From an uncultured Eubacteriales bacterium (lineage in GTDB: Bacteria > Acidobacteriota > Aminicenantia > Aminicenantales > Aminicenantaceae): a stretch of 64,000 bases of DNA. The notes beneath the pieces are model-generated. The model was given only the letters and a program-made list of their open reading frames with translations, did not search any database and was not told the origin of the DNA. Position 1 is the stretch's first letter. Each line of letters starts with the position of its first letter. Below are positions 1-64,000 of the stretch, piece after piece. The position numbers and the translations under genes were made by a program. The stretch is taken from positions 35,939 through 99,938 of the forward strand of contig CAYSCW010000004.1 in NCBI GenBank assembly GCA_964429795.1, read 5' to 3'.

Positions 1-355
1 CCTCCCTTTTGTTTTCCCGATTTGAATTCCTTCTGCCCAAATTTGGGAAAATGAGATGAACTGATCTCCTTAAAATGAATGTGGATTGAAGGAAGGGGAA
101 TGAGGCTTACGGATAGGGATCTAAGATGTTATAAGTCTGTGGCTTTCTGTTCGAAGCAAACATCCTGATTCCGTTCTTAAATTCAATCTAGCTCAAATGC
201 ATAGGAATGTCAATTTGAGCTTAACGGTCATCGAGCAATCATGGACAGAGCAGAAGGGGAGTTTTATTTTGAAAAAAATCGGTCTGTTTAAGCGCCCATC
301 ATAATGGGATATAATCATCAACGGAATGAACAGCTGAGAGTGGTCAAGGTTTGCG

Positions 356-1648
356 ATGATGGAATCTCTAAAGATTTTATTCAATGAACAGCTTGTATCT
401 CTTGTCATCTTCGTTGCCAGTTACTTGCTTTTTATCTTTTTACCAAAAAAAAGATCCCTTATCGCAGTTTCAGCAGCTGTCTTGCTCGTATCGACCCAAG
501 TGGTGTCTCTAAAGGAAGCCCTGTTTTCGATCAACTGGAATGTGATGGGGATATTTGTGGGAACACTGTTCGTTGCCGACATTTTTATGAAGAGCCGGGT
601 TCCAGCTTATTTGGCGGAGCTCATCGTTAACAGAGCTAAAAATACCGCCTGGTCCATTCTCCTTATTTGTGTGATGACCGGAGTTATCTCAGCTTTTGTC
701 GAAAATGTGGCCACTGTGCTAATCGTTGCACCCGTCGCCCTTGCCCTAGCAAGTAAGTTACATTTGAATCCCACAAAGATGATGATTGCCATCGCTGTAT
801 CAAGCAATCTTCAGGGTGCAGCCACATTGATCGGAGACCCGCCGAGTATGATTTTGGGCGGCTTTGCCCGGATGAACTTTGGAGACTTTTTCTTTTATAA
901 AGGTCGACCGAGCATTTTTTTTGCCGTGGAACTGGGTGCATTGTCCTCCTTTCTCGTCTTGTATCTTCTTTTCAGGCATTACAGGGGAAAAAAAAAGATC
1001 TTACCTGTCGAGAAAGTCAAGTCCTGGGTGCCTACTTATCTGTTGATAGCTCTTATTCTCTCTCTAGCATCATCTTCTTTTTTTGATACGGGATTTTCCC
1101 ATATGGCAGGAATGATCTGTATGGTTTTTGGCATTATTTGTGTTTTCTTGGAAAGAATCATGAATAAAGGTATGTTCCTTAAAAGCCTAAAACACCTTGA
1201 CTGGGATACAACCTTTTTTCTTATTGGAATTTTTATTCTGGTTGGGGGCATCACAGAAACTGGCTGGATCGATAAGGTTTCGATATTTCTCTCTGACTCT
1301 ATAGGACAGAACATTTTTTTAGCGTATTCAATACTTTTTCTCATTGCGGTGATCCTTTCTGCCTTTATTGACAATGTCCCGCTCCTGACCGCTATGCTTC
1401 CTGTTGCCATATCCATGTCTGAGAAACTACAGATTAATCCTTCCCTCTTTCTATTTGGCTTGCTTATCGGAGCAAGTTTGGGCGGTAACATTACGCCTAT
1501 CGGCGCTTCAGCCAACATCATAGCCTGCGGATTGCTGAAAAAAGAGGGCTATTCTGTCAGGTTCAGAGACTTCGTCGGAATTGGCCTTCCCTTTACCTTG
1601 GCTGCAGTGAGCACTGCTTATCTTTTTATTTGGATTGTTTGGAGATAG
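356..1648 (+). CDS. ArsB/NhaD/CitMHS-superfamily ion or organic-anion permease (polytopic membrane protein)
   Basis: 430-aa ORF that is hydrophobic throughout; GDPPSMILGG-type motif and two internally repeated halves typical of the ArsB/NhaD permease fold. ATG at 356. Confidence 0.55.
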   Translation: MMESLKILFNEQLVSLVIFVASYLLFIFLPKKRSLIAVSAAVLLVSTQVVSLKEALFSINWNVMGIFVGTLFVADIFMKSRVPAYLAELIVNRAKNTAWSILLICVMTGVISAFVENVATVLIVAPVALALASKLHLNPTKMMIAIAVSSNLQGAATLIGDPPSMILGGFARMNFGDFFFYKGRPSIFFAVELGALSSFLVLYLLFRHYRGKKKILPVEKVKSWVPTYLLIALILSLASSSFFDTGFSHMAGMICMVFGIICVFLERIMNKGMFLKSLKHLDWDTTFFLIGIFILVGGITETGWIDKVSIFLSDSIGQNIFLAYSILFLIAVILSAFIDNVPLLTAMLPVAISMSEKLQINPSLFLFGLLIGASLGGNITPIGASANIIACGLLKKEGYSVRFRDFVGIGLPFTLAAVSTAYLFIWIVWR

Positions 1649-1910
1649 AATAAGCCCTCTCTGAATTGGAATTCCTCCTCTTTACAATGACTCTAATAAT
1701 AATCTTCAATCACCTCAAACTGGCCTCTACAGCCGAGAACTCTCCTTCATGTTAGGCTATCCGACCGGCGCTGTGACTGGTTATATCCCTCATCTTTAAC
1801 TGTCACGGAAATGGAGATGCTCTCCTCTTTTTTTCTTTGTTTGAAATAAGGGTATGCTTTTTCTATAATAACGGGGAAAACAAGCCTGAGTCCAAACAGC
1901 AGGAGAGCGA

Positions 1911-2852
1911 ATGGGAAAATACAACATCGGCATCATCGGGGCAGGGCCAGTGGGAAGCATCATGGCCGCCTATCTTTCCCGAAGCGATGAAAATGTCTAC
2001 ATCGTGGATATTAAAAAAGAACTGATTCAAGCCATAAAAGAGAAAGGAATCACGGTCACTGGAGTGAGGGACAATTTCACCACAAAAATCAAGGGTACGG
2101 GTTACTTCGCAGCTAATCTTAATCGGTTTGACGTAGATCTTATTTTCGTGGCGGTGAAGTGCAACTATCTTGATACGCTCTTGGATGAACTAAAGCTGAT
2201 CCATAAGCCGGGCCAAAAAATAGTTCTTCTTCAAAACGGGATCGATAATGAGGACAGAGCAGCCGAGAAATTCAGTAAGATGGATATCCTGAGGTTTGTG
2301 ATCAATTATGCCGGAATGATCGTCAACCCGGGCACTGTCAGGTTCTCTTTCTTTAATCCGCCCAATTATATCGGAGTCCTGTCCTCCAAAAACAGGTCTA
2401 TTGCCAACGAAATTGCTGAAATCATAAGCGATGCGGGTCTAGAGACAGTCCACACTCCTGAAATAAAAAAGTTCGAATGGAAAAAGACCATCCTCAATGC
2501 GGCTCTGATGCCGGTCTGCGCCACCACGGGATTAACTATGAAACAGGCCATGGAAAGGGAGGAAACACGTTTCCTCTGCGAACAGATCCTCTCTGAATGC
2601 ATACAAGTGGCTAAAAAACTTGGCTTCAAATACGAGCGCAACTTCTTCGAGAATTGCCTTGCTTATCTGGACAATGCCGGCAATCACAAGCCCTCCACCT
2701 CTATCGACCTGGAAGCAGGTAATCCCATCGAATACATCTTCCAACCGATCATCGACTACGGAAAAAAAATCGGCTCTCCCACACCCTGTCTTGAATCCTT
2801 GACCAAGGTTGTCCGCACTCTGGAGCATAAGAAAAGAGAGAAAAAACTATAG
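1911..2852 (+). CDS. panE: 2-dehydropantoate 2-reductase (ketopantoate reductase) family oxidoreductase
   Basis: N-terminal Rossmann motif IGIIGAGPVGS; 313 aa, size and layout of the ApbA/PanE family; GGAGAG-like RBS upstream. Confidence 0.6.
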   Translation: MGKYNIGIIGAGPVGSIMAAYLSRSDENVYIVDIKKELIQAIKEKGITVTGVRDNFTTKIKGTGYFAANLNRFDVDLIFVAVKCNYLDTLLDELKLIHKPGQKIVLLQNGIDNEDRAAEKFSKMDILRFVINYAGMIVNPGTVRFSFFNPPNYIGVLSSKNRSIANEIAEIISDAGLETVHTPEIKKFEWKKTILNAALMPVCATTGLTMKQAMEREETRFLCEQILSECIQVAKKLGFKYERNFFENCLAYLDNAGNHKPSTSIDLEAGNPIEYIFQPIIDYGKKIGSPTPCLESLTKVVRTLEHKKREKKL

Positions 2853-2893
2853 GGTAAGGAGCAAGGCTTCTGGAAGGGACTGGCCAAAGGACA

Positions 2894-3646
2894 ATGACCA
2901 GCATCCTAAAAGACATAGCCGCTGACCTCAAAAATTCACGGTATGCGGTCGCTTTCACGGGTGCGGGTATCTCTGCTGAAAGCGGCATCCCCACCTATAG
3001 AGGAGAAGGAGGCCTGTGGACCAAATACGATCCCACTCTGTATGCCAGCATAAATTACTTCCTCCAGGATCCTTCCTATTACTGGAATTTTTTCCGCGAA
3101 GTCCGCTACCCCATGCTCAAAAAAGTCAAGCCGAACCCCGCTCATCTGGCTTTAGCCAAGATGGAGCAAGTGGGTAAGTTACGAACCGTGGTGACTCAGA
3201 ATATCGACGGACTTCATCAAGAAGCAGGCTCTTCTTCTGTCATCGAACTGCATGGAACAACCAGGGTCATTTCTTGTGTGAAATGCTCTCTTCCCTACAC
3301 AATAGACCAAGCCTTCACTTTTATGCAGGAAGAATGCCCCCCTATTTGTCCGGAATGCCGGGGTGTCCTTAGGCCGGCTGTCGTCTTCTTCGGCGAACCC
3401 TTGAATCCTCAGATCCTTCACATGGCCTACGAAGAAGCTGCCAATTGTGATTTCCTTCTAGCTGTAGGGAGTTCTCTTGTTGTCTACCCAGCAGCCGATA
3501 TCCCCTTGAGAGCCAAACAGGGAGGAGCTACCTTAGTCATCATCAATAAAGATCCAACCCCTCTGGATGATTTGGCCGACTATGTGATCCATGAGGAAGC
3601 CGGAAAGGTTCTCCCTCTAGTCGTTATGAGCCCGGAGAACATGTGA
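2894..3646 (+). CDS. cobB: NAD-dependent protein deacylase, Sir2 family (CobB-like)
   Basis: Motifs GAGISAESGIPTYRG and QNIDGLH, plus a Cys4 zinc ribbon (CVKC...CPEC); 250 aa. Confidence 0.85.
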   Translation: MTSILKDIAADLKNSRYAVAFTGAGISAESGIPTYRGEGGLWTKYDPTLYASINYFLQDPSYYWNFFREVRYPMLKKVKPNPAHLALAKMEQVGKLRTVVTQNIDGLHQEAGSSSVIELHGTTRVISCVKCSLPYTIDQAFTFMQEECPPICPECRGVLRPAVVFFGEPLNPQILHMAYEEAANCDFLLAVGSSLVVYPAADIPLRAKQGGATLVIINKDPTPLDDLADYVIHEEAGKVLPLVVMSPENM

Positions 3647-3682
3647 GGAAAAGGGAATTTTGGATCGCAGGAATGTTTTTGA

Positions 3683-6547
3683 CTAAGGTGTCTTCTTCTT
3701 AAGCGCCCTGAGGATCTTTTCTGGAGTGATGGGAAGATCTTTTATCCAGACTCCGGTGGCATGGGCGATGGCATGGGCTAATGCGGGTAAAACAGGAAGG
3801 ATGGAGCCTTCCCCGATTTCTTTAGCTCCATACGGCCCCTCTGGTTCATAGGATTCGACGATCCCGCTGAAGATCTCAGGGGCATCTTTGATGGTCATCA
3901 ACAAGTAATCATGGAGGTTGGGATTAAGAATGTTACCCTTTTCATCGTAGACAACCTCTTCCATGAGTGTCTCTCCTGCTCCCATGACCACAGCTCCCTC
4001 GGTTTGACCATGAACTGCCTGGGGATTGATGGGTGTCCCGCAGTCATGAAATCCAGTGAATTTTCTGATCTTCACCTTTCCTGTTTCTAAGTCGACCTCA
4101 CACTCACAAACAGAGCTGCCGAAGGAGTAGGCCGGGCTGGTTCCCACGGCCGCTCCTTTGAAATCTCCACCTAATCCTTCCGGGGGTTTATACCATCCTT
4201 TTCCCACAAGAGGACCATTCTGGTTAAAATATTTTCTTGCCGCCTCAGCCCATTCCATGGTCTTTGTTTGATCTTCCTTATGGTATATCCGGTTGTTCCT
4301 GGCCTCCAACTGCTCAGGGGCACAGTTCCACATCCTGGAAACTTCTAAAAAAAGCTTCCCGAGCACTTCTTTACCTGCCATGGCCACAGCATTTCCACCC
4401 ATCAGAGTGGTCCTTGAGGAATATGCTCCCAGGTCAAGGGGACTGATGTCCGAATCTTCCGAGCGGATGCGTACCCGATGCAGGCTTATCCCCAGAGTTT
4501 CGGCGCATATCTGAGAGAGGACAGTGGCTGCGCCCTGACCGATCTCTGCTGCCAGGATGAGAAGCACGGCTGCTGTGCCGTCTTCACTGATTTTGATTAT
4601 GGCATTGGAATGGGGAAAAGTGGCTTTTTTGAGGAAAGGTTCAGGCTCCTTTTCAGAAGTTCGCTGGACCTGCCCCCTGTAAATAGAATATGCTGCTCCT
4701 GAGACAAACCCTCCGCAACCGATGCCTATTCCTCTTCCTGGAGGAAGTTTACCGTATTTCTTTTTCCATTCTGACTTCTCTGCCACTTCTTTAAGAGTGG
4801 CCTTGAACTCGCAGCTTCCCACATACAGATCATTACACGTTCGCATGTTCGCTTCCATGGCATTGCGCTGGCGGATGTCGATAGGATCGATCCCAAGGTC
4901 ATCGGCAATCATGTTGAGCAGGCTCTCAAAGGCAAACCGGGGCTGAGGGGTTCCGTTTCCCCTCATGGCGCCGCAGGCCGGCTTATTGGTCACCACTCTG
5001 AATCCCTCATAACGATAGTTCGGAATACGGTAAAGAGTGGGGATCATACCTCCTGCATAGTAAGCGGTAATAATACCAAAAGAGGTGTATGCCCCTCCAT
5101 CCAGGTAGATCTGGCTCTTGACAGCAGTGATTCTCCCATCCTTCTTGACACCGATCTCAAATCTCATATATTGCTTGTGCCTTCCCCGGCCATGGAGAAA
5201 CATTTCCTGGCGGGTGTAGACCATCTTGACCGGCCGTCCTGTTCTCCTCGAGGCTATGGCTGTGACCAGGTCGAGGGGAGTGGTTTCAGCCTTTCCTCCG
5301 AATCCTCCTCCCACAGGAGGACGGATGATACGAATGTCCCCTAGAGGAATGTCCAGCACCCGAGCCAGCATGTATTGCAGGTAGTGGGGGACCTGAGTCG
5401 ATGAATACAAAACCAGGTTCGATCCGTCGTTTTCCCAATAGGCGATGGAAGCGTGGGGTTCGATCGGATTCTGGTAAGTATGATTCCCGATGAATTCCTC
5501 TTCCCGGATATAATCCGCCTCGGCGAATCCCTTTTCGATATCCCCGAAATTGTGGTCCACATGGGTGTTGATATTATTTCTATACCTCTCATGAAGCTGG
5601 GGCGCGCCTTCCCTGATCGCTTCCATGGGATCGAAGACCGCAGGAAGCTCTTCGTATTTCACCTCGATCAATTCCAAGGCTTTCTCTGCCGTTTCCTCAT
5701 CGGTGGCAATAATCGCGGCTACCTCGTCGCCCACGTAACGGACTCGATCCTTGGCCAGCACATGCTCATCGTAGCGGGCCGGAGAAACACCGTACAGAAT
5801 ATCAGGAACATCCTTGCCGGTCAGAACCAGCTTTACGCCGGGCAGCAACTCTGCTCTGGAAGTATCGATCTTTTTGATCCGGCCATGCGCGACAGGAGAA
5901 TGCAGAATCTTGCCATAGAGCATGTTTTCAAAAATAAAATCCGCTGTATACTTGGCTCTGCCTATGACCTTTTCAGCGGCATCGACACGGGGAAGGCTCC
6001 TGCCGACTGTATCAAATTCATTCCTGTCTTCAGGAGGAACAGGCGGAACTTTAGTCTTTTCATATTTCTTCCAATTTTTTACTGCCTCGATGATCCGCGT
6101 ATAGCCAGTGCACCGGCAGAGGTTTCCAGCAAGTGCCTCTTTAATCTCTTCTTCTGTAGGATGAGGATTACGGCGAATCAATGCATAAGCGCTCACCACC
6201 ATTCCCGGTGTACAGAATCCACACTGAATGGCTCCATGGTTGATGAAGGCCCGTTGGATCGGATGCAGTTCTCCATCCTGAGCTATTCCCTCGATAGTGG
6301 TGATTTCTGACCCTTCGCAGGCAGCAGCAAGGAGAAGACAACTGTTCTTTGGCTCCCCATCAACGAGTACTGTGCAGGCTCCGCATACTCCTAGGTTACA
6401 TCCTTTCTTGGTGCCAGTCAGCCTCAATTTATTCCTTAAAACATCAAGAAGAGTTTCCCCTTGCTTAACAGCAACGGAATGCAGTTCACCGTTGACCTTG
6501 AATGAGAGGATGCGGTATGCCCCTTTTTCTTTCTTCATAAACCTCAA
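3683..6547 (-). CDS. Molybdopterin aldehyde oxidoreductase, xanthine-oxidase family, with N-terminal 2x[2Fe-2S] domains fused to the Mo-binding domains (D. gigas MOP-like architecture)
   Basis: 954 aa. N-terminal region carries C-x4-C-x2-C (GCNLGVCGACTV) and CGFCTPGMV...CRCTGY FeS motifs. The remainder carries the GGGFGGK molybdopterin-dehydrogenase signature. Its stop overlaps the upstream FAD-subunit gene by 4 nt. Confidence 0.8.
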   Translation of the reverse strand: MRFMKKEKGAYRILSFKVNGELHSVAVKQGETLLDVLRNKLRLTGTKKGCNLGVCGACTVLVDGEPKNSCLLLAAACEGSEITTIEGIAQDGELHPIQRAFINHGAIQCGFCTPGMVVSAYALIRRNPHPTEEEIKEALAGNLCRCTGYTRIIEAVKNWKKYEKTKVPPVPPEDRNEFDTVGRSLPRVDAAEKVIGRAKYTADFIFENMLYGKILHSPVAHGRIKKIDTSRAELLPGVKLVLTGKDVPDILYGVSPARYDEHVLAKDRVRYVGDEVAAIIATDEETAEKALELIEVKYEELPAVFDPMEAIREGAPQLHERYRNNINTHVDHNFGDIEKGFAEADYIREEEFIGNHTYQNPIEPHASIAYWENDGSNLVLYSSTQVPHYLQYMLARVLDIPLGDIRIIRPPVGGGFGGKAETTPLDLVTAIASRRTGRPVKMVYTRQEMFLHGRGRHKQYMRFEIGVKKDGRITAVKSQIYLDGGAYTSFGIITAYYAGGMIPTLYRIPNYRYEGFRVVTNKPACGAMRGNGTPQPRFAFESLLNMIADDLGIDPIDIRQRNAMEANMRTCNDLYVGSCEFKATLKEVAEKSEWKKKYGKLPPGRGIGIGCGGFVSGAAYSIYRGQVQRTSEKEPEPFLKKATFPHSNAIIKISEDGTAAVLLILAAEIGQGAATVLSQICAETLGISLHRVRIRSEDSDISPLDLGAYSSRTTLMGGNAVAMAGKEVLGKLFLEVSRMWNCAPEQLEARNNRIYHKEDQTKTMEWAEAARKYFNQNGPLVGKGWYKPPEGLGGDFKGAAVGTSPAYSFGSSVCECEVDLETGKVKIRKFTGFHDCGTPINPQAVHGQTEGAVVMGAGETLMEEVVYDEKGNILNPNLHDYLLMTIKDAPEIFSGIVESYEPEGPYGAKEIGEGSILPVLPALAHAIAHATGVWIKDLPITPEKILRALKKKTP

Positions 6548-7428
6548 TTTCCCTTCTCAGATTTTCTCTGGGCCCTCTCTGAGGCTTCAGCAAGCGCTCT
6601 TCTGGTCAGAACCTCGACCAGTTCCTTCCTGAACCAGAGGGAGCCGCGGATATCAGAGATGGGATGACATTCTTCTTTAGCCATCTGAGCAACCCTGGCA
6701 AAGAGGCTCTCTGAAGGCTCCTTTCCGACAAGAAACCGGGAAGTTTTCATAGCCAGAACTGGAGTGGGGGCAACCGCACCAAGGACCACAGCAGCCCCGG
6801 TAATTTTTCCGTTAGCAATGGTGAGTCGAGCAGCTACAGATGCAACCGCAAGGGAGTTGGCCTCACGCAGGGCAAGTTTTTGATAGGAAACGCCTGTCTT
6901 GGGAGGAAGAAGAGGAAAATGAATAAAAGTCAACACTTCCCCTTCTCCACAAACTGTCTCTCTTGGACCGGAAAAGAAAGAAGAAAGAAGGACCTCCCGT
7001 GAAGAATCAAGACAGTGAAGCTCAACTCTGGCCTCGGCGGCCATCAGAGAGGGTGGAAGATCTGCCGAAGGCACAGCACTGGATATATTCCCCCCGATTG
7101 TGGCCATGGAACGAATCTGGTAAGAGGCCATAGAGCGAGCGGCATCAACCAGGGCCGGAAGAGATCGATTGATGAGGGGATTGCAGATGAGATCTTGTGC
7201 CGTGACCATGGCACCGATTCTTATCCTATTTTTCTCTTCTGTTATGTCCTTAAGTTCTTTTATCTCCTGAAGGGAGATAAGGTTTCTGGCTCGGACTAAG
7301 CCCTGCTTCAGGTCAACCAGGAGATCTGTTCCCCCTGCCAAGATACGAGCTTGCTCGAGTTCTGCCAGAAGCCTCAAGGCTTCATTTAATGTTTGCGGCG
7401 TGTGAAATCTCGCCTCATAGAGGGACAT
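6544..7428 (-). CDS. FAD-binding subunit of a xanthine-dehydrogenase-family enzyme (CoxM/XdhB-like)
   Basis: ILAGGTDLLVDLKQG FAD-binding motif; 294 aa; overlaps the MOP-like gene by 4 nt, consistent with co-transcription. Confidence 0.75.
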   Translation of the reverse strand: MSLYEARFHTPQTLNEALRLLAELEQARILAGGTDLLVDLKQGLVRARNLISLQEIKELKDITEEKNRIRIGAMVTAQDLICNPLINRSLPALVDAARSMASYQIRSMATIGGNISSAVPSADLPPSLMAAEARVELHCLDSSREVLLSSFFSGPRETVCGEGEVLTFIHFPLLPPKTGVSYQKLALREANSLAVASVAARLTIANGKITGAAVVLGAVAPTPVLAMKTSRFLVGKEPSESLFARVAQMAKEECHPISDIRGSLWFRKELVEVLTRRALAEASERAQRKSEKGN

Positions 7429-7649
7429 TCTTGAGTCCTTGCCTGTCTTTCTTTTTAGGAGTCATATATCATCGCAGACAGGAGTTGTCAACACGTGCAC
7501 CCGCAACGCATCATGATTTGACTTCCCGGTTTCCCTCTGATACTAGTTAGAAGCAGCAAAAACTCTGGTGCTAAAAGGATGGCAGAAAACAGAATAGATT
7601 CCTCAAGAAAAATTCCTCGCTTTTTCCCCTATAATTCCTGATTGTGGTT

Positions 7650-8495
7650 ATGAAGAAAACGAATAGTCTAGACGACCTAAGAGTCATCGACTTTCATGTT
7701 CACATCGGACGCAAAGAACACTGGCATGAATGGATTCATACCTACCAGAAAGAAGTTCGCTCCGAGTACTATGAAAAATATGAACAGATGATCGATCCTC
7801 AAAAATTTGCCCTTTATCTTAAAGAGCATAACATCGAAAAGGCGGTCATCCTTCCTGAGATAAGCCCCATCACAACAGGAATAGTTTCCAATGAGTACGT
7901 GCTGGAATTCTGTCAAGGTGAAGATATCTTCGTCCCCTTCTGTACGGTCAATCCCTCTCTGGTCAGTCATCCTGCCAAGGAAATCAAGAAATTCATCGAG
8001 ATGGGAGCAAAGGGGATAAAACTCTATCCCTCCTACAATCATTTCTACCCCAACGAAAGCTCTCTCTATCCCGTTTATGCCCTGGCTGAAGAATATGGGC
8101 TCCCCGTCCTGATTCATACAGGTTCTTCAGTTTTTAAGGGGGCGAAAATCAAATACGCTGATCCTCTTCATCTTGATGATGTGGCTGCGGATTTTCCCGA
8201 GCTGAAACTCCTCATGGCCCATAGCGGCAGGGGGCTCTGGTATGATAAGGCGTTTTTTCTCTCCCGTATTCACGAGAATTTATATCTTGAAATCTCAGGA
8301 CTTCCCCCAAAAAATTTCCTTAACTATTTTCCAGACATGGAGAAAAATATCGACAAATTCGTCTATGGATCTGATTGGCCTGGGATCGAAAGAATCGATA
8401 GCAATGTGGAAGCGATAAAGGAACTTCCTCTGGCAGAAGATTCAATAAGGAAGATTCTTTACGACAATGCAGCAAGGATACTCAATTTGAGCTAA
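7650..8495 (+). CDS. Amidohydrolase-2 family metal-dependent hydrolase/decarboxylase (TIM barrel)
   Basis: N-terminal VIDFHVHIG metal-binding motif and a later HxH/D pattern. The family includes non-oxidative aromatic-acid decarboxylases. ATG at 7650; an in-frame GTG at 7644 is an alternative start. Confidence 0.6.
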   Translation: MKKTNSLDDLRVIDFHVHIGRKEHWHEWIHTYQKEVRSEYYEKYEQMIDPQKFALYLKEHNIEKAVILPEISPITTGIVSNEYVLEFCQGEDIFVPFCTVNPSLVSHPAKEIKKFIEMGAKGIKLYPSYNHFYPNESSLYPVYALAEEYGLPVLIHTGSSVFKGAKIKYADPLHLDDVAADFPELKLLMAHSGRGLWYDKAFFLSRIHENLYLEISGLPPKNFLNYFPDMEKNIDKFVYGSDWPGIERIDSNVEAIKELPLAEDSIRKILYDNAARILNLS

Positions 8496-8496
8496 C

Positions 8497-8670
8497 ATGG
8501 AAACATACTTAACCGTCAATTTGGCCATTGCCGCTTATCTCATCGGTTCCATCTCCTTCAGTTATATCCTTGCCAAAAAAGCTGCAGGAATAGACATTCG
8601 AAAGGTGGATTCAAAAAGATTTATAGATTTAACATATGCCTTTATTCATTCAGTTTTCTTAAACACATAG
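8497..8670 (+). pseudogene. plsY: Remnant of plsY (glycerol-3-phosphate acyltransferase): N-terminal about 35 codons conserved, then divergent and stopped at codon 58
   Basis: Translation METYLTVNLAIAAYLIGSISFSYILAKKAAGIDIR... matches the PlsY N-terminus (AYLIGSIP..L...DIR) but lacks the following GSGNxGATN motif. The ORF overlaps the 3' end of the minus-strand DUF35 gene. Confidence 0.45.
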
Positions 8671-9083
8671 TTCAGTTGTCCATCGGGAAGCCTGTTAACC
8701 ACGGTCTCCATATCCATGCCCAGCTTGATCTCCTCTTCTGGAACATCGCTTGAAATCCTCCCGAAAACCTTATACTCTCCATAATCCAGAACAGCTATGC
8801 TGTATGGCAGATCCTGCTCAAACCCGACAGGAGCATACTTGAGTTGGCTGTAGGAGATGAGCCTACCCTTACCTGCGACCTCAAACCATTCTACCTCACT
8901 GGAAAAACACTTGTAGCAATCAGCTCTGGGCGGGAAGAAAACCTGGCCACATTCTTTGCAGCGGGTCCCCATGACTTTACCCTGTTCCAGGTAGTTTATA
9001 AAATCATTCACTCTAGTAACAGAAGTGAAGCTCACCGTTCCAAATTTTTTAAACCGGTCATCGATCTCTTTCTTCTGACTCAT
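8646..9083 (-). CDS. DUF35-family Zn-ribbon/OB-fold protein (acyl-CoA-associated partner of SCPx-type thiolases)
   Basis: CKECGQVFFPPRADCYKC zinc ribbon followed by an OB-fold segment; sits 3 nt downstream of a thiolase-like gene, the usual pairing. Confidence 0.7.
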   Translation of the reverse strand: MSQKKEIDDRFKKFGTVSFTSVTRVNDFINYLEQGKVMGTRCKECGQVFFPPRADCYKCFSSEVEWFEVAGKGRLISYSQLKYAPVGFEQDLPYSIAVLDYGEYKVFGRISSDVPEEEIKLGMDMETVVNRLPDGQLNYVFKKTE

Positions 9084-9086
9084 CCT

Positions 9087-10253
9087 TTACCTCCCCAGAA
9101 TTGTGACGTTTCCATAAAGGCCCACTCCGCCGATGTTGTGGACAAGTCCAATCTCTGGCTCTTTAACCTGCATCTCCCCGGCTTCGCCTCTGAGCTCGAG
9201 AACGATGGTCCTGATCTGCGACCCGCCGGTAGCCCCTATGGGATGCCCCTTGGAAAGCAAACCTCCATCCACATTGACCGGAATGCGCCCCTCTTTGTAA
9301 GTCTCTTTACTCTTTATCAGTTCCTTTCCCTCTCCCGGCTTGGCAAAGCCTAAGTCTTCATAGGCCAGTATTTCTGATATGGTGAAGCAGTCGTGAACCT
9401 CTGCCACATCGATATCCTGAGGCACGACTCCAGCCATCCTGTAGGCCTGTTCAGCAGCCTGTCGGGCTACGGTCAAACCTGTGAACAGATCCCTGCCTGC
9501 CATGTTGACACTGGCTGAGGCAGCTCCTAATCCTAGAATCCAAACCGGCCTCTGGGAAAACGTCTCAGCCCTCTCTTCGCTGGCAACAATCAGACAGGAA
9601 CTTCCATCGGCGTTGGCACAACAGTCCCCTACTCGAAGGGGGCTGGAAACCGGGCCAGACATGAAATGCTCGGGATCAGAAAACATCTCCACAGTCACCG
9701 GCTTTCGGAATAAGGCTTTTGGATTGACCTGTCCATAAGTGGCTGACTTCACCCTGACCAAAGCCAGGTCTTCCAGCATGGTTCCATATTTTTCCATATG
9801 AGCCTTGGCAAACATGGCATAATAGGCAGGCATCATGGTTCCGAATGGACTCTCCCACTGGATATCCGCACCTCGGCCCATTCTTTCTTGGGATTCTGCA
9901 GAGGAAATCTCCGACATCTTCTGGAATCCCAGAACAGCCACCACATCGTGAAGGCCGGACTTAATCAAAGAATAGGCCATTCTCAATCCCATACTTGTCG
10001 AGGAGCATAAGCTTTCTAAATAGCAGGTGGGTTGAGGAATGAGCCCAAGGTACTCGGCAAAGACGCCCGATGGAGAGCGCTGCTTGTCGTACTCAGGAGC
10101 AGAGCAGATGATAGAGGCATCGATATCCTGTGCAGAAATCTGGGCATCCTCCATGGCTTCTTTGAAGCCTTCAAAAGCCAGCTCTCTGATCGAACCGGGG
10201 TAACCCCGTACAAAAGCACTCTGTCCGACTCCGATAATTCCGACTTTTCCCAT
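9087..10253 (-). CDS. SCPx-type (non-condensing) thiolase-like protein
   Basis: Thiolase-fold motifs (GxGxS N-terminus, C-terminal GHPIGATG). The likely start is MGKVGIIGVG at 10253, which has a GGAGGTG RBS; the ORF as listed extends 15 codons further upstream. Confidence 0.7.
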   Translation of the reverse strand: MGKVGIIGVGQSAFVRGYPGSIRELAFEGFKEAMEDAQISAQDIDASIICSAPEYDKQRSPSGVFAEYLGLIPQPTCYLESLCSSTSMGLRMAYSLIKSGLHDVVAVLGFQKMSEISSAESQERMGRGADIQWESPFGTMMPAYYAMFAKAHMEKYGTMLEDLALVRVKSATYGQVNPKALFRKPVTVEMFSDPEHFMSGPVSSPLRVGDCCANADGSSCLIVASEERAETFSQRPVWILGLGAASASVNMAGRDLFTGLTVARQAAEQAYRMAGVVPQDIDVAEVHDCFTISEILAYEDLGFAKPGEGKELIKSKETYKEGRIPVNVDGGLLSKGHPIGATGGSQIRTIVLELRGEAGEMQVKEPEIGLVHNIGGVGLYGNVTILGR

Positions 10254-10309
10254 GAAACACCTCCATTCAATCAAGGATGAGGGCTGTCCGGGGAACAATC
10301 CCTATAGTT

Positions 10310-11053
10310 TCAAATGTACTGGCCGCCGTCAACCTTGATGACCTCCCCTGTGATATGAAGGGCCTTATCACTGCACAGAAAAGTCACCAGATAAGCCACA
10401 TCCTCTGGTTTTCCAAGAGATTTGAAGACAGTTTCGGAGATTGACTGCTCCTTGTATTCCTCAGGCATGTTTTTTATCATCTCCGTCTCGATTAAACCCG
10501 GTGCCACTGCATTGACGTTCACTTTGAATTTTCCCATCTCCCTAGCTACGGTCTTGCTCAGCCCGATGATGCCGGCCTTAGCCGCCGCATAATTCGCCTG
10601 TCCAAATTTCCCTCTTAAGGCATTTATGGATGTGACATTAACGATTTTTCCGGATTCCTGCTCTTTAAAAACCGGTGTCACGGCTCTGATAAAATTGAAA
10701 GCACCCTTCAGGTCCACATTGATCACAGTATCCCACTGTTCCTCGGTCATCTTCCAGACTACTCCATCCCAGTTCATTCCAGCGTTGTTGACCAGAATAT
10801 CCAGGCGGCCAAATTCATCCATAACACTATTCACGAGTTTCTGAACCGCTTCAAAATCAGAGATATCGATCTTATATGCTTGTGCTCGACGGCCCATTGT
10901 TTTGATCTTATCGACAATGGCCTTGGCTTCCTCCTCATGCCTGCGAAAGGTTAAAGCCACATCTGCTCCATTGTGGGCCAGGTCTAAAGATATGGCGGTG
11001 CCAATTCCCAGGCTTCCTCCGGTGACAAGGGCAACTTTTCCTTCCAAACCCAT
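10310..11053 (-). CDS. Short-chain dehydrogenase/reductase (FabG / 3-hydroxyacyl-CoA-dehydrogenase-like)
   Basis: VALVTGGSLGIGTAI Rossmann motif and a Yxxx(A)K catalytic motif. The likely start MGLEGK at 11053 has a perfect AGGAGG RBS 7 nt upstream; the longer listed ORF (to 11155) is probably N-terminal over-extension. Confidence 0.75.
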   Translation of the reverse strand: MGLEGKVALVTGGSLGIGTAISLDLAHNGADVALTFRRHEEEAKAIVDKIKTMGRRAQAYKIDISDFEAVQKLVNSVMDEFGRLDILVNNAGMNWDGVVWKMTEEQWDTVINVDLKGAFNFIRAVTPVFKEQESGKIVNVTSINALRGKFGQANYAAAKAGIIGLSKTVAREMGKFKVNVNAVAPGLIETEMIKNMPEEYKEQSISETVFKSLGKPEDVAYLVTFLCSDKALHITGEVIKVDGGQYI

Positions 11054-11173
11054 TTCAGTCCTCCTCTTTAATTTACTGTTTTTTCCCTTACAGCGAAAAT
11101 CATTATGAACAGCCCGTTCGGGGAACAGACCTTGCAAAAACCTCTTTTCTATCAAAAAAAATGAAACTTACTC

Positions 11174-13522
11174 TCAAAGAGGATATCTCCGGTTAAATTC
11201 GGGAACTCTCCTCTCCATAAGTGCGGTCAAGCCTTCCAAGGCATCAGGATGCTGGAAAGTTAACACCAGATGATTCTCCAGCTCCCACCGAGCTCTCTCA
11301 TCCAGGGATTTGCCTTTGAGAAAATCATCAAACCCCTTACTGATGAGACAGTTGGCGATGTAAACAGCATGCGGGGAGTTGTTGGCTATTCGCCTGGTGA
11401 TTCTCTGGACATAAGCCTTGCTCTCCTCCGATAGGAAATCTTCTGCTTGGCCTCGTCCGTAAGCATAGAGAGCAGGGATGAGATCGCTTTTAAGGAAGAG
11501 CGCCTTCATCCAGCGCAGTTCTTCCCTCTCCTCGAAGGTGAGCTCAGAAGACAGCTCTTGGATAGCCAAAGAGGCGAGCTGTTCTTCAGTTAAAGGCTTT
11601 CCGCCATTATCGATGATGGCTTGGGCCAGTTTATCTGCCACCTCGTCCCTTCGTCTTGCCTGAACCACAAAATCCACCAATCCCAGATATTTGAGGAGTC
11701 TGGGTGAGGAGGTGGTGGTTCCCCCTGACAGAATATAATAGCGGCTTAAGGCCACTGCCATCTCCGCATCCTTTGTAACCTCATAAATAAGCTGGGGAAG
11801 AGTCAAAGTCCCTCTCAGTCCGGGGTAGATTCCCAGCCGGGTTTCAGGGAAGGAATAGGAAGTACGTTCTGTAGTAATCACTATGGTATCCGGATCCAAA
11901 GCAAAGGCAAGGGCTACCTCCACTCCACCACCGAAGGCGGCTCCATCCACGATGGCGATCTTTGGTTTACCGCCACCGGTCATACGGTGGAAAATCACAT
12001 CCTGCCACATGGCTGTATCATCCCTGATCCCCTGAAAATTGCCCTCCTTTATTTTCCTTATGAAATCGGGAACGTTGGCTCCAGCGATGAAAGTCTTTAT
12101 AGGGGCAGAATCGAAGATGATGACACTAACCTTCTCATCTTCATTTGCTTTGCTGAAGGCAGATTTGAGACTCTCGATGACTTGATTATCCAAGGCGTTG
12201 GCTGCTCTGGGATTGGAGATCATGATGCGGGCCACCTTGCCCCTTTTTTCCAGGGATAAAACCACAGGCTCCAGCTTGAGAGGCCAGGGTTCATTCTTTT
12301 GAGCCTGAGAGATGAGAAGCTGTGGAATAGGGAAATTGATTTCTTTTCTATGAGAAAGCTCCATTCTTTCGGTCACGATGCGCAGAGCCTCCTGGATTCC
12401 CATCTTGTTCATCAGCACAAAAGGCCCTTCTCTCCACAGAAAAGCATTCTGGCATAATTTATCCACCTCATCCATCTCGATGACTCCTGCCTCCACAACC
12501 TCTGTGGCCGTCATGAAGGCAACAGCCAAGAATCTGCGCTTGAGGATATCCTCCACCATGGCATCTACGGCTGCCTTCTTCACATCTTCATCAGAGATCC
12601 ATCTCACCGTGGATTTATCCTCAGCCTTTTGGTATATCTCCAATAATTTTTTATAACTCTCTGGGGGAGTAAAAAAGTTTTGATAGACCTTAAACAGAGG
12701 ATCCTCTGGATTTGAAGAGTCGGAAAAGGAGCGCATGGTATAGATTCCCAGAGGAATTCCTGTTGTATCCATCAATCCCAGAAAACCCACCGGCATGTTG
12801 AAGGCCTTTTTGCCTGCGGCTTCTATAGCGGGAATGTCGAAACCTTCATCGATCATTCTGGCCGCTTCAAGGAGAAGGGAGACGAAGATGACGTCTGCAG
12901 CGCCGCCCTTGCGGCTGGAGAGTATGGGGGTGGCCATTTTCCCAGCCAGTTTCATATATTTCGCTGCCGCCTCGATGCTCTCCTTTGAGGCCTTTTCCGA
13001 GCCAGCGTATTCCCCGGCGCGGTTCTTATGGGGAAGATAAAAATAATGCATCCAGACAACCTTATCCGGTCTGCCAGTCTCTCGGGCCAGGATGTTTATA
13101 TCTAAAGATGATGTGTTGGTGGCTAAAACCACATGCGGCGCGCAGAGTTTATCCAGAATCCTGAAGATTTTCTTTTTGATCTCGATATTCTCGGTTGCAG
13201 TTTCGATGGCAAGCTTGAGGGTTTTCCCTTTACAGGCTTCCTCGTAGCTGGTTGTAGCCAGCATCCGGCTTCTGATCTCTTCTGCTTGAGAATCTGAGAA
13301 AATCCCCGTTTTTCGTGCCGCTGCCAGTTCACTCTCTACAGTCTGAAAAGCCTGCCAGATAATCTCTTCACTCACATCGATAAACCCGACATTGAATCCA
13401 CTCTGGGCATAGGCTTGAACGATGCTGGCTCCCATGGCTCCTGCCCCTACAACCAGAATTTCCACATCATCCCAGGTTATCTCTTTGCTCATCTTTTTAT
13501 CCTGTTTTTCCTTCCTTCCCAT
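11174..13522 (-). CDS. Fused 3-hydroxyacyl-CoA dehydrogenase (N-terminal) and enoyl-CoA hydratase (C-terminal) multifunctional beta-oxidation protein
   Basis: N-terminal VVGAGAMGASI NAD-binding motif and 3HCDH domain. The C-terminal half has a crotonase fold (KPKIAIVDGAAFGGGVEVALA). An alternative start MSKEIT lies at 13492. Confidence 0.75.
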   Translation of the reverse strand: MGRKEKQDKKMSKEITWDDVEILVVGAGAMGASIVQAYAQSGFNVGFIDVSEEIIWQAFQTVESELAAARKTGIFSDSQAEEIRSRMLATTSYEEACKGKTLKLAIETATENIEIKKKIFRILDKLCAPHVVLATNTSSLDINILARETGRPDKVVWMHYFYLPHKNRAGEYAGSEKASKESIEAAAKYMKLAGKMATPILSSRKGGAADVIFVSLLLEAARMIDEGFDIPAIEAAGKKAFNMPVGFLGLMDTTGIPLGIYTMRSFSDSSNPEDPLFKVYQNFFTPPESYKKLLEIYQKAEDKSTVRWISDEDVKKAAVDAMVEDILKRRFLAVAFMTATEVVEAGVIEMDEVDKLCQNAFLWREGPFVLMNKMGIQEALRIVTERMELSHRKEINFPIPQLLISQAQKNEPWPLKLEPVVLSLEKRGKVARIMISNPRAANALDNQVIESLKSAFSKANEDEKVSVIIFDSAPIKTFIAGANVPDFIRKIKEGNFQGIRDDTAMWQDVIFHRMTGGGKPKIAIVDGAAFGGGVEVALAFALDPDTIVITTERTSYSFPETRLGIYPGLRGTLTLPQLIYEVTKDAEMAVALSRYYILSGGTTTSSPRLLKYLGLVDFVVQARRRDEVADKLAQAIIDNGGKPLTEEQLASLAIQELSSELTFEEREELRWMKALFLKSDLIPALYAYGRGQAEDFLSEESKAYVQRITRRIANNSPHAVYIANCLISKGFDDFLKGKSLDERARWELENHLVLTFQHPDALEGLTALMERRVPEFNRRYPL

Positions 13523-13677
13523 CAGTCAATTCTCCCCAATCTTCTGTCTTTGATGATGTTATCTCTTTAGAAAAAGGGAAAAGGGACAGGCAACTTTTCT
13601 ATAAGATAAAGAATCCCGATGCGGCACGGCCCTTTCTTAAGAAAGCCGTCTGTCCCCATTTTATCTTTCTTATTCCT

Positions 13678-14808
13678 TTATTCTTTAGGCTTGGCGAGAA
13701 CGGCTTCCATGAAGGCTTCATCGACGGATTTTCCTTGAGCAATCAGTTGTCTGTATTTGATGAAATCGATCACATCTTGGCCGGTTATCTTTTTGGTGTT
13801 GAAAGCATGGAAGCCCATGAACGCTTCTGTGGCCATGTTGACGGCCAGCCAATGACGGTTGTAATTTTTGGCCATATCCCAGAAAAATTTCTTCTTGGTC
13901 CTGACACTGTCGATGGATTTCATCAAGCATCCAGGAAAGAGGTTGGTGAATTTCCAGATCACCTGGCGGACTGCTTTGTCCAACAGCTCAAAATCGATGT
14001 TAGCTGTCTTGAGAAATTCCCGTGCTTTCTTTCCCTCTTCTCCTTTGACGAACTCCCCATAGACGATTTCTCCATCTTCCACATATCTATCTGTGATGAC
14101 AGCGGGATTCCGGATGAATTTTCCATCCTGTTTGATGGCCGGAACGGCCTGACTGATGAGGCCGAGCCTCTTCATCTTGTAAGCACTCCACATCTCGCAG
14201 GAAACACAATTCCAGATGGCATCTTCGATGCTCAAAAACCAGGGAAGAAAATCAGAGGATCCTCCATCCGGGGCGGAGCCATGGCGGGGACCTGCTTGGC
14301 CAAAGATAGCTGTGTCTGCTGCTAAGGCGATATCACAGGCCATGCCGATCTCCTGGCCGCCAGCGATTCTCATTCCGTTCACCCGGCAGATGGTCGGCTT
14401 CTTGCACATCAGAATGGAGTCAACCATAAGGTTGAAAAGGTCCATGTATTCGCCGTATTCATTAGGCCTTCCCGCATAATATTCGGCATATTCTTTGGTG
14501 TTGCCGCCTGTACAGAAGGCTCTCTCCCCCACAGCTGTAAAGATAACAGCAACCACACTCCGATCTAAGGAAGCGTTCTGAAATCCAGCGATCACCCCTT
14601 TGACCATTTTCGTGGTGTAGGAGTTGTACTGGGCAGGATTGTTAAGCATCACCCAGGCTGTGTAAAGACCATCTGCCTCATTCCCTGAAGGATCGGTGAT
14701 CGGTCTCTTCTCATACATGGTGCAGGGAGGTTCTTCACCCCAATATTCTTTTCCAAACAGAGAATGGTCTTTGATCTCGTTATCCCTTGGAAGCCAATCT
14801 AAACCCAT
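13678..14808 (-). CDS. Crotonase-superfamily enzyme of unusual length (376 aa); candidate 6-oxocyclohex-1-ene-1-carbonyl-CoA hydrolase (BamA/Oah-like)
   Basis: Crotonase oxyanion-hole motifs (FCTGGN, GQEIGMACD). It is 376 aa where canonical hydratases are about 260 aa, which is the known size of ring-opening BamA/Oah. Genomic context includes Dch-like and Had-like genes. AGGAGG RBS upstream. Confidence 0.45.
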   Translation of the reverse strand: MGLDWLPRDNEIKDHSLFGKEYWGEEPPCTMYEKRPITDPSGNEADGLYTAWVMLNNPAQYNSYTTKMVKGVIAGFQNASLDRSVVAVIFTAVGERAFCTGGNTKEYAEYYAGRPNEYGEYMDLFNLMVDSILMCKKPTICRVNGMRIAGGQEIGMACDIALAADTAIFGQAGPRHGSAPDGGSSDFLPWFLSIEDAIWNCVSCEMWSAYKMKRLGLISQAVPAIKQDGKFIRNPAVITDRYVEDGEIVYGEFVKGEEGKKAREFLKTANIDFELLDKAVRQVIWKFTNLFPGCLMKSIDSVRTKKKFFWDMAKNYNRHWLAVNMATEAFMGFHAFNTKKITGQDVIDFIKYRQLIAQGKSVDEAFMEAVLAKPKE

Positions 14809-14821
14809 TTTTTCCTCCTTT

Positions 14822-14851
14822 TAAAAAATAGCGGCGCGTTTTTCTACGCCG
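14822..14851 (-). terminator. Rho-independent terminator candidate downstream of the SSS transporter gene
   Basis: On the minus strand, CGGCG-N10-CGCCG (GC-rich 5-bp stem) is followed by TATTTTTT, lying between the transporter stop (14878) and the next RBS and start (14808). Confidence 0.4.
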
Positions 14852-14877
14852 AATACTACTTTTCCCTCTCTGCCGTG

Positions 14878-16293
14878 TCAAGGGAGGGGCGATTTTATTT
14901 TTCTTTTATCGATGATGGCGATCAGAAAAAAGGTCAAAAGGCTCGCTATCCAGCAGAGATATATGGGATGGGGAAGGTGTAATTTTTGGAAAAAAGATGC
15001 AACTTGAGGAAAAACGAGCCAGGCCGCAAGAGACGCCATAGCCACCAGCAGAGTCCAGAAGGCATGGGCGCGCCGGCAGATTTTTGGCCAGAAAAGGGTC
15101 ATCAGGGTCACCAGAGTGTAAGCTGTGGTCAAGGAGAGCCCGATGAGTAAAGTTTTGAGGATGCCCGAGACGGAGACAGCCAGAAGATAGGTGAAGATAC
15201 TGAGAATCAAAACAGATATCCGAGAGATCGCTCTTTCACCTTTTTCTCCAAGGTCAGGAGCGACGAACCTCTTGATCAAATCGCCCACCACCAGAGTGGC
15301 GCTTCCCAACAGAAGGGCGGATGCGGTGGAAACATCAGCCGCCCACAGCCCGGCCAGCACCAGCCCCGCCACCACCGGACTCAAGCTTAAAACCGTGCGC
15401 GGCAAGGCTTCGGTGGGGATGATTCCCGGGTGGAGGATGGTGGCGGCAAGGCCGATGAGAGCACTTATAAAACCCACTGGAAGGATAATCAACCCTCCCA
15501 AAATAAATCCTCTGCTCGCAGAGGAAGGGTCTTTGGCCGCAAAACTGATTTGAACCACAGATTGGACCGAGAAGGCCATAGTGCACATCACCATAAACCA
15601 GGCGATGACGAGCCCCCATCCGATGGCGCTCAAATCAAAGCCAGGATGTTGGGCCGGAATTTTGGCGACAAACTCTCCCCACCCCCCAATCTTCACAACG
15701 GCTATCACCGCTCCCAAAACCACGCCTACATAGATCAGAATCACATTGATGATATTGGTCAGGCCAGCCGCCCAAAAGCCTCCGATCAGGGTGATTCCTA
15801 CAAAGACCACTGCAGTGACAAACATCCCTGTCTTAATGTCAAAAATATCGGGCAGTAACGAGGAGAGGATCGCTCCGCCAGCCACATACTGAAGCGAGGT
15901 GATCACAACCTGCAAGACTAGCTGTCCAACCACCCCTATGATTCGACCAGGAATGCTGTAATGCCTTTCGAAAAGCTCTGGAAGGGTAGCCACTTCCATC
16001 TGCCTGTAGCGCCGGGCAGCAATAAAGCCCACCAGGATGGCTCCTGCAGCCCAGGCCGCATTGTACCAGCCTGCTGAAAGACCTGTATTATAGGCTCTCT
16101 CTGCCACACCCACCGTGGAAGCTCCACCCACGGCCAGACCTGCCAACAGGGGGGCAACCACCCAGAACGGGAGGCCTCGGCCTGCCAGAAGATAGGCAAC
16201 CATCCCCCCGCGGCTCAGGCGTCGGGTGGCCCAAGTGATCGCATAGAGGAGAAGGATGTAAATACAAACAATGGTGAAAGGAATCCAGTTCAC
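14878..16293 (-). CDS. Sodium:solute symporter (SSS) family transporter
   Basis: 471 aa, about 13 TM segments, and a glycine-rich N-terminal region (LAGRGLPFWVVAPLLAGLAVGGAST) typical of SSS proteins such as PutP and ActP. Confidence 0.7.
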   Translation of the reverse strand: MNWIPFTIVCIYILLLYAITWATRRLSRGGMVAYLLAGRGLPFWVVAPLLAGLAVGGASTVGVAERAYNTGLSAGWYNAAWAAGAILVGFIAARRYRQMEVATLPELFERHYSIPGRIIGVVGQLVLQVVITSLQYVAGGAILSSLLPDIFDIKTGMFVTAVVFVGITLIGGFWAAGLTNIINVILIYVGVVLGAVIAVVKIGGWGEFVAKIPAQHPGFDLSAIGWGLVIAWFMVMCTMAFSVQSVVQISFAAKDPSSASRGFILGGLIILPVGFISALIGLAATILHPGIIPTEALPRTVLSLSPVVAGLVLAGLWAADVSTASALLLGSATLVVGDLIKRFVAPDLGEKGERAISRISVLILSIFTYLLAVSVSGILKTLLIGLSLTTAYTLVTLMTLFWPKICRRAHAFWTLLVAMASLAAWLVFPQVASFFQKLHLPHPIYLCWIASLLTFFLIAIIDKRKIKSPLP

Positions 16294-16364
16294 GCTTACC
16301 GCTTGTGGCTCATAGATTCGTCAATTCCCTAAAAGGTCTGTTCGGCGAACAGACCCTAAAGATC

Positions 16365-18452
16365 TTACTGTTCTTTAATCACCTTTAAGCGGGCATCCAC
16401 CACCAAGGCACCCTTTCCAGGCTCAAAAGCAAACACAGGATTGAGATCTATCTCCCCGATCTCTGGAAACTCTGAAACCAGTTGAGAGAAACGAATCATG
16501 ATCTCAACCAGCTTCTCCAAATCGACTCCTTTCTCTCCTCTTGTTCCTTCCAAGAGCGGATAACCTTTGATGGAACGGGCCATCTCCCAAGCGTCATCTT
16601 CAGAGAGAGGGGCTAACCTGAACACGACATCCTTCAAAATCTCCACAAAGATTCCTCCTAAACCAAACATGATGGTCGGCTGAAACCCCTCATTGGCCTT
16701 GGCACCCATGATCACTTCCTTTCCGTCTTTGAGATACTCCTGGAGAATGAACCCGGGCTTTTCTTTTTCAAATTTCCTGGACATTGCCTCAAAGGCTGTC
16801 TTAAGGGCCTCTCTTTCCTTGAGATCGAGCTTAACTCCCCCAACTTCTGTCTTATGAACGATCTCTTCTGAATCCACCTTCAGGGCCAGCGGGTAGCCGA
16901 CTTTGGCTGCAGCCTCTTCCAGCTCATCTTTTTTCCGGATTCTTGTGGTGATCACGGTGGGAATGCCGTAACTGCGGAGAATCTCAAAGACATCAGCCTG
17001 GGGGATGAATTTTTCCTGGCCTCTGTGTCGGCTTATGACTGATTCGGCTGTCTCTCTATCAACATCGTACTTCTTATAGAAGGGAGCCTCTTTCTGGATC
17101 ATTTGGCTGTATCGAGTCATCGAAGAAAGAACTCTTGAGGCGGTTTCAGGAAAATCATAAACAGGAATGCCGCTTTCTCTGATGAGACGAACCACTTCGG
17201 CCCATCTCTCGATGGTCATCACCACACAGACAATCGGCTTTTCAGCAGTCTTACCGATTTCAGACAGCCTGCGGGCCACACCTTCGCAGTCAACAAAGGG
17301 CGGGGTGACAAAGTTGAGCAGAAGTGAGTCGATATGGGGATCTTTAAGCAGAGTCTCCACCGTGCCTCCATACTGTTCAGGGCCTGCTGTGGCGACCACA
17401 TCCACAGGATTGGATACTATGGCCTCTGTAAAGAGGAGCTTACCCAAAGCTTCTTTGGTCTCAGGGCTTAATTCCGCTAATTTGAGTCCTGCAGAGATAG
17501 CCTCATCCACAGAGATTATGGCAGGTCCTCCTGTATTGGTGACGATAACCACGCGATCTCCTTTGGGCACAGGCTGGGTGGAAAAACCTATTGCTGCCTC
17601 CACCATCTCCTCCTGGGAGTGGAATCTGAGGACACCGCTCTTCTGGAAGATGACATCAGTGAGCGTGTCTTGTTCGATCAAGGAACCGGTGTGGGAGGCA
17701 ACAGCCACCGCCCCCTCCGATGTCTTTCCTGATTTCAAGGCCAGAATCGGCTTCTCGGGTGTGATCCGGCTGGCAACTTCAAGAAAACCAGCAGGGTCTT
17801 TCAAGGTCTCAATGTGAACCATGATGACTCTTGTCCCCTCGTCCTGGCCGTAGTACTCGATGATCTCATTCATGCTCACATCCGCCTCATTGCCAAAACT
17901 GGCGTACATCCTGATTCCCATACCCACTTCATAGAGATGAAGCTTCAGAGTTTCTCCCACTCCTCCACTCTGAGCGACGATGGAGATATTACCGGGGAAC
18001 ATGGGAACAAAGGTAAAATTGGCATAGACGGAGACATCAGGATCAGAATTCTGAATCCCTTGAGAATTGGGACCGTAAATTCGCATGCCGTACTTGTGAG
18101 CAATATCCACAATCTGCTTCTCCAGCTCCAGTCCCTCCTCTCCCACTTCCTTGAAGCCAGCCGTATGGACGATGGCGAACTTCACTCCTTTCTTCCCGCA
18201 TTCTTCGATGACATGAGGAACCAAAGTGTTTTTGATGGAAATGTTCACCAAGTCAATATCATCAGGAACTTCTGTTACAGAGGGAAAAGCTCTGAAACTC
18301 TTGATATATTTGGATTTGGGATTGATGGGATAGATGGGACCCTTGAAATTATGATTAAGCAGATTGGTGATAACGATATGACCGATGCTCAAGGGATTAT
18401 TTGAAGCACCGATGATAGCCACTGACTTCGGTTTAAATAAAGAATCAAGCAT
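16365..18452 (-). CDS. Acyl-CoA synthetase (NDP-forming), fused alpha/beta subunits (acetyl-CoA synthetase ADP-forming family)
   Basis: N-terminal CoA-binding motif KSVAIIGASNNP, a central succinyl-CoA-synthetase-like flavodoxin domain and a C-terminal ATP-grasp domain; 695 aa. Confidence 0.8.
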   Translation of the reverse strand: MLDSLFKPKSVAIIGASNNPLSIGHIVITNLLNHNFKGPIYPINPKSKYIKSFRAFPSVTEVPDDIDLVNISIKNTLVPHVIEECGKKGVKFAIVHTAGFKEVGEEGLELEKQIVDIAHKYGMRIYGPNSQGIQNSDPDVSVYANFTFVPMFPGNISIVAQSGGVGETLKLHLYEVGMGIRMYASFGNEADVSMNEIIEYYGQDEGTRVIMVHIETLKDPAGFLEVASRITPEKPILALKSGKTSEGAVAVASHTGSLIEQDTLTDVIFQKSGVLRFHSQEEMVEAAIGFSTQPVPKGDRVVIVTNTGGPAIISVDEAISAGLKLAELSPETKEALGKLLFTEAIVSNPVDVVATAGPEQYGGTVETLLKDPHIDSLLLNFVTPPFVDCEGVARRLSEIGKTAEKPIVCVVMTIERWAEVVRLIRESGIPVYDFPETASRVLSSMTRYSQMIQKEAPFYKKYDVDRETAESVISRHRGQEKFIPQADVFEILRSYGIPTVITTRIRKKDELEEAAAKVGYPLALKVDSEEIVHKTEVGGVKLDLKEREALKTAFEAMSRKFEKEKPGFILQEYLKDGKEVIMGAKANEGFQPTIMFGLGGIFVEILKDVVFRLAPLSEDDAWEMARSIKGYPLLEGTRGEKGVDLEKLVEIMIRFSQLVSEFPEIGEIDLNPVFAFEPGKGALVVDARLKVIKEQ

Positions 18453-19229
18453 TTAACCCTCCTTTATTTCCATGGCATACAATGCCGCTCCCAAGGCGCC
18501 TGTCAACTGAGGAAAGGGAGGCACAAAAATTTCTCTCCCGATTTTTTCTTCGAACATTTTAACCAAAAAGGGATTGTAAGCCACCACTCCCCCAGTCATC
18601 ACGATATTTCCTTCCAAAGGATCCATCTCCAAGGCTCTCTTTATCACAGAGCCAAAAATGCCCCTCACCAAATCTGGCACCTCCACCCCTTCTCTGATTT
18701 TGGTCAGTATTTCTGTGGCCGTAAACACTGTGCAGTAGCTTCCGATCTCGATATTTCTTTTCGACTTTTCTGCCAACCCATTGAGTTTATCAATCTTAAT
18801 GCGCAGTCTGTTGGCGATCTCCTCGAGGAATGCCCCTGTGCCGGCTGCGCATTTGCGATTCATCCTGAAACCCGTCCTTTTCCCCGAATCATCCACCCTG
18901 ATGATCTTGCTGTCCTGTCCTCCGATATCGATCAAGGTATGGGCATGGGGAAAATGGAGATAGCTTCCCTTGGCATGACAACTGATTTCTGTCTTTATCC
19001 TGTGGGCAAAGGCAACATTCCGTCTTCCATAACCCGTGGCTACGACGGCGTGACTGTCAGCGATTCGCCTTTGAGCCTTCTTCTTTGATTCCCCGAAAAC
19101 CCGCTCAGCCGCAGCTTTAAAATCAACACCCGAATGCCTGACCGCATAGCCGAGGATATCCTTATTTTCATCGAGGATGATCGCTTTTGTAGTAGAAGCT
19201 CCGACATCCACTCCCACAAAATAATTCAT
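18453..19229 (-). CDS. CoA-substrate-specific enzyme activase (BadF/BadG/BcrA/BcrD/HgdC ATPase family)
   Basis: ASKHA-fold N-terminus FVGVDVGASTTKAIIL and two Cys positioned to bridge a [4Fe-4S] cluster; 258 aa, like HgdC/BcrD. Confidence 0.8.
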   Translation of the reverse strand: MNYFVGVDVGASTTKAIILDENKDILGYAVRHSGVDFKAAAERVFGESKKKAQRRIADSHAVVATGYGRRNVAFAHRIKTEISCHAKGSYLHFPHAHTLIDIGGQDSKIIRVDDSGKRTGFRMNRKCAAGTGAFLEEIANRLRIKIDKLNGLAEKSKRNIEIGSYCTVFTATEILTKIREGVEVPDLVRGIFGSVIKRALEMDPLEGNIVMTGGVVAYNPFLVKMFEEKIGREIFVPPFPQLTGALGAALYAMEIKEG

Positions 19230-19245
19230 CAGACTGGCTTTATAT

Positions 19246-20490
19246 TTATTTCGCCTCCAACTGCTCGATAAAGGCTTCGATATTTGTCTTGGCCTGCTCT
19301 TCTGAATAACACCGGAGATCGTTCAGGTCACCGTTTATAGTCAGAGAGGGAAGATTCAATTTTTTCTCCAGTCTTTCGGGCATGCCGTAACGATTGTTGG
19401 AATTGTTCGGGCAGGTCTTTGCATCATGGAACAGAATTCCATCTATTTTGAATTTTCGCACCATATCTTCGATGTATTTCTCCTTATAATTCTCATCCCT
19501 GACTATGAATATCTCTGTATAAGCCCGAACCATACTTATGAAGGGATCTTCAGGATCGAAGGAATCAAAGATCCAGCTGTTGCAGTAGGTGGAAGCGATA
19601 ACAGCTGTCCGTAGTGCGATGAAAAACTCGGCCAGACTCCTCAATTTTCCCCAGATCGGCATCCCTTCCCAGTAAAGCCGGTATTTTTCATCCCCTACCG
19701 CTCCTTCTCTGTTAGCAATCCTTTCCTCAAGTTCCTGGAGAAGCACTTCATAATACTCCACAGCCTGGGGACTTCCTCTCAAAACCACGGCCGGCCCCAT
19801 ATGGATGGTTCCATCAAAAAAGCTCATCGGGGCGGGAAGAGCCATGTTGACTTCCAGAACTTTTTTCCACATTTCTGTGCATTTTTTGGATAAGGCTAAA
19901 ACCTCACGAAATCTATCTATATCGAATTTATTGCCAGAAATCTTTTCTAGAGATGGGATCATGTCCTTTATCTGCTGAACAATGACCTGGAGATGATAAT
20001 CTTTGATCTCTCCTATGTTTCTGTAAGTAGATATACCAATTGCAGGAACGTTCAACTCTCTGGAATACCAGGAAAACCAATCCTGGACATCCCGGCACTG
20101 GTTGGTGTTGTAAACTAACACATCGGGCTTGGGAACCCCATCAATACCCTCGTAGGCTCGTGAGAGAGGAGTTTCTTTTTTTATGAAAGCACCCACATCA
20201 CTCGTTAAATACGAGCAAATATCCGGTGAATATCCGATAGCATTGCTCACGGGAATATAATCGTTGGCTGTACGGGTAGATCCCAGCATGGCACCGTGAT
20301 TCTCAGGATAATGGACAAGAAATCCTAAACTCAATAAAAGCTCAGCAGGGCCAACACTCGTGCACCAAGCTATTTTAGGCGATCCCTCCTTAGAAGCTCT
20401 ATCCATCTCATAAAAATAATCGGCCATGATCTTTCTCATATGACCTGTGGCCTTGATTTTTTTGATGAGGGATTTCTTTTCTTCGCTCAT
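19246..20490 (-). CDS. 2-hydroxyacyl-CoA dehydratase / benzoyl-CoA reductase B/C-like subunit (HGD-D family); single copy
   Basis: HGD-D family features, including a conserved C-terminal CPNNSNNRYG cysteine region. The likely start MSEEKK at 20490 has an AAGGAGG RBS 5 nt upstream. Only one such subunit is present where two are usual. Confidence 0.7.
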   Translation of the reverse strand: MSEEKKSLIKKIKATGHMRKIMADYFYEMDRASKEGSPKIAWCTSVGPAELLLSLGFLVHYPENHGAMLGSTRTANDYIPVSNAIGYSPDICSYLTSDVGAFIKKETPLSRAYEGIDGVPKPDVLVYNTNQCRDVQDWFSWYSRELNVPAIGISTYRNIGEIKDYHLQVIVQQIKDMIPSLEKISGNKFDIDRFREVLALSKKCTEMWKKVLEVNMALPAPMSFFDGTIHMGPAVVLRGSPQAVEYYEVLLQELEERIANREGAVGDEKYRLYWEGMPIWGKLRSLAEFFIALRTAVIASTYCNSWIFDSFDPEDPFISMVRAYTEIFIVRDENYKEKYIEDMVRKFKIDGILFHDAKTCPNNSNNRYGMPERLEKKLNLPSLTINGDLNDLRCYSEEQAKTNIEAFIEQLEAK

Positions 20491-20716
20491 TTTACCTCCT
20501 TCAAATAAAGACAATACTCTCTTTTGAGTTGCTGTGGTTTAACTTTTTAGGTGGGGAACAAGCAAAATCTCTTCCTTTTGAAAATATCAAAATATCAATA
20601 TTGCCATTTCAAGTCAACTGTTTCAAGCGAAATCATCTCTTTTTCCGTAATGAGGAAAGACATTTGATAGAATGAGGAATGGCGGCGCGGGTTTCCGTCC
20701 ATCCCCGACTGAATGG

Positions 20717-20745
20717 TTGACAGCGGGGAAATCAGGTGATATGTA
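20717..20745 (+). promoter_or_regulatory. Sigma70-like promoter candidate for the downstream hydratase/ADH operon
   Basis: TTGACA (20717-20722), 17 nt, TATGTA (20740-20745), about 60 nt upstream of the ATG at 20806. It lies in a 290-bp divergent intergenic region that also holds an AAAATATCAA direct repeat. Confidence 0.3.
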
Positions 20746-20805
20746 TTACATCTCAACTCCCATCAATCGACATTGATGAAAATCATCCTTTAAAAGAGGA
20801 ACATC

Positions 20806-21585
20806 ATGACTCAAAAAAATTATGAAAACGTCCTCTTTGAAATCAAAGAAGAAAAGGCGCTCTTAACCATCAACCGCCCCCCTTTAAACATACTGAATAT
20901 CGCGACAATGGAAGAAATGAATGAGGCTCTGCGTTCTTTAATGGAGAATATAGAAGTCAAAGTTGTGATTATATCCGGGAGCGGGGACAAGGCTTTCTCT
21001 GCAGGAGTGGATGTGGCTGACCATACAGAAGAAAAGGTAGAAAAGATGCTTCATGTCTTTCATGATATCTTCCGCAACCTCGCCAAACTCGATCAGGTCA
21101 CTGTGGCTGCCTTGAAGGGATTGACTTTAGGAGGAGGATGTGAAATCGCTCTTTTCTGTGATTTGATCATCGCCGCTGACAATCTGAAAATCGGACAGCC
21201 GGAGATAAAACTCTCAGTCCTTCCTCCCATAGCCCTATTGATCATGCCCCGCCTTGTGGGACTGAAAAAAGCAGCCGAGCTCCTGTTAACAGGAAAAACC
21301 ATCGATGCCCATGAAGCCGAGCGAATAGGTCTGATTAACAAAGTCACACCTCTTGACTCATTCGATTCTGAATTGGAGACCTTTATTCAACCCCTGACTG
21401 AGCTGAGCTTGGTGGGATTGAAGTATTCCAAAAAAGGAATCACCCTGGGATTAGAAACGGCTTTCTCGGAAGGACTGCAGAGGATTGAAGAGATTTATCT
21501 TGGAGAATTGATGTCCTCAGAAGATGCCCATGAGGGTCTCCGAGCCTTTATGGAGAAAAGAAAGCCTCTCTGGAAAAATAAATAA
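20806..21585 (+). CDS. Enoyl-CoA hydratase/isomerase (crotonase); candidate cyclohexa-1,5-diene-1-carbonyl-CoA hydratase (Dch-like)
   Basis: 259-aa crotonase fold (SGSGDKAFSAGVD, GGGCEIALFCD); immediately followed by a Zn-ADH, as in dch-had pairs. Confidence 0.65.
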   Translation: MTQKNYENVLFEIKEEKALLTINRPPLNILNIATMEEMNEALRSLMENIEVKVVIISGSGDKAFSAGVDVADHTEEKVEKMLHVFHDIFRNLAKLDQVTVAALKGLTLGGGCEIALFCDLIIAADNLKIGQPEIKLSVLPPIALLIMPRLVGLKKAAELLLTGKTIDAHEAERIGLINKVTPLDSFDSELETFIQPLTELSLVGLKYSKKGITLGLETAFSEGLQRIEEIYLGELMSSEDAHEGLRAFMEKRKPLWKNK

Positions 21586-21596
21586 AGGAGGAAGAA

Positions 21597-22625
21597 ATGA
21601 AAGCGGCTGTGTTTTATGAGCCTAACCAACCCCTCAAAATAGAGGACGTGGAAAAGCCGGAAATCAGCCTTCATGAGATCCTGGTGAAGGTCGCCGCATG
21701 CGGCGTCTGCAATACGGATCTGCATTATATCGATCATGGGGTTCCCACGTTCAAAAAACCACCCATGATCCTGGGCCATGAACCATCGGGGATTGTGGAG
21801 GAAGTCGGTGAAGAGGTCAAAAACTTTAAGGTCGGCGATCGTGTGCTCATCCCTCCTGTTTTTTCCTGCGGTTATTGTCCCAATTGCCGATTGGGTCGGG
21901 AGAATATTTGCTTCAACATGCTGATGTTAGGAAATCACATCGATGGGGCTTATGCAGAATACACCAAGGTGCCGGCCAAAGACTGCCAGCACCTTCCCGA
22001 GGAGCTTCCCCTTGAAGAATCGAGCATCATCGCTGACGCTATATCCACACCTTATCATGCGGTCAAAAACAGAGCTCAGGTCAAGCTGGGAGACTCGGTG
22101 GTGGTGTTTGGCTGCGGCGGAGTAGGTATAAACGTTGTCCAGATGGCAGCCGCTTCTGGCGGATCGGTCATTGCTGTGGATCTCGTGGATAAAAAATTGG
22201 AAATCGCAAAACAGCTGGGGGCACTGCACACCATCAACGCTTCAGGAAAAGAAGACAAGGAACTCCTCAAGGAGATACGCAAATTGACGGATGGAGGAGC
22301 GGATATCGCCATTGAAGCTATCGGCAATCCCAAGACCATAGAGCTGGCTTTCGGTGCGGTCAAGGCAGGTGGCCTACACTGTCAAGTGGGATACACTCAT
22401 CACAGCGTGTCTTTAAACGCAGCAAGATTGATGTTCCGAGAGATCGAAATCAAAGGCTCCCTGGGTTGCCGTCCTGTGGATTATCCCAAGATCATCGAGA
22501 TGGCAAAGACGGGGAAGATTCAACTCAAGCCTGTGGTCACCAACAAGTTCAAGCTGGAAGAGATAAACGATGCGTTCGACCTGCTAAGGAAGGGTGAAGC
22601 CCTGAGATCCATCATCGTCCTCTAA
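21597..22625 (+). CDS. Zn-dependent medium-chain alcohol dehydrogenase; candidate 6-hydroxycyclohex-1-ene-1-carbonyl-CoA dehydrogenase (Had-like)
   Basis: CGVCNTDLHY and GHEPSGIVEEVG zinc motifs plus a GxGxxG NAD site; its start lies 11 nt after the upstream hydratase stop. Confidence 0.7.
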   Translation: MKAAVFYEPNQPLKIEDVEKPEISLHEILVKVAACGVCNTDLHYIDHGVPTFKKPPMILGHEPSGIVEEVGEEVKNFKVGDRVLIPPVFSCGYCPNCRLGRENICFNMLMLGNHIDGAYAEYTKVPAKDCQHLPEELPLEESSIIADAISTPYHAVKNRAQVKLGDSVVVFGCGGVGINVVQMAAASGGSVIAVDLVDKKLEIAKQLGALHTINASGKEDKELLKEIRKLTDGGADIAIEAIGNPKTIELAFGAVKAGGLHCQVGYTHHSVSLNAARLMFREIEIKGSLGCRPVDYPKIIEMAKTGKIQLKPVVTNKFKLEEINDAFDLLRKGEALRSIIVL

Positions 22626-22695
22626 GGGATAGGCTTTTTTACCTTCGCGGGAAAAGGCCTCCTGGTTACAGGATCAGATTTCGAAACTTTGGCGA

Positions 22696-24381
22696 TCAGG
22701 AGACTCTCTTAATGACCACCAGAGTCATGTCGTCCATCTGATCGGTCCCAGAAGTGAATTGCCGCACCTCATCGTGGATTTTATCCAGGAGCTTCTGAGC
22801 GCTTAATTTCGGTTTCTTTTTGATAAGACTGATCAGCCTCTCCTCGCTGAACTCTTCATTCTTTTTATTCCGGCTTTCGGTGATTCCATCTGTAAAGAGA
22901 AGAGCCATATCGCCAGGCTCTATGGTCATTGCATTGATTTCATAGGTGGATAAAGGAAACATTCCCAGGCAGAGGCCACTGCTTTCCAGACGTTCTATCT
23001 TCTCATTCTTCTTCAAGATCAGCGGGGGGTTGTGTCCGGCATTGATAAATCGCATTTCTCCATTCTTCCTGTTCAGTTCACAGAAGAAAAAGGTGATAAA
23101 ATTATTGGGGGCGGAGCTGCGATGGACAAAATTATTGAGCTTTCCGGCCATCTCCTCTAATTTATACAATGGGTGGAGCTCTGAATGGAGGGCTGCTCTC
23201 AGAGAAGCCATGAGGAGGGAAGCACTCACCCCCTTTCCTGAAACATCGGCGATCACAATTCCCAAACGGCAAGGGTCGATATCTATAAAGTCATAATAAT
23301 CCCCTCCCACTTGATAACAGGGGATATTGGAGCCTGCAATCTCAAAATTATCGCAGGAAGGATTCTCTTTGGGCAGAAAGTCTTTCTGGATTTGAGAAGC
23401 CAGGGCGAGTTCTTTCTCCATCTTTTCCTGCTCGATGGCCTTCTCGATAAGCTCAGCATTTTCGATTTTAACAGCAGCCAGATTGGAGAGAAGAGTCAAC
23501 AGCCGCAAATCCTCATCGCTGAATCTCTCAAGACTCATTATCCTGTCTGAATAGATGATTCCGATGATCTCTTTGTTGTTCCAGAGGGGAATACACATCG
23601 CTGAATGGATGTTGGATTTGATGATGCTGTCCATGGCTCTAAAACGGGTGTCTGCTTGAGCGTCAGAAGTGAGTATAGAGGAATGCTTGTCCATGGCCAT
23701 GTCGACAATGCTCTTGCTGACCTGGATTTTCTGGCCCATGAGGCGATCATTATTGATACGAACCACCTTTGGAATCAATTGAGGGGGATTGCCTTCCTTC
23801 AACATTAAAATCCCCCTGTCCATGGGAAGATGCTCACTGATAAGATCCATGATATACTCGAGCAGCTCGGTCAGGGGTTTGTGGAGGATGAGGGCTTGGC
23901 TGACTTTGCTCAAGATGGAATAAGCCTTATTTTCTGACTTGATCCTTTCCAAGTCAAAAGGTGTAGCTGTAGCAGCTTTTATGGTTGTCTCTATATCAGT
24001 TTTTTTCAGGATTTCTTTAACATTGACGATGGTGTTGACATTGACCGAAGAGGAAGGATCGTCCATGACTTCCACATTGGTTGAAATCTCCTTATCGAAG
24101 AAAATCCTGGTGGAGCCGATGAGGATTTCGTCACCCTTATTGATTCGGGTCTCAGCCTGTATTTTTTTTCCGTTGAGAAAGGTCCCATTTTTGCTGGAAT
24201 TGTCCCGAATCGCATATCCAGATTCTATCGTATAGATAAAGACATGATAACCTGAACAGAAGGGATCAGGAATATAGATATCGTTATCGGCAGAACGACC
24301 GATAGAGATCTTCTTTTTTTTCAACGGGAAACGGATGATGTCCCCTTTTTTCGGATAGACGAACAATCGAGGCATGACCAA
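22696..24381 (-). CDS. FHA-GAF-PP2C (SpoIIE/RsbU-type) serine phosphatase
   Basis: N-terminal FHA signature (ISIGRSADNDIYI...SGYH), a central GAF-like region, and C-terminal PP2C motifs (GIVIADVSGKGVSASLLMA, FTDGITE). Confidence 0.75.
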   Translation of the reverse strand: MVMPRLFVYPKKGDIIRFPLKKKKISIGRSADNDIYIPDPFCSGYHVFIYTIESGYAIRDNSSKNGTFLNGKKIQAETRINKGDEILIGSTRIFFDKEISTNVEVMDDPSSSVNVNTIVNVKEILKKTDIETTIKAATATPFDLERIKSENKAYSILSKVSQALILHKPLTELLEYIMDLISEHLPMDRGILMLKEGNPPQLIPKVVRINNDRLMGQKIQVSKSIVDMAMDKHSSILTSDAQADTRFRAMDSIIKSNIHSAMCIPLWNNKEIIGIIYSDRIMSLERFSDEDLRLLTLLSNLAAVKIENAELIEKAIEQEKMEKELALASQIQKDFLPKENPSCDNFEIAGSNIPCYQVGGDYYDFIDIDPCRLGIVIADVSGKGVSASLLMASLRAALHSELHPLYKLEEMAGKLNNFVHRSSAPNNFITFFFCELNRKNGEMRFINAGHNPPLILKKNEKIERLESSGLCLGMFPLSTYEINAMTIEPGDMALLFTDGITESRNKKNEEFSEERLISLIKKKPKLSAQKLLDKIHDEVRQFTSGTDQMDDMTLVVIKRVS

Positions 24382-24419
24382 CCTTCATTTTTAATTATAC
24401 TCTTATAGGAAAAAAGATT

Positions 24420-26942
24420 TCAAGATACTCCTGATCTTTCTAGAGTCCTCATATTCTTTTTGCACTTCCTAACTTTATCCTCAAAGGGAATATCGTCGAT
24501 CAAGGGCAAGAGAAATTCCATCATTTCTTTCTTCAGCATGTTATCCAGAAGTTCGATGGAATAGTCGATGGATTTTTTTGTCCCTGCAGTGATGTTCTGG
24601 TACGCCTTGATGACATCTTCTTTAGCATAGACCAGACTCAGAAGTTCAAAAATATGCTTAAGGCAACGCGCTAAATTTTTTTCTAGCTCCTTAGCTAGAG
24701 ACACTTTTTTCTCATCCCCTTTCAAGCCGTCGATTTCTATCAAGATCAGATAGCTTTTCTTTATCATCCGCAGAGTTTCAGGAAGAACAATCTCATCTCG
24801 AAAATGGATATGGGGGTGTTTTGATTTCATCTTGAACATGGCCTCGATAATCTCCGACTCTACATCACCGTCTCTTCTTTTCAGCCCTAAGGAAAGGAGA
24901 TAGGCAGCTTTTTGAGTCCCTGTGTTGGCTAAGATATCAGGGATGGCCTTTCGGACTCGGATGTCTTCATCCTGGTCTCCCAGATAATCTTTTAGTGTCC
25001 CCACGATTTTGTTTCCATATTCAGCCAGAGCCTCACTGGCTATCCTTTGGGTAGAAGGCCTGCGAAGATGAGGAATGATGAGAGGAACAAAATCTCTTGT
25101 CTTCAGTTTTCCAGCGCTCTCCACAGCATATTTGATGACTTCTGGCGATTTATCTCGAAGAAGCTTGTTGAGATTATGAGTAAGAGAGGAGGTTGGTTTC
25201 ATCATACCCAGAACCTTGGCTGCTTCCATCTTGGACACTTCCGCATCCTTGCTTTCCTCATCGGCGATTTTATCGATGTGCTCTTTCATCAACTCCTGGT
25301 AGACATCGAGGGACATGATTTCCTTAACCTGGGCATCGAGATCTTCCTCCTCCAGAACATCATCCATTTCAGGAAGCAAGGCCTCGCCATCCAATTCCAG
25401 AAGGGAATCCATAGAGCCGGCTTTTATTTCATCAGATTTGCCGGAGATTATTCCTTTTAATGCAGGACTTAATTTATCTCTTTTGACTAGGTCAAAAAGA
25501 TTCATAGCATAAAGGACTGAACTCCTTTTTTTGCTTTCCAGAGTGTCAAAAACAAGTTTTGTCATATCGATATCAATCTTTTCTCCGATAAATTTATCCG
25601 CGTCTTCCCATTTTATTCTTAAGTTTCTCTTGACAATACCCACATACTCCTTGGTAATCATGAGATTAAGGCCAATCCATACAATGAGAAAAATTATGGT
25701 GACCAAACTGATTCGGACGACAGATAAATGAAAAACGAAAAGGAACAATAGGATAATGAGAGCTCCAAGACCTTTTGCAAATTTGTTGACAAACATATCG
25801 ATGAAGACCTTGGCTTTATATTTGATGTCAGGAGAAATGGGGATGTAAAGAAGCTCTCTCACTGACTGATTGAGGGAATAGGCCAGACTTTTATCCGCCC
25901 CTTTAATCAAGACTCCCCAGTAAATCAAATAGAGCATGGGGATGAAGAAGATGGCCACAGAACCCACCAATAAGAGAAAAGGGGCAACTAAAAGCGCCGC
26001 GCGGATTCCGAAGTTCTTCAGGATACGGCTGGTGAGAAGGACATGTAGCAAATAGGAAAATACAAGCATTCCAGTAAAAAAAATCCCCAGAAAAGAAGTC
26101 ATAGCATCTTTCTTGACCAAAACCTCCCCATCTACGGCCTCTGTGAAATGCTTTTCAACCACAGAATTGAACTGAAAATCGATCAAAGTGGTCACCACAA
26201 AAGTCGCAATCATGATCCCGCAGAGAAGCAGCAAATAACGATTTTTCCTGATCAACTGTAGGCTTTTGCCGTATCCTACCCTGGTTTTTTTCTTATCTCT
26301 AGTGGGCTGAGTCTCTTCCTCTTTTTCTCCTGGTATGCATTTTGAGATGAAAGTGATAATAACCAGACAAAAGATAAGCATCAGAGGACAAATCAAAAGG
26401 AGGTTTTCTGTTCCGAATTGCATGGCCAACAACGAGGCCAAAAGGGCTCCTGCTACTCCTCCCAAAAGTCCTCCGCTTACCAGAAAGCCAATCAGTCTTT
26501 TTGCCTGCCTTGGGTTATAGATATCGTTAACCAATATCCAGAATTGAGTGACAGATGTGGCTATGAAAATATCTGCCCAAAACCAATAAATTATGGAAAG
26601 CCAATCCCAGTTATATCTGAAAAACATCCAGAACAGCAAAAGACAGACTATAAAAAAAACCAGGCTCAAAGAGATGTAAACACGTCTCTTCATCACATGC
26701 AACAACCTGGAATTTAAAGAAACCACAAAACCGATCAAGACGGCTGTCAAAAGGTAGGCATAAGGGAGTCTGGTGAAAGACAGGCTTTCCAGGAAGAGCG
26801 AAATCTTGACGGGTTTGATGATGTAAACCGAGGAAGTGATGAGGAAAAAATAAATGAACAAGAGAATAGAGGAAGAAACTTCCCCTGCTCTTATGTCAGC
26901 AAAGTAGGATAAAAGCTTTTGGACTCGGTTCTTAGCCATCAA
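24420..26942 (-). CDS. TLC-family (ATP/ADP-translocase-like, TC 2.A.12) transporter fused to a C-terminal HEAT-repeat domain
   Basis: 840 aa. The N-terminal ~430 aa are polytopic and carry the TLC signature block FWILVNDIYNPRQAKRLIGF (compare Tlc FWQFANQITKIAEAKRFY). The C-terminal ~400 aa are soluble with repeated helical HEAT/PBS-lyase-like units. The gene overlaps its paralog by 11 nt. Confidence 0.6.
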   Translation of the reverse strand: MMAKNRVQKLLSYFADIRAGEVSSSILLFIYFFLITSSVYIIKPVKISLFLESLSFTRLPYAYLLTAVLIGFVVSLNSRLLHVMKRRVYISLSLVFFIVCLLLFWMFFRYNWDWLSIIYWFWADIFIATSVTQFWILVNDIYNPRQAKRLIGFLVSGGLLGGVAGALLASLLAMQFGTENLLLICPLMLIFCLVIITFISKCIPGEKEEETQPTRDKKKTRVGYGKSLQLIRKNRYLLLLCGIMIATFVVTTLIDFQFNSVVEKHFTEAVDGEVLVKKDAMTSFLGIFFTGMLVFSYLLHVLLTSRILKNFGIRAALLVAPFLLLVGSVAIFFIPMLYLIYWGVLIKGADKSLAYSLNQSVRELLYIPISPDIKYKAKVFIDMFVNKFAKGLGALIILLFLFVFHLSVVRISLVTIIFLIVWIGLNLMITKEYVGIVKRNLRIKWEDADKFIGEKIDIDMTKLVFDTLESKKRSSVLYAMNLFDLVKRDKLSPALKGIISGKSDEIKAGSMDSLLELDGEALLPEMDDVLEEEDLDAQVKEIMSLDVYQELMKEHIDKIADEESKDAEVSKMEAAKVLGMMKPTSSLTHNLNKLLRDKSPEVIKYAVESAGKLKTRDFVPLIIPHLRRPSTQRIASEALAEYGNKIVGTLKDYLGDQDEDIRVRKAIPDILANTGTQKAAYLLSLGLKRRDGDVESEIIEAMFKMKSKHPHIHFRDEIVLPETLRMIKKSYLILIEIDGLKGDEKKVSLAKELEKNLARCLKHIFELLSLVYAKEDVIKAYQNITAGTKKSIDYSIELLDNMLKKEMMEFLLPLIDDIPFEDKVRKCKKNMRTLERSGVS

Positions 26943-29439
26943 TTTTTTTTAAAAGCGAAGAGGTCTTGAGCAGGCCTCGGCACCTTTTCACTCTTTGTGC
27001 AAAAGGAATATTTTCGATGAGGGGAAGGAGGATGTCTCTAATTTCCTTTTCCAGAGTATTGTCAAGAAGTTCAACAGCATAAGCAGTCGAATCCTTGGTC
27101 CCTTCCTTGATGTTTTGATAGGCCCTGAAAATATCTTCATGCGTGTAGATGAGTCCCAGCAGCTTGAAAATATTGGCCAGAGACTGAGTAAGATCCTGAC
27201 GAGCGGGCTTTTCCGCTTGTTCTTTCTTTTCCTTAGTCAACGCTCGATAAAAATCAATGAGATTTGTACAGTAATTCTTGACTTCTTTGGCAATTTTTCG
27301 CTTGACGATCTCTTTCTGGAATAGAAAATCAGGATTATCCGAGCGGATTCTATCTAAGGCATCGATCAGTTCTGGATCCAGATCATCCTTTTCCTCTGCA
27401 AGTTCCCAGGTGAGGAAGTCGAGCGCTTCCTGGCCTCCAATGCGTGCTACGACTTTGACCAATTCTTTTCTCAACTCTATATCCACCTCAGAATCTCCTA
27501 TATAATCAGAAAGAGTGCCGACGATTTTTTGGCCGTATTTTTCAAGAGCTGTACTGGCATCTTCACGGGTAAGACGGCTGGATAACTTCTGGACTATAGA
27601 AGGAACATAATCTCTCTGCTTTAGCCTGGCTGCACTCTCCACAGCATACTTGCTCACCTCAGGTGATTCTTCATGGAGAAGGTCTTCAAGCGTATGGGTA
27701 AGAGGAGAATGAGAGTCCATCATTCCCAGAGCTTTGGCTACTTCCATTTTGGCGATTTCTGTCTCCTTGCCTTCTCTAGACATGACTTTCTCCACATAAT
27801 CCTTCATGACTTCCTGATAAACATCCAAAGACATGATCTCTTTTATCTCTTTCTTCAAGAATTCTTCACTGATATCATCCTCTGTTTCAGGTATCAGAGT
27901 GGTCTCTTCGGTCTCTAAAAGCACTCCCAATGAGGAGACTCTTATCTCATCAGATTTGTAAGAAATTACTTTTTTCAGCTCAGGAGTCAGTTTGTCCTGT
28001 TTGATCAAGTCGAACAAATGCATGGCATATAAGACAGAACTCCGATTCTTGCTCTCGATGGTGTCAAACACCAATTTCGTGTAATCCACATCCATTCTTT
28101 CTGTTATGAGCTTATCTGCTCGATCCCATCTCTTCTCCAACTTGTTTTTGACTGTACTCACATATTCCCGACTGACCTTAAGGTTGAGGAGAATCCAGAC
28201 AAGAATAAAAAGAACCGAAACAAGGCTAGTAAATCGGATGCCGATGGGCACCAGAACAAGGATCATGAGAATTAAAGCCCCAATGCCCTTGGCAAATCTG
28301 TTGATAAATATATCGATGAATATCTTTGCCTTAGTCTTGAGCTCTGGAGAGACAGGAATGTAGAGTAGCTCCCTAACGGATTGATTGATGGAATAAGAAA
28401 GGCTTTTATCACTCCCCTTAAGAAAGATGGCAAAAACGATACTGGCAAAGACAGCAATCCCTAAGGAGCCGAGAAGTAATAGAAGAGGAAAAAGCAGAAG
28501 AGTCAAACGAATACCATAGCGCTTGATGATGTTGCTAGTCATGAGTAGCTGAAGGAAGAACGCGAAAACCATCAACGCAGCATAAAAATGCCCAAAAAAG
28601 AATGTCAGATTATCCTTTCCAGAGATATTGATATCAATAACTCCTTTGAACTGAAAATCGATAAAAGTAGATACAATCCATGTGATGGTCACCATGGCTG
28701 CCAGCAATTTTAGATAAGAGTCTCGCCTCACTGTATTGAAACAATCCTTAAAACCCACTTTAAGTGGTTCTCCCCCTTTGCTTATATCTCTATTTTTGCC
28801 CGCTTTCACCTTATCAAATGTAGATTGTCGTTTCCTGTGCAACACAAAGATATAATGAACGATGAAAATACAGACAAAAAACATTCCGCAAGCTATGAGA
28901 AGAAGATGATTGGAAACTTTTGACTTAGCTAAAAGTCCAGCCGTTTCATATCCGACGATGCCTCCTAAAATTCCCCCACTCCCCATGAATCCGATCATCC
29001 GCTTAACCTCTCTTGGATTAAACACATCGTTAACAGTGATCCAAAATTGAGTCATCAGAACCACCAACATATTGACCCAGATCCAAAAAGCAAGAGGTAT
29101 CCATTCCCATTCCTTAGGGAAAATCCACCAAAAGAGCAGGGAGGTCAGGATGAAAAAGACAAGGCTGAGGGTAAGTAAAAGATGTCTTTGGATTTTGGCC
29201 TGGAGTTTAGAATGAAAAGCAACCACAAAACCTATGATTATAGCTGTAAGCAAGTAGGCAACAGGTAATTTTTTATAGGACAAAACATCCAAATAGAAGG
29301 CATCTCTCAAGGGTTTGACAATGGAGAAAGGAGCTGCGATAAGAAAAAAATAAAGAAAAAGAAGAAGAGCTATAAGCTCTTCACCAGGATTCAAATCGAC
29401 GATACGCGATAAAACTTTATACAGGCGATTTTTGGCCAT
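26932..29439 (-). CDS. TLC-family transporter fused to a C-terminal HEAT-repeat domain (paralog of 24420-26942)
   Basis: 835 aa with the same architecture; TLC block FWITVNDVFNPREVKRMIGF. The two genes are tandem and translationally coupled. Confidence 0.6.
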   Translation of the reverse strand: MAKNRLYKVLSRIVDLNPGEELIALLLFLYFFLIAAPFSIVKPLRDAFYLDVLSYKKLPVAYLLTAIIIGFVVAFHSKLQAKIQRHLLLTLSLVFFILTSLLFWWIFPKEWEWIPLAFWIWVNMLVVLMTQFWITVNDVFNPREVKRMIGFMGSGGILGGIVGYETAGLLAKSKVSNHLLLIACGMFFVCIFIVHYIFVLHRKRQSTFDKVKAGKNRDISKGGEPLKVGFKDCFNTVRRDSYLKLLAAMVTITWIVSTFIDFQFKGVIDINISGKDNLTFFFGHFYAALMVFAFFLQLLMTSNIIKRYGIRLTLLLFPLLLLLGSLGIAVFASIVFAIFLKGSDKSLSYSINQSVRELLYIPVSPELKTKAKIFIDIFINRFAKGIGALILMILVLVPIGIRFTSLVSVLFILVWILLNLKVSREYVSTVKNKLEKRWDRADKLITERMDVDYTKLVFDTIESKNRSSVLYAMHLFDLIKQDKLTPELKKVISYKSDEIRVSSLGVLLETEETTLIPETEDDISEEFLKKEIKEIMSLDVYQEVMKDYVEKVMSREGKETEIAKMEVAKALGMMDSHSPLTHTLEDLLHEESPEVSKYAVESAARLKQRDYVPSIVQKLSSRLTREDASTALEKYGQKIVGTLSDYIGDSEVDIELRKELVKVVARIGGQEALDFLTWELAEEKDDLDPELIDALDRIRSDNPDFLFQKEIVKRKIAKEVKNYCTNLIDFYRALTKEKKEQAEKPARQDLTQSLANIFKLLGLIYTHEDIFRAYQNIKEGTKDSTAYAVELLDNTLEKEIRDILLPLIENIPFAQRVKRCRGLLKTSSLLKKIDG

Positions 29440-29469
29440 GGAAGGCTCTAAAGGAGAAAAGCCTGATCT

Positions 29470-29817
29470 TTACTCTTTAAAAAAGCTCTCCAAAGCCATC
29501 TTTTCATCATCGAATATTTCTAAGACTTTGGTGAGCATGGTGACTTGGAAAACAAGATAGAGTTTCTTGGATATCTTGGCGATTTTCAGTTTCCCTCCCA
29601 AGTTATGCGTGGATATATAACTGGCTAAGATCTCTCCTACGCCAAAACTATCGATGAAATCAACATTCTGAAAATTGAGAAGGATGTTGCGCTTTCCAGA
29701 ATCCAATTGATCTTTGACTAGCTGATGGAGTGTGATATCAGTGATATCAGACCTTCGGATTTCTCCTTCGATGTCAAAAATGACGATATCATTCTTTTCT
29801 CTTGTGTTTATGACCAT
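29470..29817 (-). CDS. STAS-domain anti-sigma-factor antagonist (SpoIIAA/RsbV-like)
   Basis: 115 aa; the STAS fold has a conserved phosphorylatable Ser region (FIDSFGVGEI). It lies 30 nt upstream of the TLC-HEAT genes on the same strand. Confidence 0.7.
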   Translation of the reverse strand: MVINTREKNDIVIFDIEGEIRRSDITDITLHQLVKDQLDSGKRNILLNFQNVDFIDSFGVGEILASYISTHNLGGKLKIAKISKKLYLVFQVTMLTKVLEIFDDEKMALESFFKE

Positions 29818-30069
29818 CTTTTCCCGTCCCCTTTAAAAGGCTTGAATCATAAGCAGGTGGCCTTTTTTGACTGACGTAAGTCCATGATTTTTGAAAGCTT
29901 CCCTCTGAATCGTTTACGCTTTCCTCTCTTATGTCTCTTTCTAAGCTTTTATCAAAAGAAAAATTGAAAGTCAAATATGAACTCTCCCCTGTTGCAGGGG
30001 CAAGCGCTAGGGAAAGGTATAGACCTAACTCCCTGATTTTGATATTAGTATAAGTGAAGAGGAACATAA

Positions 30070-31215
30070 ATGAGGGCTCAGGAATCGTTAAAAAAAGGAA
30101 ACAAGGTTTCCATGAAAAACATCACAGGAAAGAATCCGACGAGAAAAATTAAATCCTCTCTTATCTTTACCCTGCTCATCTTCCTCCTTTTTTCCTGCCT
30201 GTACGCAGGCAAAATCCAATGTGTTTGGACGGGAGTCGAAAAAATCATTGCTGTGGGAGATATCCATGGCGATTACAGCAATTTCCTGAAAATCTTAAAG
30301 GGAGTGGGACTCATCGATGAAGCTCTTCATTGGTCAGGCGGCAAAACCCATTTTGTCCAAACTGGAGATATTATGGACAGAGGCCCTGACGCTCGAAAAG
30401 TCTTTGACTTGCTGATAAAACTGGAGAAGGACGCTGAAAAAGCGGGAGGCAAGGTCCACGTTCTTCTTGGCAACCATGAGGAGATGAATATCACTGGCAT
30501 ATCCTTCGATTATCCCGGATATGTCACGGTGGAGCAATTTGTCTCTTTCTTGCCTGGCAGTTATAAAAAAAAGGAAGAAAAAGAATTCCAAGAACAGTCA
30601 GGCAAAGAGAATCTTAGTGGCTCGCATTCGGATCTTTCCTCGAATAATTCCTTAAGAGCGAAATGGGAAAATCTCCTCAAGACCGACTTGAGTGCTCGGA
30701 AGGAATATATCATTTTTTTCAACAAAAATTATGGTAAGTGGTTGCTTAAACACAATGCGGTCATCAAAATCAACGATGTCATATTCGTCCATGGAGGGAT
30801 CAGCAAAAAATTCTCAAAATGGAAACTGGAGGATATAAACGAGCAGTTGCGGATAGAGCTCTCCTTTCTGCGCAGGGCAGCCATCAATTCATCGCCTTCA
30901 AAAATTACCTTCACTCCCCAAATTGTTTACAAAAGCGAAGGGCCTCTCTGGTATCGAGGTTTAGCCACCATGAATGAGGCAATTTTCGAGGCAGAGGTTG
31001 ATAAAACCTTGACTAATCTGGGAGCAAAATACATGGTTATTGCTCATACACCGCGAATGGGCAGCCCAGTTATGGCAGAGGAGTATTTAAGACGTTTTCA
31101 CGGAAAAGTCTGGATTATCGACACGGGAATTTCAGAATTTTATGGAGGATTTTTGAGTGCTTTAATAATCAAGAATGGAGAATTTTCTCTTTGGGCGGTG
31201 GGTCATGAACGATAA
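30070..31215 (+). CDS. PPP-family metallophosphatase (PP1/PP2A/ApaH-like) with an N-terminal signal anchor
   Basis: All PPP signature motifs are present: GDIHGD, GDIMDRGPD, GNHE, HGG and a GH motif. The N-terminus has a basic stretch followed by one hydrophobic helix (KIKSSLIFTLLIFLLFSCLYA), implying extracytoplasmic or membrane-anchored topology. Confidence 0.75.
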   Translation: MRAQESLKKGNKVSMKNITGKNPTRKIKSSLIFTLLIFLLFSCLYAGKIQCVWTGVEKIIAVGDIHGDYSNFLKILKGVGLIDEALHWSGGKTHFVQTGDIMDRGPDARKVFDLLIKLEKDAEKAGGKVHVLLGNHEEMNITGISFDYPGYVTVEQFVSFLPGSYKKKEEKEFQEQSGKENLSGSHSDLSSNNSLRAKWENLLKTDLSARKEYIIFFNKNYGKWLLKHNAVIKINDVIFVHGGISKKFSKWKLEDINEQLRIELSFLRRAAINSSPSKITFTPQIVYKSEGPLWYRGLATMNEAIFEAEVDKTLTNLGAKYMVIAHTPRMGSPVMAEEYLRRFHGKVWIIDTGISEFYGGFLSALIIKNGEFSLWAVGHER

Positions 31216-32005
31216 AAATTATGTCCTTCTCATTTTCATCTGCCTCACTCTAGCCAATTGGTGCCTGAGCTTATCTCAATCGCCAGATCGAGGGAATTGG
31301 GACCAAGATAAACTGGAGAATTATCTGAGAACAGCTGAGATCATTTCTGTGGAAAAAGACACAGAAGCGGGAAGGACCGCACCGTGGAGAATCACACTCA
31401 ACGACGGAATAACTCAACGCCAAGGCCTCTTCAAGTACATCAATCGCTCCCGACCTTCCCTTCTTCCTGATAGTTATAAATACGAGATTGCCGCTTATGA
31501 ACTGGACAAACTCCTCGAGCTCAAAATCGTACCTCCCGTTGTGGAAAGAGAAATTGAAGGGACAACAGGTTCTCTTCAACTTTATCTAGAAGGCTGCATA
31601 AGAGAAGCCGAGAGAAAAAGGAAAAAAATAGATCCACCAGATCCTGTATCCTTTCAGAACATGCTGGAAGTGATCAATGTTTTTGAGAATTTGGTCCTTG
31701 AAGAGGATTGTTTTGATGCCAATGACATCCTGGTTGATCTTGATGAGTGGAAAGCGTATCGAGTCGACTTTTCCATGGCCTTCTCCCCTCTGCCTGAGAT
31801 CATTTCTGGATGCAAAATCAACAAGTGTTCTCGTAAATTCTACAACAACCTCCTCCAATTGGATGACCTTCAAGTCAAGAATAAACTCAAGCCATTTCTC
31901 AATGACCCAGAGATTGAAGCTCTGCTTCAACGCAAAAAAATCATCATCGAAAAGATCGGGCAATTGATTAAAGAAAAGGGACAAGATGCTGTCCTCTTCA
32001 ACTGA
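31205..32005 (+). CDS. Secreted minimal kinase-like protein, paralog 1 (RIO/Kdo/WaaP-like fold; catalytic motifs degenerate)
   Basis: Signal peptide MNDKNYVLLIFICLTLANWCLSLSQS. It keeps the paralog-family blocks K...YEIAAYELDKLLELKIVPPVVE, but has EEDCFDAND in place of the DRHxxN loop and VDFS in place of IDHS. Its ATG overlaps the phosphatase stop by 11 nt. Confidence 0.4.
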   Translation: MNDKNYVLLIFICLTLANWCLSLSQSPDRGNWDQDKLENYLRTAEIISVEKDTEAGRTAPWRITLNDGITQRQGLFKYINRSRPSLLPDSYKYEIAAYELDKLLELKIVPPVVEREIEGTTGSLQLYLEGCIREAERKRKKIDPPDPVSFQNMLEVINVFENLVLEEDCFDANDILVDLDEWKAYRVDFSMAFSPLPEIISGCKINKCSRKFYNNLLQLDDLQVKNKLKPFLNDPEIEALLQRKKIIIEKIGQLIKEKGQDAVLFN

Positions 32006-32173
32006 AAAGATTGAAATATCAAAGCTTCAGCAATAAATTGGGGAAATCAGTTAAAATCAAATTTCAAGGTTGTTTAGACCTGTTACAGCCAAATCTGCCA
32101 ATCGAACCCAGATAATAAAAGCAGAAAAAAGCCAAGAAGGAGGGATTCGGTAAAAACCGAAAACAATGAGAAA

Positions 32174-33547
32174 ATGAGAGGAAACGAAAAAGAATCTTCT
32201 GGCCTAGTCTATCGCTTTTTCCGGCTCTTTACAGTAGTCCATCCTGGTGAAGGGCTGACAGTTTTTCTCTTGACTCTTAATATTTTTTTGATCCTGACGG
32301 CTTATTCGATATTAAAACCAGTCAGAAAAGCTTTAATCTTAACAGGACAAACCGCCGAAATCGAAGCCTATCTTTTTGGAGTTATGGCTATAGTACTTAT
32401 CTTCGTCATAAAAATATTCAGCTACCTTTCTGCTAAAGTCCCCCGTCAATTATTGATCACCTGGGTTACCCTCTTTTTTATCTTGAATCTAGCCATTTTT
32501 TATGTCTTACATCTTGCGGGAACCCCTCTAGGTACGTTGAGTGTCATCTTTTACATATGGGTTGGGATATACAACGTTTTTCTCATTGCTCAATTCTGGG
32601 GCTTTTCCAACGATATCTACACAGAGGAAGAAGGAAAAAGACTATTCGTATTGATCATGCTTGGACAAAACCTGGGAGCTGTCATCGGCAGCAAGATCCC
32701 TTCCTTACTGGTAAAACCAAAAGGACCATTAAGCCCCTTTCATTTTCTACTCCTCACTGGAGCCATCCTGGTCGCCTGCATTGTATTAACCCTTATTATC
32801 CACAAAAGAGAGATGGAAAGTGTAAAAAATAAACAGGCCCATCAAAAGGCAAAAGAAAAACATAAGAAAAAATTGAAGGAGAAGCCTTTGCCAAGGGGAG
32901 GCGGTTTTCGTTTGGTGTTTAAAAGTAGATATCTTCTCTTCATCGCCTTGGTTATCTTGGTGCTGAATTACGTCAATACAAATGGTGAATACATCAAATC
33001 CAAAGTATGGGATCGCACCGCTGAGCAGGCTAAGGAAACCGAAAAGATTAAAGGTTCAGAGGCGGCAGAGGCTGAATTTCTGACCAAATTAGATTCTGAC
33101 TTCAATTTTTTGGTTAATCTCTTTGCCCTGTTCATTCAACTCTTTCTGGTCTCGCGTATATTCAAGTGGTTCGGAGTTAAAGGAGCACTCCTCTTCCTCC
33201 CATTCATTTCCATTGGAGGTTATTTTTTCATTGCTTTAGGAGCCTCATTTATCCGGGTTAAATGGGCTAAGATCTTTGAAAACAGCACAGATTACTCCCT
33301 AATGAACACAACTCGAGGCGCCCTCTTCCTCATAACATCAAGAGAAGCAAAATACAAAGCCAAGGCAGCCATCGATACTTTTTTCGTGAGAACAGGGGAT
33401 TTATTACATAGCCTGACCGTTCTCCTTGGCACCACCTACCTCGCTTTTAGCCTGGAAAGTTTCGCCAAACTCAATGTGGGCATAGCTGTAGTCTGGATAA
33501 TCCTCTGTTTATTGGTTATAAGAGAACACAAGAGGTTATCAGCTTAA
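32174..33547 (+). CDS. TLC-family (ATP/ADP-translocase-like) transporter without a HEAT extension
   Basis: 457 aa, about 12 TM; the signature block IAQFWGFSNDIYTEEEGKRLFVLIMLGQNLG matches Rickettsia/Chlamydia Tlc ([28 protein letters not shown]). Confidence 0.7.
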   Translation: MRGNEKESSGLVYRFFRLFTVVHPGEGLTVFLLTLNIFLILTAYSILKPVRKALILTGQTAEIEAYLFGVMAIVLIFVIKIFSYLSAKVPRQLLITWVTLFFILNLAIFYVLHLAGTPLGTLSVIFYIWVGIYNVFLIAQFWGFSNDIYTEEEGKRLFVLIMLGQNLGAVIGSKIPSLLVKPKGPLSPFHFLLLTGAILVACIVLTLIIHKREMESVKNKQAHQKAKEKHKKKLKEKPLPRGGGFRLVFKSRYLLFIALVILVLNYVNTNGEYIKSKVWDRTAEQAKETEKIKGSEAAEAEFLTKLDSDFNFLVNLFALFIQLFLVSRIFKWFGVKGALLFLPFISIGGYFFIALGASFIRVKWAKIFENSTDYSLMNTTRGALFLITSREAKYKAKAAIDTFFVRTGDLLHSLTVLLGTTYLAFSLESFAKLNVGIAVVWIILCLLVIREHKRLSA

Positions 33548-33708
33548 AGAACAGAATACCAAGGGGGATAACTTATTATACTAATAGATCTTCGATCTTT
33601 ATCAAAGAATAATGATGGATGATAAGGAATTTTTAATCAGAAAAATCAAGAGTTAACTCGACTTTTATTCTCCTTAGCGTTTCCCTGAATGTCAAACGAA
33701 GAGCGAGA

Positions 33709-34542
33709 TCATCGCAAGTCTTTCACTTTGATTATTCCTCCTGAATCCTGGGCAATATACAGATAGCCTTCTTCATCCTTGGTGATCCCCTCCTGATTAT
33801 CTCCGAGAAATGCATACTCCTTAACTAACTTTCCCTCAAGGGTGATTTCCACCAGGATATTATCCGCATCACTGACAATATTCAACAGGCCTGTCTTCTG
33901 ATCATAGTACATGGCTGAAGGATCATCCATAGCAAATGGTAAAACCCGGATAATTCTTGCTTCTGCGATCTCAGATTCGCTTGTCCTGAGAGGAACCAGA
34001 ACCTCAATTATGCACGGAGGATCCCACTGATTGCCCATGTAGAATGTTCCACCTTCAGGATGGTTCTCATCGGGAACAAAAGCAACGGACTCAATCCCGT
34101 TATCATGACCTTCTTTCTGTTTTTGAAGAAAATTGGGATCGTTCCCAAATGTTCTATTAATAGGGAATCGCCGGGTAACTTTTTTTTCCTCTGGATCAAA
34201 CTCAAGGAGAACATCTTCTCCTTCAATGATTATGTAAAGAAGACCAGATTGAGGAGCGACTGTAATGCCTTCCAAATCACCGGGAATTTTTACTCGCGAC
34301 ACAGGACTTCCATCTGTCTCTATTTCGAAGATCTCCCCTTCATCACTGACCACAAAGAGAGTTTTCCTGAGAGGGTGGAAACAAATATCAGAAGGTTCAA
34401 CAATACTTTGTTGATCTATATTTCCTCCAAATCCAACGGGTCCCAACCATTCGTAGGGGAACCGGATAGTTGGTGAATGTTTTTCCGAGGAACAGAAAAG
34501 TGTGAATATCATGATGCTCAATACAAAGACTTTTATTCTCAT
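33709..34542 (-). CDS. Secreted beta-propeller protein (SdiA-regulated/YjiK-like or phytase-like)
   Basis: Signal peptide, then repeated D/EGI(T/A) blade motifs (DLEGITVAP, NGIESVAFVPDE, QEGITKDEEGYLYIAQDSGG). Confidence 0.35.
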   Translation of the reverse strand: MRIKVFVLSIMIFTLFCSSEKHSPTIRFPYEWLGPVGFGGNIDQQSIVEPSDICFHPLRKTLFVVSDEGEIFEIETDGSPVSRVKIPGDLEGITVAPQSGLLYIIIEGEDVLLEFDPEEKKVTRRFPINRTFGNDPNFLQKQKEGHDNGIESVAFVPDENHPEGGTFYMGNQWDPPCIIEVLVPLRTSESEIAEARIIRVLPFAMDDPSAMYYDQKTGLLNIVSDADNILVEITLEGKLVKEYAFLGDNQEGITKDEEGYLYIAQDSGGIIKVKDLR

Positions 34543-34723
34543 TCCTCTGACTCCTTCTTACTTACATATTCTATAGAGAATCAAAACCTGGAACACAGCC
34601 ACAGCTATAGTCTTCATTTTCTCATCAACCTAATCTATTTTATTTTATACAAAAAAGCGCATATATGATAATACTCTCTCCACGGCTCTAAAAGAATCTC
34701 CGCGATAGGAGTGAGGGCGGGGG

Positions 34724-34859
34724 ATCGTCAGCACGCAGATTTTTCCCAGCGAGGAAAATCAGCTCTCGTTCGGGCTTCGGAGGGACAGGAACCGCCGCCT
34801 CATAACCTAACTGGACGAAATATCTTCACTTTTCACGGAGATGGAGATGTTATCCACGG
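34724..34859 (+). repeat. Mosaic leader repeat, copy D (modules M1, M2, M3 in direct order) upstream of kinase-like paralog 2
   Basis: M1 at 34724-34755 (ATCGTCAGCACGCAGATTTTTCCCAGCGAGGA), M2 at 34772-34799 (GGGCTTCGGAGGGACAGGAACCGCCGCC), M3 at 34833-34859 (TCACGGAGATGGAGATGTTATCCACGG). Modules recur at 37176-37271, 38352-38490, 48365-48489, 58227-58323 and 1803-1825. Confidence 0.7.
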
Positions 34860-34940
34860 GTGTTTTTGATTTGCCTTTCAAGGTAAGTGTCAATATAATA
34901 ACTGCGACAAAACTCGGGTTTTTCGAACGGGAAGAAAAAA

Positions 34941-35768
34941 ATGAGAAGAAAAATCATCTTCATCGCTGTTCTCATCCTTTTCCTTGCCCAAAACTATAAC
35001 ATAATCGCCCAATTTACCCCAGAAGAACTGGGAGAAAGAGCCAACTGGGAAGAATTTCTCAAGACGGCAGAAATCATCAAGTACCAAGAGATAGGCGAAG
35101 GAGTAACTAAGCCCATAAGACTCTACTTGAAAAAAGGAGATACAGAAGCCAGCGGGGTCTGGAAAAACCCAAAGGGCATCCAGGAAGGCTTCCTTGAGGG
35201 CTGGGAGTATGAGATCGCCGCTTATCAAATGGATAAGATTCTGGAGCTGAATATGGTTCCCCCCACAGTGGAGAGAGAATTCGAGGGAAAAAAGGGTTCT
35301 CTTCAGCTTTGGGTTGAGGCTGAATTCAGTCTCCTCGATATCATGGAAGAAAAAATTGCAATGCCCGCTTCTGGATCAGAATCCGACAATATCCAGAAGA
35401 CCAAATATCTAACCAGAGCTTTCGACAGTCTGATCGCCAACGAAGACAGAACCCAGCAGAATATTTTTTACACAAAGGACTGGCGGGTGATTCTCATCGA
35501 TCATTCCCGTTCCTTTCGTTCTTCCAAGAAATTCACCAAACAGCTTATGTTCGGGAGAACTGGCATCGAAGGGAACAAACCTTTCAGACAGCTGCCGTGC
35601 GCATTCGTAGAAAAAATAAAGGCACTGGATTTTGAAATCATCAGAGAAGCTGTTGGCCCTTATCTCCAAGATAAAGAGATAAAAGCCATCCTTGCTCGCA
35701 AAAAGCTTATATTGGCAGAAATTGATGAAATGATAAGAGAAAAAGGCGAAGAAAATGTTTTGTATTGA
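34941..35768 (+). CDS. Secreted minimal kinase-like protein, paralog 2 (RIO/Kdo/WaaP-like motifs intact)
   Basis: Signal peptide MRRKIIFIAVLILFLAQNYNIIAQ; a putative beta3 Lys (VWK) and alphaC Glu in EYEIAAYQMDKILELNMVPPTVE (RIO-like E..F..L..L...GI.VP.P block); catalytic-loop-like LIANEDRTQQN; DFG-like ILIDHSRSF 18 residues later. Confidence 0.45.
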   Translation: MRRKIIFIAVLILFLAQNYNIIAQFTPEELGERANWEEFLKTAEIIKYQEIGEGVTKPIRLYLKKGDTEASGVWKNPKGIQEGFLEGWEYEIAAYQMDKILELNMVPPTVEREFEGKKGSLQLWVEAEFSLLDIMEEKIAMPASGSESDNIQKTKYLTRAFDSLIANEDRTQQNIFYTKDWRVILIDHSRSFRSSKKFTKQLMFGRTGIEGNKPFRQLPCAFVEKIKALDFEIIREAVGPYLQDKEIKAILARKKLILAEIDEMIREKGEENVLY

Positions 35769-35828
35769 TCATTCACATTATCTACATTTGATGGAAATAA
35801 AGTTTATCAATAATAAGGAAGGTAAAGG

Positions 35829-36641
35829 GTGAAAAGAAAAATTACTTCTCTTTTCTTTCTTGTTATCTTTTTGGGTTTCCTTTTTCAGTTGTTAGCCCAA
35901 TTCACTGCAGAAGAAATAGAAGAGAGAGCAAAATGGGAAGAGTTCCTGGAGACGGCAGAAATCACAGGCTCCGATCAGCCATGGGTAGAACGGGAGGCCG
36001 TGACCAATCCCTGGAGGTTGACCATTGAAAAAGATGGGATTGTGAAACAGGCAATATGGAAGAACGTGGAAGGCAGGGTGAAGGGGTATCTCGATAACTG
36101 GAGATGGGAGATCGCAGCTTACCGCTTGGACAAATATTTGGGCTTACACATGGTTCCTCCCACTGTAGAAAAAAGATTTCGAGGGGATCGTGGATCCTGT
36201 CAATTACTGGTCGATTACTGGATCAGCCTTAAGGATAAATATGAACAAAACATAAAAACTCCCTCTTATAAAATTTTCAACTGGAATAGAGCTCTCTACC
36301 TGCAGCGGGCTTTCGACAATCTGATCGCCAATGAAGACCGTCATCAGAATCAGTACCTCATAACCGAAGATTGGCGGATGATTCTTATTGATCATTCTCG
36401 GTCTTTCCGCACATCCAAAAAATTCACCAAAGATCTCATCTATGATGCAAACTACAAAGAAGGTCCGAGGTTGATGAAGGAGCTCCCCAGTTCTCTTGTA
36501 GAGAAGCTGAAAAGCCTCAATCATGAGGTGATAAGAGAAGTTGCAGGAGAATATTTGACAGAAAAGGAAATCGAGGCTATCCTTATCAGAAGAGATTTGA
36601 TACTCAAGGAAATCGACAAGATCAAAACGGTTCTCTACTGA
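35829..36641 (+). CDS. Secreted minimal kinase-like protein, paralog 3 (tandem to paralog 2)
   Basis: GTG start with an AGGAAGG RBS; signal peptide MKRKITSLFFLVIFLGFLFQLLAQ; blocks WEIAAYRLDKYLGLHMVPPTVE, LIANEDRHQNQYLI and ILIDHSRSFRTSKKFTK shared with paralog 2. Confidence 0.45.
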   Translation: MKRKITSLFFLVIFLGFLFQLLAQFTAEEIEERAKWEEFLETAEITGSDQPWVEREAVTNPWRLTIEKDGIVKQAIWKNVEGRVKGYLDNWRWEIAAYRLDKYLGLHMVPPTVEKRFRGDRGSCQLLVDYWISLKDKYEQNIKTPSYKIFNWNRALYLQRAFDNLIANEDRHQNQYLITEDWRMILIDHSRSFRTSKKFTKDLIYDANYKEGPRLMKELPSSLVEKLKSLNHEVIREVAGEYLTEKEIEAILIRRDLILKEIDKIKTVLY

Positions 36642-36644
36642 TTC

Positions 36645-37130
36645 CTAAATTTCAGTCTTCTTGATGGTCTTATACATGATCAGCACGTTCTGATTGTCTT
36701 CGCGTCTGTAATCAAATCCGTCCATAAGTTTTCGAACAAGAAAGATACCCAAGCCGCCTGTTTTTGCATCCTTGATCATTTCTTCTATGTCGGGGGCCTT
36801 CGACTGGGTTGGATCAAAGGGAACTCCATTATCCCTGATTTCAAAGAAGATCCTTCCCTCTTCCTGCCATATCTTGAGGAAGATAGTGCCCCTCTTCCTG
36901 CGATAGGCATATCTTACGATATTGGAACATATCTCTAAGAGGGAAAGCTCAATGATGTAATAGGCCTTTTCAGAAAGATTTAAATCCTGGAGGGCATCTC
37001 GAAGAAAGGTTCTAGCTTTATCCAGTTCTGCAAAGTCGCTCAGAATCTTAAACTTTTTCATTTCCGTTCTGTATGGTTTCTTTTTTCCCTTTCTGCTTTC
37101 CTTGATTGAAGAGCCTCCCAATTTTCTCAT
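36645..37130 (-). CDS. Anti-sigma-factor serine kinase (RsbW/SpoIIAB-like, GHKL ATPase)
   Basis: GHKL motifs EIRDNGVPFDP and GGLGIFLVRKLMD; 161 aa as listed. A second in-frame start MKKFKILSDF at 37061 would give the canonical ~138-aa size. Confidence 0.65.
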   Translation of the reverse strand: MRKLGGSSIKESRKGKKKPYRTEMKKFKILSDFAELDKARTFLRDALQDLNLSEKAYYIIELSLLEICSNIVRYAYRRKRGTIFLKIWQEEGRIFFEIRDNGVPFDPTQSKAPDIEEMIKDAKTGGLGIFLVRKLMDGFDYRREDNQNVLIMYKTIKKTEI

Positions 37131-37175
37131 CTAAATTTATAACAATATGAAAAATCATGTCAAATTGACGGTCAA

Positions 37176-37271
37176 GGATGTAAGCATTTTCATTTCCATA
37201 ATGATTGAAGATATTTCATCCAATCAGGTAGTGAGGCGGCGGTTCCTGTCATTTGACATCCTGATTTTCTC
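37176..37271 (-). repeat. Mosaic leader repeat, copy E (M2 and M3, minus orientation) upstream of the RsbW-like kinase
   Basis: The reverse complement reads GAGAAAATCAG...GACAGGAACCGCCGCCTCACTACCTGATTGGATGAAATATCTTCA...ATGGAAATGAAAATGCTTACATCC, which is more than 80% identical to copy D over about 60 nt. Confidence 0.65.
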
Positions 37272-37425
37272 TATGCTATAAGTAGCGGCAACTCTAAGGG
37301 AAATAACACACTTGATCATCCTGTCGAGTTTTACGAATAGAATGGAAGAAGTTGATTTTCCTGAAGTAATCTCATAAGAAAATGTCTATAATGAAAGTCT
37401 AATCAAACACGAAAGGAAAACCCTC

Positions 37426-38118
37426 ATGCACCACATACATGAAGAGACAATCATCCAAGAGTGCGTAGCAAAGTTAAAAAGCGGAAAACTCGCACCCTGG
37501 AAAGTGGAAGAGGAAATCCAGAAAGAGTATGAAATCCCTTCTCCAAATAATTTCAAGATCGCCGCAGCATGCAGGCAGAAATTTATCGAAGAAGAGACAG
37601 GCGAAAAATTCGTCTTTATCTCCATCTCCTCCCAGCCTTACAAAGAACGGTACATCTGTGAGAATGACCATCTTGCCTGGGAACTCGACATTTCAGACAC
37701 GGATCTTACCTGTTCGCTATGCGGAACCGAACTGAAGCCTTTAGGACAATATGCTCCGCTGCTTGCCAACTATGTGGGAGGAGTAGAAGATTACTATTCT
37801 TATGGAGGGCGATTAAAGGTCAACGGCGACTTGGAGACAGAGTTGACAAGCCTTCTTGTCTATGGAACAGGAATGGGCCCGATGGGTGTGACCAGAGGAT
37901 GTTATATCATCAATAAATTTGGCGGGGCTGAGGTCAAGGTTTCACAGTTCGGCAGAGCAGCTCGTTCGCTTGGCTTGATCTTCAAGAACGAAGAGATGCG
38001 AAGGAAAGCCATATCGACAATCCAACTCTTCTTTCCCGAAGCCAAAGCCCGAATGCAGGAGAGAACAAGGAAGATATTATCTATAGGGTGGAGCTGCCTA
38101 ATATTGAAGCGGGAGTGA
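37426..38118 (+). CDS. Hypothetical protein; possible frameshift with a 63-codon ORF continuing in another frame at 38088-38279
   Basis: 230-aa ORF with a CxxC pair. It overlaps by 31 nt a short ORF whose translation (GREALRIMGIKTAKEFAASVASQVLAGEFNLALEI) looks like a conserved C-terminal helix rather than an independent gene. Confidence 0.3.
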   Translation: MHHIHEETIIQECVAKLKSGKLAPWKVEEEIQKEYEIPSPNNFKIAAACRQKFIEEETGEKFVFISISSQPYKERYICENDHLAWELDISDTDLTCSLCGTELKPLGQYAPLLANYVGGVEDYYSYGGRLKVNGDLETELTSLLVYGTGMGPMGVTRGCYIINKFGGAEVKVSQFGRAARSLGLIFKNEEMRRKAISTIQLFFPEAKARMQERTRKILSIGWSCLILKRE

Positions 38119-38351
38119 TCTCCTCCAGCGAAGGACTCATCCCTCCTACAGGACGTGAAGCATTGAGAATCATGGGAATTAAAACAGCAAAGGAATTCGC
38201 AGCTTCTGTAGCCTCCCAGGTTCTTGCCGGGGAATTCAACCTGGCCTTAGAGATATCCCGGGAAAAACTTTACAGTTGATTCATCTAGAATCTATAAATG
38301 AAAGATGTCCTTGTAGAAGATTGGAAGCATCCCCAAAACCGTGATGCAGTA

Positions 38352-38490
38352 ACAGTCAGGTAAGCTGATTCGTCAGCCCGCGGATTTTCCCCCAGCGAGG
38401 ATGGAGAGGAACCATGCCCGCTCGCCTCCGGATGACTTCCTCCCCAGCTTACCTGACTGCTGTTGAAATTGTCACAGAAATAAGGATGCT
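38352..38490 (+). repeat. Mosaic leader repeat, copy A: M1 and partial M2 enclosed by 15/16-bp inverted repeats, then a degenerate M3
   Basis: IR-L ACAGTCAGGTAAGCTG at 38352-38367 and IR-R CAGCTTACCTGACTG at 38445-38459 flank CGTCAGCCCGCGGATTTTCCCCCAGCGAGGATGGAGAGGAACC. The M3-like TCACAGAAATAAGGATGCT lies at 38472-38490. Confidence 0.7.
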
Positions 38491-38620
38491 TTTATGAAGA
38501 TTTGATATTTTCAAAAAAATATCATATAAATGAAATTCACATCATCGAATTTGCGTATTATCATACGAATTCACTATAAAATTAAATGCTTATTCAGACC
38601 CAGAAAAGAGGAGAGACAAA

Positions 38621-39019
38621 ATGAAAAAAATTATCTTCACTTTGACTTTCATGGTTTTTCTTCTGACACTTTTCAGCGCCACCTCTTTCTCTCAAGATGT
38701 CGACCTGAGTGGAAAATGGGTAGGAACGACAGAGGTTCCCGAACAAGGAGCGGATGAAGTCACCCTTACACTCCAGAAAGACAACGGAGAATACTTGGGA
38801 ACAATTTCCGATTCATTGGGAATGGCCCAAGACGAGGAATGTAAGGATATTGAATTTAAAGAGGGAACTCTTACTTTCTATTTCACTATTTTCGACGGAA
38901 ACGAATATATGACAGTTTACATGAGCCTGACTGTTGAAGAGGGTAAGATGAGCGGATACTGGGAAATCGAAGATGGGGCCTCTGGTTCTATTGAGCTGGA
39001 AAAGAAAGGAAACAGGTAA
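38621..39019 (+). CDS. Small secreted hypothetical protein
   Basis: 132 aa; signal peptide MKKIIFTLTFMVFLLTLFSATSFSQ; GAGAGACAAAATG RBS region. No recognisable catalytic motif. Confidence 0.45.
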   Translation: MKKIIFTLTFMVFLLTLFSATSFSQDVDLSGKWVGTTEVPEQGADEVTLTLQKDNGEYLGTISDSLGMAQDEECKDIEFKEGTLTFYFTIFDGNEYMTVYMSLTVEEGKMSGYWEIEDGASGSIELEKKGNR

Positions 39020-39137
39020 TTCTCTTAAAATAAAAAAAATCAATTGTCATCAATAGAGCAGGCGGTAAGATCTATGGATGCAGCATGCCATAGACAGCGC
39101 AAACACTTGCAATAGGCTAATAAGGGAAGGAATCATC

Positions 39138-39920
39138 TCAACCCTCTAATCTCCGGAATTGCTCGATGACGAACCCAGAAATCAAATCCAGCATCTTTTC
39201 AAAGCCATCTAAATTTGTATACCTGTGATCAGCCCCCTGGATAATTTCTAACCGGCAATTCTTTATGAGAGCAGATGCTCTCTGGCTTTGGCGAAGGGGA
39301 ACCGTTTCATCTTCACTCCCGTGAACGATCAAGGTAGGGACCTTGATTTTCTTACAACAGGCGTAGCCGTTGACTCTCTCTGCATCCTCGAAAAAGGAAT
39401 AACTCAATCCGAGTTCTTCTCCATCTGGAGTGAATACAGATAGAACCCCCTTATCCTTCCAGCTTTTTATGATTTTTTCATCGTGGCCAGCCACCAGTTT
39501 TCCCATGTAATCGGAAACAGGAGATTTCAAGGCTAAGAAAAGAATATCTCTCGTCTTGGAAACAGCTATCAGGCTGGCCATTCCCCCAAAGCTCGAACCA
39601 ACCAGGCCTATTTCGACATACCTTAACCCCTTCAAGAATTTGAGGGCACTGAGAACATCGTCGGCCGCTTCAGAGATGGTTATCTCCTCAAACTTGCCCT
39701 CACTTTCCCCGTGGCCAAAGAAATCAAACCGGAAGGTGGAGATTTGACTATTGTTTAAAATTTCCTCTAGCCGGACGTTTGTCCTGCTCTCTTTGCTTGA
39801 GGAAAATCCATGACACAAAATAGTCACGCGTCCTTTATTGCGAGCACTGGGCTCTGAGAGAATTCCGCTAAGCCTGTGACCTCTGCTGCTTTTAAAGAAG
39901 ACCTTATTTTCCATGTCCAA
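39138..39920 (-). CDS. Alpha/beta hydrolase (dienelactone-hydrolase / S9 peptidase-like)
   Basis: GxSxG nucleophile elbow (GSSFGG) and HGxxD regions; 260 aa. Confidence 0.65.
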   Translation of the reverse strand: MDMENKVFFKSSRGHRLSGILSEPSARNKGRVTILCHGFSSSKESRTNVRLEEILNNSQISTFRFDFFGHGESEGKFEEITISEAADDVLSALKFLKGLRYVEIGLVGSSFGGMASLIAVSKTRDILFLALKSPVSDYMGKLVAGHDEKIIKSWKDKGVLSVFTPDGEELGLSYSFFEDAERVNGYACCKKIKVPTLIVHGSEDETVPLRQSQRASALIKNCRLEIIQGADHRYTNLDGFEKMLDLISGFVIEQFRRLEG

Positions 39921-39955
39921 GGATAAGAAAGAAAATATTAGGGTTATTCTTTTGA

Positions 39956-40750
39956 CTACTTCCCTCTGAACTTGCCCTTTCTTTTCTCCAGGAAAGCAGA
40001 AACACCTTCCTTTTTATCCTCAGTTGTACAAGAGAGAGCATGCAGATAAGATTCAAGAGTATAGCCTGAAGTGGTTCCTCCTTCCTGACTTCTATTCACC
40101 GCATCCTTGGCAAATCTCACGGCCAAGGGTGGTCTGGAGGCGATTCTACGGGCAAGCTCTATCGCTTTCTCCTGTAACTGATCATGGGGATAAACTTTAT
40201 TCACCAGCCCAATCCGATAGGCTTCCTCAGCGTCGATGAAATCTCCGGTGAGAATCATCTCCATAGCCCGACCCGAACCTACCAGCCGGGGCAAACGCTG
40301 AGTTCCTCCATCTCCTGGAATGATGCCCAGTTTAACTTCCGGTGCACCAAACTGAGCCTTCTCTGATGCGATGCGAATGGAACAGGCCAAAGCCAGCTCC
40401 AGCCCTCCTCCTAATGCGTATCCATTAACAGCGGCGATAACCGGGATATGCAAATTCTCGATGAACGAAAAAATCTCCTGTCTTTCCCGAGAGACTCTCC
40501 TCCCCATTCGCGCATCCCTGTCCACCAACTCACTTATATCCGCTCCGGCCACAAAAGCCTTGTCCCCTGCTCCGGTGATAATCAGCACTCTGATTTCTTC
40601 ATCATTTTCCAAATCTTCAAGAAACTTTTTCAACTCTTTTGTCAACTCATTGGAGATAGCGTTCAGCTTCTCGGGACGGTTGATGGTCAAAATTCCGATG
40701 TTTTCTTTTTTTTCATAAGCGAGTGTTTTATACATAATTTCACTCCTCAC
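39956..40750 (-). CDS. Enoyl-CoA hydratase (crotonase)
   Basis: ILTINRPEKLNAI, AGADI and ALGGGLELALACS crotonase motifs; 264 aa; 3 nt from the ACAD gene. Confidence 0.8.
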   Translation of the reverse strand: MRSEIMYKTLAYEKKENIGILTINRPEKLNAISNELTKELKKFLEDLENDEEIRVLIITGAGDKAFVAGADISELVDRDARMGRRVSRERQEIFSFIENLHIPVIAAVNGYALGGGLELALACSIRIASEKAQFGAPEVKLGIIPGDGGTQRLPRLVGSGRAMEMILTGDFIDAEEAYRIGLVNKVYPHDQLQEKAIELARRIASRPPLAVRFAKDAVNRSQEGGTTSGYTLESYLHALSCTTEDKKEGVSAFLEKRKGKFRGK

Positions 40751-40752
40751 TG

Positions 40753-41907
40753 TCAGGTGAAGGCTTTGATTCCAAGCTCAAAGGCACCGATTATCAGTTG
40801 TTGGATTTGAGATGTCCCTTCATAAAGGGTGTTGATTCGGGCATCCCGGTAGAAGCGTTCAACATCATATTCCCCTGAAAAACCATATCCCCCATGGATC
40901 TGAGTGGCTTTGTAAGCCACTCGGTTTGCCATCTCACTGCAATAATATTTAGCAATAGATGTCTCCCTTGTGTTGCGCACTCCTTTATTCTTCAAATCTC
41001 CAGCGCGGTAAACGAGAAGACGTCCAGCCTCGCATTCAACCACCATGTCAGCAATCAGCTGCTGAATGAGCTGAAAGCTGGCTATGGGTTTGCCGAACTG
41101 AATTCTCTGCTGGGCATATTCTTTGCAGATATCTATACAGCCTTGGGCCAATCCTACACAACCTGCAGCCACGGTATAACGGCCGAAATCAAGCGTGCCC
41201 AGAGCAACCTTAAAACCTTTATTGACCTCGCCCAAAACATTTTCTTTGGGGACTTTGCAGTTCTCCAAGAAAATTTCGCCTGTGTTGGAGGCCCGAAGAC
41301 CCAGCTTATCATGGAGGTCCCTTGTGGAATACCCCTCAAATTCTCTTTCCACCAGAAATCCAGTGATCCCCCTTGCTCCTGCTTCCTTATCCGTCTTGGC
41401 GTAGACAATGGCCAAATCCGCGATCCCTGCATTGGTGATCCATGTCTTCTGGCCATTAAGAAGGAAATGATCTCCTTTATCCTCGGCTGTGGAGATCATG
41501 CTAGCAGGATCACTTCCTGCATTGGGCTCTGTCAGACCATAACAGCCAATCCATTCTCCACTGGCCAGCTTGGGAAGGCACTTCTTCTTCTGTTCCTCTG
41601 TTCCGTATTTAAATATGGGAAGCTCCACCAGGGAAACCTGAACGGAATAGGTTCCCCGCATGGATGAATCCACTCTGCCTATCTCCTCTGCCACTATAGC
41701 ATGACTAATGTAATCAAATCCTGCCCCGCCGTATTCTTCAGGAATGGGAGTCCCCATAAAACCCAAATCTGCAAGTTTTTTAAACAACTCACGAGGAAAA
41801 TGGCCCTTTTTGTCATTCTCAGAAGCGACCGGGGCGATTTCTTCTTTGGCAAACTTGCGGATGGTCTCCTGGATCATCCTTTGTTCTTCGTTTAAATCAA
41901 AATCCAT
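40753..41907 (-). CDS. Acyl-CoA dehydrogenase (short/medium-chain type)
   Basis: ACAD N-terminus DFDLNEEQRMIQETIRKFAKEEIAP and a C-terminal QIHGGYGF(S)GEY motif; 384 aa. Confidence 0.85.
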   Translation of the reverse strand: MDFDLNEEQRMIQETIRKFAKEEIAPVASENDKKGHFPRELFKKLADLGFMGTPIPEEYGGAGFDYISHAIVAEEIGRVDSSMRGTYSVQVSLVELPIFKYGTEEQKKKCLPKLASGEWIGCYGLTEPNAGSDPASMISTAEDKGDHFLLNGQKTWITNAGIADLAIVYAKTDKEAGARGITGFLVEREFEGYSTRDLHDKLGLRASNTGEIFLENCKVPKENVLGEVNKGFKVALGTLDFGRYTVAAGCVGLAQGCIDICKEYAQQRIQFGKPIASFQLIQQLIADMVVECEAGRLLVYRAGDLKNKGVRNTRETSIAKYYCSEMANRVAYKATQIHGGYGFSGEYDVERFYRDARINTLYEGTSQIQQLIIGAFELGIKAFT

Positions 41908-42000
41908 GGCTTACTCCTTTCCAGAACAAAACACCTCATCGGGACGAGATGTCTTGTGTGCATATTCCCTAAAATCTCAGGATAACTGACGAGGTATGTG

Positions 42001-42852
42001 TTAATATTTATAAAATCCTTCGCCTGTTTTCTTCCCTAACTTACCTTCTTCGACCATTTTCTTGATGATCTCTGGAGGCTTGTAGCGCTCGTCCTTGAGT
42101 TTGGCAAAGAGCGTTTCCATTTTAGAGAGGTGAATATCCAAGCCAATCATATCGATTAGAGCCAGAGGACCCATAGGAAGGCCTGCTCCTAACTTCATGG
42201 CCTCATCGATATCCTGGGCGCTGGCCACCCCATTTTCATAAACAATGGCCGCCTCATTCAAAAGGGAAGCCAGAATGCGGCTGACAATCCCAGCAGGAGC
42301 CTCTTTGAAAGTTGCGACAGGAATTTTACCCAACTTCTCGGCAAACTTTTTCGTAGTTTCTACGGTTTCATCAGAAGTCTTCTCCCCGCGAATGATTTCC
42401 ACCAGTTTCATGATCACCGCAGGATTGAAAAAATGCATGCCTATGATTTTCTCGGGTCTGGAAGTGGCTGAGGCAATTTCACTCACGGAAAGAGCTGTAG
42501 TGTTTGTGGCCAGTATGGTTTCCGGTTGACAGATGGCATCCAGTTTCCCGAAAATATCCTTCTTGATACCAATCTCTTCAGAGACTGCCTCTACAACAAA
42601 GTCACTATCGCCGGCAAGATTCAAATCCGTGGACCACTTTATTCTTGAGAAAACCAAGTCCATTTCTTCTTGAGTAATCTTTCCTTTCTCCACTCTTCTG
42701 CTGAGTCCAGCACTGACTTTTGATCGTGCCCTGCCGATGATATCTTCTGAAATGTCGACCACAGTTACTTCATACGCTTGCTGGGAACAGAGCTGTCCGA
42801 TGCCAGACCCCATGATCCCTGCTCCCACGACGAACGGTTTTTTAATGTCCAT
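42001..42852 (-). CDS. hbd: 3-hydroxybutyryl-CoA dehydrogenase
   Basis: VVGAGIMGSGIGQ NAD-binding motif and the 3HCDH catalytic region; 283 aa. Confidence 0.85.
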   Translation of the reverse strand: MDIKKPFVVGAGIMGSGIGQLCSQQAYEVTVVDISEDIIGRARSKVSAGLSRRVEKGKITQEEMDLVFSRIKWSTDLNLAGDSDFVVEAVSEEIGIKKDIFGKLDAICQPETILATNTTALSVSEIASATSRPEKIIGMHFFNPAVIMKLVEIIRGEKTSDETVETTKKFAEKLGKIPVATFKEAPAGIVSRILASLLNEAAIVYENGVASAQDIDEAMKLGAGLPMGPLALIDMIGLDIHLSKMETLFAKLKDERYKPPEIIKKMVEEGKLGKKTGEGFYKY

Positions 42853-42967
42853 TTTACTTCCTCCCTATTTATAAAATTGAGGACAAAAAATTTGCTTGCA
42901 TCTTTTGTGCATCAATTGGATTGAACTGACTCTCCAGAAAAAAGGACGAAAAAGCTCTCCCTGTGCT

Positions 42968-44152
42968 CTAATTGAGCCTTTCTACCACCATGGCCACGCC
43001 CTGGCCTCCACCGATGCAAAGGCTGACCAGTCCAAGGTTCTTTTTCCTGTCCTCTAAGGCATAAATCAAGGTGGTTAAAATTTTTGCTCCTGTGGCTCCG
43101 ACCGGATGGCCCAAGGCTATGGCTCCTCCGTGGACGTTGACCTTGGCCCGGTCCCACTTAAGCTCTCTCTCCACGGCCAGAATCTGAGCAGCAAAGGCCT
43201 CATTGAGCTCTATCAGGTCAATATCCTCAAGATTAAGGTCTGCTCGTTTCAAGGCTTTGTTAACGGCTGGCACTGGTCCCATTCCCATGATGGCTGGATC
43301 GACACCAGCATGGGCGTAAGAAATCACCCGGGCTAAAGGTTTAACCCCTAGTTCAGAGGCTTTCTCCTCCTTCATCACCAAAACCGCTGCAGCAGCATCA
43401 CAGAGAGCACAGCTATTCCCGGCTGTGACTGAGCCGTCTTTTTTAAACACAGGGGGGAGTTTGGCCAATTTATCCAAGGTGACTCCCTCCCTGGGAATCT
43501 CTTCGGTATCGAAAATCTCTGTCTTTCCCCTGCCCACAGGAACTTCAACAGGAAGGGTTTCTTCCTTAAACTTTCCTTCCTTTACGGCTTGAACTGCTTT
43601 GTTTTGACTCTCCACGGCAAATGTGTCCTGTTCTTCGCGGTTTAGGTTATACTTCCCCACCAGTGTCTCCGCTGTTACTCCCATCAGGTGGCCAGCTAAA
43701 GGACACATGAATCCATCGTGGTGCATGACATCAATGAGCTTGCTGTCTCCTATACGATTCCCCCACCGCGCTCCTGCAGCGATGTAAGGAATCTGGGATG
43801 TGTTTTCAGCACCGCCTGCAAGGACAATCTCAGCATCACCAGCCTTGATCATTTGAACCGCAAGCGACACCGCACGCAAGGAAGAACCACACCGTTTGTT
43901 CACCGTGAAAGCCGGGACCTCATGAGGTAATCCTCCTTTGACAGTAGCTAACCGACCGATGTTCGGCCCCAACCCTGCCTGCCATCCTGTTCCAAAGACC
44001 ACTTCTTCCACCTGGGAAGGTTCAATCCCTGCTCTGCGAACAGCCGCTTTAAGAATCAAAGCTCCTAACTCGACGGCCGAAACTTCCATGAATGATCCTC
44101 CGAACTTTCCGCCTGCGGTTCGAACAGCACTGGCAATGACGATTTTACTCAT
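42968..44152 (-). CDS. Acetyl-CoA C-acetyltransferase (thiolase II)
   Basis: N-terminus VIASAVRTAGGKFGGS and a C-terminal GGGQG active-site region; 394 aa; AAGAAGGGAGG RBS. Confidence 0.85.
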   Translation of the reverse strand: MSKIVIASAVRTAGGKFGGSFMEVSAVELGALILKAAVRRAGIEPSQVEEVVFGTGWQAGLGPNIGRLATVKGGLPHEVPAFTVNKRCGSSLRAVSLAVQMIKAGDAEIVLAGGAENTSQIPYIAAGARWGNRIGDSKLIDVMHHDGFMCPLAGHLMGVTAETLVGKYNLNREEQDTFAVESQNKAVQAVKEGKFKEETLPVEVPVGRGKTEIFDTEEIPREGVTLDKLAKLPPVFKKDGSVTAGNSCALCDAAAAVLVMKEEKASELGVKPLARVISYAHAGVDPAIMGMGPVPAVNKALKRADLNLEDIDLIELNEAFAAQILAVERELKWDRAKVNVHGGAIALGHPVGATGAKILTTLIYALEDRKKNLGLVSLCIGGGQGVAMVVERLN

Positions 44153-44260
44153 ATAAACCTCCCTTCTTTAGTAGGACAGTCCTTTTTTTGTAAAAGGGGC
44201 AGTCCTCTTTTTAACAAAGGCCTACAATTATATTTATGCTTCATAACCTCTGTCAACAAA

Positions 44261-45790
44261 TTAGTCTTTTTGTCCCTCCTCTTTTTCTCTCTTTGTGGGG
44301 CGAAAGAGACGAAGGAGATCGGATAATTTGCCTTTGATGTATCCTTCTCGCACAAAATATGGTCCTTCTTCAGGCTTGATCCATTTGATGTATTTACCTC
44401 TTTTAAGATCATGAGGGCCTTTTGCTATCCCGATCCTGAAATCACCATCTTTTGTCTGGACAATGGCCACATTGACTTTCTCATCCTCTGGCGAAGTGTA
44501 TTGGGTGGCCGCAATAATCTTGTCTTTCCGAGGGGACTTGCGGAGGGTAAGATCTCTAGGAATAGATTGTGGTAGATAATCTTCTTTGAGACCTTCCTTC
44601 TGTCTTGTGGGTTCACTCCTTTCCACAATTCCTACAACACAGGTGTTCCCGTATCCACTCATGTTGAACCAGAGTCCATAATTCAGACCGTAAGGATCAT
44701 CCTTAAACATCTCTCTGTATTGTTTATGACCTCTCAGTTGCCAGACGAGCTCCACAAGTTGCGCACCTCCTGAAGCCCCCAAAGGGTGAGTCCTGGCCAA
44801 AAAACCGCCAGAACGATTGACGAAGGTCCTTCTGCCCATCCTGTTTTTTTCATCTAGAACTACTTTGTACCCTCCTCCTCTATCTGCCAAGCCCAAATCT
44901 TCCGCAACCACCCAGGGGACAGGCTTGAAGGCATCGTGAAGTTCGCAGGTGTCGATCTCATGAGGATTAAGACGAGCCTCCCGGAAGGCAGCTCTTCCTG
45001 CCAACACTGCCGCTTCCATAGAAATCAGAGTATTCCTTTCAGCAATCCTGATATTATCGAAGGCAGATTTGACGGATGAGACTTTTATGTCGGTGGGGGA
45101 AGGAATAAGATAGGCAGCTCCAGCTCCGTTGTAGGAACCGCTACAATCAAATTTTGTCAGAGGCTTGGCAATTACTCTGTTAAGATCAGGATCATTATAC
45201 TCTTTGCGGGTGATGGGATTTCTGAAATAAGCGATGTCGTTTAGGGATCCAAACTCGAGGCTGCAAACGCTCATCTGGAAGCAGATATTTTTAAATTTCT
45301 TTTCCGAAATTTTATAGGCATCCATGTATTCGTAGGAAGCGAGGGCTGCCACAGCTGGCATCTCTCCCAAACCCCGTTCCCTTTCTTCCTCTGCAATCAC
45401 CGTGGAAATCTGGCCAGGGATCTCCTCGTTCTTGAGCTTTCCCTTCATCTTCTCCCCAAAACAGACTAAGACCTTTAATCCAGAGGAGACCAGCCTTCTC
45501 CCCAACTCCACAGCCCCGGCCCCAGTGGCTGAACCCAGCTCCACATGGTAGATCTCTGTGTCTTTTGCCAATTCCAGCTCCATTCCGACCAGCGAATCCA
45601 GCCCTGTCTGTCTGGCAAAACCGATCGGATCCATACAGCCGATGACCAAACAGTCAGGAACGATATCAGAAGTAAAGCGCTTCGAATCCTGAAGCGCTTT
45701 CCGGCAGGCATCAGCCAGCATCCCTCCGATGGGTCTGAAATCTTTTCCGAAAGGAGTCAAACAGACTCCTGCGACATAGACGTCACTCAA
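44261..45790 (-). CDS. SCPx-type thiolase-like domain fused to a C-terminal DUF35-like OB-fold domain
   Basis: The N-terminal ~390 aa are thiolase-like (VAGVCLTPFG...). The C-terminal ~110 aa (NVAIVQTKDGDFRIGIAKGPHDLKRGKYIKWIKPEEG) resemble the DUF35 OB-fold half, without a zinc ribbon. Confidence 0.55.
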   Translation of the reverse strand: MSDVYVAGVCLTPFGKDFRPIGGMLADACRKALQDSKRFTSDIVPDCLVIGCMDPIGFARQTGLDSLVGMELELAKDTEIYHVELGSATGAGAVELGRRLVSSGLKVLVCFGEKMKGKLKNEEIPGQISTVIAEEERERGLGEMPAVAALASYEYMDAYKISEKKFKNICFQMSVCSLEFGSLNDIAYFRNPITRKEYNDPDLNRVIAKPLTKFDCSGSYNGAGAAYLIPSPTDIKVSSVKSAFDNIRIAERNTLISMEAAVLAGRAAFREARLNPHEIDTCELHDAFKPVPWVVAEDLGLADRGGGYKVVLDEKNRMGRRTFVNRSGGFLARTHPLGASGGAQLVELVWQLRGHKQYREMFKDDPYGLNYGLWFNMSGYGNTCVVGIVERSEPTRQKEGLKEDYLPQSIPRDLTLRKSPRKDKIIAATQYTSPEDEKVNVAIVQTKDGDFRIGIAKGPHDLKRGKYIKWIKPEEGPYFVREGYIKGKLSDLLRLFRPTKREKEEGQKD

Positions 45791-45826
45791 CAGCGTGTCC
45801 CTTTGAAAAAGCTCGATTTGTTTTCC

Positions 45827-46021
45827 TTAATATTTTTTTCCTTTTTTGCCGATAAGAAAGCCGATGAGCAAACCGACGATCATGGATAAAGAAATCAGTA
45901 TAATTCGGGACATACTCAGCTTCCAGAAGAACAGCTGCACAATCACCACCTGTGTGTTCTGAATGAGTATGATCGCCAATAAAACAATCAGGATTAAAAT
46001 GATGATAGTTTTGGCCTTCAT
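45827..46021 (-). CDS. Small inner-membrane protein, LapA/YciS (DUF1049)-like
   Basis: 64 aa; two TM helices with the QN..V.V.F.F pattern between them. Confidence 0.4.
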   Translation of the reverse strand: MKAKTIIILILIVLLAIILIQNTQVVIVQLFFWKLSMSRIILISLSMIVGLLIGFLIGKKGKKY

Positions 46022-46336
46022 GTTTATATCCCCTCCTTAAATTTACATGTGAATGAAGGAAATTGATCCCTCATCAGATCTTTTTATTTTGACCTTTTGG
46101 AAGGATAACCCGAACAGCAAATTTATTCAATCTTTATTAGTCCTTCTGAGAGAAAACTCGAGATTCTATAAGATTATGCCTGCCTTTAAAGTTTTCTCTA
46201 TTTTCACTCGCCTTTGGATATTGATGCTCCTCTTGGAGCATGATTTACGTGTCTGTGAACTTTTAAGACAACTCCCTTCTTCTTCCCCCACTATACTTCG
46301 CCGACAAAAAATGGATAATAGAGAAGAAGATCATGG

Positions 46337-48244
46337 ATGACAATGACTAAAAGATCGCTAAAAAAAGATATTCTCTTATTCCCTCTTCTTATTTTCTTGC
46401 TCTGCTCCTCTTTTCTTTCTCCCCAAGAAAAAAAAGAGGAAAAAAAACAAAGAACAATCACAGAAGAAATCATCGTGGAAGCAGAACGCCCAAAAGATGT
46501 TCTTCTGGCCACAACCAGCTTAATCAAAAGAGAAAAAATCGATCTCATCATTCCAAGAGATCTCTCTGAAGTTCTCTCCTATGCCTCAGGAACATTTATC
46601 TCCTGCGGGACAAAAAATGAATTCCTGCTTAAAATCAGAGGGTTTGAAAACCAAGACATCGCTCTCCTCTATGATGGAATACCCATTTACGAGCCTTTCT
46701 TCAATTCCTTTGATCTCAAGACCATCACTGCCGAAGAAGTGGAGAGCATCAAAGTGGTCAAAGGAGCCTCCTCTGTTCTTTATGGACCCAACACCCTTGG
46801 CGGGATTGTCAACATCATCACCCGCAGACCTAGCCCTGCTTCATTCTCCTTGAAAACTTCCTATGACAGCAACAGCACATCTTATCTCTCCTCCACAGGA
46901 GCCTTGAGATGGAGAAATCTCTTTTTCACAGGCTTTGCCTCCTTGGAAAGATCAGACGGATTCCGATGGAAAAAAAACGGAGAAAATGTTTTCAGGGCTA
47001 ACAGCGATTATGAAAGAAAAAATTTCACCGGAAAAATATATTTTTATCCAACCGAAAAAAGTGAAATTCTCCTGGAAGCCGCCTATTATTCTTCAGCATA
47101 TGGAATTCCTTATGCGCTCGAATTCTACTTTCCCCGATATTGGAGATTTAAGAATTGGGATCGCTATCAGTTCCATCTTGGAGGAACCTTCTCTTTTCTC
47201 CGGGAAGGCCATCTAAAGCTCAGAAGCTACTATGTGAGGCACGAGAATGTCCTCGATTCCTATTCCAATGAAGACATGAAAGATCTCCAGTGGGAATCCA
47301 CATATGCAAACGACTCCTATGGAATTTTTATCCTCGGTTCTCTTCCTTATTCATCTCAAAACCAATGGAAGTGGAGCCTCAATTTCCGCAATGACAAGGC
47401 TCGAACTCAAGACGATATAGGAGAAGAATGGAACACATTCCAACATCAAACTTTCTCTTTCGGCGCAGAAAATCATCTCAGTCTGAATTCAAGGTGGAAG
47501 GCGATCACAGGAATGAGTCTCGACCATCTGAGAAAGCAATCGGGCGATAGCAAATGGACACTCAACCCGATTATAGGAGTAAAATTCCATCCCCACGACT
47601 ATATCGATTTCCATCTGAGTATTGCTCAAAAGTCTCGGTTTCCCTCCATGAAATCCCTCTACAGCTCCCAGGGAGGAAATCCCGAACTTAAAGACGAGAG
47701 AGGGACAAGCTATGAGTGGGGCTTTTCCTATAATAAAGACATTTCCTTACAAGGGGCTATATTCTTCAATCAGATAAAGGATCTCATCAGGGTCATCCGT
47801 CTCCCCAACGGGGATAAAATAAGCCTGAACATCGGAAAAATAGAAATATCGGGCTTTGAATTGGAATTCAAGAAAGCTTGGTCCAGAATGGATTTCTCTT
47901 TTAATTACACCTATCTGGATGGAAAAAACAAAGTCGATAATCTTCCTCTGGATTTGCTGTCCAAATCTCAGTTGAATTTTACAGCTACCTTGATGATCAT
48001 GAAGACTGTAAGATTGAGTCTATGGGGATTGGGTGTTTCCCGCTCTGAGGTAAATGCAGGAGCCGATTCGTTCAGGATTCCTGGCTATTTTATCCTTAAT
48101 GCCATCCTTTCCAAAAGCTTCTCACATTGGACCGTATTCCTCAAGGCCGAGAACCTGTTCAATAAATACTACATCACAGAACCCGGCTTTCCCATGAAAG
48201 CCAGAACCCTTATTATCGGGATAAAATTCCTCACAGAAAGATAA
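46337..48244 (+). CDS. TonB-dependent outer-membrane receptor
   Basis: Signal peptide; plug-domain motif VVKGASSVLYGPNTLGGIVNIITRR; long beta-barrel region rich in alternating aromatic residues; 635 aa. Confidence 0.7.
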   Translation: MTMTKRSLKKDILLFPLLIFLLCSSFLSPQEKKEEKKQRTITEEIIVEAERPKDVLLATTSLIKREKIDLIIPRDLSEVLSYASGTFISCGTKNEFLLKIRGFENQDIALLYDGIPIYEPFFNSFDLKTITAEEVESIKVVKGASSVLYGPNTLGGIVNIITRRPSPASFSLKTSYDSNSTSYLSSTGALRWRNLFFTGFASLERSDGFRWKKNGENVFRANSDYERKNFTGKIYFYPTEKSEILLEAAYYSSAYGIPYALEFYFPRYWRFKNWDRYQFHLGGTFSFLREGHLKLRSYYVRHENVLDSYSNEDMKDLQWESTYANDSYGIFILGSLPYSSQNQWKWSLNFRNDKARTQDDIGEEWNTFQHQTFSFGAENHLSLNSRWKAITGMSLDHLRKQSGDSKWTLNPIIGVKFHPHDYIDFHLSIAQKSRFPSMKSLYSSQGGNPELKDERGTSYEWGFSYNKDISLQGAIFFNQIKDLIRVIRLPNGDKISLNIGKIEISGFELEFKKAWSRMDFSFNYTYLDGKNKVDNLPLDLLSKSQLNFTATLMIMKTVRLSLWGLGVSRSEVNAGADSFRIPGYFILNAILSKSFSHWTVFLKAENLFNKYYITEPGFPMKARTLIIGIKFLTER

Positions 48245-48364
48245 ATCAGTATTTCCACGAGGAAGAATTCCCATTTCCATGATAGCTAATGATGAGGGAT
48301 ATAATCAGTCACAGCGCCGGGGTTCCCCTTCATCCTCGCCAAAAACCCTCCCACCCTTATCTAT

Positions 48365-48489
48365 GGGCTTCGGTTGGACAGAAACCGCCGCCTCTCCTAC
48401 TTTCCTCGCTGGGGAAAATCCGCGGGCTGACGATTCAGCTTGCCTGACTGTTCCCAAAATCATCACGGAAATGGAAATGCTATCCCACG
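48365..48489 (+). repeat. Mosaic leader repeat, copy C: M2(+), M1 with its inverted-repeat arm in inverted orientation, M3(+)
   Basis: M2 GGGCTTCGGTTGGACAGAAACCGCCGCC at 48365-48392. The reverse complement of M1 and of the IR arm lies at 48401-48451. M3 TCACGGAAATGGAAATGCTATCCCACG at 48463-48489 is 83 nt upstream of the 48572 start. Confidence 0.7.
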
Positions 48490-48571
48490 AAAAAAAGTTG
48501 CCAAAAGGAGAAGGGAGAATTATAATCCAGAAATAAAGATAATATTGAAACAAACCAAAAAGGAGGAAAGC

Positions 48572-49243
48572 ATGATGAGAAAAATTCCTAAATCTTATTT
48601 GGGTTTTGTCATCATCCTGGGAGCTGTTTGGGGCTTTTCCGAAGCTGCTCTGGGAATGTGGCTCCGAAGCTGTGCTTCCTTATACTCTGGTGCCATCATG
48701 ACAGGGGTAGCCTTGTTCTTTATGGCTTCCGGTTGGTACCTTACCAGGAACCTCCTCTGTATGGGATTCCTGATACTCATCACCAGCCTCTTCAAGATGT
48801 TCGACGCACTCCTCCTTTCGCTCCCCATCCAGCACGGAGCCATAGGAAATCCCATTTTTGCCTTTTTCACAGAAGGAATCGCCTTCCTGATCTTGATCGC
48901 TGTTTTCAACCAAAAACTGAAACAGAAAAGCGGAGGCCAAGCCTTAATGGGGGGAATGACTGCCATCCTGGCCGTGAATCTTTTCCCTTTGGTGAAGTAT
49001 GTCACGGGAGTACCAGCCTGTGTTGTCCCTGGAACAGGATATCCCCTCTCCCTTTACTATGCCCCATTAGCTGTTTTTCTATCTTTCCTGACTGTTCCTT
49101 TGGGTGCATGGGTCGGAGTGAAAAGCCAATCTCTTGAAACTATACTCCAATCATCTCGAATAGCAAGAAAGCTGAGTTTTATTTTTTCTCCCGGAACCTT
49201 GCTCTTGTGTTTGGCCCTCACAGCTCTCATCAGGCTGGGCTAA
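48572..49243 (+). CDS. Hypothetical polytopic membrane protein
   Basis: About 224 aa with 5-6 TM segments. AGGAGG RBS 5 nt upstream of the ATG at 48572. The longer listed ORF (from 48440) runs through the repeat element and is unlikely to be real. Confidence 0.4.
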   Translation: MMRKIPKSYLGFVIILGAVWGFSEAALGMWLRSCASLYSGAIMTGVALFFMASGWYLTRNLLCMGFLILITSLFKMFDALLLSLPIQHGAIGNPIFAFFTEGIAFLILIAVFNQKLKQKSGGQALMGGMTAILAVNLFPLVKYVTGVPACVVPGTGYPLSLYYAPLAVFLSFLTVPLGAWVGVKSQSLETILQSSRIARKLSFIFSPGTLLLCLALTALIRLG

Positions 49244-49273
49244 GGGGAAAAATCCCTGGAGAGAGGTGTAAAA

Positions 49274-49903
49274 ATGGAAGAAGGAAGAAAGAAAAGGGGG
49301 AAAGCAATAACCAGAAGGGACTTCATAAAAGGATTTAGCGGCGGTGCTATAGGAGCAGCTGTGGCCCCTCGACTTCTCGCCCAGGAGGCTGAATCCCTTC
49401 AACCGGAAGCAGGGAAAGTTCCTCTTTATTCCAAGAAACCCATCACTCTTACAGTCAATGAAAAGAAATACTCAGTTGTGGTTGAGCCAAGGGAAACCCT
49501 TCTCCATCTCTTGAGAGAAAGACTGAACCTGACAGGGACAAAAATGACCTGCGACCGTGGTGAATGCGGAGGATGCACGGTCATCCTGGATGGAGTTACA
49601 GTCTATTCATGCATGTATCCTGCCATCAGGGCGGACGGCAAAAAAATCACTACAGTGGAAGGATTAGCCGTCGATGAGAACCTTCATCCTGTTCAAAAGG
49701 CCTTCATCGAAAAAGACGGTTACCAATGCGGCTTCTGTACGCCGGGATTCATCATGTCCTCTGTCGTTTTCCTCGAGAAAAACAATAACCCAAAAAGAGA
49801 AGAGATCAAGGCAGCTCTTTCAGGAAACATCTGCCGATGCGGTAACTATTTCAAGATTTATGAGGCCGTTGAAGCGGCAGCAAAAAACATGAGGAGGCCT
49901 TGA
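49274..49903 (+). CDS. 2x[2Fe-2S] small subunit of a xanthine-oxidase-family molybdoenzyme, Tat-exported
   Basis: Twin-arginine motif ITRRDFIKG plus a hydrophobic region; FeS motifs CDRGECGGCTV and CGFCTPG...CRCGNY. Confidence 0.8.
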   Translation: MEEGRKKRGKAITRRDFIKGFSGGAIGAAVAPRLLAQEAESLQPEAGKVPLYSKKPITLTVNEKKYSVVVEPRETLLHLLRERLNLTGTKMTCDRGECGGCTVILDGVTVYSCMYPAIRADGKKITTVEGLAVDENLHPVQKAFIEKDGYQCGFCTPGFIMSSVVFLEKNNNPKREEIKAALSGNICRCGNYFKIYEAVEAAAKNMRRP

Positions 49904-49904
49904 A

Positions 49905-52163
49905 ATGAAGAAAAAGGAATATTTATCAGAGCCAGAAGACTCTACCCTCCTCTATTATGAAGAGTTCAGAGACAAGGAAACAGAGGAACCCGAACAAATT
50001 CCTTCTCCTGAAAAAGAGAAATTCAAAATCATCGGCGCCTACACGCCAAGGATTGACGGGGAGAAAATAGTCACCGGCCAAGCGCCTTACACCCATGACA
50101 TTAAACTCAGAGGATTGCTCTATGGCAAGATTCTGAGATGCCCTCATGCTTGCGCAGAAATTGTTTCTGTGGACTTAAGCAAAGCTAAAAACCTGCCTGG
50201 AGTGAAGGCAGCCATTCAACTCAAAGAAGGACGAGTCAAATATGCCGGTGAACAGGTGGCTGCTGTGGCAGCTGTAGAGGAAAAAACAGCAGAGGAAGCT
50301 CTAGAATTGATCGAGGTGGTCTACAAAACCCTCCCTTTTGTGGTCACTGAAGAAAAAGCTATGGAGGAAGGCGCTCCACAGGTCCATGATGAACCCAACA
50401 TCCAAAAATTTAACGACTACTCCCGAGGAGACATCGAAAAGGGATTCAAGGAAGCCGATGTTGTCCTGGAGAGAACGTATAAAACAGCCGTGGAAATCCA
50501 TCATCCTGCAGAGACTCATGGCAGTGTGGCCAAATGGGCAGGGGATAGATTGACAGTGTGGGATTCCACTCAAGCCATCTTTGGCGTCAGGGATACTCTG
50601 GCCCGTGTCTTGGGAATTCCGGCAAGTCGAATCACAGTCATTAAGAAATATATGGGTGGAGGATTCGGAAGCAAATTGGGGTTGAATGATTACACTGTTG
50701 TTGCCGCCTTGCTGGCTAAAGAAGCCAAAAAACCGATAAAGATCATTCTTTCCCGTAAAGAAAATTCGCTCTGTGTGGGCAACCGCCCTTCCAGCCTCCA
50801 AACCATCAAAGGCGGAGTTAAAAAGGATGGCACTCTGACCGCCCTTTATCTGAAAAATTACACATCCGGCGGAATTCAAAGAGGCGACAGATGCTCAGAA
50901 CCTATCATCGATGTTTACAGATGCCCTCATTTAAAAGTGGAAGAATACAGTGTTTTCACCAATACGGGTGCGTCGCGACCAACCAGAGCTCCCGGGCATG
51001 TCCAGGGAACTTTTGCGCTGGAAGGCTTCCTGGAAGAGCTGGCCAATGAAATTGGTATAGATCCCTTAGAACTGAGGCAGAAAAATTACTCGACAAAAAA
51101 CGAAGGAGACACGGGTATACCTTATTCTTCTAAAGGACTGGATCAATGCTACAAGATCGGCGCAAAGAAGATCGGCTGGCAAAGAAGGAATAAGAACCCT
51201 GGAGATGGAAACGGTAAGATTCGTCGCGGTTTAGGAATGGCCAGCCAGATATGGTGGGGCGTGGGCCGGCCAGAGACGCTGGCCGATATTAAACTCCACC
51301 AGGACGGAAGTGTCGAGGTTATCTGCGGAACCCAGGACATCGGTTGTGGAACCAGAACCTATATGGCAACTATCACAGCAGAAACTCTCGGCCTTTTGCC
51401 AAAAGATGTGACGGTAAAAATCGGAAACACTATGTATCCCTGGTGCGGTTCATCGGGAGGAAGCACGACCACGCCATCAGTCGCTCCCGCTGTAAGGGAC
51501 GCCGCTCTTAAAGCAGCTGATTATCTTAGAAAGCTTGCTGCCAGTAAACTTGAAATCAGCGCAGATACTGTCGTCATCGCCGATGGGAAATTTTTCAGCA
51601 AGGGCGACCCTCCAAAATCCATCGCCTTTAAGGAGCTTCTCAGCGAGCTACGCCGCGAAAAAGTCTTTCATGGAGAGTATACAGGCCGGCCTTCAGGCTA
51701 TGCATACAACACTTTCGGAGCCCATTTTGCCGAAGTCGAAGTGGACACAGAGACAGGTCAAATCAAGGTCCTCAAGGTAGCTGCGGTCCACGAAATCGGA
51801 AGAGTCATGAACAGACAGACAGCAGAAAGTCAAGTTATAGGCGGTATCACACAGGGAGTGAGCACAGCCCTTTTCGAGCAGAGGATCATGGATAACACCA
51901 CAGGAAATCTGGCGAATCCCAACTTGCGGGATTACAAACTTGCAACCTCCATGGATATCCCTGAGGTAGAGATCGATTTTGTGGATATGGTCGACCCCAG
52001 GATCAACAATCTAGGAACCAAAGGGCTTGGAGAACCCCCTCGGATTCCAAGCTCAGCAGCTGTGGCCAATGCCGTCTATAACGCTCTAGGAGTGCATGTG
52101 CAAGAATTACCAATGACTCCAGACAAAGTCCTTCAAGCCCTGAGAAGAAAGGAGGTCGGCTGA
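49905..52163 (+). CDS. Molybdopterin-binding large subunit (CoxL/PaoC/HcrA-like)
   Basis: 752 aa; GGGFGSK Moco signature; its start lies 2 nt after the small-subunit stop. Confidence 0.85.
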   Translation: MKKKEYLSEPEDSTLLYYEEFRDKETEEPEQIPSPEKEKFKIIGAYTPRIDGEKIVTGQAPYTHDIKLRGLLYGKILRCPHACAEIVSVDLSKAKNLPGVKAAIQLKEGRVKYAGEQVAAVAAVEEKTAEEALELIEVVYKTLPFVVTEEKAMEEGAPQVHDEPNIQKFNDYSRGDIEKGFKEADVVLERTYKTAVEIHHPAETHGSVAKWAGDRLTVWDSTQAIFGVRDTLARVLGIPASRITVIKKYMGGGFGSKLGLNDYTVVAALLAKEAKKPIKIILSRKENSLCVGNRPSSLQTIKGGVKKDGTLTALYLKNYTSGGIQRGDRCSEPIIDVYRCPHLKVEEYSVFTNTGASRPTRAPGHVQGTFALEGFLEELANEIGIDPLELRQKNYSTKNEGDTGIPYSSKGLDQCYKIGAKKIGWQRRNKNPGDGNGKIRRGLGMASQIWWGVGRPETLADIKLHQDGSVEVICGTQDIGCGTRTYMATITAETLGLLPKDVTVKIGNTMYPWCGSSGGSTTTPSVAPAVRDAALKAADYLRKLAASKLEISADTVVIADGKFFSKGDPPKSIAFKELLSELRREKVFHGEYTGRPSGYAYNTFGAHFAEVEVDTETGQIKVLKVAAVHEIGRVMNRQTAESQVIGGITQGVSTALFEQRIMDNTTGNLANPNLRDYKLATSMDIPEVEIDFVDMVDPRINNLGTKGLGEPPRIPSSAAVANAVYNALGVHVQELPMTPDKVLQALRRKEVG

Positions 52164-53137
52164 TGAAAAATTTTATGATCGCCCAACCTCAATCAATCGA
52201 AGAGGCCGTTTCTTTGTTATCGGCAAAAAAAGAGAGCTATTACTTGATGGCTGGAGGAACAGATCTCATTGGAGAAATCAAGGATAATATAGTGGAACCA
52301 GATGTTGTTGTTGACCTAAGCTCTCTTCCCAATCTGTCCTCCATCAAAAAAGAGAAAAATGGAGTGAGGATCGGAGCCTTGACCACAGTGGCCGAACTGG
52401 CTGAAGACCGGATGATCAAGGAGGAATATCCAGGCCTTCATCAAGCCGCCAATTCTCTGGCCTCACCGCAGTTACGTAACGTTGGCACAGTGGGTGGCAA
52501 CCTCTGTCAGAGACCCCGCTGCTGGTATTACCGTGACTCTGAAGTCAAGTGTCGCAAAAAGGGGGGAAGCCGGTGTTACGCATACAGAGGAAGGAACAGA
52601 TATCATGCCATTTTAGGTGGAGGGCTCTGTTATATTGTCCATCCCTCTGACTTGGCTCCTATGCTTATCGCCCTGGAGGCAGAAATATCTATACATTCGG
52701 ATAAAGGAGAAAAAATTGTCCCGCTTGAGGATTTCTTCGTTCTTCCCAAGACAAACGTCCATAAAGAAAATGTTCTGGAGCCTGGAGAAATCCTCACGGA
52801 AGTAAGAATACCGGCATCTCAAACAGGAGATAAAAGCACCTACCTGAAGCTCAAGGAGAGAGGGACATGGGACTTCGCCGTGGTTTCTGCTGCGGTCAAA
52901 GGGACTCTATCAAAAGGTGCTTTTCAAAATATCAAGATTGTCCTGGGAGGAGTGGCTCCTGTCCCTTGGAGGATGAAGAAAGCCGAAGATATGATCAAGG
53001 GGAAAAAAGCAGCGGAAGATCTTCTCAGGGAAGCGGCAAGGGAAGAATTGAAAGAGGCTAACCCATTAGAGGAAAACGGATACAAGAAGGATCTTGTGGA
53101 AACTGTTCTCTACAGAGCTGTCCTTTCTTTGATGTAG
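52163..53137 (+). CDS. FAD-binding medium subunit carrying a Cys-rich insert (PaoB/HcrB-like, putative [4Fe-4S])
   Basis: LMAGGTDLIGEIKD FAD motif. The insert NLCQRPRCWYYRDSEVKCRKKGGSRCYA has C-x4-C-x9-C-x7-C spacing, which is absent from CoxM-type subunits. Its start overlaps the large-subunit stop. Confidence 0.75.
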   Translation: MKNFMIAQPQSIEEAVSLLSAKKESYYLMAGGTDLIGEIKDNIVEPDVVVDLSSLPNLSSIKKEKNGVRIGALTTVAELAEDRMIKEEYPGLHQAANSLASPQLRNVGTVGGNLCQRPRCWYYRDSEVKCRKKGGSRCYAYRGRNRYHAILGGGLCYIVHPSDLAPMLIALEAEISIHSDKGEKIVPLEDFFVLPKTNVHKENVLEPGEILTEVRIPASQTGDKSTYLKLKERGTWDFAVVSAAVKGTLSKGAFQNIKIVLGGVAPVPWRMKKAEDMIKGKKAAEDLLREAAREELKEANPLEENGYKKDLVETVLYRAVLSLM

Positions 53138-53212
53138 ATCTTCCTTCCAAAAATCTTTTGCGTTCGGAACAAACTGCAGATCGAGTACCGAAAAAAATTT
53201 AAGGGAAACAAC

Positions 53213-53695
53213 ATGAAAGAAAACATCCAATTTAAACTCAATGGCAAATCCGTTCGCTTGAGTATGGACGGGGAGCGCATGCTTTTATGGATTCTGCGCA
53301 CAGATTTTGGCCTGACAGGAGCTAAATACGGGTGCGGAGAGGGCTTTTGTGGAGCCTGCACCGTGCTTGTTAACAGGGAAGCCGTACGATCATGCCAGTT
53401 GCCTGTAAAGGATGTCAAAGGAAAAGAAGTGATGACTATCGAGGGCCTGTCTAAAAACGGGGAGCTTCATCCCCTGCAGAAAGCATTCATAAAACATGAT
53501 GCACTTCAGTGCGGTTTTTGTACTCCTGGGATGATCCTGAATGCCTACAGCATGATCCTCAAAAATCCCCAATCCTCTCCAGATGAGATTATTCAGGGGA
53601 TGGATGGAAATCTCTGTCGCTGCGGGTCTCATATCAGAATTGTCCAGGCTATCCAGACCGCAGCTAAAGAGATGAAAGGGATGAAAAAAAGATGA
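53213..53695 (+). CDS. 2x[2Fe-2S] small subunit of an IorAB-type two-subunit molybdenum hydroxylase
   Basis: 160 aa; CGEGFCGACTV and CGFCTPGMI...CRCGSH motifs; no signal peptide; overlaps the downstream large-subunit gene by 4 nt. Confidence 0.8.
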   Translation: MKENIQFKLNGKSVRLSMDGERMLLWILRTDFGLTGAKYGCGEGFCGACTVLVNREAVRSCQLPVKDVKGKEVMTIEGLSKNGELHPLQKAFIKHDALQCGFCTPGMILNAYSMILKNPQSSPDEIIQGMDGNLCRCGSHIRIVQAIQTAAKEMKGMKKR

Positions 53696-55848
53696 AAAAA
53701 GAAGACAATCCAGACCTAGATTTCAAAGATATCATGGTTCCCCCTTCTCTGAGTCGGCGAGAATTCCTCAAACTAGCAGGCGGAGGGATTTTCATCCTTT
53801 TTTCTGTGGGAGATTCTTGGCCTTTCCAGGAACAAAGAGGGCAAGCAAGATCTCGTTTTAACTATCCTGAAGATTTTAATGCCTACCTCAGAATCGGTGA
53901 AGACGGAAGGATCAGCTGTTTTACAGGGAAAATCGAGATGGGCCAGGGAGTGATTACTTCTCTGGCTCAGACATTAGCCGAGGAACTCGATGTTCGCTTG
54001 AATACAGTGGATATGGTTATGGGCGATACAGACCTCTGCCCCTGGGATATGGGAACTTTTGGGTCCATGACCACCCGCTTCTTCGGGCCTGCTCTCAGGG
54101 ATGCAGCAGCAGAAGCCAGGGCCGTCTTAGTGGAGTTAGCCGCCGAACATCTTGATGTACCTGTAAGCCAACTGGCAACAAAAGAGGGAATCATATTCGA
54201 TAAAAGACAGAAGAAAAATCAGGTCTCCTATGCCCAACTGGCCAAAGGGAAAAAAATCGCAAGACATCTCAAAACAAAACCTTCTCTCAAAAGCCCCGCG
54301 GAATTTTCTGTCATGGGCAAGCCTGCTTCACGAATAGACAGCTTGGAGAAGGTTACTGGCAAGGCTCAGTTTGCGGGAGATATTCGACTGCCCGACATGC
54401 TTTATGCGAGAATCTTGAGGCCTCCTGCCCATGGAGCAAAACTCAATAGTGTGGACACCTCAGTTGCCAAAAAAATGAGCGGCGTACATGTTGTTCAGGA
54501 TGGCGACCTGATCGCAGTCCTTCACAAGGATCCAGATGAGGCAGAAAAAGCCTTAGCCAAGATAAAGGCCCGGTTTGAGCCTCAGGAAGCGAAAGTAGAC
54601 GACAAGACCATATTTGATCATCTGCTCAATGTCGCTCCAGAAGGGGAAATCGTCGCCCAGGGAGGAGACATCAAATCAGGAGAAAAACTGGCTTCCACAA
54701 TTTTTGAGGAAACCTATTTAAATAGCTATGTGGCTCACGCTCCCATAGAAACACACACAGCTGTGACTCAAGTCGAAGGAAACAAGGTCTCAGTATGGGC
54801 ATCCACACAAACTCCTTTCAGCGCTAAAGAAGAGATATCTGAAGCCCTGGGTTTTCCTCCCGAAAACGTCCGTATCATTACCCCATTTGTAGGAGGAGGA
54901 TTCGGAGGAAAAACTCGAAACCAACAAGCTACAGAAGCCGCTCGGCTGGCAAAGCTGATCGGGAAACCTGTTCAGGTTGCCTGGACCCGTAAAGAAGAAT
55001 TCTTCTATGATACCTTCCGTCCTGCGGCTGTGGTCAAGATAAGATCGGGAATCACCCCCGAGGCTGAAATCATCTTCTGGGATTACACTGTCTATTTTGC
55101 GGGCGAAAGAGGCGCTCCGCAGTTTTATGATATACCTCATCACCGCACAGCCTCCACAGGAGGAGGCTGGCGTGGCACTCCCGGTTCCCATCCCTTCAGC
55201 ACAGGAGCCTGGAGAGCTCCTTCCAACAACACAAACACCTTTGCCAGAGAGTCTCATATCGATATCATGGGCTGCAAGGCAGGTGTCGATCCTCTGGAAT
55301 TTAGGCTAAAAAATTTGAAGGATAAAAGGATGCGCGGGGTTCTCAAGGCTGCAGCAGAGAAATTCGGCTGGACCCCGATAAAATCCCCCAGTGGGCGCGG
55401 CTGCGGGATCTCCTGTGGTATCGATGCAGGAACTTATGTTGCTGCCATGGCTGAGGTGGAAGTGGATAAGAAAAGAGGCCATGTGCAGGTTAAGAGAGTG
55501 GTGTGTGCTCAAGATATGGGCCTGGTGGTAAATCCCGAAGGGGCAAGAATGCAGATGGAAGGATGCATCACCATGGGATTGGGCTACGTCCTAGCTGAGG
55601 AGATTCACTTCAGAGGCGGAGAGATTTTCGACCTCAATTTCGATACCTACGAAATACCTCGTTTTTCATGGCTACCCAAAATCGAGACCGTGCTGATGGA
55701 GACAGGAGATTCCACTCCCCAGGGAGGCGGGGAACCAGCCATCATAAACATGGGTGGCGTGGTGGCTAACGCTATCTTTGATGCAGTAGGCGCCAGACTC
55801 TTCCAACTCCCTATGAATGCAAAACGAATAAAGGAAGCGTTACAGTAA
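53692..55848 (+). CDS. Molybdopterin large subunit of the IorB / membrane-bound aldehyde-dehydrogenase type, with a Tat signal
   Basis: 718 aa; Tat-like N-terminus SRREFLKLAGGGIF; GGGFGGK Moco motif. No FAD subunit is encoded with it. Confidence 0.8.
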   Translation: MKKEDNPDLDFKDIMVPPSLSRREFLKLAGGGIFILFSVGDSWPFQEQRGQARSRFNYPEDFNAYLRIGEDGRISCFTGKIEMGQGVITSLAQTLAEELDVRLNTVDMVMGDTDLCPWDMGTFGSMTTRFFGPALRDAAAEARAVLVELAAEHLDVPVSQLATKEGIIFDKRQKKNQVSYAQLAKGKKIARHLKTKPSLKSPAEFSVMGKPASRIDSLEKVTGKAQFAGDIRLPDMLYARILRPPAHGAKLNSVDTSVAKKMSGVHVVQDGDLIAVLHKDPDEAEKALAKIKARFEPQEAKVDDKTIFDHLLNVAPEGEIVAQGGDIKSGEKLASTIFEETYLNSYVAHAPIETHTAVTQVEGNKVSVWASTQTPFSAKEEISEALGFPPENVRIITPFVGGGFGGKTRNQQATEAARLAKLIGKPVQVAWTRKEEFFYDTFRPAAVVKIRSGITPEAEIIFWDYTVYFAGERGAPQFYDIPHHRTASTGGGWRGTPGSHPFSTGAWRAPSNNTNTFARESHIDIMGCKAGVDPLEFRLKNLKDKRMRGVLKAAAEKFGWTPIKSPSGRGCGISCGIDAGTYVAAMAEVEVDKKRGHVQVKRVVCAQDMGLVVNPEGARMQMEGCITMGLGYVLAEEIHFRGGEIFDLNFDTYEIPRFSWLPKIETVLMETGDSTPQGGGEPAIINMGGVVANAIFDAVGARLFQLPMNAKRIKEALQ

Positions 55849-55878
55849 AGAAAATAAACTCACAGGATATAATCTGAT

Positions 55879-56466
55879 TTACTTATTCTCTGTCTCTTTC
55901 TTGTAATCGTTCGGATTGTCGATATCCCGGAGAACTGCGGGAGTGTCTACCTCCACCTCCAGGGTATCCCCCGGATGATTGTAGACAATGCCTCGCAGGC
56001 CCACATCAGGGCTCAGATCTTCGATTTCTTTCCGGTATTTGACATCGATAAGGACCGGGTGACCTCGATTCTTTTTAAAGGCAGGAACGACGATTCCCTT
56101 TTTTGAGCTTTTGAAAGCCTCAATGACTTTATCCATGACAGAAGGAGGAATCGATGGTTGGTCACCCAAGCAGACCAAAACGCCTCGAATATTTTCCGGG
56201 ATGGCGTTAAGTCCCCATTGCACAGAAGAGAGCATCCCCTTTTTGTAATGAGGATTTACAGTGATGGTAACAGGAAGATCTTCTATTTTTTCTTCTATCT
56301 TTTCAGGATCTGCTCCCAGAACAACCAAGGCCTCATCTGCTTTCGACTGAATGACGTTGGTGACTACGGTTTCGACGATTGTCTTATCCCCAAAAGGAAG
56401 AAGAAGCTTGGGCTTCCCCATCCTTTTGGATTCTCCGGCCGCAAGAATGATTGCTCCTATCAACAT
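55879..56466 (-). CDS. mocA: Molybdenum cofactor cytidylyltransferase (MocA/MobA-like nucleotidyltransferase)
   Basis: N-terminus MLIGAIILAAGESKRMGKPKLLLPF, typical of MobA-like nucleotidyltransferases; 195 aa; adjacent to xdhC. Confidence 0.65.
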   Translation of the reverse strand: MLIGAIILAAGESKRMGKPKLLLPFGDKTIVETVVTNVIQSKADEALVVLGADPEKIEEKIEDLPVTITVNPHYKKGMLSSVQWGLNAIPENIRGVLVCLGDQPSIPPSVMDKVIEAFKSSKKGIVVPAFKKNRGHPVLIDVKYRKEIEDLSPDVGLRGIVYNHPGDTLEVEVDTPAVLRDIDNPNDYKKETENK

Positions 56467-57542
56467 CTTCCCTTCCTTCTTTCACGGATTTGGCTCCGGA
56501 CCCGTACGAGCTGGGCGGCGATGCTCAAAGCGATCTCTTCAACAGTCTTGGAGCCAATATCGAGGCCGATGGGGGAATGAACGCGGTCAAATTGTTCCTC
56601 TCTCGCCCAACCTCGCTCGAGGAATTTCTCCCTCATCATTTTCACTTTCCGAGCACTGCCGATCATGCCGATATAGGCAGCATCCGAAGCGATACACTCT
56701 CGAAGGGCTTCGGCGTCATAGTGATGTCCTCGAGTAGCGATCACCAAATAGGTATCTGGGCCTATAGGAAATTTTGTGATGGCCCTACTGATCTCATCGA
56801 TGATAAAATGATCCGCATCCGGAATGTTTTCTCTGTTGGCAAATTCTGGGCGATCATCGATGACCGTCACTTCAAAATCCAGAAAATTTCCCAGGTGAGC
56901 CACGGCACGGCCGACGTGTCCGGCGCCGGCAATTACCAATCGGGGCAATGGAATAACTGGCTCTAAGAAGAGAAGACTCTCCTTCACTCCCCTCTGCCTT
57001 TCCTGCATCTTTACCAGTGTGGGCCTTTCCTCCGCTAATGCCTTGGCAATATGGTCTTTTAATATCGATAGTGATTTTCCCAGGTTGGCCAGAGACTTCT
57101 CATTGCCTTTTATCCAATTTCGGAAGATGGAGATACTTCCGCCTGAAAATTCTTTTATCCATGTGGACAAAAGGCCATGCTTCCGGCGAAGGAAGGATTG
57201 CTGGAGATCTTTGAAGGCATTTTCGTGTTTCGTCGGTGAGACATCGAGAAGGATTCTTACTTGGCCTCCGCATATAGACTCTTCATCTGAAGAAATGTCG
57301 GCATTGAGGTCAAATTGATAAAGAAGAGAGCTTCCTCTTTTTAAGGCATCCTGGGCTCTCTTCAGGGCATCACCTTCCAACAGCCCGCCACCCAGAGTTC
57401 CGGCGAGGAGTCTTTCCGAAGAAAATACGGCTGATGCTCCTGGTACTTGAGGCGTAGAGCCCTTGGCCTCGATGATTGTGGCCAATACTACTTGCTTTTT
57501 CTCTTTTAATATCTCGGAGAGATGAACATAGATATTTTTCAT
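56460..57542 (-). CDS. xdhC: XdhC/CoxI-family molybdoenzyme maturation (Moco insertion) factor
   Basis: N-terminal XdhC_CoxI domain and a C-terminal Rossmann-like domain (LVIAGAGHVGRAVAHL); 360 aa; overlaps mocA by 7 nt. Confidence 0.75.
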   Translation of the reverse strand: MKNIYVHLSEILKEKKQVVLATIIEAKGSTPQVPGASAVFSSERLLAGTLGGGLLEGDALKRAQDALKRGSSLLYQFDLNADISSDEESICGGQVRILLDVSPTKHENAFKDLQQSFLRRKHGLLSTWIKEFSGGSISIFRNWIKGNEKSLANLGKSLSILKDHIAKALAEERPTLVKMQERQRGVKESLLFLEPVIPLPRLVIAGAGHVGRAVAHLGNFLDFEVTVIDDRPEFANRENIPDADHFIIDEISRAITKFPIGPDTYLVIATRGHHYDAEALRECIASDAAYIGMIGSARKVKMMREKFLERGWAREEQFDRVHSPIGLDIGSKTVEEIALSIAAQLVRVRSQIRERRKGRC

Positions 57543-57596
57543 TCTATCGCCTTCGCTTTCCTCAGCTCACTCACAGAATACTAAATAAGAAAATTT

Positions 57597-58172
57597 TCAA
57601 CAAGGATCGCAGACATCTCCAAACCCGTGATGAGTGAAGATAGCCTTTCTCATCTGAGAAAAAGCATCTTTCTCTTCTATATCAAATACTCTTACTTCTT
57701 TGTCTCTAAGCAGGCGGAGAAAATCTTTGAGGATACTTTTTCTGATGACAAGAATAAGGCCCTTTGGAGGAGATGAGAGAGCCTGTCTCAAAGCTGACCA
57801 TAACCCTTCTCCCTTGATCTCCAGAGGACCGATTTCATCGACCACCAGAATATTGACTCCTCTGCTTCGCAAGATCTGATCTCTTGCGTGGGCCAAGGCT
57901 TCAGGAATAAAAAAATACGACCCGATTCTTTCCCATCCCTCTTCTCCCTCCCTGCGGATGTAAGGAATGTATTGCTCATCTTTTAGATCATATAAATCAT
58001 ATCCAAGAATTTCCTTGTTTCTAATAATAGCCACACTCAGAAAACCGGCTGTCTTAAGGTTTTCCCTCCTCAAACTATCAACAAGCCTCTTTAAAAAAGT
58101 GGTCTTTCCCGAATGAACAGGACCAGTAAGCACAAAAATCATGGATAAAAGATAATAAATAAGCGCAGCCAA
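57597..58172 (-). CDS. P-loop NTPase, THEP1/NTPase_1-like
   Basis: Walker A motif GPVHSGKTT and Walker B motif LVVDEIGPLE; about 180 aa; heads the xdhC-mocA operon. An alternative start MIFVLTG lies at 58142. Confidence 0.45.
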   Translation of the reverse strand: MAALIYYLLSMIFVLTGPVHSGKTTFLKRLVDSLRRENLKTAGFLSVAIIRNKEILGYDLYDLKDEQYIPYIRREGEEGWERIGSYFFIPEALAHARDQILRSRGVNILVVDEIGPLEIKGEGLWSALRQALSSPPKGLILVIRKSILKDFLRLLRDKEVRVFDIEEKDAFSQMRKAIFTHHGFGDVCDPC

Positions 58173-58226
58173 GTCAAAATCTAACTGGGAATCAAGATCA
58201 TATCCATTTCTGGGATGAGTTTGAGG

Positions 58227-58323
58227 ACAGTCAGGTAAGCTAATTCGTCAGCCCGCGAATTTTCCCCAGCGAGGATGGAGGGGAACCGACGCTTTTATCA
58301 GCTATCACGAAAATGGAACTGCC
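58227..58323 (+). repeat. Mosaic leader repeat, copy B: IR-L arm, M1, degenerate M3 upstream of the ArsA-like gene
   Basis: ACAGTCAGGTAAGCT at 58227-58241, then AATTCGTCAGCCCGCGAATTTTCCCCAGCGAGGATGGAGGGGAACC, then TCACGAAAATGGAACTGCC at 58305-58323, which is 80 nt before the 58402 start. Confidence 0.65.
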
Positions 58324-58401
58324 AGCAAAGAAAAAGGAGTGATATTGACTTACTCCTTGGGCATGATACAATAGTTTTACTCTCTAAAACAGAGAAAGAA
58401 G

Positions 58402-59565
58402 ATGCGGATTATTCTTTTTACAGGAAAAGGAGGCGTGGGGAAGACGACTCTCGCGGCAGCAACAGCGCTTCTTTCTGCCCAAAAAGGTCACAAGACCCTT
58501 ATCATCTCAGCTGACGCAGCACATAGCCTCTCTGATTCATTGGAGACTCAACTTTCCAACCAACCCCGCAATATAGCACCTAACCTTTACGGTCAGGAGG
58601 TCAATGCTCTTGAGGAAATCGAGAAGAAATGGGGAGAAATCAAAAACTATCTCGTCGCTTTTTTCTCCAGCCAGGGTATCGATACCATCGAGGCAGAAGA
58701 GATGAGTGTTTTCCCTGGTATGGAGGAACTCTTCAGCCTGATGGAAATCCGTCAATACCATAAAGACGAAGAATACGATGTTACCATCGTCGACTGTGCC
58801 CCCACTGGCGACACCCTCAGATTCTTGAGCGCCCCTGAAATTACCGGCTGGTATCTCAAACATATCTTTCCCCTCCAGAGAACCGCGGCGAAAGCGGTAA
58901 GGCCCGTAGCCAGTCGAGTCCTTCCTTTCCCTTTTCCAGAAGACAAGGTCTTTGAAGCCATGAAAAGCCTGACCACACAGCTGGCAGAGATGAAAGAAAT
59001 CCTTATCGATCCCCAAAAAACCTCCATCCGCCTCATCATCAACCCTGAAAAAATGGTGATCAAAGAAGCCCAGCGGGCTTATACTTTCTTCAACCTCTTC
59101 GGATATTCTGTCGATCTTGTCATCGTCAATCGCATCATTCCCGCTGAAGTCCGTGATGCCTATTTTATAAAATGGAAATCCATTCAGAAGGAATATCTGC
59201 AAATGATCAAAGAGATTTTTTCTCCTCTTCCCATTTTTTTCTCAAATCTCTTCTCCCAGGAAGTTCTGGGAAAAGAACTCCTCACCAAGATGGCTGGGAA
59301 AGTCTACGGGAAAGAGGATCCCACAAAATTGTTCTTCACCCAGAAACCAATATCCATCGAGAAAGCTGACGGAGGCTTTGATATTTTTTTGTATCTTCCT
59401 TTTGTCAAAAAGCGGGACTTGGACCTTTTCCAAAAGGGAGAAGAACTCTTCATCAAGGTTGGACATTACAAAAGAAATATACTTCTTCCTCAAACCCTTC
59501 TCAACTACTCTATTAAAGAAGCAAAGTTTGATAAGGAAATGCTGAAAATATGCTTTCGCCAATAA
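58402..59565 (+). CDS. ArsA/Get3-family anion-transporting-type ATPase (single-domain form)
   Basis: Deviant Walker A motif FTGKGGVGKTT; 387 aa. Confidence 0.75.
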   Translation: MRIILFTGKGGVGKTTLAAATALLSAQKGHKTLIISADAAHSLSDSLETQLSNQPRNIAPNLYGQEVNALEEIEKKWGEIKNYLVAFFSSQGIDTIEAEEMSVFPGMEELFSLMEIRQYHKDEEYDVTIVDCAPTGDTLRFLSAPEITGWYLKHIFPLQRTAAKAVRPVASRVLPFPFPEDKVFEAMKSLTTQLAEMKEILIDPQKTSIRLIINPEKMVIKEAQRAYTFFNLFGYSVDLVIVNRIIPAEVRDAYFIKWKSIQKEYLQMIKEIFSPLPIFFSNLFSQEVLGKELLTKMAGKVYGKEDPTKLFFTQKPISIEKADGGFDIFLYLPFVKKRDLDLFQKGEELFIKVGHYKRNILLPQTLLNYSIKEAKFDKEMLKICFRQ

Positions 59566-59610
59566 ATCATTAGAGATGATCTCATTTTCCTCTGGAAAGG
59601 AGGTGAGACG

Positions 59611-59820
59611 ATGAACGAAGCAAAAACAAGAGAGATAAGAATCTCGATTCCAGAAGAGCTGTTTTCCTTCTTTCTCCCAGAAAAAACGCTCCATCATTTT
59701 TTCAATGCTCGCAAAGAAATGTTGCTTGCTCTGCGTTCCCTGATCGATGCAAAAATTGAAGCACTGGAGAAAAAGGAAGAAAAGACAGCGACAAAAAAGA
59801 AGAAAATCAAAATCGACTGA
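59611..59820 (+). CDS. Small hypothetical protein (possible ribbon-helix-helix-like fold, lysine-rich tail)
   Basis: 69 aa; strong RBS AGGAGGTGA 6 nt upstream; a predicted beta-strand (REIRISIPEE) followed by two helices. Confidence 0.4.
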   Translation: MNEAKTREIRISIPEELFSFFLPEKTLHHFFNARKEMLLALRSLIDAKIEALEKKEEKTATKKKKIKID

Positions 59821-60024
59821 TTCACCGGGCAAGACTTTAATAACCTTGATGGTCTGCGGGAAAAACCTTAGACCTGCCTTCATTCTCTTCATAGTGATGG
59901 CAACGATGGTCTGACCCTATAATTTTCACAAATTTCACAAATTTCAGGTTGACTTGAATCTTGTTTAATATTAGAGTATTTATGCTTTAAAATCGCTACA
60001 TAAACCAACTAACAGAAAGTTCTG

Positions 60025-60681
60025 ATGAGCATCCAGATACAGCAGACCTCAAGGATTCTGCCGCGAAAATTGATTACCTCCTTTCCCCATCATCTAAGCC
60101 GGTTGGCTTCCCTGCTGATTAGCCTCCGAGTTAATCCCAACACCATAAGTGTTTTTGCTCTTCTGGCAGGATTGGGAGCTGGGCTGCTTTTTTTCTTCCA
60201 AAAAACTTTCTGGGCTGGCATAGTCATCATCATCTGCGGTCTCCTGGATATTCTCGATGGAAAGGTTGCTGTCGGCTCCGACAGGAAAAGTCTGTTTGGA
60301 GCCATATTCGATTCCACTCTCGATAGATACTCTGAATTTTTCATCTATCTTGGCCTTGCTGTCTATTTCAGGAATCACTGGGCTCTCTGGGTGGCAATCC
60401 TCGCATTCCTTGGCTCTGCGATGGTTAGTTATACCCGTGCCCGTGCCGAGGGATTAGGAGTCGAGTGCAAAGTAGGTATCATGCAGAGAGCCGAGAGGAT
60501 TGTTTTTCTCTCTTTAGGGTCCATCCTTGGTTCTCTTTTTAAAGTCTTTGATCCCTCCATTATCGGGGTCCTGATTCTGATCGCCACCTTTTCTAACTTC
60601 ACAGCTCTTCAAAGAACTTTCTACGTCAGAAAAGTGGAAAAACAAAAGAAATCAAAAAAGGAGGTCCTCACGAATGGATAA
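60025..60681 (+). CDS. CDP-alcohol phosphatidyltransferase (candidate phosphatidylinositol-phosphate synthase)
   Basis: CDP-OH_P_transf signature D-G-x2-A-x8-G-x3-D-x3-D in [31 protein letters not shown]; 218 aa, multi-TM; overlaps the MIPS gene by 8 nt. Confidence 0.7.
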
Positions 60682-61789
60682 AATTAGAGTCGCTATCATC
60701 GGAGCCGGCAACTGTGCTTCTTCTTTGCTTCAGGGAGTAGAATATTACAAAAATGCCAAGGAAACAGATTACATTCCTGGTGTGATGCATGTCAGCCTTG
60801 GTGGCTATCATATCCGCGATATAGAATTCGTCGCGGCCTTTGACATCGATAGAAACAAAGTCGGAAAGGACCTGAGCGAGGCAATATTTACTCGGCCCAA
60901 CAACACCACAAGATTTGCTGAGGTCCCTCGTCTCAACGTCAAAGTCGAGCGAGGCATGACCCACGACGGTCTGGGAAAGTACCTATCTGAAATCATCAAG
61001 AAAGCTCCAGGCTCCACAACCGATGTGGTCGGTATACTTAAAGAAGTCAAAACAGATGTGGTTATCAATTATCTTCCAGTAGGGAGTGAAGAAGCCACCA
61101 AATGGTACGTGGAACAAATCCTTGAGGCAGGCTGTGCTTTTGTCAATTGCATTCCCGTCTTCATCGCCAGCGAGAAATATTGGCAGAGAAGGTTCGAAAA
61201 GAAGAATCTTCCTATCATCGGCGACGACATCAAATCTCAAGTTGGGGCAACCATTCTCCACAGGACTCTGGTGAATTTGTATCTTGACCGGGGTATGCCC
61301 ATCGAAAGAACCTACCAGCTGAACACTGGAGGAAATACAGACTTCCTGAATATGCTGGAGAGGGAAAGGCTGGCGTCCAAGAAAAAATCAAAGACAAACG
61401 CTGTCACTTCTCAAATAAAAGCCAGAGGACTGGAAATTCATCCGGACAATGTCCATGTCGGCCCCAGTGACTATGTCCCTTGGCAGAAAGACAACAAGAT
61501 CTGCTTCTTGCGGATAGAGAGCCGCCATTTCGGCGATGTTCCCACCTACCTCGATTGCCGCCTGTCTGTGGAAGATTCTCCAAACTCTGCTGGTGTGGTG
61601 ATCGACGCTATTCGTTGCTGTAAATTGGCACTCAACAACAAATTGTCCGGAACTCTTTATGCTCCTTCCTCCTACTTCATGAAGACCCCTCCCAGACAGT
61701 ATACTGACACGGAGGCCAAGGAACAGACAGAGAAATTCATCAAAAAATACGGAAAAAAAGAAGCCAAACCAGCCACAAAAAAAATTTAA
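60674..61789 (+). CDS. myo-inositol-1-phosphate (inositol-3-phosphate) synthase, short archaeal/bacterial type
   Basis: N-terminus [26 protein letters not shown] with the NAD-binding and catalytic layout of about 370-aa MIPS enzymes; AAGGAGG RBS. Confidence 0.75.
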
Positions 61790-61932
61790 GCGTACTTCCT
61801 TCTTCATTTTCTGGAGAGACTTATCCGGTCGAGGATGAGCCGAGGAGAGTACGATTCCCTGAGGGTGGGATACCCACTAAAAAAAAGAGTGAAGCGCGAA
61901 ATCATTATCTCACTAGAAAAAAATAGAATAAC

Positions 61933-64000
61933 ATGGTTATAAAAAGGTTCTTCTTTTCAGTTTTTGCTGTCTTTCTTCTTTTTTCTTTCCCCATTTTGGC
62001 CATAGAAACCGGGAAAATCCAGGGTAAGGTCACAGACGAGAGCGGTATAGGACTGCCTGGAGTTCAAATAACGGTGAAAAGCCCAAACCTGCAAGGAGTG
62101 AGGGCTGTCATCTCCTCAAAAAGTGGCGAATTTAACTTCCCTCTCCTCCCCGTTGGCAATTACACCTTGCGCTTTTTGCAGGAAGGATTTACTCCTCTTG
62201 TCCAGGAAAACATAATTGTTCGTCTCGGACAGGTGACTGATCTGAGAATCATTATGCAGCTCTCCGAGATAAAAGAGGAAATCGTAGTCACGGCCAAAAC
62301 TCCTCTCATCGATAAGACTTCCACCAACACCAGTTTTCACATCACTTCTGATGAGCTGGAAAAGATTCCTGCTCAGAATCGCACGGTGGTCGATGTGATC
62401 AAATTCACTCCTGGAGTAACCGGTGTTAGGGTAAACACCCGAAGAGGCATAGCCATGGAAGGGCAGCCGAGTTTCCGGGGGGAAGGAGAAGAAGGAAACA
62501 ACTGGATTGTGGATGGCCTTTCCATCAGCGGAGTGAGACTGAGAAATTCTGGAATGCGGCTTAATTTCGATTCAATCGATGAAATACAGATCATTTCCGA
62601 CCCTTTTAGCCCTGAATTCGGATCGGCCTATGGCGGAATCATTAACATGGTGACAAAAAGCGGGAGCAACCAAATAGAGGGAGAATTTTCTCTGGTCTTC
62701 AGCGATAAAAGGCTTCAATCCTCACGAAAAGAGCAACTTGCTGTGATCAGTGAACCTGAGCGTTTCTCCAATTACAACTGGTACTTCAACCTGGGCGGCC
62801 CTCTGATCAAAGACAGACTGTGGTTCTTTATATCAAACAATTTTTTTTCAGACACGGAACAGACAAGGGACGCCACGATGGATTACTTTTTTATCCCGGG
62901 TGGTGATAAGACCGTCCGCAGCGATAATCTCTTCGCTAAGCTCTCCTATGCCATAAACAGCAATCACAATCTCTCCTTAACCACGATCTTCCATAAATCT
63001 TTGGGACAGAAGGGAGGAACAGGAATACTTGATATGTTTGAGGAGAAACACTTCTCCGACTTCATCTTCCGCATAAACTATAAAGGGATATTGAACGCTT
63101 CTACCTTTATCGAAGCTGGTTTAGGACAAGTGGTGAGAGACTCCCTCATAGAACCGACCGACCAAGACTTAGGGCCAGGTCAGTACTATATCGAAGATTT
63201 GGCCCGCAATGTCCATAACTCCTACGGTAATGTCACAGATAATCAGAAAAGGCTCGATTTCAACTTTAAACTCAACAAATACCAGGAAACAGAGAATTTC
63301 GGACGCCATGAATTAAGCCTTGGCCTCGAATACTATGCCTTCTCCTCTGAATTTGCAGTAGATTTCACCGGAAAGGAGGAGGATCTATTCCCTGGAAATG
63401 GCTTTGACAGTGGGACTAAATATTACTTCGGCTCCTGGAAAGAAGGGAAAAGAACACCCACCTTTTTCTATGAATATGCGGATTTCAACTTCGTCAATTC
63501 TTCCCTAGGCATAGGATTGTATTTTAAGGATAAGATCTCCTGGGGAAGATTCACTCTCATGGTAGGAGTCCGGAGCCAGACTCAGGTTTGTCGCAATAAT
63601 AATAAAGATAAACTCTGGTCCTGGAATCTGAACGATTTCCTCTCGCCTCGGCTTTCTCTGGCTATCGACATCACCGGCGATGGAAATAATATACTGAAAC
63701 TCGGTTGGGGAAGATTTTCGGATCTGATAACCACCATGCCGTTGGGCCTGTTCAACAGTGGTGCAGGACTCAATTTCCGCACATACAGGTGGATAGGACT
63801 GTCGGAGCCGACAGAAGATGAAACACATGATCCCTCCAACTGGGAATTCGAAAACGAGCAAAAAACGCAGCCTTTTGAAGTGGCTGAGGGTTTAAAGCCC
63901 AATTTCCTCACCCGTTACCTTGTCGAATTCGACCGGAGGCTGGGAAGCGATTGGGCTCTCAAGGTTCGCTATGTCCGCTCCAGGGCCAAAGGTTTGCTGG
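61933..64000 (+). CDS. Outer-membrane receptor (carboxypeptidase-regulatory-like domain plus TonB-dependent-receptor-like plug and barrel); 3' end truncated by the window edge
   Basis: Signal peptide MVIKRFFFSVFAVFLLFSFPILA; CarbopepD_reg-like segment GKIQGKVTDESGIGLPGVQITVKSP; plug motif FGSAYGGIINMVTKSG. The ORF stays open to position 64000. Confidence 0.5.
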   Translation, partial: MVIKRFFFSVFAVFLLFSFPILAIETGKIQGKVTDESGIGLPGVQITVKSPNLQGVRAVISSKSGEFNFPLLPVGNYTLRFLQEGFTPLVQENIIVRLGQVTDLRIIMQLSEIKEEIVVTAKTPLIDKTSTNTSFHITSDELEKIPAQNRTVVDVIKFTPGVTGVRVNTRRGIAMEGQPSFRGEGEEGNNWIVDGLSISGVRLRNSGMRLNFDSIDEIQIISDPFSPEFGSAYGGIINMVTKSGSNQIEGEFSLVFSDKRLQSSRKEQLAVISEPERFSNYNWYFNLGGPLIKDRLWFFISNNFFSDTEQTRDATMDYFFIPGGDKTVRSDNLFAKLSYAINSNHNLSLTTIFHKSLGQKGGTGILDMFEEKHFSDFIFRINYKGILNASTFIEAGLGQVVRDSLIEPTDQDLGPGQYYIEDLARNVHNSYGNVTDNQKRLDFNFKLNKYQETENFGRHELSLGLEYYAFSSEFAVDFTGKEEDLFPGNGFDSGTKYYFGSWKEGKRTPTFFYEYADFNFVNSSLGIGLYFKDKISWGRFTLMVGVRSQTQVCRNNNKDKLWSWNLNDFLSPRLSLAIDITGDGNNILKLGWGRFSDLITTMPLGLFNSGAGLNFRTYRWIGLSEPTEDETHDPSNWEFENEQKTQPFEVAEGLKPNFLTRYLVEFDRRLGSDWALKVRYVRSRAKGLL

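Follow-up and report, generated by a model that had tools for sequence, protein, structure and literature searches.

The window, the whole stretch of 64,000 nucleotides (64 kb) analyzed here, carries on its minus strand two neighboring genes, one for a protein of the HGD-D family and one for an ASKHA-type ATPase activase, which begins 16 nt past the HGD-D stop codon (Table 1). The first-pass annotation had described a single 414-residue HGD-D protein with a strong ribosome-binding site, co-oriented with one activase, and we recover exactly this arrangement, with the motif AAGGAGG legible in front of the start codon. An upstream TTG would extend the HGD-D reading frame to 422 residues; the close homologues have 414 residues in all cases. 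The same annotation had pointed to a nearby crotonase of BamA/Oah size, and by its TIGR03200 score this protein qualifies as a genuine BamA/Oah, encoded on the same strand at distances of 3.6 kb (activase gene) and 4.4 kb (HGD-D gene). It had also seen in the divergent crotonase and Zn-dependent alcohol dehydrogenase (Zn-ADH) a likeness to Dch and Had. The divergence is real, but the likeness does not hold at the level of the equivalog models, whose cutoffs neither protein reaches; the two would be either a hydratase and a dehydrogenase acting on an enoyl-CoA product or a diverged Dch/Had. Scans for promoters and terminators in the window yielded chance-level matches only.

Table 1. Features of the window, with positions counted from its first nucleotide (scores in bits where marked).
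Feature	Position	Strand	Evidence and remarks
ApbA/PanE-type 2-oxoacid reductase	1911-2852	+	TIGR00745 160.2, cutoff 141.35; 16 kb from the pair
Xanthine-dehydrogenase-family enzyme: fused 2Fe2S and Mo subunit, plus FAD subunit	3683-7428	-	TIGR03194 919, cutoff 994.55
DUF35 zinc-ribbon/OB protein	8646-9083	-	zf-ChsH2/OB_ChsH2_C called in relatives
Thiolase-like protein	9087-10298	-	Thiolase_C_1 150 bits; BbsB model 172 bits, far under cutoff
Short-chain dehydrogenase (SDR, FabG-like)	10310-11155	-	adh_short 203 bits
Fused 3-hydroxyacyl-CoA dehydrogenase/enoyl-CoA hydratase, 782 aa	11174-13522	-	Pfam 3HCDH_N, 3HCDH, ECH_1, ECH_2
BamA/Oah by TIGR03200, 6-oxocyclohex-1-ene-1-carbonyl-CoA hydrolase (ring cleavage), 376 aa	13678-14808	-	TIGR03200 565.1, cutoff 464.45
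Sodium:solute symporter	14878-16293	-	PF00474 100.4 bits
ADP-forming acyl-CoA synthetase (ACD), 695 aa	16365-18452	-	Pfam CoA_binding_2, Succ_CoA_lig, Ligase_CoA_2, ATP-grasp_5
ASKHA-type activase ('archerase'), 258 aa	18453-19229	-	PF01869 173 bits; TIGR00241 227.1, cutoff 125.4
HGD-D protein, predicted catalytic subunit, α-type	19246-20490	-	414 aa from ATG
Predicted [4Fe-4S] ligand Cys360	19411-19413	-	alignment
Predicted [4Fe-4S] ligand Cys132	20095-20097	-	alignment
Predicted [4Fe-4S] ligand Cys92	20215-20217	-	alignment
Predicted catalytic Glu63, motif YPENH	20302-20304	-	alignment
Ribosome-binding site AAGGAGG	20495-20501	-	4 nt before the HGD-D ATG at 20490; read from sequence
Crotonase	20806-21585	+	divergent from the pair; Dch TIGR03189 150.7, cutoff 292.5
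Zn-ADH	21597-22625	+	divergent from the pair; Had TIGR03201 238.3, cutoff 338.65

The HGD-D protein is a member of the BCR/HAD superfamily, with a full-length domain match to PF06050 (214.8 bits, cutoff 28.4) that spans residues 54–419 of the 422-residue reading frame. Among the NCBIfam models it scores best with HadB (224.7), followed by BcrB (169.4), BzdO (88.2), DCCP (55.5) and HadC (13.2), and has no match to the BcrC and BzdN models. The scores for HadB (NF052455, cutoff 750), BcrB (TIGR02260, cutoff 486.55) and BzdO (TIGR03191, cutoff 448.6) all remain below the cutoffs. HadB is also the top sequence match in the PDB (175 bits, 29% identity) and the best fold match: in Foldseek comparisons, an AF2 model built on a 101-sequence alignment (pLDDT 97) superimposes onto HadB (3o3m_A/C) with a TM of 0.89–0.94 and an rmsd of 1.8–2.0 Å, onto MbdO and BzdO with an rmsd of 3.2–5.1 Å, and reaches a TM of about 0.72 with β subunits and of 0.77 with DCCP. 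Judged by sequence and modelled fold, it is nearer to HadB than to any of BcrB, BzdO and MbdO, and is an α-type (substrate-binding, HadB/FldB-like) subunit. It falls outside the HgdB-type and β-type subunits and forms a separate clade of its own.

In alignments, Cys92, Cys132 and Cys360 correspond to Cys95, Cys128 and Cys380 of BzdO and to the cysteines of HadB, and Glu63 to Glu65 of BzdO and the PEN glutamate of HadB. Cys92 and Cys360 are invariant among 101 family members, Cys132 and Glu63 nearly so. The PENH motif is common to the HGD-D protein and the α subunits of dehydratases, whereas the aligned motif of the reductase clade is PE[I/L/F]. The activase has its best PDB sequence matches in MbdQ (190 bits), HadI (188 bits) and HgdC (177 bits). 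Its Cys127 and Cys166 are the predicted ligands of a cluster bridging two monomers; we take them to be the positions that hold the bridging [4Fe-4S] cluster in HgdC.

Orthologues of the HGD-D protein, with 62–86% identity, are present in at least 597 species genomes of Aminicenantes, Zixibacteria, Ignavibacteria, Desulfobacterota and Thermoplasmatota. Their recurring neighbors are a CoA ligase and a 2-oxo- or 2-hydroxyacid oxidoreductase. Of 59 well-flanked loci (at least 1.5 kb on each side), 33 have an ACD and 19 an ApbA no more than 8 kb away from the orthologue; 14 loci have a GlcD-FeS-CCG 2-hydroxyacid dehydrogenase, and 14 a 526-residue AMP-ligase, AMP-ligases taking the place of ACD in other loci. 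One protein (P0122) is a fusion of ApbA to an HGD-D domain, 50% identical to our HGD-D protein, and its N-terminal domain is 39% identical to the ApbA of the window, a candidate arylpyruvate reductase. These neighborhoods indicate a 2-hydroxyacid as substrate. Hints that this acid is aromatic come from BamA, from the HcrA-like enzyme described below, from a cluster of Desulfococcus multivorans and from a gene order conserved in five loci (L048, L054, L062, L065, L068): IorA-like, PaaK-like, ApbA, activase, HGD-D, ligases, thiolase. IorAB is likewise among the neighbors in Desulfobacterales.

Within the window, the ACD gene directly abuts the activase gene, and the cluster is devoid of CoA-transferases of family III (HadA, FldA, GctAB, Pct type). 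The symporter, through which the acid substrate is probably taken up, is kept after the ACD gene in loci of Aminicenantes, Zixibacteria and those labelled Ignavibacteriales, and the divergent crotonase and Zn-ADH are retained in Aminicenantes loci. The thiolase-like and DUF35 proteins form a pairing of the BbsAB type; the real start of the SDR is probably internal, because its relatives are called at 247 aa. The fused 2Fe2S and Mo subunit of the xanthine-dehydrogenase-family enzyme is close to HcrA, the α subunit of 4-hydroxybenzoyl-CoA reductase. Genes of this family are found in-cluster in L001, L007/L008, L012, L015 and L040, with 58% identity to the Mo subunit of the window for the copy in L040 and 39–55% for the in-cluster copies of Aminicenantes.

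The layout of the five loci recurs in Dmul_24730–24900 of D. multivorans; proteins of the two adjacent clusters are made by this organism on phenylpyruvate or phenylacetate, and it can grow with phenyllactate (PMC5109826). Judging from size and gene order, Dmul_24850 would be the orthologue of our clade; the D. multivorans protein was not among the returns of cluster look-ups for Desulfobacterales orthologues. The protein sizes match (416, 269 and 319 aa), as does the order of reductase, activator, α subunit and ligases, and IorA3B3, a fused HBD-ECH protein and a thiolase adjoin as in the five loci. The HBD-ECH fusion, at 680 aa, is of the same kind as the 782-residue fusion of the window. In contrast, the ligases are AMP-forming instead of ACD, and BamA is missing from the cluster; the D. 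multivorans cluster is a proteogenomic prediction, which we liken to ours by size and order.

Taken at a probability of about 0.6, our preferred reading of these sequences is that the pair, carried by an uncultured member of Aminicenantes, constitutes an α-only, oxygen-sensitive, ATP-primed dehydratase of 2-hydroxyacyl-CoA, probably aryllactyl-CoA, feeding β-oxidation, benzoyl-CoA and BamA. Dehydratases of this kind remove water from an (R)-2-hydroxyacyl-CoA by a redox-neutral syn-elimination. The mechanism, substrate and direction of flux that we infer are as follows. The 2-hydroxyacyl-CoA would be made by ACD from an imported acid, in place of the classical CoA-transferase, and its precursor would be supplied from arylpyruvate by an ApbA-type reductase; phenyllactyl-CoA or 4-hydroxyphenyllactyl-CoA is the most likely substrate, an assignment based on gene context. 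In the α-type protein, three cysteines would hold one [4Fe-4S] cluster, with one iron remaining available to the thioester as a binding site. The activase, a homodimeric ASKHA ATPase with its bridging [4Fe-4S] cluster, would spend ATP to donate a single low-potential electron, and the (R)-2-hydroxyacyl-CoA bound there would thereby become a ketyl radical from which the α-hydroxyl leaves. Glu63 would take the β-proton, and the electron would be recycled through many turnovers. The product, cinnamoyl- or coumaroyl-CoA, may then be hydrated, oxidized and thiolysed by the crotonase, the ADH or SDR, and the thiolase with its DUF35 partner, to yield (4-hydroxy)benzoyl-CoA and acetyl-CoA. Benzoyl-CoA would be dearomatized by a reductase encoded elsewhere, before ring cleavage by BamA. 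We found no benzoyl-CoA reductase in the 64-kb window, nor in about 9 kb beyond its high end or, at its low end, in about 3.6 kb preceding the first gene, which leaves a gap between benzoyl-CoA and BamA in the region examined.

The same α-only radical dehydratase could act on a non-aromatic substrate, such as lactoyl-, 2-hydroxyglutaryl-, 2-hydroxyisocaproyl- or 2-hydroxybutyryl-CoA, although we think this rather unlikely. Its association with BamA in Aminicenantes would in that case be fortuitous, or reflect shared downstream β-oxidation. Many loci indeed lack an aromatic signal: the GlcD-FeS-CCG enzyme of 14 loci is of the D-lactate/glycolate dehydrogenase type and accompanied by a generic AMP-ligase, loci of the Geobacter type offer only the generic β-oxidation genes for thiolase, hydratase and 3-hydroxyacyl-CoA dehydrogenase, and HadB, the nearest solved structure, is an enzyme of the leucine pathway. 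Against this, four phyla repeatedly show neighborhoods with IorAB/PaaK, HcrA-like, Had/Oah/Dch and Bcr genes, the D. multivorans cluster with its matching layout reacts to phenylpyruvate and phenylacetate, and the high identity of the orthologues across phyla suggests one conserved substrate class. Quinate, shikimate and other alicyclic 2-hydroxy acids were dropped as substrates, because an ApbA-type reductase cannot make a tertiary alcohol; the neighborhoods point to arylpyruvates.

The presence of only one HGD-D subunit, on which the first-pass annotation had remarked, is borne out in the window and in the 59 well-flanked related loci from several phyla. Searches of the window with tblastn, using both proteins as query, returned only the queries themselves, and so gave no second HGD-D or activase gene. 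A family HMM, run with --max against all six frames of the window, had the HGD-D gene as its single match and no partner; being built from 105 family representatives of the α type, this HMM may miss very divergent β-type proteins. In 87 loci (seven from look-ups and 80 related loci) it found no partner HGD-D gene, except for a separate BcrB fragment in L036 and L040, nor did Pfam annotation of the called genes in four loci and of selected unknown neighbors reveal a β-type partner. One activase lies within 1 kb in 54 of the 59 well-flanked loci. Since there is no β-type partner nearby, the HGD-D protein is most likely a homodimer. Our searches of the literature on Aminicenantes 2-hydroxyacyl-CoA dehydratases, homodimeric dehydratases and MbdO structures brought up no description of an α-only enzyme.

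That the protein is instead the α subunit of an ordinary heterodimer, with its β subunit encoded elsewhere in the genome, seems improbable to us. All characterized 2-hydroxyacyl-CoA dehydratases and class I reductases are heteromeric (PMC7317905, PMC11971306), and the partner search covered the window and the related loci. Yet canonical systems have their α and β genes side by side, while in our 59 loci, which sample one archaeal lineage besides at least six phyla, no further HGD-D gene turned up within 10 kb, separate Bcr systems aside. Moreover, ApbA-HGD-D fusions carry a single HGD-D domain, the authors of the D. multivorans study list one α subunit and one activator only (PMC5109826), and the superfamily provides a precedent in the homodimeric DCCP with its single reductase. 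In an α-only dehydratase, the second active-site cluster of the homodimer would take over the relay or storage role of HadC.

Such an enzyme would resemble, and differ from, the systems of Clostridioides difficile and Clostridium sporogenes. With HadBC and HadI (3o3m/3o3n, 4eht) it shares the HadB fold, the three cysteine ligands and the PEN glutamate, as well as an ASKHA activator with cluster cysteines; unlike them, it has no HadC-type β subunit, does not reach the HadB cutoff and has an ADP-forming ligase where C. difficile has the CoA-transferase HadA. HadBC occurs in clostridial amino-acid fermenters, whereas our clade is carried by uncultured phyla and by anaerobes that respire or live in syntrophy. 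The phenyllactate dehydratase FldABC with FldI of C. sporogenes, here likened by description only, shares the proposed substrate class and the proposed place in the pathway, from arylpyruvate via aryllactate and aryllactyl-CoA to arylacrylyl-CoA. FldBC, however, is a heterodimer in complex with the CoA-transferase FldA, in contrast to one type of subunit and a ligase here.

The first-pass annotation had offered, besides a dehydratase, an enzyme of the aryl-CoA reductase type. Of these options we favor the dehydratase for an aromatic CoA ester; a minimal homodimeric, ATP-dependent benzoyl- or aryl-CoA reductase of α-type subunits and one ATPase, dearomatizing benzoyl-CoA or a substituted analogue and supplying the dienoyl-CoA to Dch, Had and BamA, we regard as very improbable. 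We weighed the latter because BamA is in the same cluster and the window shows no alternative reductase, and above all after finding a Zixibacteria cluster (L020) in which Had (452.7, cutoff 338.65) and Oah (581.7, cutoff 464.45) pass their cutoffs and a Dch-like gene narrowly misses its own (257.2, cutoff 292.5). In addition, 'class I bcr' genes of Aminicenantes and Thermoplasmata have been reported from metagenome surveys (PMC6472368), and a reductase would explain ring opening in Aminicenantes that have BamA and no recognizable reductase in the 64-kb region. With the class I reductases BzdNOPQ, MbdONPQ and BcrABCD (8s02, 9gai) the pair shares the superfamily, an α-type [4Fe-4S] cluster on three cysteines and a glutamate, an ATP-driven ASKHA electron activator and the genomic link to BamA. 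These reductases, however, have two ATPase genes and a second catalytic subunit, BcrC/BzdN, which carries an [8Fe-9S] cluster (PMC11971306), against a single ATPase gene in our system and no gene for a BcrC/BzdN-type subunit in the window or the related loci.

The equivalog scores for BcrB and BzdO are also far under their cutoffs, and the fold is nearer to HadB. Val135 occupies the position of BzdO His131, which MbdO likewise lacks in the alignment, so that the position may not define the family. Desulfobacterota orthologues are found among arylpyruvate- and lactate-type genes, without Dch, Had or Oah. The reductase was set aside on account of loci in which canonical genes coexist with the orthologous pair: in Ignavibacteria (L036, L040), BcrB (C-terminus), BcrA and BcrD (327.7, cutoff 312.85) are encoded directly upstream of it, and in a Bacteroidia MAG (L024), BzdQ (422.5, cutoff 380.2) lies 8.6 kb upstream. 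In these loci, the pair is therefore not the reductase.

We rejected, as scarcely credible, a double-cubane-cluster protein (DCCP/YjiM-like small-molecule reductase) with its reductase: Carboxydothermus hydrogenoformans DCCP and DCCP-R (6eno, 7yyl) and Escherichia coli YjiM/YjiL do share the architecture of one HGD-D-type protein, expected as homodimer, and one homodimeric ASKHA ATPase, but the cysteines of our protein (43, 92, 132, 204, 303, 360, 394) do not fit the 7-Cys motif CX19CX18-19CX29CX166-170CX32-34CX32C, the [8Fe-9S] cluster of DCCP is absent, the NF040772 score is well below its cutoff of 350, the TM is only 0.77, and a gene context of CoA-ester metabolism stands against the narrow small-molecule channels of DCCP.

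In the known enzymes, the catalytic electron is presumed to be passed on or stored by the second HGD-D subunit. If the α-only dehydratase is real, this widespread clade would show that a second copy of the catalytic subunit can fill that role, and would offer a system of two proteins to mechanistic studies and to the engineering of routes to cinnamate-, acrylate- or adipate-type products. Ketyl-radical dehydration would reach beyond clostridial fermenters into sulfate reducers, metal reducers, syntrophs and candidate phyla, lineages in which an ATP-conserving ADP-forming ligase would replace the CoA-transferase. Genes of the clade carry the label 'BcrC/BadD/HgdB', and metagenome surveys can count them among the class I benzoyl-CoA reductases, which inflates the inference of ATP-dependent ring reduction in strict anaerobes. 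A cultured carrier of the orthologue is Desulfatirhabdium butyrativorans (WP_028324072.1).

The HGD-D protein (PF06050) and its ASKHA-type activase belong to a run of nine co-directional genes with intergenic gaps of 0–155 nt. The first-pass annotation of this pair, with its single HGD-D protein and one activase, proved right in each checkable detail (ORFs, coordinates, strands, ribosome-binding site and divergent crotonase-ADH pair), since ORFs, ribosome-binding site and homologue length agree: the HGD-D start that gives 414 aa has AAGGAGG 4 nt upstream, and close homologues are all 414 aa long. By the source names of these homologues, the window belongs to Candidatus Aminicenantes. The crotonase and ADH are ambiguous, being either cinnamoyl-CoA enzymes or diverged forms of the benzoyl-CoA pathway enzymes Dch and Had. 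The nine genes may form two transcription units, as the symporter and BamA genes are separated by a terminator-like hairpin and the region's best promoter-like site (10/12 matches), both from scans that were overall at chance level. An FHA-GAF-PP2C (SpoIIE) protein adjoins the crotonase-ADH pair, a position kept in the close relatives L002, L004 and L006, and may regulate the cluster. A gene for a member of the Amidohydro_2 family, which includes non-oxidative hydroxybenzoate decarboxylases, separates the DUF35 gene from those of an HcrA-like XDH-family enzyme.

Features of the window and of three related loci carrying canonical class I reductase genes (L036 and L040, Ignavibacteria; L024, Bacteroidia)
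Sequence	Feature	Position	Strand
Window	ApbA	1911-2852	
Window	Amidohydro_2 protein	7644-8495	+
Window	nine-gene run	8646-20490	-
Window	DUF35 protein	8646-9083	-
Window	thiolase-like protein	9087-10298	-
Window	SDR	10310-11155	-
Window	fused 3-hydroxyacyl-CoA dehydrogenase / enoyl-CoA hydratase	11174-13522	-
Window	BamA/Oah	13678-14808	-
Window	terminator-like hairpin	14851-14832	-
Window	promoter-like site	14881-14853	-
Window	sodium:solute symporter	14878-16293	-
Window	ADP-forming acyl-CoA synthetase (ACD)	16365-18452	-
Window	activase	18453-19229	-
Window	HGD-D protein	19246-20490	-
Window	crotonase	20806-21585	divergent from nine-gene run
Window	Zn-ADH	21597-22625	divergent from nine-gene run
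Window	FHA-GAF-PP2C (SpoIIE) protein	22696-24381	-
Window	two tandem TLC-like proteins	24420-29439	-
Window	third TLC-like protein	32174-33547	+
Window	second XDH-family operon	49274-53137	+
Window	molybdopterin-subunit-like protein	53692-55848	+
Window	XdhC-type maturation gene	56460-57542	-
L036	canonical class I reductase genes near pair	2-2839	
L040	canonical class I reductase genes near pair	6354-9034	
L024	canonical class I reductase genes near pair	3-1363	

The HGD-D protein is clearly an α-type, substrate-binding subunit. Among NCBIfam models it scored highest against HadB (224.7 bits), followed by BcrB (169.4) and BzdO (88.2), with only 13.2 bits for HadC and no match to the BcrC and BzdN models. 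HadB was also its best sequence match among solved structures (175 bits; MbdO 127, BzdO 89). Its AlphaFold model (pLDDT 97) superimposes closely on HadB (TM 0.89–0.94, rmsd 1.8–2.0 Å), followed by MbdO and BzdO (TM about 0.85, rmsd 3.2–5.1 Å), the double-cubane cluster protein DCCP (TM 0.77) and the β subunits (TM about 0.72). The predicted cluster ligands Cys92, Cys132 and Cys360 align with Cys95, Cys128 and Cys380 of BzdO and with the ligands of HadB, and Glu63 aligns with the catalytic glutamate. The seven cysteines of the protein do not fit a double-cubane motif. The activase exceeds the TIGR00241 cutoff and contains Cys127 and Cys166.

Searches of the window with both proteins (tblastn) matched only these proteins themselves, yielding no second HGD-D protein or activase, and an unfiltered six-frame search with a profile of 105 family representatives gave a single match in the window. 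The same subunit content recurs in related loci: in 54 of the 59 that have flanks of 1.5 kb or more on either side, one activase is located within 1 kb of the HGD-D gene. No related locus contained a second HGD-D gene except as part of a separate Bcr system, and Pfam searches of their unknown neighbour proteins revealed no hidden β subunit. The pair probably represents a clade of α-only, ligase-coupled 2-hydroxyacyl-CoA dehydratases, of relevance to radical enzymology and to the annotation of anaerobic aromatic metabolism. The database labels of its proteins are generic, and for the phyla concerned metagenome surveys report counts of 'bcr' genes (PMC6472368).

Only 1820 superfamily members were found among the 1.84 billion representatives searched. 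In a neighbour-joining tree the query grouped with about 20 of these, apart from the HadB clade and the MbdO/reductase clade. Scanning a single genome for each species returned no fewer than 597 loci; the top 80 of these encode proteins with 62–86% identity to the HGD-D protein of the window and come from Aminicenantes, Zixibacteria, Ignavibacteria, Planctomycetota, Thermoplasmatota archaea and many Desulfobacterota (Desulfomonilaceae, Desulfobacterales, Syntrophales, Geobacter). Desulfatirhabdium butyrativorans is a cultured carrier of a clade member. Identities of 64–65% to proteins from archaeal Thermoplasmatota MAGs (L032, L049) and of 62–68% to those of Desulfobacterota are unusually high for such distances and suggest that the activase/HGD-D/ligase module spread by horizontal transfer. 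Three relatives within the clade (P0131, P0148, P0136) have lost all three cluster cysteines, e.g. with SSAMTSD in place of CSYLTSD, and two of them carry a fused ApbA-type domain; they may be cluster-less pseudoenzymes or have an altered function.

Three classes of genes recur next to the pair. The first are CoA ligases, either an ACD within 8 kb (33 of 59 loci) or a 526-aa AMP-ligase (14 loci); the second are 2-oxo/2-hydroxyacid oxidoreductases, either of the ApbA/PanE type (19 of 59 loci) or an 865-aa GlcD-FeS-CCG protein (14 loci); the third are β-oxidation genes. One representative, P0122, is itself a fusion of an ApbA to an HGD-D domain, the former being 39% identical to the ApbA protein of the window. 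Convergence on this one partner is seen for reductases of two unrelated types and for ligases of two unrelated types. This pattern fits a route from 2-oxoacid via 2-hydroxyacid and 2-hydroxyacyl-CoA to enoyl-CoA, in which a ligase takes the role played by a CoA-transferase in clostridial systems.

The substrate is probably aromatic, its identity being drawn from gene context. In Aminicenantes, the cluster runs on into BamA, an SDR and a Bbs-type thiolase+DUF35 pair. Zixibacteria and Ignavibacteria show the order HGD-D, activase, ACD, (SSF), ApbA, (XDH), Had, Oah, Dch, with Had and Oah exceeding their equivalog cutoffs. An XDH-family enzyme is often found inside or beside the cluster; in the window its Mo subunit scores near the HcrA cutoff (919 vs 994.55), as do the 58–76% identical copies in L009, L021 and L040. 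Five Desulfobacterales-type loci have the order IorA-like, IorB, PaaK-like, ApbA, activase, HGD-D, ligases, thiolase. A cluster of Desulfococcus multivorans, which grows on phenyllactate, shares this layout and also comprises two AMP-ligases, a TRAP transporter, a thiolase, a fused HBD-ECH and Hbd5; on phenylpyruvate and phenylacetate, the cells form proteins encoded by the two adjacent clusters (PMC5109826). The proteogenomic study lists a single dehydratase subunit for this cluster, predicted as the α subunit of a phenyllactate dehydratase, and passes over the absent partner (PMC5109826). Judging by size and gene order, this subunit is presumably orthologous to the clade.

Because of the linkage to Had, Oah and Dch, it was worth testing whether the pair is instead an aryl-CoA reductase, as the first-pass annotation had also considered. 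The evidence speaks against this reading. In L036 and L040, the end of BcrB, BcrA (475 and 474 aa) and BcrD (281 and 287 aa; 327.7 vs a cutoff of 312.85 on TIGR02261 for L040) are located directly upstream of the orthologous pair, and in L024 BzdQ (422.5 vs a cutoff of 380.2) is 8.6 kb upstream. The canonical class I reductase and the pair thus occur together within a single cluster; this implies distinct functions. Further, class I enzymes are defined by an [8Fe-9S] subunit and a second ATPase (PMC11971306), whereas the pair has neither. Like dehydratase α subunits, the clade protein carries a PENH motif; the reductase clade shows PE[I/L/F] instead. Finally, the Desulfobacterota loci contain the pair without Dch, Had or Oah. 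Of the L040 BcrB, only a 129-aa C-terminal piece is left, adjoining a B12-radical-SAM gene on the opposite strand, which could reflect a pseudogene or a rearrangement.

For the proposed dehydratase, the established mechanism of HadBC/HadI serves as a model. By analogy, the homodimeric activase would draw on ATP to transfer one electron to the [4Fe-4S] cluster, the thioester carbonyl on the open iron would become a ketyl radical, the α-hydroxyl would depart while Glu63 takes the β-proton, and the electron would come back for reuse over many turnovers. The sole new element would be a neighbouring cluster contributed by a second α subunit in place of HadC. Such an HGD-D homodimer, which we infer from the absent partner gene, has a precedent within the superfamily in DCCP, which is homodimeric in the system with DCCP-R. 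The reversible ACD could activate the hydroxy acid and also recover ATP from the product thioester. The dehydration product would pass through the crotonase, the ADH or SDR, and thiolase+DUF35, yielding (4-hydroxy)benzoyl-CoA and acetyl-CoA. BamA would cleave the ring after dearomatisation by a separate reductase, none of which was found in the window or in look-ups at both its ends.

The window contains a second XDH-family operon in hcrCAB order (2Fe2S 209 aa, Mo 752 aa, FAD 324 aa). Its FAD subunit has an insertion of ~45 residues with Cys115, Cys120, Cys130 and Cys138, which recalls the extra [4Fe-4S] loop of the 4-hydroxybenzoyl-CoA reductase HcrB; its best match is TIGR03195 (195.7 vs a cutoff of 404.55). 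For the Mo subunit, the HcrA score is just 453. A 718-aa molybdopterin-subunit-like protein, with an odd order of Pfam domains (part of MoCoBD_2 62–201, hammerhead 222–280, MoCoBD_1 322–542), may be permuted or rearranged, and an XdhC-type maturation gene is also present. Two proteins of ~840 aa, encoded in tandem, each have an MFS/TLC (ATP/ADP-translocase-like) membrane domain and HEAT repeats at the C-terminus, and a third TLC-like protein (457 aa) is encoded nearby; such proteins are unexpected for a free-living sediment bacterium.

Follow-up and report, generated by a model that had tools for sequence, protein, structure and literature searches.

A conserved operon in Aminicenantes points to a possible serine partner switch dedicated to NTT-HEAT transporters

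What is controlled by a partner-switching module whose genes enclose two membrane transporter genes, in a stretch of DNA that encodes no recognisable sigma factor? The window, meaning the whole stretch of 64,000 nucleotides that was analysed, comes from an uncultured sediment bacterium (Aminicenantes). An earlier note on this DNA had read four of its genes as a STAS antagonist, two TLC-HEAT fusion transporters and an FHA-GAF-PP2C phosphatase, and had suggested that the circuit is tied to transport, or to the HEAT domain itself, rather than to a sigma factor. The coordinates given there for the four open reading frames were confirmed in the sequence, and all four identities scored above the Pfam thresholds (21 for TLC, PF03219, and 27.7 for HEAT_2). 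The genes are listed below with a kinase gene and a promoter-like element that bear on the same question.

29946..29974, minus strand: promoter-like element, TTGACT, a 17-nt spacer and TAAAAG with TG before it, about 125-155 nt 5' of the STAS start
29470..29817, minus strand: STAS-only protein of the anti-sigma-antagonist type, 115 aa (Pfam STAS 43.4 bits, cut-off 22.6)
26932..29439, minus strand: NH1, NTT/TLC transporter with linker and HEAT domain, 835 aa (MFS_1 57.7, TLC 54.9, HEAT_2 29.0)
24420..26939, minus strand: NH2, paralogous NTT/TLC-HEAT protein, about 839 aa from its ATG (MFS_1 68.3, TLC 57.8, HEAT_2 46.5)
22696..24375, minus strand: FHA-GAF-PP2C (SpoIIE-type) phosphatase, about 559 aa (Pfam FHA 65.7, GAF 48.1, SpoIIE/PP2C 174.7 bits)
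36645..37130, minus strand: RsbW-like GHKL serine kinase (Pfam HATPase_c_2 98.7 bits), with a start possibly at Met24, position 37061

On the minus strand the order is STAS, NH1, NH2 and phosphatase, with tight or overlapping junctions. The overlap noted earlier between the two transporter genes was upheld, its length being likelier 8 nt than the 11 nt first given, with NH2 starting at the ATG at 26939 and not at the TTG at 26942; the 8-nt overlap has the form ATGGCTAA. A gap between NH2 and the phosphatase gene was likewise found, likelier of 44 nt than of 38 nt, the phosphatase start at ATG 24375 being favoured by a GAAGG ribosome-binding site and by conservation of Met3. When the 160 nt 5' of STAS were aligned from 102 loci, the promoter-like element was the sole conserved part (75-90% or more), the remainder of the leader not being conserved. 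This element came from comparative alignment and was missed by a generic promoter and terminator scan, in which promoter counts stood at chance level. The generic scan also returned a strong sigma-70-like promoter match at 24423-24394, and the phosphatase may be transcribed separately as well, since this match sits in the gap between NH2 and the phosphatase gene. Neither the window nor the STAS leader gave a match to a known RNA element in Rfam.

Conservation across relatives, which had been put forward as a check on the original proposal, showed that this genome is not the only one with the arrangement. There were 137 related loci that have it, from Aminicenantes/Acidobacteriota, in other genomes and in metagenomes, which is far above chance. 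The genome scan was built on a 6-sequence alignment, a 19-sequence set of distant relatives having no sufficiently conserved stretch. Of 54 genome loci with sufficient flanking sequence, 43 had the cassette of STAS, one or two transporters and PP2C, and the other 11 belonged to a separate clade of solitary paralogues; of the metagenome loci with sufficient flanks, 47 of 47 had the cassette. Every transporter of the clade with enough flank had STAS upstream, and all but one had the phosphatase downstream. The junctions in relatives were similarly short, with medians of 32-33 nt from STAS to NH1, 1-4.5 nt from NH1 to NH2 and 43-46 nt from NH2 to PP2C. The solitary NTT-HEAT paralogues, and the adjacent plain NTT, occur without a STAS gene of their own. 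Such co-location in an operon is proof of a functional link and not of binding.

Motif comparison showed that, as judged from their sequences, the STAS protein has the canonical phosphorylatable serine of a partner switch and the kinase and phosphatase retain their catalytic motifs. Ser56 of the STAS protein lies within a D-S-F-G motif, aligns with the phospho-serine of SpoIIAA and is kept in at least 98% of 104 distinct orthologues; the closest PDB relatives of the protein are SpoIIAA proteins, and its median identity to orthologues (83.5%) is the highest among all proteins of the neighbourhood. Its score with TIGR00377 was slightly under the cut-off (52.0 against 53.45). In 106 phosphatase orthologues the GR and S-K-N-G motifs of the FHA domain, which are those of phosphothreonine binding, were conserved, as were the PP2C metal-binding motifs GGDYYD, DVSGKG and TDG and, largely, DDMT. 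Among 34 orthologues of the kinase the ATP-binding boxes (N, G1 and G2) were kept; its own matches to RsbW and SpoIIAB models were weak and all under the equivalog cut-offs. A PilZ protein was encoded directly 5' of STAS in 29 of 95 loci.

The kinase had been described as the only GHKL kinase of the window, lying 7 kb from the operon, and Pfam scans of nearly all ORFs of at least 110 aa indeed found no other. Of 28 genome loci with sufficiently long flanks, 17 had a homologue no more than 10 kb upstream. In a sister lineage that has a single transporter the kinase gene lay directly 3' of the PP2C gene in 13 of 17 loci, at a median gap of 10 nt, giving the order STAS, NTT-HEAT, PP2C, kinase. 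The protein encoded at 36645-37130 is therefore likely to be the cognate kinase of the STAS protein, and the tie between switch and transporters is strengthened, because a kinase gene 7 kb away proves to be syntenic and lies inside the operon of the sister lineage. The same findings fit a circuit in which the transporter stands where a sigma factor would, with the RsbW-like protein binding the HEAT domain and holding the transporter in one state until unphosphorylated STAS captures the kinase and so frees the transporter; this would follow the textbook logic of RsbV/RsbW and SpoIIAA/SpoIIAB, and the conserved ATP-binding boxes agree with it. However, the kinase is far less conserved than the STAS protein (median identity of 56% to its orthologues, against 83.5%), and in most loci about 7-10 kb of other genes separate it from the transporters, whereas STAS always adjoins a HEAT-bearing gene. 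We thus consider it unlikely that the kinase itself is the partner of the HEAT domain.

The claim that the window lacks a sigma factor gene was borne out by Pfam scans of nearly all ORFs of at least 110 aa and by a phmmer comparison of a sigma-70 query with the translation of all six frames. The relatives nevertheless hold evidence that bears on an ordinary anti-sigma circuit, in which the kinase would bind a sigma factor encoded elsewhere, possibly RpoD-like, and the transporters would be cargo expressed along with the rest of the regulon. An RpoD-type (housekeeping) sigma gene divergently adjoins STAS in 12 of the 137 loci, and an RpoD-like protein has been proposed as a kinase target in Chlamydia. 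The STAS protein and the kinase also give weak matches to the models of RsbV, RsbW, SpoIIAA and SpoIIAB. However, all 12 loci belong to one subclade that also has other flanking genes in common, the adjoining sigma carries the housekeeping RpoD motif and is not of the group-3 SigB/SigF type, and no sigma gene was found in the window or at the other 125 loci. Mere cargo genes would, moreover, not be expected to sit so closely and so invariably between STAS and PP2C, and the chance of such a circuit seems poor.

The transporters themselves are paralogues with 46% identity over their full length, NH1-like and NH2-like proteins forming separate old clades. Their N-terminal domains, whose assignment to the TLC family was a further check set out beforehand, match that family in Pfam and have the solved NTT1 ATP/ADP translocator as best structural match. 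An AlphaFold model of NH1 (mean pLDDT 74.9) has 12 transmembrane helices and an alpha-solenoid at residues 540-835, and Foldseek placed C. pneumoniae NTT1 (9j3n) and AtNTT1 first, with target TM-scores of 0.68-0.71, above generic MFS proteins. With its twelve helices, the model puts the predicted HEAT domain in the cytoplasm, on the same side as the soluble switch proteins. The linker of NH1 (residues 450-535) was modelled with low confidence, yet it is conserved in sequence: median identities to orthologues were 54-60% for the transporters and 70-73% for the linkers between transmembrane and HEAT parts, above the domains on both sides. This combination of low model confidence with conservation exceeding both flanks is what would be expected of a binding segment.

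Both transporters scored far under the cut-off of the NTP/NDP exchanger superfamily model TIGR00769 (53.2 and 52.0 bits against 387.2), so that NH1 and NH2 are, on sequence, very divergent NTT members for which nucleotide exchange is not to be assumed. Homologues are annotated in the sources as 'Npt1/Npt2 family nucleotide transporter' or 'AAA family ATP:ADP antiporter'. When STAS-associated transporters were compared with solitary ones, of which there were just 11 sequences, the only specific residues were R85, D138 and K345, all in cytoplasmic loops, which gives a lead at most.

NTT-HEAT and NTT-HEAT-cNBD fusions have been described by Major, Embley & Williams in 2017 (PMC5381601), together with adjacency and fusion to cNMP-binding domains; their data set included one Aminicenantes sequence, and the word STAS does not occur in the text. 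The proteins studied here resemble that family in having an N-terminal NTT/TLC and a C-terminal HEAT part, an adjacent gene for a small regulator and no characterised function, and differ from the published class in length (about 830 aa against 920-1100 aa), in being 28-31% identical to it and in occurring usually as tandem duplicates. The neighbouring regulator differs as well, being STAS with the FHA-GAF-PP2C phosphatase and the RsbW-like kinase in place of a cNMP-binding protein. In the NTT-HEAT class of about 920 aa a cNMP-binding protein of about 145 aa was encoded directly after the HEAT gene in 4 of 4 loci, and Pfam found no cNMP_binding protein in the window. The tie between switch and transporters is further strengthened by this wider family, because there too a small regulator, although a different one, is encoded beside the HEAT domain.

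Information could in principle run the other way, the transporters acting as sensors (transceptors) that use the HEAT domain to relay substrate flux or occupancy to the STAS protein or the phosphatase, with the output lying elsewhere, for instance in an enzyme, a sigma factor or some other regulator. Partner switches usually take their inputs through the phosphatase, whose FHA and GAF domains are conserved here, and there are documented cases of non-canonical STAS proteins whose targets are unknown (PMC8256260). No conserved candidate for an output gene was found in the neighbourhood, however, and the cNMP-binding regulator beside the HEAT domain in related families has the look of an input to the transporter rather than of an output, which makes a sensory role quite improbable.

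We thus favour the view that the locus is a complete serine partner-switching phospho-switch dedicated to the NTT-HEAT transporters whose genes lie among its own, and give this reading a probability of about 45%. As the operon that joins switch and transporters holds across about 140 related genomes, the switch most likely governs transport rather than gene expression. The suggestion in the earlier note that the circuit is tied to transport or to the HEAT domain and not to a sigma factor was partly supported, by the conserved synteny, by the kinase, syntenic and in the sister lineage within the operon, and by the cNMP-binding regulator of the wider family, while the RpoD-like sigma gene that adjoins STAS in 12 of 137 loci tells against its second half.

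In the mechanism that we infer, the STAS protein would be a phosphorylation-controlled regulatory subunit that docks, when unphosphorylated, on the cytoplasmic linker/HEAT region of the transporter and alters its activity, and the kinase would withdraw it by phosphorylating Ser56. The phosphatase would restore it once its GAF domain has a small ligand bound and its FHA domain has been drawn to a phosphothreonine mark, of a kind that could be written by Hanks-type kinases, recurrent neighbours that are present in 25 of the 137 loci. The substrate of the transporters would probably be a nucleotide or a related phosphorylated metabolite. The HEAT domain would serve as a docking platform for a small regulator, a position that a cyclic-nucleotide-binding protein may occupy in most other phyla. 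A bolder form of this idea makes the HEAT solenoid a general platform for interchangeable regulators, cNMP-binding proteins in most phyla and a phospho-cycled STAS protein, often with PilZ, in Aminicenantia, and makes the operon a genuine partner switch with a transporter in the role of the sigma factor; in this full extent it is doubtful.

Comparison with characterised modules sets the proposed switch apart on several points. It shares with RsbV-RsbW-RsbU/SigB and SpoIIAA-SpoIIAB-SpoIIE/SigF of Bacillus the three protein types, with phospho-serine, ATP boxes and PP2C motifs kept, but here no sigma gene is found in the operon or the window, the phosphatase gene is set apart from STAS by transporter genes and encodes FHA and GAF inputs, and scores fell short of the RsbW, SpoIIAB and SpoIIAA equivalog models. 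As in SypA/SypE (Vibrio fischeri), BtrU/V/W (Bordetella) and RbaV/W/Y (Rhodobacter) (PMC8256260), the output is apparently the phospho-state of a STAS-only protein and not a dedicated alternative sigma factor. Those systems serve biofilm, type III secretion or motility, with no tie to a transporter in the literature surveyed, and in contrast to them the candidate target here is encoded within the operon. The C-terminal STAS domain of SLC26/SulP and MlaB of MlaFEDB (PMC5016091) provide cases in which a STAS fold associates with a transporter and is needed for its function, as we suppose for the present protein. In SLC26/SulP the STAS domain is fused to the transporter and MlaB binds the ABC ATPase, and the transporter families differ from NTT-HEAT. 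To our knowledge, neither is cycled by an RsbW-type kinase and a PP2C phosphatase. Both non-sigma outputs of partner switches and the regulation of transporters by STAS are thus concepts already known (PMC8256260, PMC5016091).

The kinase belongs to a conserved block beside the operon; the other genes of this block, and those of a conserved divergent unit at its far end, are as follows.

30070-31215, plus strand: secreted PPP-family phosphatase (Pfam Metallophos; signal-peptide-like N-terminus)
31175-32005, plus strand: K1, secreted kinase-like protein (signal-peptide-like N-terminus)
32174-33547, plus strand: plain NTT/TLC transporter without HEAT (Pfam TLC)
33709-34542, minus strand: SdiA-regulated/phytase-like propeller (Pfam SdiA-regulated)
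34941-35768, plus strand: K2, secreted kinase-like protein (weak Fam20C, HipA_2 and PI3_PI4 matches; TIGR03843 46 bits)
35829-36641, plus strand: K3, secreted kinase-like protein (weak Fam20C, HipA_2 and PI3_PI4 matches)

The divergent unit (30070..33547: phosphatase, K1 and plain NTT) has the same genes in the same order in most loci, and its phosphatase is homologous to a Shewanella protein-tyrosine phosphatase (1V73/2Z72, E 6e-35). K2 is 50% identical to K3, and K1 29% identical to K3. Matches of K2 to FAM20 among PDB sequences were marginal (E 0.12-1.4), and its AlphaFold model, made from a 3-sequence alignment, had a pLDDT of 47, too low to be of use. As a more speculative extension, the block, with its Fam20-like kinase-like proteins, PPP-family phosphatase and plain NTT, could be an extracytoplasmic phosphorylation system fed ATP via NTT-type exchangers. 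PADLOC gave zero matches for eight proteins, so the locus does not belong to the known defence systems. Metabolic genes in the flanks (beta-oxidation, xanthine-dehydrogenase family) were considered as parts of the system and rejected, because the flanks vary among relatives.

Transport assays of NTT proteins in E. coli are established. Since, in addition, the genes are small and the catalytic residues obvious, heterologous testing is feasible although Aminicenantes are uncultured. If true, a switch with a transporter in the place of sigma would bring together sulfate transporter and anti-sigma antagonist, the two terms from which the name STAS is made, and on our preferred reading a membrane transporter joins the short list of non-sigma targets of partner switches. 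NTT-HEAT proteins have a wide distribution, which takes in many uncultured phyla as well as cyanobacteria, Chlamydia and oomycetes, and no function has been assigned to them since their description in 2017; the operon offers a testable idea of what their HEAT domain may be for, namely receiving a small regulatory protein.

The four minus-strand reading frames that the earlier note had grouped into one operon were found where it had placed them, and each of its domain assignments was backed by Pfam, as listed here together with the sole RsbW-like protein of the window:

29470-29817, minus strand, STAS protein
26932-29439, minus strand, NH1, transporter with MFS_1/TLC and HEAT_2 domains
24420-26942 as first called, minus strand, NH2, transporter with MFS_1/TLC and HEAT_2 domains
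22696-24381 as first called, minus strand, FHA-GAF-SpoIIE/PP2C phosphatase
36645-37130, HATPase_c_2 (RsbW-like) protein

NH1 and NH2 share 46% identity over their full length. The probable true starts of NH2 and the phosphatase are ATG 26939 and ATG 24375; thus the 30-nt gap first read after STAS was retained, while the NH1-NH2 overlap became 8 nt (not 11) and the gap before the phosphatase 44 nt (not 38). The best sigma-70-like promoter match in the 16-kb region (24394-24423, minus strand; TTGAAA, 18 nt, TATAAT; 11/12 positions) falls within this last gap, and so the phosphatase gene may have a promoter of its own. In agreement with the first reading, scanning almost every other ORF of the 64 kb with Pfam revealed no second GHKL protein and, together with a phmmer search using a sigma-70 query, no sigma factor.

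The nearest homologues of NH1 were found in Candidatus Aminicenantes MAGs (class Aminicenantia, Acidobacteriota), and are named at source as 'Npt1/Npt2 family nucleotide transporter' or 'AAA family ATP:ADP antiporter'. A homologue search of 1.84 billion cluster representatives returned 10,803 clusters at E up to 0.001. The ~830-aa proteins fall into NH1-like and NH2-like clades, both old. A large class of 920-1100 aa, with just 28-31% identity to either, is the NTT-HEAT and NTT-HEAT-cNBD family, which is widespread and uncharacterised according to Major et al. 2017 (PMC5381601). The AlphaFold model of NH1 (mean pLDDT 74.9) comprises 12 transmembrane helices, a low-confidence linker (450-535) and an alpha-solenoid (540-835). 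Its top structural matches were the solved NTT1 translocators of C. pneumoniae and Arabidopsis, above generic MFS proteins, and membership of the NTT fold has good support from the model. However, the transporters score 53 bits, far below the curated NTP/NDP-exchanger threshold of 387, and the assignment is therefore one of fold.

The arrangement is very strongly conserved among relatives. The order STAS, NTT-HEAT, NTT-HEAT, FHA-GAF-PP2C was present in 4/4 directly inspected contigs. A one-genome-per-species scan gave 80 loci, nearly all labelled Aminicenantes or Acidobacteriota, and gene orders were counted in the 54 with adequate flanks: 34 carried STAS, NH1, NH2 and PP2C (one with a split gene), 8 carried STAS, NH1 and PP2C, one carried STAS and NH1 alone, and 11 held a solitary NTT-HEAT paralogue of a distinct clade, without conserved neighbours. 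A second scan, of metagenomes and started from distant NH2-like proteins, added 80 loci. STAS with one or two transporters, in all but one case followed by PP2C, thus recurs in 43 of the 54 genome loci, and the cassette is present in 47/47 metagenome loci with adequate flanks. Junctions were tight throughout, with medians of 32-33 nt (STAS-NH1), 1-4.5 nt (NH1-NH2) and 43-46 nt (NH2-PP2C). A promoter-like element (TTGACT, 17 nt, TAAAAG) lies ~125-155 nt 5' of STAS (29946-29974, minus strand, in the window) and is the sole conserved portion of the STAS leader across 102 loci.

The third NTT-HEAT paralogue clade (P0258-like) is solitary, lacking STAS, PP2C or any conserved neighbour (loci L005-L009, L011, L012, L020-L022, L025, L027, L029, L032, L048 and L068), and some genomes hold such a paralogue together with a full cassette (e.g. 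L006 with L066, L025 with L072). The complete Aminicenantes MAG CP070825.1 (L001/L050) carries a shortened phosphatase at 15054-16382, called as 390 aa and without a SpoIIE domain, which may be due to a frameshift or to misassembly, or may mark a pseudogene.

In most loci a conserved block with fixed orientations precedes the cassette, in the order RsbW-like kinase, two secreted kinase-like proteins, SdiA-regulated/phytase-like propeller, plain NTT, third kinase-like protein and secreted metallophosphatase; the window layout is identical. A sister lineage has one transporter and carries this block on the downstream side of the cassette, with the kinase directly after the phosphatase (median gap 10 nt) in 13/17 loci. 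The resulting order of STAS, NTT-HEAT, PP2C and kinase, with no sigma factor, places all three members of a partner-switching triad around a transporter. The earlier note had set the kinase 7 kb away, and although this distance stands for the window, the gene is not unlinked: it is found ≤10 kb upstream of the cassette in 17/28 genome loci with enough flank, and inside the operon in the sister lineage. By gene order, the protein at 36645-37130 is the predicted cognate kinase of the switch.

The three ~270-aa paralogues of the block (31175-32005, 34941-35768 and 35829-36641, all plus strand), kept beside the cassette in most relatives, have signal-peptide-like N-termini, only weak kinase-fold matches (Fam20C, HipA_2, PI3_PI4; TIGR03843 at 46 bits) and a common motif, LIANEDRxQ...LIDHSRSF, and may be secreted kinases. 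PPP-family motifs (GDIHGD, GDIMDRG, GNHE) are present in the metallophosphatase (30070-31215, plus strand), whose N-terminus resembles a signal sequence or lipobox; its homology to the cold-active protein-tyrosine phosphatase of Shewanella (1V73/2Z72, E 6e-35) is clear. Together with the nearby plain NTT (32174-33547), the metallophosphatase and kinase-like proteins hint at a system for phosphorylation or nucleotide processing outside the cytoplasm. In some loci (L059 1630-3524 and about 9 others) an ATP-sulfurylase and APS kinase gene pair (PAPS synthesis) separates the RsbW-like kinase gene from those of the secreted kinase-like proteins.

The proposal that the circuit serves transport rather than a sigma factor is favoured by the conserved operon and the linked kinase, but an RpoD-type sigma gene lies divergently just upstream of STAS in 12/137 loci carrying the arrangement (L013, L016, L017, L023, L026, L028, L030 (7826-9532, minus strand), L035, L044, L073, L152 and L164). 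Its ~500-570-aa product has the canonical RpoD motif and regions 1.2, 2, 3 and 4. This adjacency lends some weight to an ordinary anti-sigma circuit whose sigma factor is encoded at a distance; however, the 12 loci all fall in a single subclade, in which the remaining flanking genes are shared as well, the sigma factor is of housekeeping type, and the window and the other 125 loci have no such gene. We consider this circuit the least probable explanation.

Residues required for a phospho-switch are retained. STAS Ser56 aligns with the SpoIIAA phospho-serine and, among 104 distinct orthologues, is kept in ≥98%. The GR and S-K-N-G motifs of FHA, the GGDYYD, DVSGKG and TDG motifs of PP2C (DDMT largely) and the N, G1 and G2 boxes of the kinase are conserved. 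Median identities to the window proteins across 36 complete cassettes were 83.5% for STAS, 73% for GAF, 70-73% for the linkers between transmembrane and HEAT domains, 68% for PP2C, 67% for FHA, 56% for the kinase and 54-60% for the transmembrane and HEAT domains. Constraint on STAS far above that on its neighbours would be expected of a hub with several partners, and the linker, being conserved in sequence but poorly modelled, is a plausible docking segment.

Our preferred reading, at a probability of roughly 0.45, is a phospho-switch dedicated to the NTT-HEAT transporters. Unphosphorylated STAS would bind their cytoplasmic linker/HEAT region, phosphorylation by the kinase would remove it, and the FHA-GAF phosphatase, responding to a ligand and to a phosphothreonine mark, would restore it. 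Domain identities, conserved catalytic and acceptor residues, operon structure and kinase linkage are observed; we infer the STAS-transporter binding, as well as the sign of its effect and the substrate. It is unlikely that the kinase, in place of STAS, binds the HEAT domain, and slightly less likely still that the transporters are sensors feeding a switch with its output elsewhere.

Hanks-type Ser/Thr kinases recur beside the cassette (25/137 loci) and could write phosphothreonine marks for the phosphatase FHA domain. They carry PD40 or TPR C-terminal regions (e.g. L004 4231-6999, L047 5485-8688, L005 6505-9066), and such kinases also immediately precede some of the solitary NTT-HEAT paralogues. 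A PilZ protein directly precedes STAS on the same strand in 29/95 loci with enough flank (~116 aa, c-di-GMP receptor fold; e.g. L004 7062-7412, L060 8976-9326), and is not present in the window.

Beta-oxidation/CoA-ester metabolism genes are dense in the flanks of the conserved block (8646-21585 and 39956-45790), encoding thiolases, enoyl-CoA hydratases, 3-hydroxyacyl-CoA and acyl-CoA dehydrogenases, ADP-forming acyl-CoA synthetase and 2-hydroxyglutaryl-CoA dehydratase plus activator; relatives do not share these flanks. At 3683-7428 and 49274-57542 lie several clusters for molybdoenzymes of the xanthine-dehydrogenase family, accompanied by genes for XdhC, a MobA-like protein and NTPase_1. On another Aminicenantes contig (L088 1-2737) a 945-aa NTT-HEAT protein and the cNMP-binding protein that partners it are encoded directly beside the same accessory genes, and purine metabolism may therefore be linked with NTT-HEAT transporters.

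Four loci of the ~920-aa class were inspected, from a Zixibacteria genome, two other complete genomes and an Aminicenantes contig. In 4/4 a ~145-aa cNMP-binding protein lies directly 3' of the NTT-HEAT gene and STAS is absent; one (L087) has a SpoIIE-domain protein ~5 kb upstream, beyond transposase genes. In these four loci the neighbour is thus a cNMP-binding protein, whereas the Aminicenantes cassette has STAS and PP2C, and a HEAT-bearing transporter with a small signalling protein beside it is a recurring theme. The earlier note knew of no described system of this kind, and full-text literature searches likewise found no paper linking NTT-HEAT proteins to STAS, PP2C or partner switching; the sole paper naming NTT-HEAT (PMC5381601) does not mention STAS. 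Already known are partner switches whose output is unknown or is not a sigma factor (PMC8256260), and STAS domains serving transporters, as in SLC26/SulP and MlaB (PMC5016091). We therefore rate the joining of a partner switch to NTT-HEAT transporters as new, but as a variant rather than a new category.

Follow-up and report, generated by a model that had tools for sequence, protein, structure and literature searches.

The periplasm is generally held to be free of ATP, and energy use in the envelope is explained by transducers of the proton-motive force or by cytoplasmic ABC ATPases. Opposing kinase and phosphatase activities on one polypeptide are known from the bifunctional enzymes AceK, HPr kinase/phosphorylase and PFK-2/FBPase-2, all of which are cytoplasmic and have folds unrelated to those described below. 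Kinases that act outside the cytosol are exemplified by the FAM20 family, which has been treated as specific to eukaryotes or to Metazoa (PMC9758233). Among PPP-family phosphatases, the Shelphs are defined by an (I/L/V)D(S/T)G motif, the absence of SAPNY and an insertion that separates GNHE from HGG (PMC535813). Transporters of the NTT-HEAT type occur in free-living bacteria and also in cyanobacteria and chlamydiae (PMC5381601).

The window analysed here is a stretch of 64,000 nt (contig CAYSCW010000004.1, positions 35,939-99,938 of the forward strand; assembly GCA_964429795.1, Aminicenantaceae, Acidobacteriota). A sequence-only reading had singled out an exported phosphatase and a pseudokinase-like partner, psK, as an unusual duo. 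The two genes are indeed coupled and conserved as a pair, but they do not stand alone: the cluster also holds two intact paralogues of psK, termed K1 and K2 and located 3 kb downstream of the pair, together with three NTT/TLC transporters and a partner-switching module. We give an even chance to the view that the pair is the phosphatase arm of a larger, conserved multi-gene system for extracytoplasmic phosphorylation.

The phosphatase gene (30070-31215, plus strand) encodes a predicted exported protein of 381 residues. All four PPP signature motifs attributed to it can be read directly in the sequence: GDIHGD (residues 63-68, nt 30256-30273), GDIMDRGPD (residues 99-107, nt 30364-30390), GNHE (residues 134-137, nt 30469-30480) and HGG (residues 241-243, nt 30790-30798). 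The protein matches Pfam Metallophos (3.6e-14, 54 bits), carries the bacterial-PPP motif IIDTG, lacks SAPNY and has an insert of ~100 residues between GNHE and HGG. The nearest solved structure is that of the cold-active phosphatase of Shewanella (PPI/CAPTPase; PDB codes 1V73 and 2Z72), with an E-value of 6e-35 against 2.4e-5 for Rhilph and 5e-3 for BSU1, a ranking taken from a PDB sequence search. All PPP metal-binding motifs, the (I/L/V)D(S/T)G motif and the long GNHE-HGG insert are thus common to this protein and the Shelphs. It is set apart from them by an obligatory Fam20-like partner, separate or fused, and we know of no other Shelph so accompanied. By score it is nearer to the phosphatase domains of the fusion proteins discussed below (median 157 bits) than to PPI (124 bits).

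The N-terminus of the phosphatase displays a basic RKIK segment, a 16-residue hydrophobic core and an AxA-like site. The signal peptide is predicted to span approximately residues 1-46 (nt 30070-30207), with cleavage between LYA and GKIQC; an alternative start at 30112 agrees with most orthologues. Since every one of the 50 orthologues read shares this layout, the segment is likelier to be a cleavable Sec signal peptide than a permanent anchor. The sequence-only reading had described a single hydrophobic helix that would place the catalytic domain outside the cytoplasmic membrane. The predicted extracytoplasmic location holds either way, whether the segment is cleaved or kept as an anchor, but the helix itself is most likely a cleaved signal peptide. 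Lipoprotein anchoring was also considered on account of a lipobox-like LLFSC and was rejected: such a sequence is present in 3 of 50 orthologues and the AxA-type site is general, so that a cleaved signal peptide is preferred.

The psK gene (31205-32005, plus strand; 266 residues, exported by prediction) begins with an ATG at 31205, and the phosphatase ends with a TAA at 31213-31215, which confirms the reported overlap of 11 nt. Overlapping starts and stops (-11, -4, -14 or -89) are found in at least 37 of 47 orthologous loci, and the order phosphatase to psK is kept in 47 of the 50 loci that bear the phosphatase. A search returned 603 psK homologues, and synteny of the cluster is kept in ~50 species-level genomes, which places the pairing far beyond chance. 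The signal peptide ascribed to psK is seen in the window protein and in those orthologues whose N-terminus could be read (45 of 47 loci); here, as for K1, K2 and the fusions, signal peptides were called by heuristic reading of N-termini.

Structure prediction assigns psK a kinase fold with confidence, as had been anticipated, and both psK and K1 adopt the Fam20-type atypical kinase fold in these terms. Fold and sequence relate psK to Fam20, not to the RIO/Kdo/WaaP group to which its fold had been likened, although psK itself has no match to Pfam Fam20C (PF06702). Its catalytic loop, EEDCFDAND (nt 31700-31726), is degenerate in all 50 orthologues examined, with loss of the Asp-Arg pair; the loop varies in length, and the position eight residues after the conserved Phe is a Cys or a gap in most of them. 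In the same 50 sequences Lys K77, the DFG-equivalent metal-binding D188 and a new invariant residue, D174, are kept, and the αC Glu is present in 62%. The earlier description of degenerate catalytic residues is therefore apt for the catalytic loop, but not for the entire site, as K77, D174 and D188 persist. An alignment of three sequences, in which D168, N173 and D188 seemed kept, had led us to consider psK as an active kinase; this was abandoned, as D168 and N173 are not conserved in the alignment of 50 orthologues. By predicted fold and by loss of catalytic residues across orthologues, psK qualifies as a pseudokinase. In a neighbour-joining (NJ) tree it lies on a long branch of its own, and it could derive either from a fused domain or from K1/K2.

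K1 (34941-35768, plus strand; 275 residues) and K2 (35829-36641, plus strand; 270 residues, GTG start) both have N-terminal signal peptides and an intact catalytic set. Throughout the K1 family K75, E91, N167, D169, R170 and D187-H188-S189 do not vary and N174 hardly does; nt 35436-35462 encode the catalytic loop. K2, recognized by alignment with K1 and by synteny, retains the motifs NEDRHQNQ...IDHSRSF. The order K1 to K2 is kept in most loci, and the two form sister clades in the NJ tree. The Lys, the αC Glu, the catalytic Asp and the metal-binding Asp are thus present in K1, K2 and the fusions, but not all of them in psK.

Against Pfam PF06702 (cut-off 26.8 bits), K1 and K2 score 17.6 and 16.9 bits, below the gathering threshold, and a tandem-kinase relative, P0250, scores 29.4 bits. 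Matches to PI3_PI4_kinase (PF00454; 16.9 against 27.1), HipA_2 (PF20613; 19.1 against 27) and the SCO1664 family (TIGR03843; 46.2 against 172.4) likewise fall below the curated cut-offs. When the PDB was searched with the kinase family profile, six of seven matches were Fam20 proteins and the seventh was noise, and the motifs EIAA[YF]xLD..PPTV.R and FDxLIxNxDR are common to both groups. Taken together, the profile, the motifs and the predicted folds show that psK, K1 and K2 belong to a large, Pfam-unassigned bacterial family that is remotely homologous to the metazoan Fam20 secretory kinases. Several thousand such relatives lack Pfam coverage, and databases label them 'hypothetical' or 'metallophosphoesterase'. 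A genome scan with the K1 profile gave only Aminicenantes among its best 80 loci, and the distant lineages were reached via a representative library.

Like metazoan Fam20C, Fam20B and Fam20A, the bacterial proteins are signal-peptide-bearing atypical kinases with a predicted location outside the cytosol, and like Fam20C and Fam20A they combine an intact kinase and a catalytically dead paralogue in one system. They differ in being smaller (~250 residues, compared to 350-420 for the crystallised cores), in falling below the Pfam Fam20C threshold (17 versus 26.8 bits), and in their links to a PPP phosphatase, by fusion or translational coupling, and to NTT transporters. To our knowledge, neither the phosphatase coupling nor the NTT linkage has a counterpart in Fam20. 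Another secreted Ser/Thr kinase, CtkA of Helicobacter pylori (PDB code 3AKJ), works in host cells that contain ATP and has neither a phosphatase partner nor an NTT linkage; sequence searches from the kinase family did not detect it. Our literature search gave no report of bacterial Fam20-like kinases or of kinases in the periplasm.

In other phyla the two halves of the pair are joined. Gammaproteobacteria, Myxococcota and other Acidobacteriota encode a phosphatase domain and an intact kinase domain in one polypeptide that is predicted to be exported, and at least 876 fusion relatives were found. These Rosetta-stone fusions are spread over at least three kinase clades; their kinase domains retain the Lys, Glu, catalytic Asp-Arg, Asn and metal-binding Asp, and the full-length fusions that were read have signal peptides. 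By analogy with AceK, the presence of both domains on one chain may be taken as implying a common substrate and reciprocal control. A natural fusion, together with a split pseudokinase derivative, also offers material for studying how pseudoenzymes arise. It could be argued that no ATP-dependent phosphorylation takes place outside the cell, and that the kinase-like domain is a ligand-binding or targeting module of the exported phosphatase. We consider this unlikely. The catalytic degeneracy of the phosphatase partner in the window speaks in its favour, but K1, K2 and the fused kinase domains strongly keep the catalytic set across phyla, and a reading of these proteins that dispenses with catalysis is for this reason hard to sustain.

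Three transporters accompany the kinases. TLCs, a short NTT/TLC-family MFS transporter of 457 residues (32174-33547, plus strand), is encoded downstream of psK; phosphatase, psK and TLCs form an operon in Aminicenantes, and a terminator scan found no terminator-like site in the interval between psK and TLCs. NTT-HEAT transporters 1 (26932-29439, minus strand; 835 residues) and 2 (24420-26942, minus strand; 840 residues), whose genes overlap at the stop of the former, consist of a TLC/MFS membrane domain followed by C-terminal HEAT repeats (Pfam TLC, MFS_1 and HEAT_2). Scores for Pfam TLC (PF03219, TC 2.A.12; cut-off 21 bits) are 69.6 bits for TLCs and 54.9 and 57.8 bits for the NTT-HEAT proteins. 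Among solved structures, TLCs has significant sequence similarity only to the NTT ADP/ATP carriers 9j3n and 9j3j, for which our literature search found no paper; signature motifs are in common. Pfam TLC membership and the NTT signature motifs are thus shared with the ATP/ADP translocases. The window transporters score only 53-68 bits for TIGR00769 against a cut-off of 387, and because of this distance from characterised NTTs their substrate could differ.

The linkage of transporter and kinase genes extends beyond the window. An NTT/TLC gene lies beside the pair or fusion in nearly all Aminicenantes loci and in four of five further lineages. Of the 35 metagenomic fusion loci flanked by 1.6 kb or more on both sides, 16 have a TLCs-type gene immediately adjoining the fusion, in convergent or co-directional orientation; at 200-330 bits to window TLCs, these relatives from other phyla are of orthologue grade. 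Homologues of NTT-HEAT 1 (250-313 bits) adjoin phosphatase-kinase fusions in four loci, L168, L170, L171 and L172. The order is NTT-HEAT, cNBD and fusion in L168, with 4-nt overlaps, and fusion followed by NTT-HEAT in L170; L171 presents RsbW, STAS, kinase, two NTT-HEAT genes, cNBD and fusion as one operon with SpoIIE alongside, and in L172 NTT-HEAT and cNBD lie near a phosphatase and a tandem kinase. The succession of NTT-HEAT and a cNMP-binding gene is exactly that described for free-living bacteria by Major, Embley and Williams in 2017 (PMC5381601), but the exported kinase/phosphatase context found here was not reported there. In the Myxococcota locus, and in roughly half of the gammaproteobacterial fusion loci that are well flanked, the reachable sequence contains no NTT gene. 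When ORFs neighbouring the fusions were clustered, TLCs was the only conserved family, the rest being local synteny or high-GC frame noise, and the clustering yielded no candidate substrate conserved in the neighbourhood. Synteny in Aminicenantes could stem partly from shared ancestry, and the cross-phylum cases are fewer.

Nucleotide or organophosphate scavenging, in which the NTTs import external nucleotides in the manner of energy parasites, and the exported phosphatase and nucleotide-binding kinase-like domains prepare them for uptake, would be another use for such a gene set. Import is the canonical NTT function (PMC5381601). The best NCBIfam matches of the phosphatase are ApaH and PrpE, all far under threshold, and the organisms inhabit necromass-rich sediments. 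However, the Fam20/PI4KII fold phosphorylates hydroxyl groups with ATP, and we know of no member that interconverts nucleotides. The phosphatase is closest to a protein phosphatase, Shewanella PPI, and neither synteny nor neighbour clustering revealed a conserved nuclease, nucleotidase or binding protein nearby. Gating by a cytoplasmic partner switch or by cNMP, moreover, fits control of export better than nutrient uptake, and on these grounds scavenging appears very improbable.

Cytoplasmic regulators are encoded in the cluster as well. The gene for a STAS anti-sigma-antagonist-like protein (29470-29817, minus strand; 115 residues) opens the minus-strand operon and diverges from that of the phosphatase; its product matches Pfam STAS (3.1e-11) and TIGR00377 (52 bits), and the synteny of the gene is kept. 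An RsbW/SpoIIAB-like anti-sigma-type kinase (36645-37130, minus strand; 161 residues; HATPase_c_2, 3.3e-28) is conserved at its position tail-to-tail with K2, and in Thermoanaerobaculia an RsbW-like gene shares one operon with kinase and NTT-HEAT genes. The last gene of the minus-strand operon encodes an FHA-GAF-SpoIIE (PP2C) phosphatase (22696-24381; 561 residues; Pfam SpoIIE 2.6e-51, FHA and GAF), a type that also adjoins the system in L001 and L171. Judged by domain content, the partner-switching set of STAS, HATPase_c_2 and SpoIIE PP2C is complete in the window cluster and in L171, and STAS/RsbW/SpoIIE or cNMP-binding proteins often accompany the pair or fusion and the NTT/TLC transporters. 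The catalysis-free reading introduced above would have the NTT-like proteins carry another solute, or serve as receptor or target of the phosphatase module and signal inward via HEAT, STAS and RsbW. Their remoteness from characterised nucleotide transporters and the nature of the HEAT, STAS and cNBD partners, which are typical of signalling and not of transport, agree with such a role, whereas the NTT signature motifs retained by TLCs argue against it.

The model that we prefer, with exported kinases and phosphatase, an NTT-driven ATP supply and regulation from the cytoplasm, is predicted from sequence and could as readily prove right as wrong. The NTT-type transporters would swap cytoplasmic ATP for periplasmic ADP, possibly with Pi, and so provide the phosphodonor for the exported kinases. 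Trentmann et al. reportedly identified, in 2008, ADP plus Pi as counter-substrates of non-mitochondrial NTTs. The direction proposed here, export of ATP from a free-living cell, differs from that of characterised NTT/TLC proteins; with external ADP present, NTT-type translocases expressed in free-living bacteria give ATP efflux (PMC11632070). K1 and K2, or the fused kinase domain, would phosphorylate an envelope or periplasmic target, be it protein, glycan or lipid, and the Shelph phosphatase would take the phosphate off again, kinase and phosphatase together converting ATP to ADP and Pi. In Aminicenantes psK, a former kinase domain, may serve as docking or substrate-recognition subunit of the phosphatase and possibly, by analogy with Fam20A and Fam20C, as an allosteric partner of K1 and K2. 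The cytoplasmic regulators might act on the HEAT domains of the transporters, such that the phosphorylation state outside reports a cytoplasmic signal. It counts against the model that ATP would be expected to escape from a porin-bounded periplasm, a cost that only physical coupling of kinase and transporter would spare the cell.

The same enzymes might instead act on an envelope glycan or lipid, such as capsule, LPS, exopolysaccharide or a phospholipid head group, and not on a protein. This would be an ATP-fed periplasmic pathway of modification and de-modification that departs from the preferred model in substrate and not in mechanism. However, neither the Aminicenantes cluster nor most of the other loci contain polysaccharide genes, and the Shelphs characterised to date act on phosphoproteins (PMC535813); we regard a glycan or lipid target as somewhat unlikely.

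More broadly, and only tentatively, as we hold it to be possible but short of an even chance, several phyla may possess a dedicated and regulated ATP supply line to the periplasm, with NTT or NTT-HEAT transporters gated by a partner switch or cNMP and powering Fam20-like kinases, and with Shelphs closing the cycle. Our literature search found no description of such a system and nothing on periplasmic ATP supply. If correct, the proposal would mean that a compartment which textbooks call ATP-free hosts reversible phosphorylation at the expense of ATP, or a work cycle driven by it. The enigmatic NTT-HEAT family would gain a function in free-living bacteria, and the widespread NTT-HEAT(-cNBD) proteins, whose role there has been asked about since 2017, their first functional context. 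The proposal would also imply a prokaryotic ancestry for the metazoan Fam20 secretory kinases, with an analogue of the ATP importer. Whether ATP-dependent chemistry occurs beyond the bacterial inner membrane can be tested directly with a few recombinant proteins.

Two other readings of the cluster were rejected: PADLOC gave no meaningful matches that would indicate an anti-phage defence system, and a mobile or plasmid origin was dismissed, with no plasmid match and no compositional anomaly at the cluster. An Rfam scan of the window found no riboswitch or other RNA element, and promoter-like sites are as frequent as chance predicts. For terminator-like sites the count is about double that expected from shuffled sequence (32 versus 16.7), but most of them lie inside genes, and the promoter and terminator scan yielded nothing of use for the cluster. 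Between TLCs and K1 lies a gene for an exported β-propeller of the YjiK/SdiA-regulated type (33709-34542, minus strand; 277 residues), recognized through Pfam (SdiA-regulated, 2.7e-16; Phytase-like, 2.6e-8) and the YjiK structure (PDB code 3qqz); synteny comparison shows it to be conserved in the Aminicenantes cluster only.

The exported phosphatase and its kinase-like partner, which the sequence-only reading had flagged as a pair, belong to a larger system; the observation stands, the interpretation only in part. We have high confidence in the identities of the parts and in the conserved association of a phosphatase, a kinase domain and a transporter of the ADP/ATP-translocase family (NTT). 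The phosphatase gene (PPP; 30070-31215, + strand, 381 aa) carries the four PPP motifs claimed for it, at residues 63-68, 99-107, 134-137 and 241-243, together with the bacterial-PPP motif IIDTG, and matches Pfam Metallophos (3.6e-14). Among PDB sequences the closest solved structure is the Shewanella cold-active PPI/CAPTPase (1V73, 2Z72; E = 6e-35), the next relatives, a Rhilph (2e-5) and plant BSU1 (5e-3), being far weaker. By the group-defining features of Andreeva and Kutuzov (PMC535813), its sequence identifies the enzyme as a Shewanella-like phosphatase (Shelph).

The topology of the phosphatase was judged from the N-termini of 50 orthologues by a heuristic reading of signal peptides. All 50 share one layout, in which a basic n-region is followed by a hydrophobic core of 12-18 residues and a small-residue site (e.g. 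LYA/ASIQC, LSA/QEIPC, LPA/EQIPC). This is, heuristically but with high consistency, what a cleaved Sec signal peptide looks like, and it bears out the earlier placement of the catalytic domain outside the cytoplasmic membrane. A lipobox in the window protein (LLFSC) was set aside, as it is present in only 3 of the 50. Orthologues of the pseudokinase partner (psK) begin with MKxK and a hydrophobic core at every locus where the N-terminus is readable (45 of 47), and signal peptides are also found on two further kinases, K1 and K2, and on full-length phosphatase-kinase fusions. By the same consistent, if heuristic, reading, the catalytic domains of PPP, psK, K1, K2 and the fusions are all predicted to be extracytoplasmic, which in the diderm Aminicenantes means periplasmic or beyond. 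Just after the small-residue site, mature phosphatase orthologues have a single, nearly invariant Cys (IQC/IPC; Cys51, 30220-30222). Of the psK orthologues, 41 of 50 have a Cys where the catalytic Asp used to be, and a GCxxxxC motif contributes an invariant one. Disulfides between these residues, within or across subunits, are possible and would suit an oxidising compartment.

The psK reading frame (+ strand) spans 31175-32005 or 31205-32005, depending on the start (276 or 266 aa), and overlaps that of the phosphatase; with the ATG at 31205 and the phosphatase stop TAA at 31213-31215, the overlap has the 11 nt first proposed. The pairing is conserved, psK directly following PPP in 47 of 50 PPP-bearing loci; at no fewer than 37 of these 47, the end of PPP and the start of psK overlap. 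psK has 603 detectable homologues, of which the closest 120, all from Aminicenantes-type MAGs, share 49% identity or more with it. The partner is kinase-like as supposed, and its fold is of the Fam20/PI4KII rather than the RIO/Kdo/WaaP type, since in a table of known kinase folds the highest figures were those of Fam20 (Hydra Fam20 5xom, 18.7; zebrafish Fam20C 5yh0, 18.0; C. elegans Fam20C 4kqa, 17.3) and PI4KII-alpha (16.5), ahead of H. pylori CtkA (14.3), HipA and CotH (about 10-11), WaaP (8.7) and RIO1 (8.4). In an alignment of 50 orthologues, the segment replacing the catalytic loop varies in length, most sequences show a Cys or a gap in place of the catalytic Asp, and the next Arg is gone. 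This loss supports the reading of psK as a pseudokinase with degenerate catalytic residues; that the window protein has an Asp in 'EEDC' is due to a chance insertion of one residue. In contrast, D174 and D188 (the Asp that binds metal in 'DFS', the DFG-equivalent) never vary, and 90% of the sequences retain K77. The site continues to resemble a conserved pocket for a ligand.

Two psK paralogues absent from the sequence-only reading, K1 (34941-35768, + strand) and K2 (35829-36641, + strand), are encoded 3 kb downstream; they have 35% and 27% identity to psK, respectively, and intact 'LIANEDR(T/H)QxN ... LIDHSRSF' motifs. Residues K75, E91, N167, D169, R170, D187, H188 and S189 are invariant in 38 family members. 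The family profile returned seven matches among all PDB sequences, six of them Fam20A, Fam20B and Fam20C (best E = 9e-5) and the seventh an unrelated coiled-coil protein (E = 0.74); the alpha-C motif EIAA[YF]xLD...PPTV.R, the catalytic loop and the C-terminal helix are common to profile and Fam20 structures. Neither K1 nor K2 scored above the cut-off of any curated model (Fam20C, HipA_2, PI3_PI4_kinase and TIGR03843 all fell below), and the precomputed Pfam field of the homologues is empty. This is a large family: a K1 query returned 5697 sequences at 90% clustering, and the K1 profile, at 50% clustering, returned 4054 representatives, of which 437 have E-values below 1e-30.

Many of the profile matches are proteins of 580-900 aa in which, by Pfam and inspection, a signal peptide, a Shelph-type Metallophos domain, a linker and a Fam20-like domain follow one another, with both active sites intact. 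Their phosphatase domains score a median of 157 bits against the window phosphatase, compared with 124 bits for Shewanella PPI. A search with one fusion as query gave 876 or more relatives in Gammaproteobacteria, including Steroidobacteraceae and Pseudomonadales, whose annotation goes no further than 'metallophosphoesterase'; additional fusions come from Acidobacteriota and Myxococcota. In a neighbour-joining tree, fusions fall in at least three kinase clades and psK stands alone on a long branch. Such Rosetta-stone fusion in several clades is strong sequence evidence that the phosphatase and the kinase(-like) domain work jointly. The latter might be purely a targeting module, with no external ATP chemistry, or the system might serve nucleotide scavenging; the main argument against both is that K1, K2 and the fusions strictly conserve the full catalytic set from phylum to phylum.

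The gene next after psK encodes TLCs (32174-33547, + strand), a short TLC/NTT-family protein with 12 TM segments (69.6 bits; cut-off 21), whose sole significant solved sequence relatives are the NTT ADP/ATP carriers 9j3n and 9j3j; the signature stretches FWGFxN(E/D)I and K.K.KAAID are common to all three. Upstream on the opposite strand, a tightly packed operon (22696-29817, - strand) co-transcribes genes for STAS, two NTT-HEAT proteins (TLC/MFS membrane domain with C-terminal HEAT repeats; genes overlapping) and an FHA-GAF-SpoIIE phosphatase, in that order. The association is also seen beyond Aminicenantes. In Steroidobacteraceae, a fusion gene converges with one for a protein of 461 aa that matches the window TLCs at 244 bits. 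In a metagenome scan seeded with fusions (35-48% identity to the query), the fusion is directly adjoined by a TLCs-type gene (200-330 bits) in 16 of the 35 loci flanked by 1.6 kb or more on each side and in 21 of the 53 with downstream flank, in convergent, upstream co-directional or downstream co-directional orientation. An Acidobacteriota MAG has NTT-HEAT, a cNMP-binding protein (cNBD) and a fusion in succession with 4-nt overlaps; another lineage has a fusion followed by NTT-HEAT; and on a further contig NTT-HEAT, followed by cNBD, lies close to both a phosphatase and a tandem kinase. A Thermoanaerobaculia MAG unites RsbW, STAS, an active kinase, two NTT-HEAT, cNBD and a fusion in a single operon beside FHA-GAF-SpoIIE (protein identities verified). 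No NTT gene lies within 8 kb at two gammaproteobacterial loci and a Myxococcota locus. Since copies per genome are few, arrangements varied and several phyla involved, the recurrent link is hard to ascribe to chance or inherited synteny.

From comparative genomics and structure prediction we propose the following mechanism. Exported kinases would require a phosphodonor. NTTs are nucleotide exchangers with direction set by gradients, and those expressed in free-living cyanobacteria or E. coli export ATP upon addition of external ADP (PMC11632070). On these two grounds, TLCs and NTT-HEAT may swap cytoplasmic ATP for periplasmic ADP(+Pi), supplying K1/K2 or the fused kinase domain. Kinase and phosphatase together would turn ATP into ADP and Pi, which Trentmann et al. 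in 2008 reportedly described as the counter-substrates of non-mitochondrial NTTs. MFS proteins have both termini in the cytoplasm; the HEAT domain is accordingly expected on that side of the membrane, where a STAS/RsbW/SpoIIE switch or cNMP-binding protein might gate it. In Aminicenantes, the phosphatase's kinase-like partner would have lost catalysis and dedicated kinases taken over; most plausibly, psK docks the phosphatase on the substrate that it shares with the kinases, modulates K1/K2 in the way Fam20A modulates Fam20C, or does both. Protein is the default substrate because Shelphs are protein phosphatases, and a glycan or lipid is kept in play by the Fam20B/PI4KII similarity and by capsule genes in some loci; any one particular substrate could be named only with low confidence. 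We hold this model of ATP supply and reversible phosphorylation to be evenly poised between right and wrong.

Every part belongs to, or is remotely related to, a known superfamily (Shelph PPP, Fam20-like kinases, NTT). The nearest functional analogy of the whole is the eukaryotic secretory pathway, with its Fam20C/Fam20A and lumenal ATP importer. A literature search found no description of bacterial Fam20-type exported kinases, of a Shelph-kinase fusion or of exported kinases linked in any way to NTT or NTT-HEAT transporters. FAM20 counts as specific to eukaryotes or Metazoa in a recent kinome survey (PMC9758233), and the paper that defined NTT-HEAT(-cNBD) proteins did not settle on a function for them (PMC5381601). 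The assembly is new as a bacterial system.

In 84 Aminicenantes-type loci the canonical order is NTT-HEAT2(-) NTT-HEAT1(-) STAS(-) PPP(+) psK(+) TLCs(+) YjiK-like(-) K1(+) K2(+) RsbW-like(-), the RsbW-like kinase gene (36645-37130, - strand) ending the window cluster. The partner-switching proteins of the window appear to be associated with transporters and not with a sigma factor; L003 and L004, however, have an RpoD-like sigma-70 gene between the STAS and phosphatase genes. The exported YjiK/'SdiA-regulated' beta-propeller (33709-34542, - strand), with a weak phytase-like signature, lies between TLCs and K1 in most Aminicenantes loci and is absent from the systems of other phyla; it might be a substrate, a scaffold or a hydrolase. 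Just past the cluster, an ORF of 230 aa (37426-38118, + strand) lacks a Pfam match and was refound only in the closest relative, L005. The flanks (19246-22625 and 39138-41907) hold genes for the fermentation of amino acids and fatty acids (2-hydroxyglutaryl-CoA dehydratase D-component, enoyl-CoA hydratases, acyl-CoA dehydrogenase, Zn-dependent alcohol dehydrogenase), which fits an anaerobic fermenter, and sequence composition does not change abruptly where the cluster begins or ends.

'Lone' K1-type genes occur additionally, away from the main cluster, in several Aminicenantes genomes (L019, L024, L028, L030, L039, L043, L044, L052, L053, L058, L066), with no other system gene within 10 kb. 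The K1 orthologue of Ca. Saccharicenans subterraneus (277 aa) is annotated 'metallophosphoesterase' though it has no such domain. Among the records L005-L084, P0119, P0166 and P0204, loci syntenic with Aminicenantes bear the names 'uncultured Eubacteriales', 'Clostridiales bacterium', 'Candidatus Desulfaltia' or 'Candidatus Hydrothermarchaeota archaeon'; these are probably placeholders or the outcome of mis-binning. Among variant architectures, P0268 (898 aa) has a phosphatase and then two kinase-like domains, both with altered catalytic loops (NASR, NTDE), and P0250 and L172 8001-10016 (671 aa) have two intact kinase domains in tandem beside a fragmented phosphatase gene. At two gammaproteobacterial loci without an adjacent NTT, a 122-aa lipoprotein without Pfam match (lipobox LSGC/LASC; L085 7444-7812, L087 7508-7876, - strand) is encoded divergently upstream of the fusion and is a possible partner or substrate.
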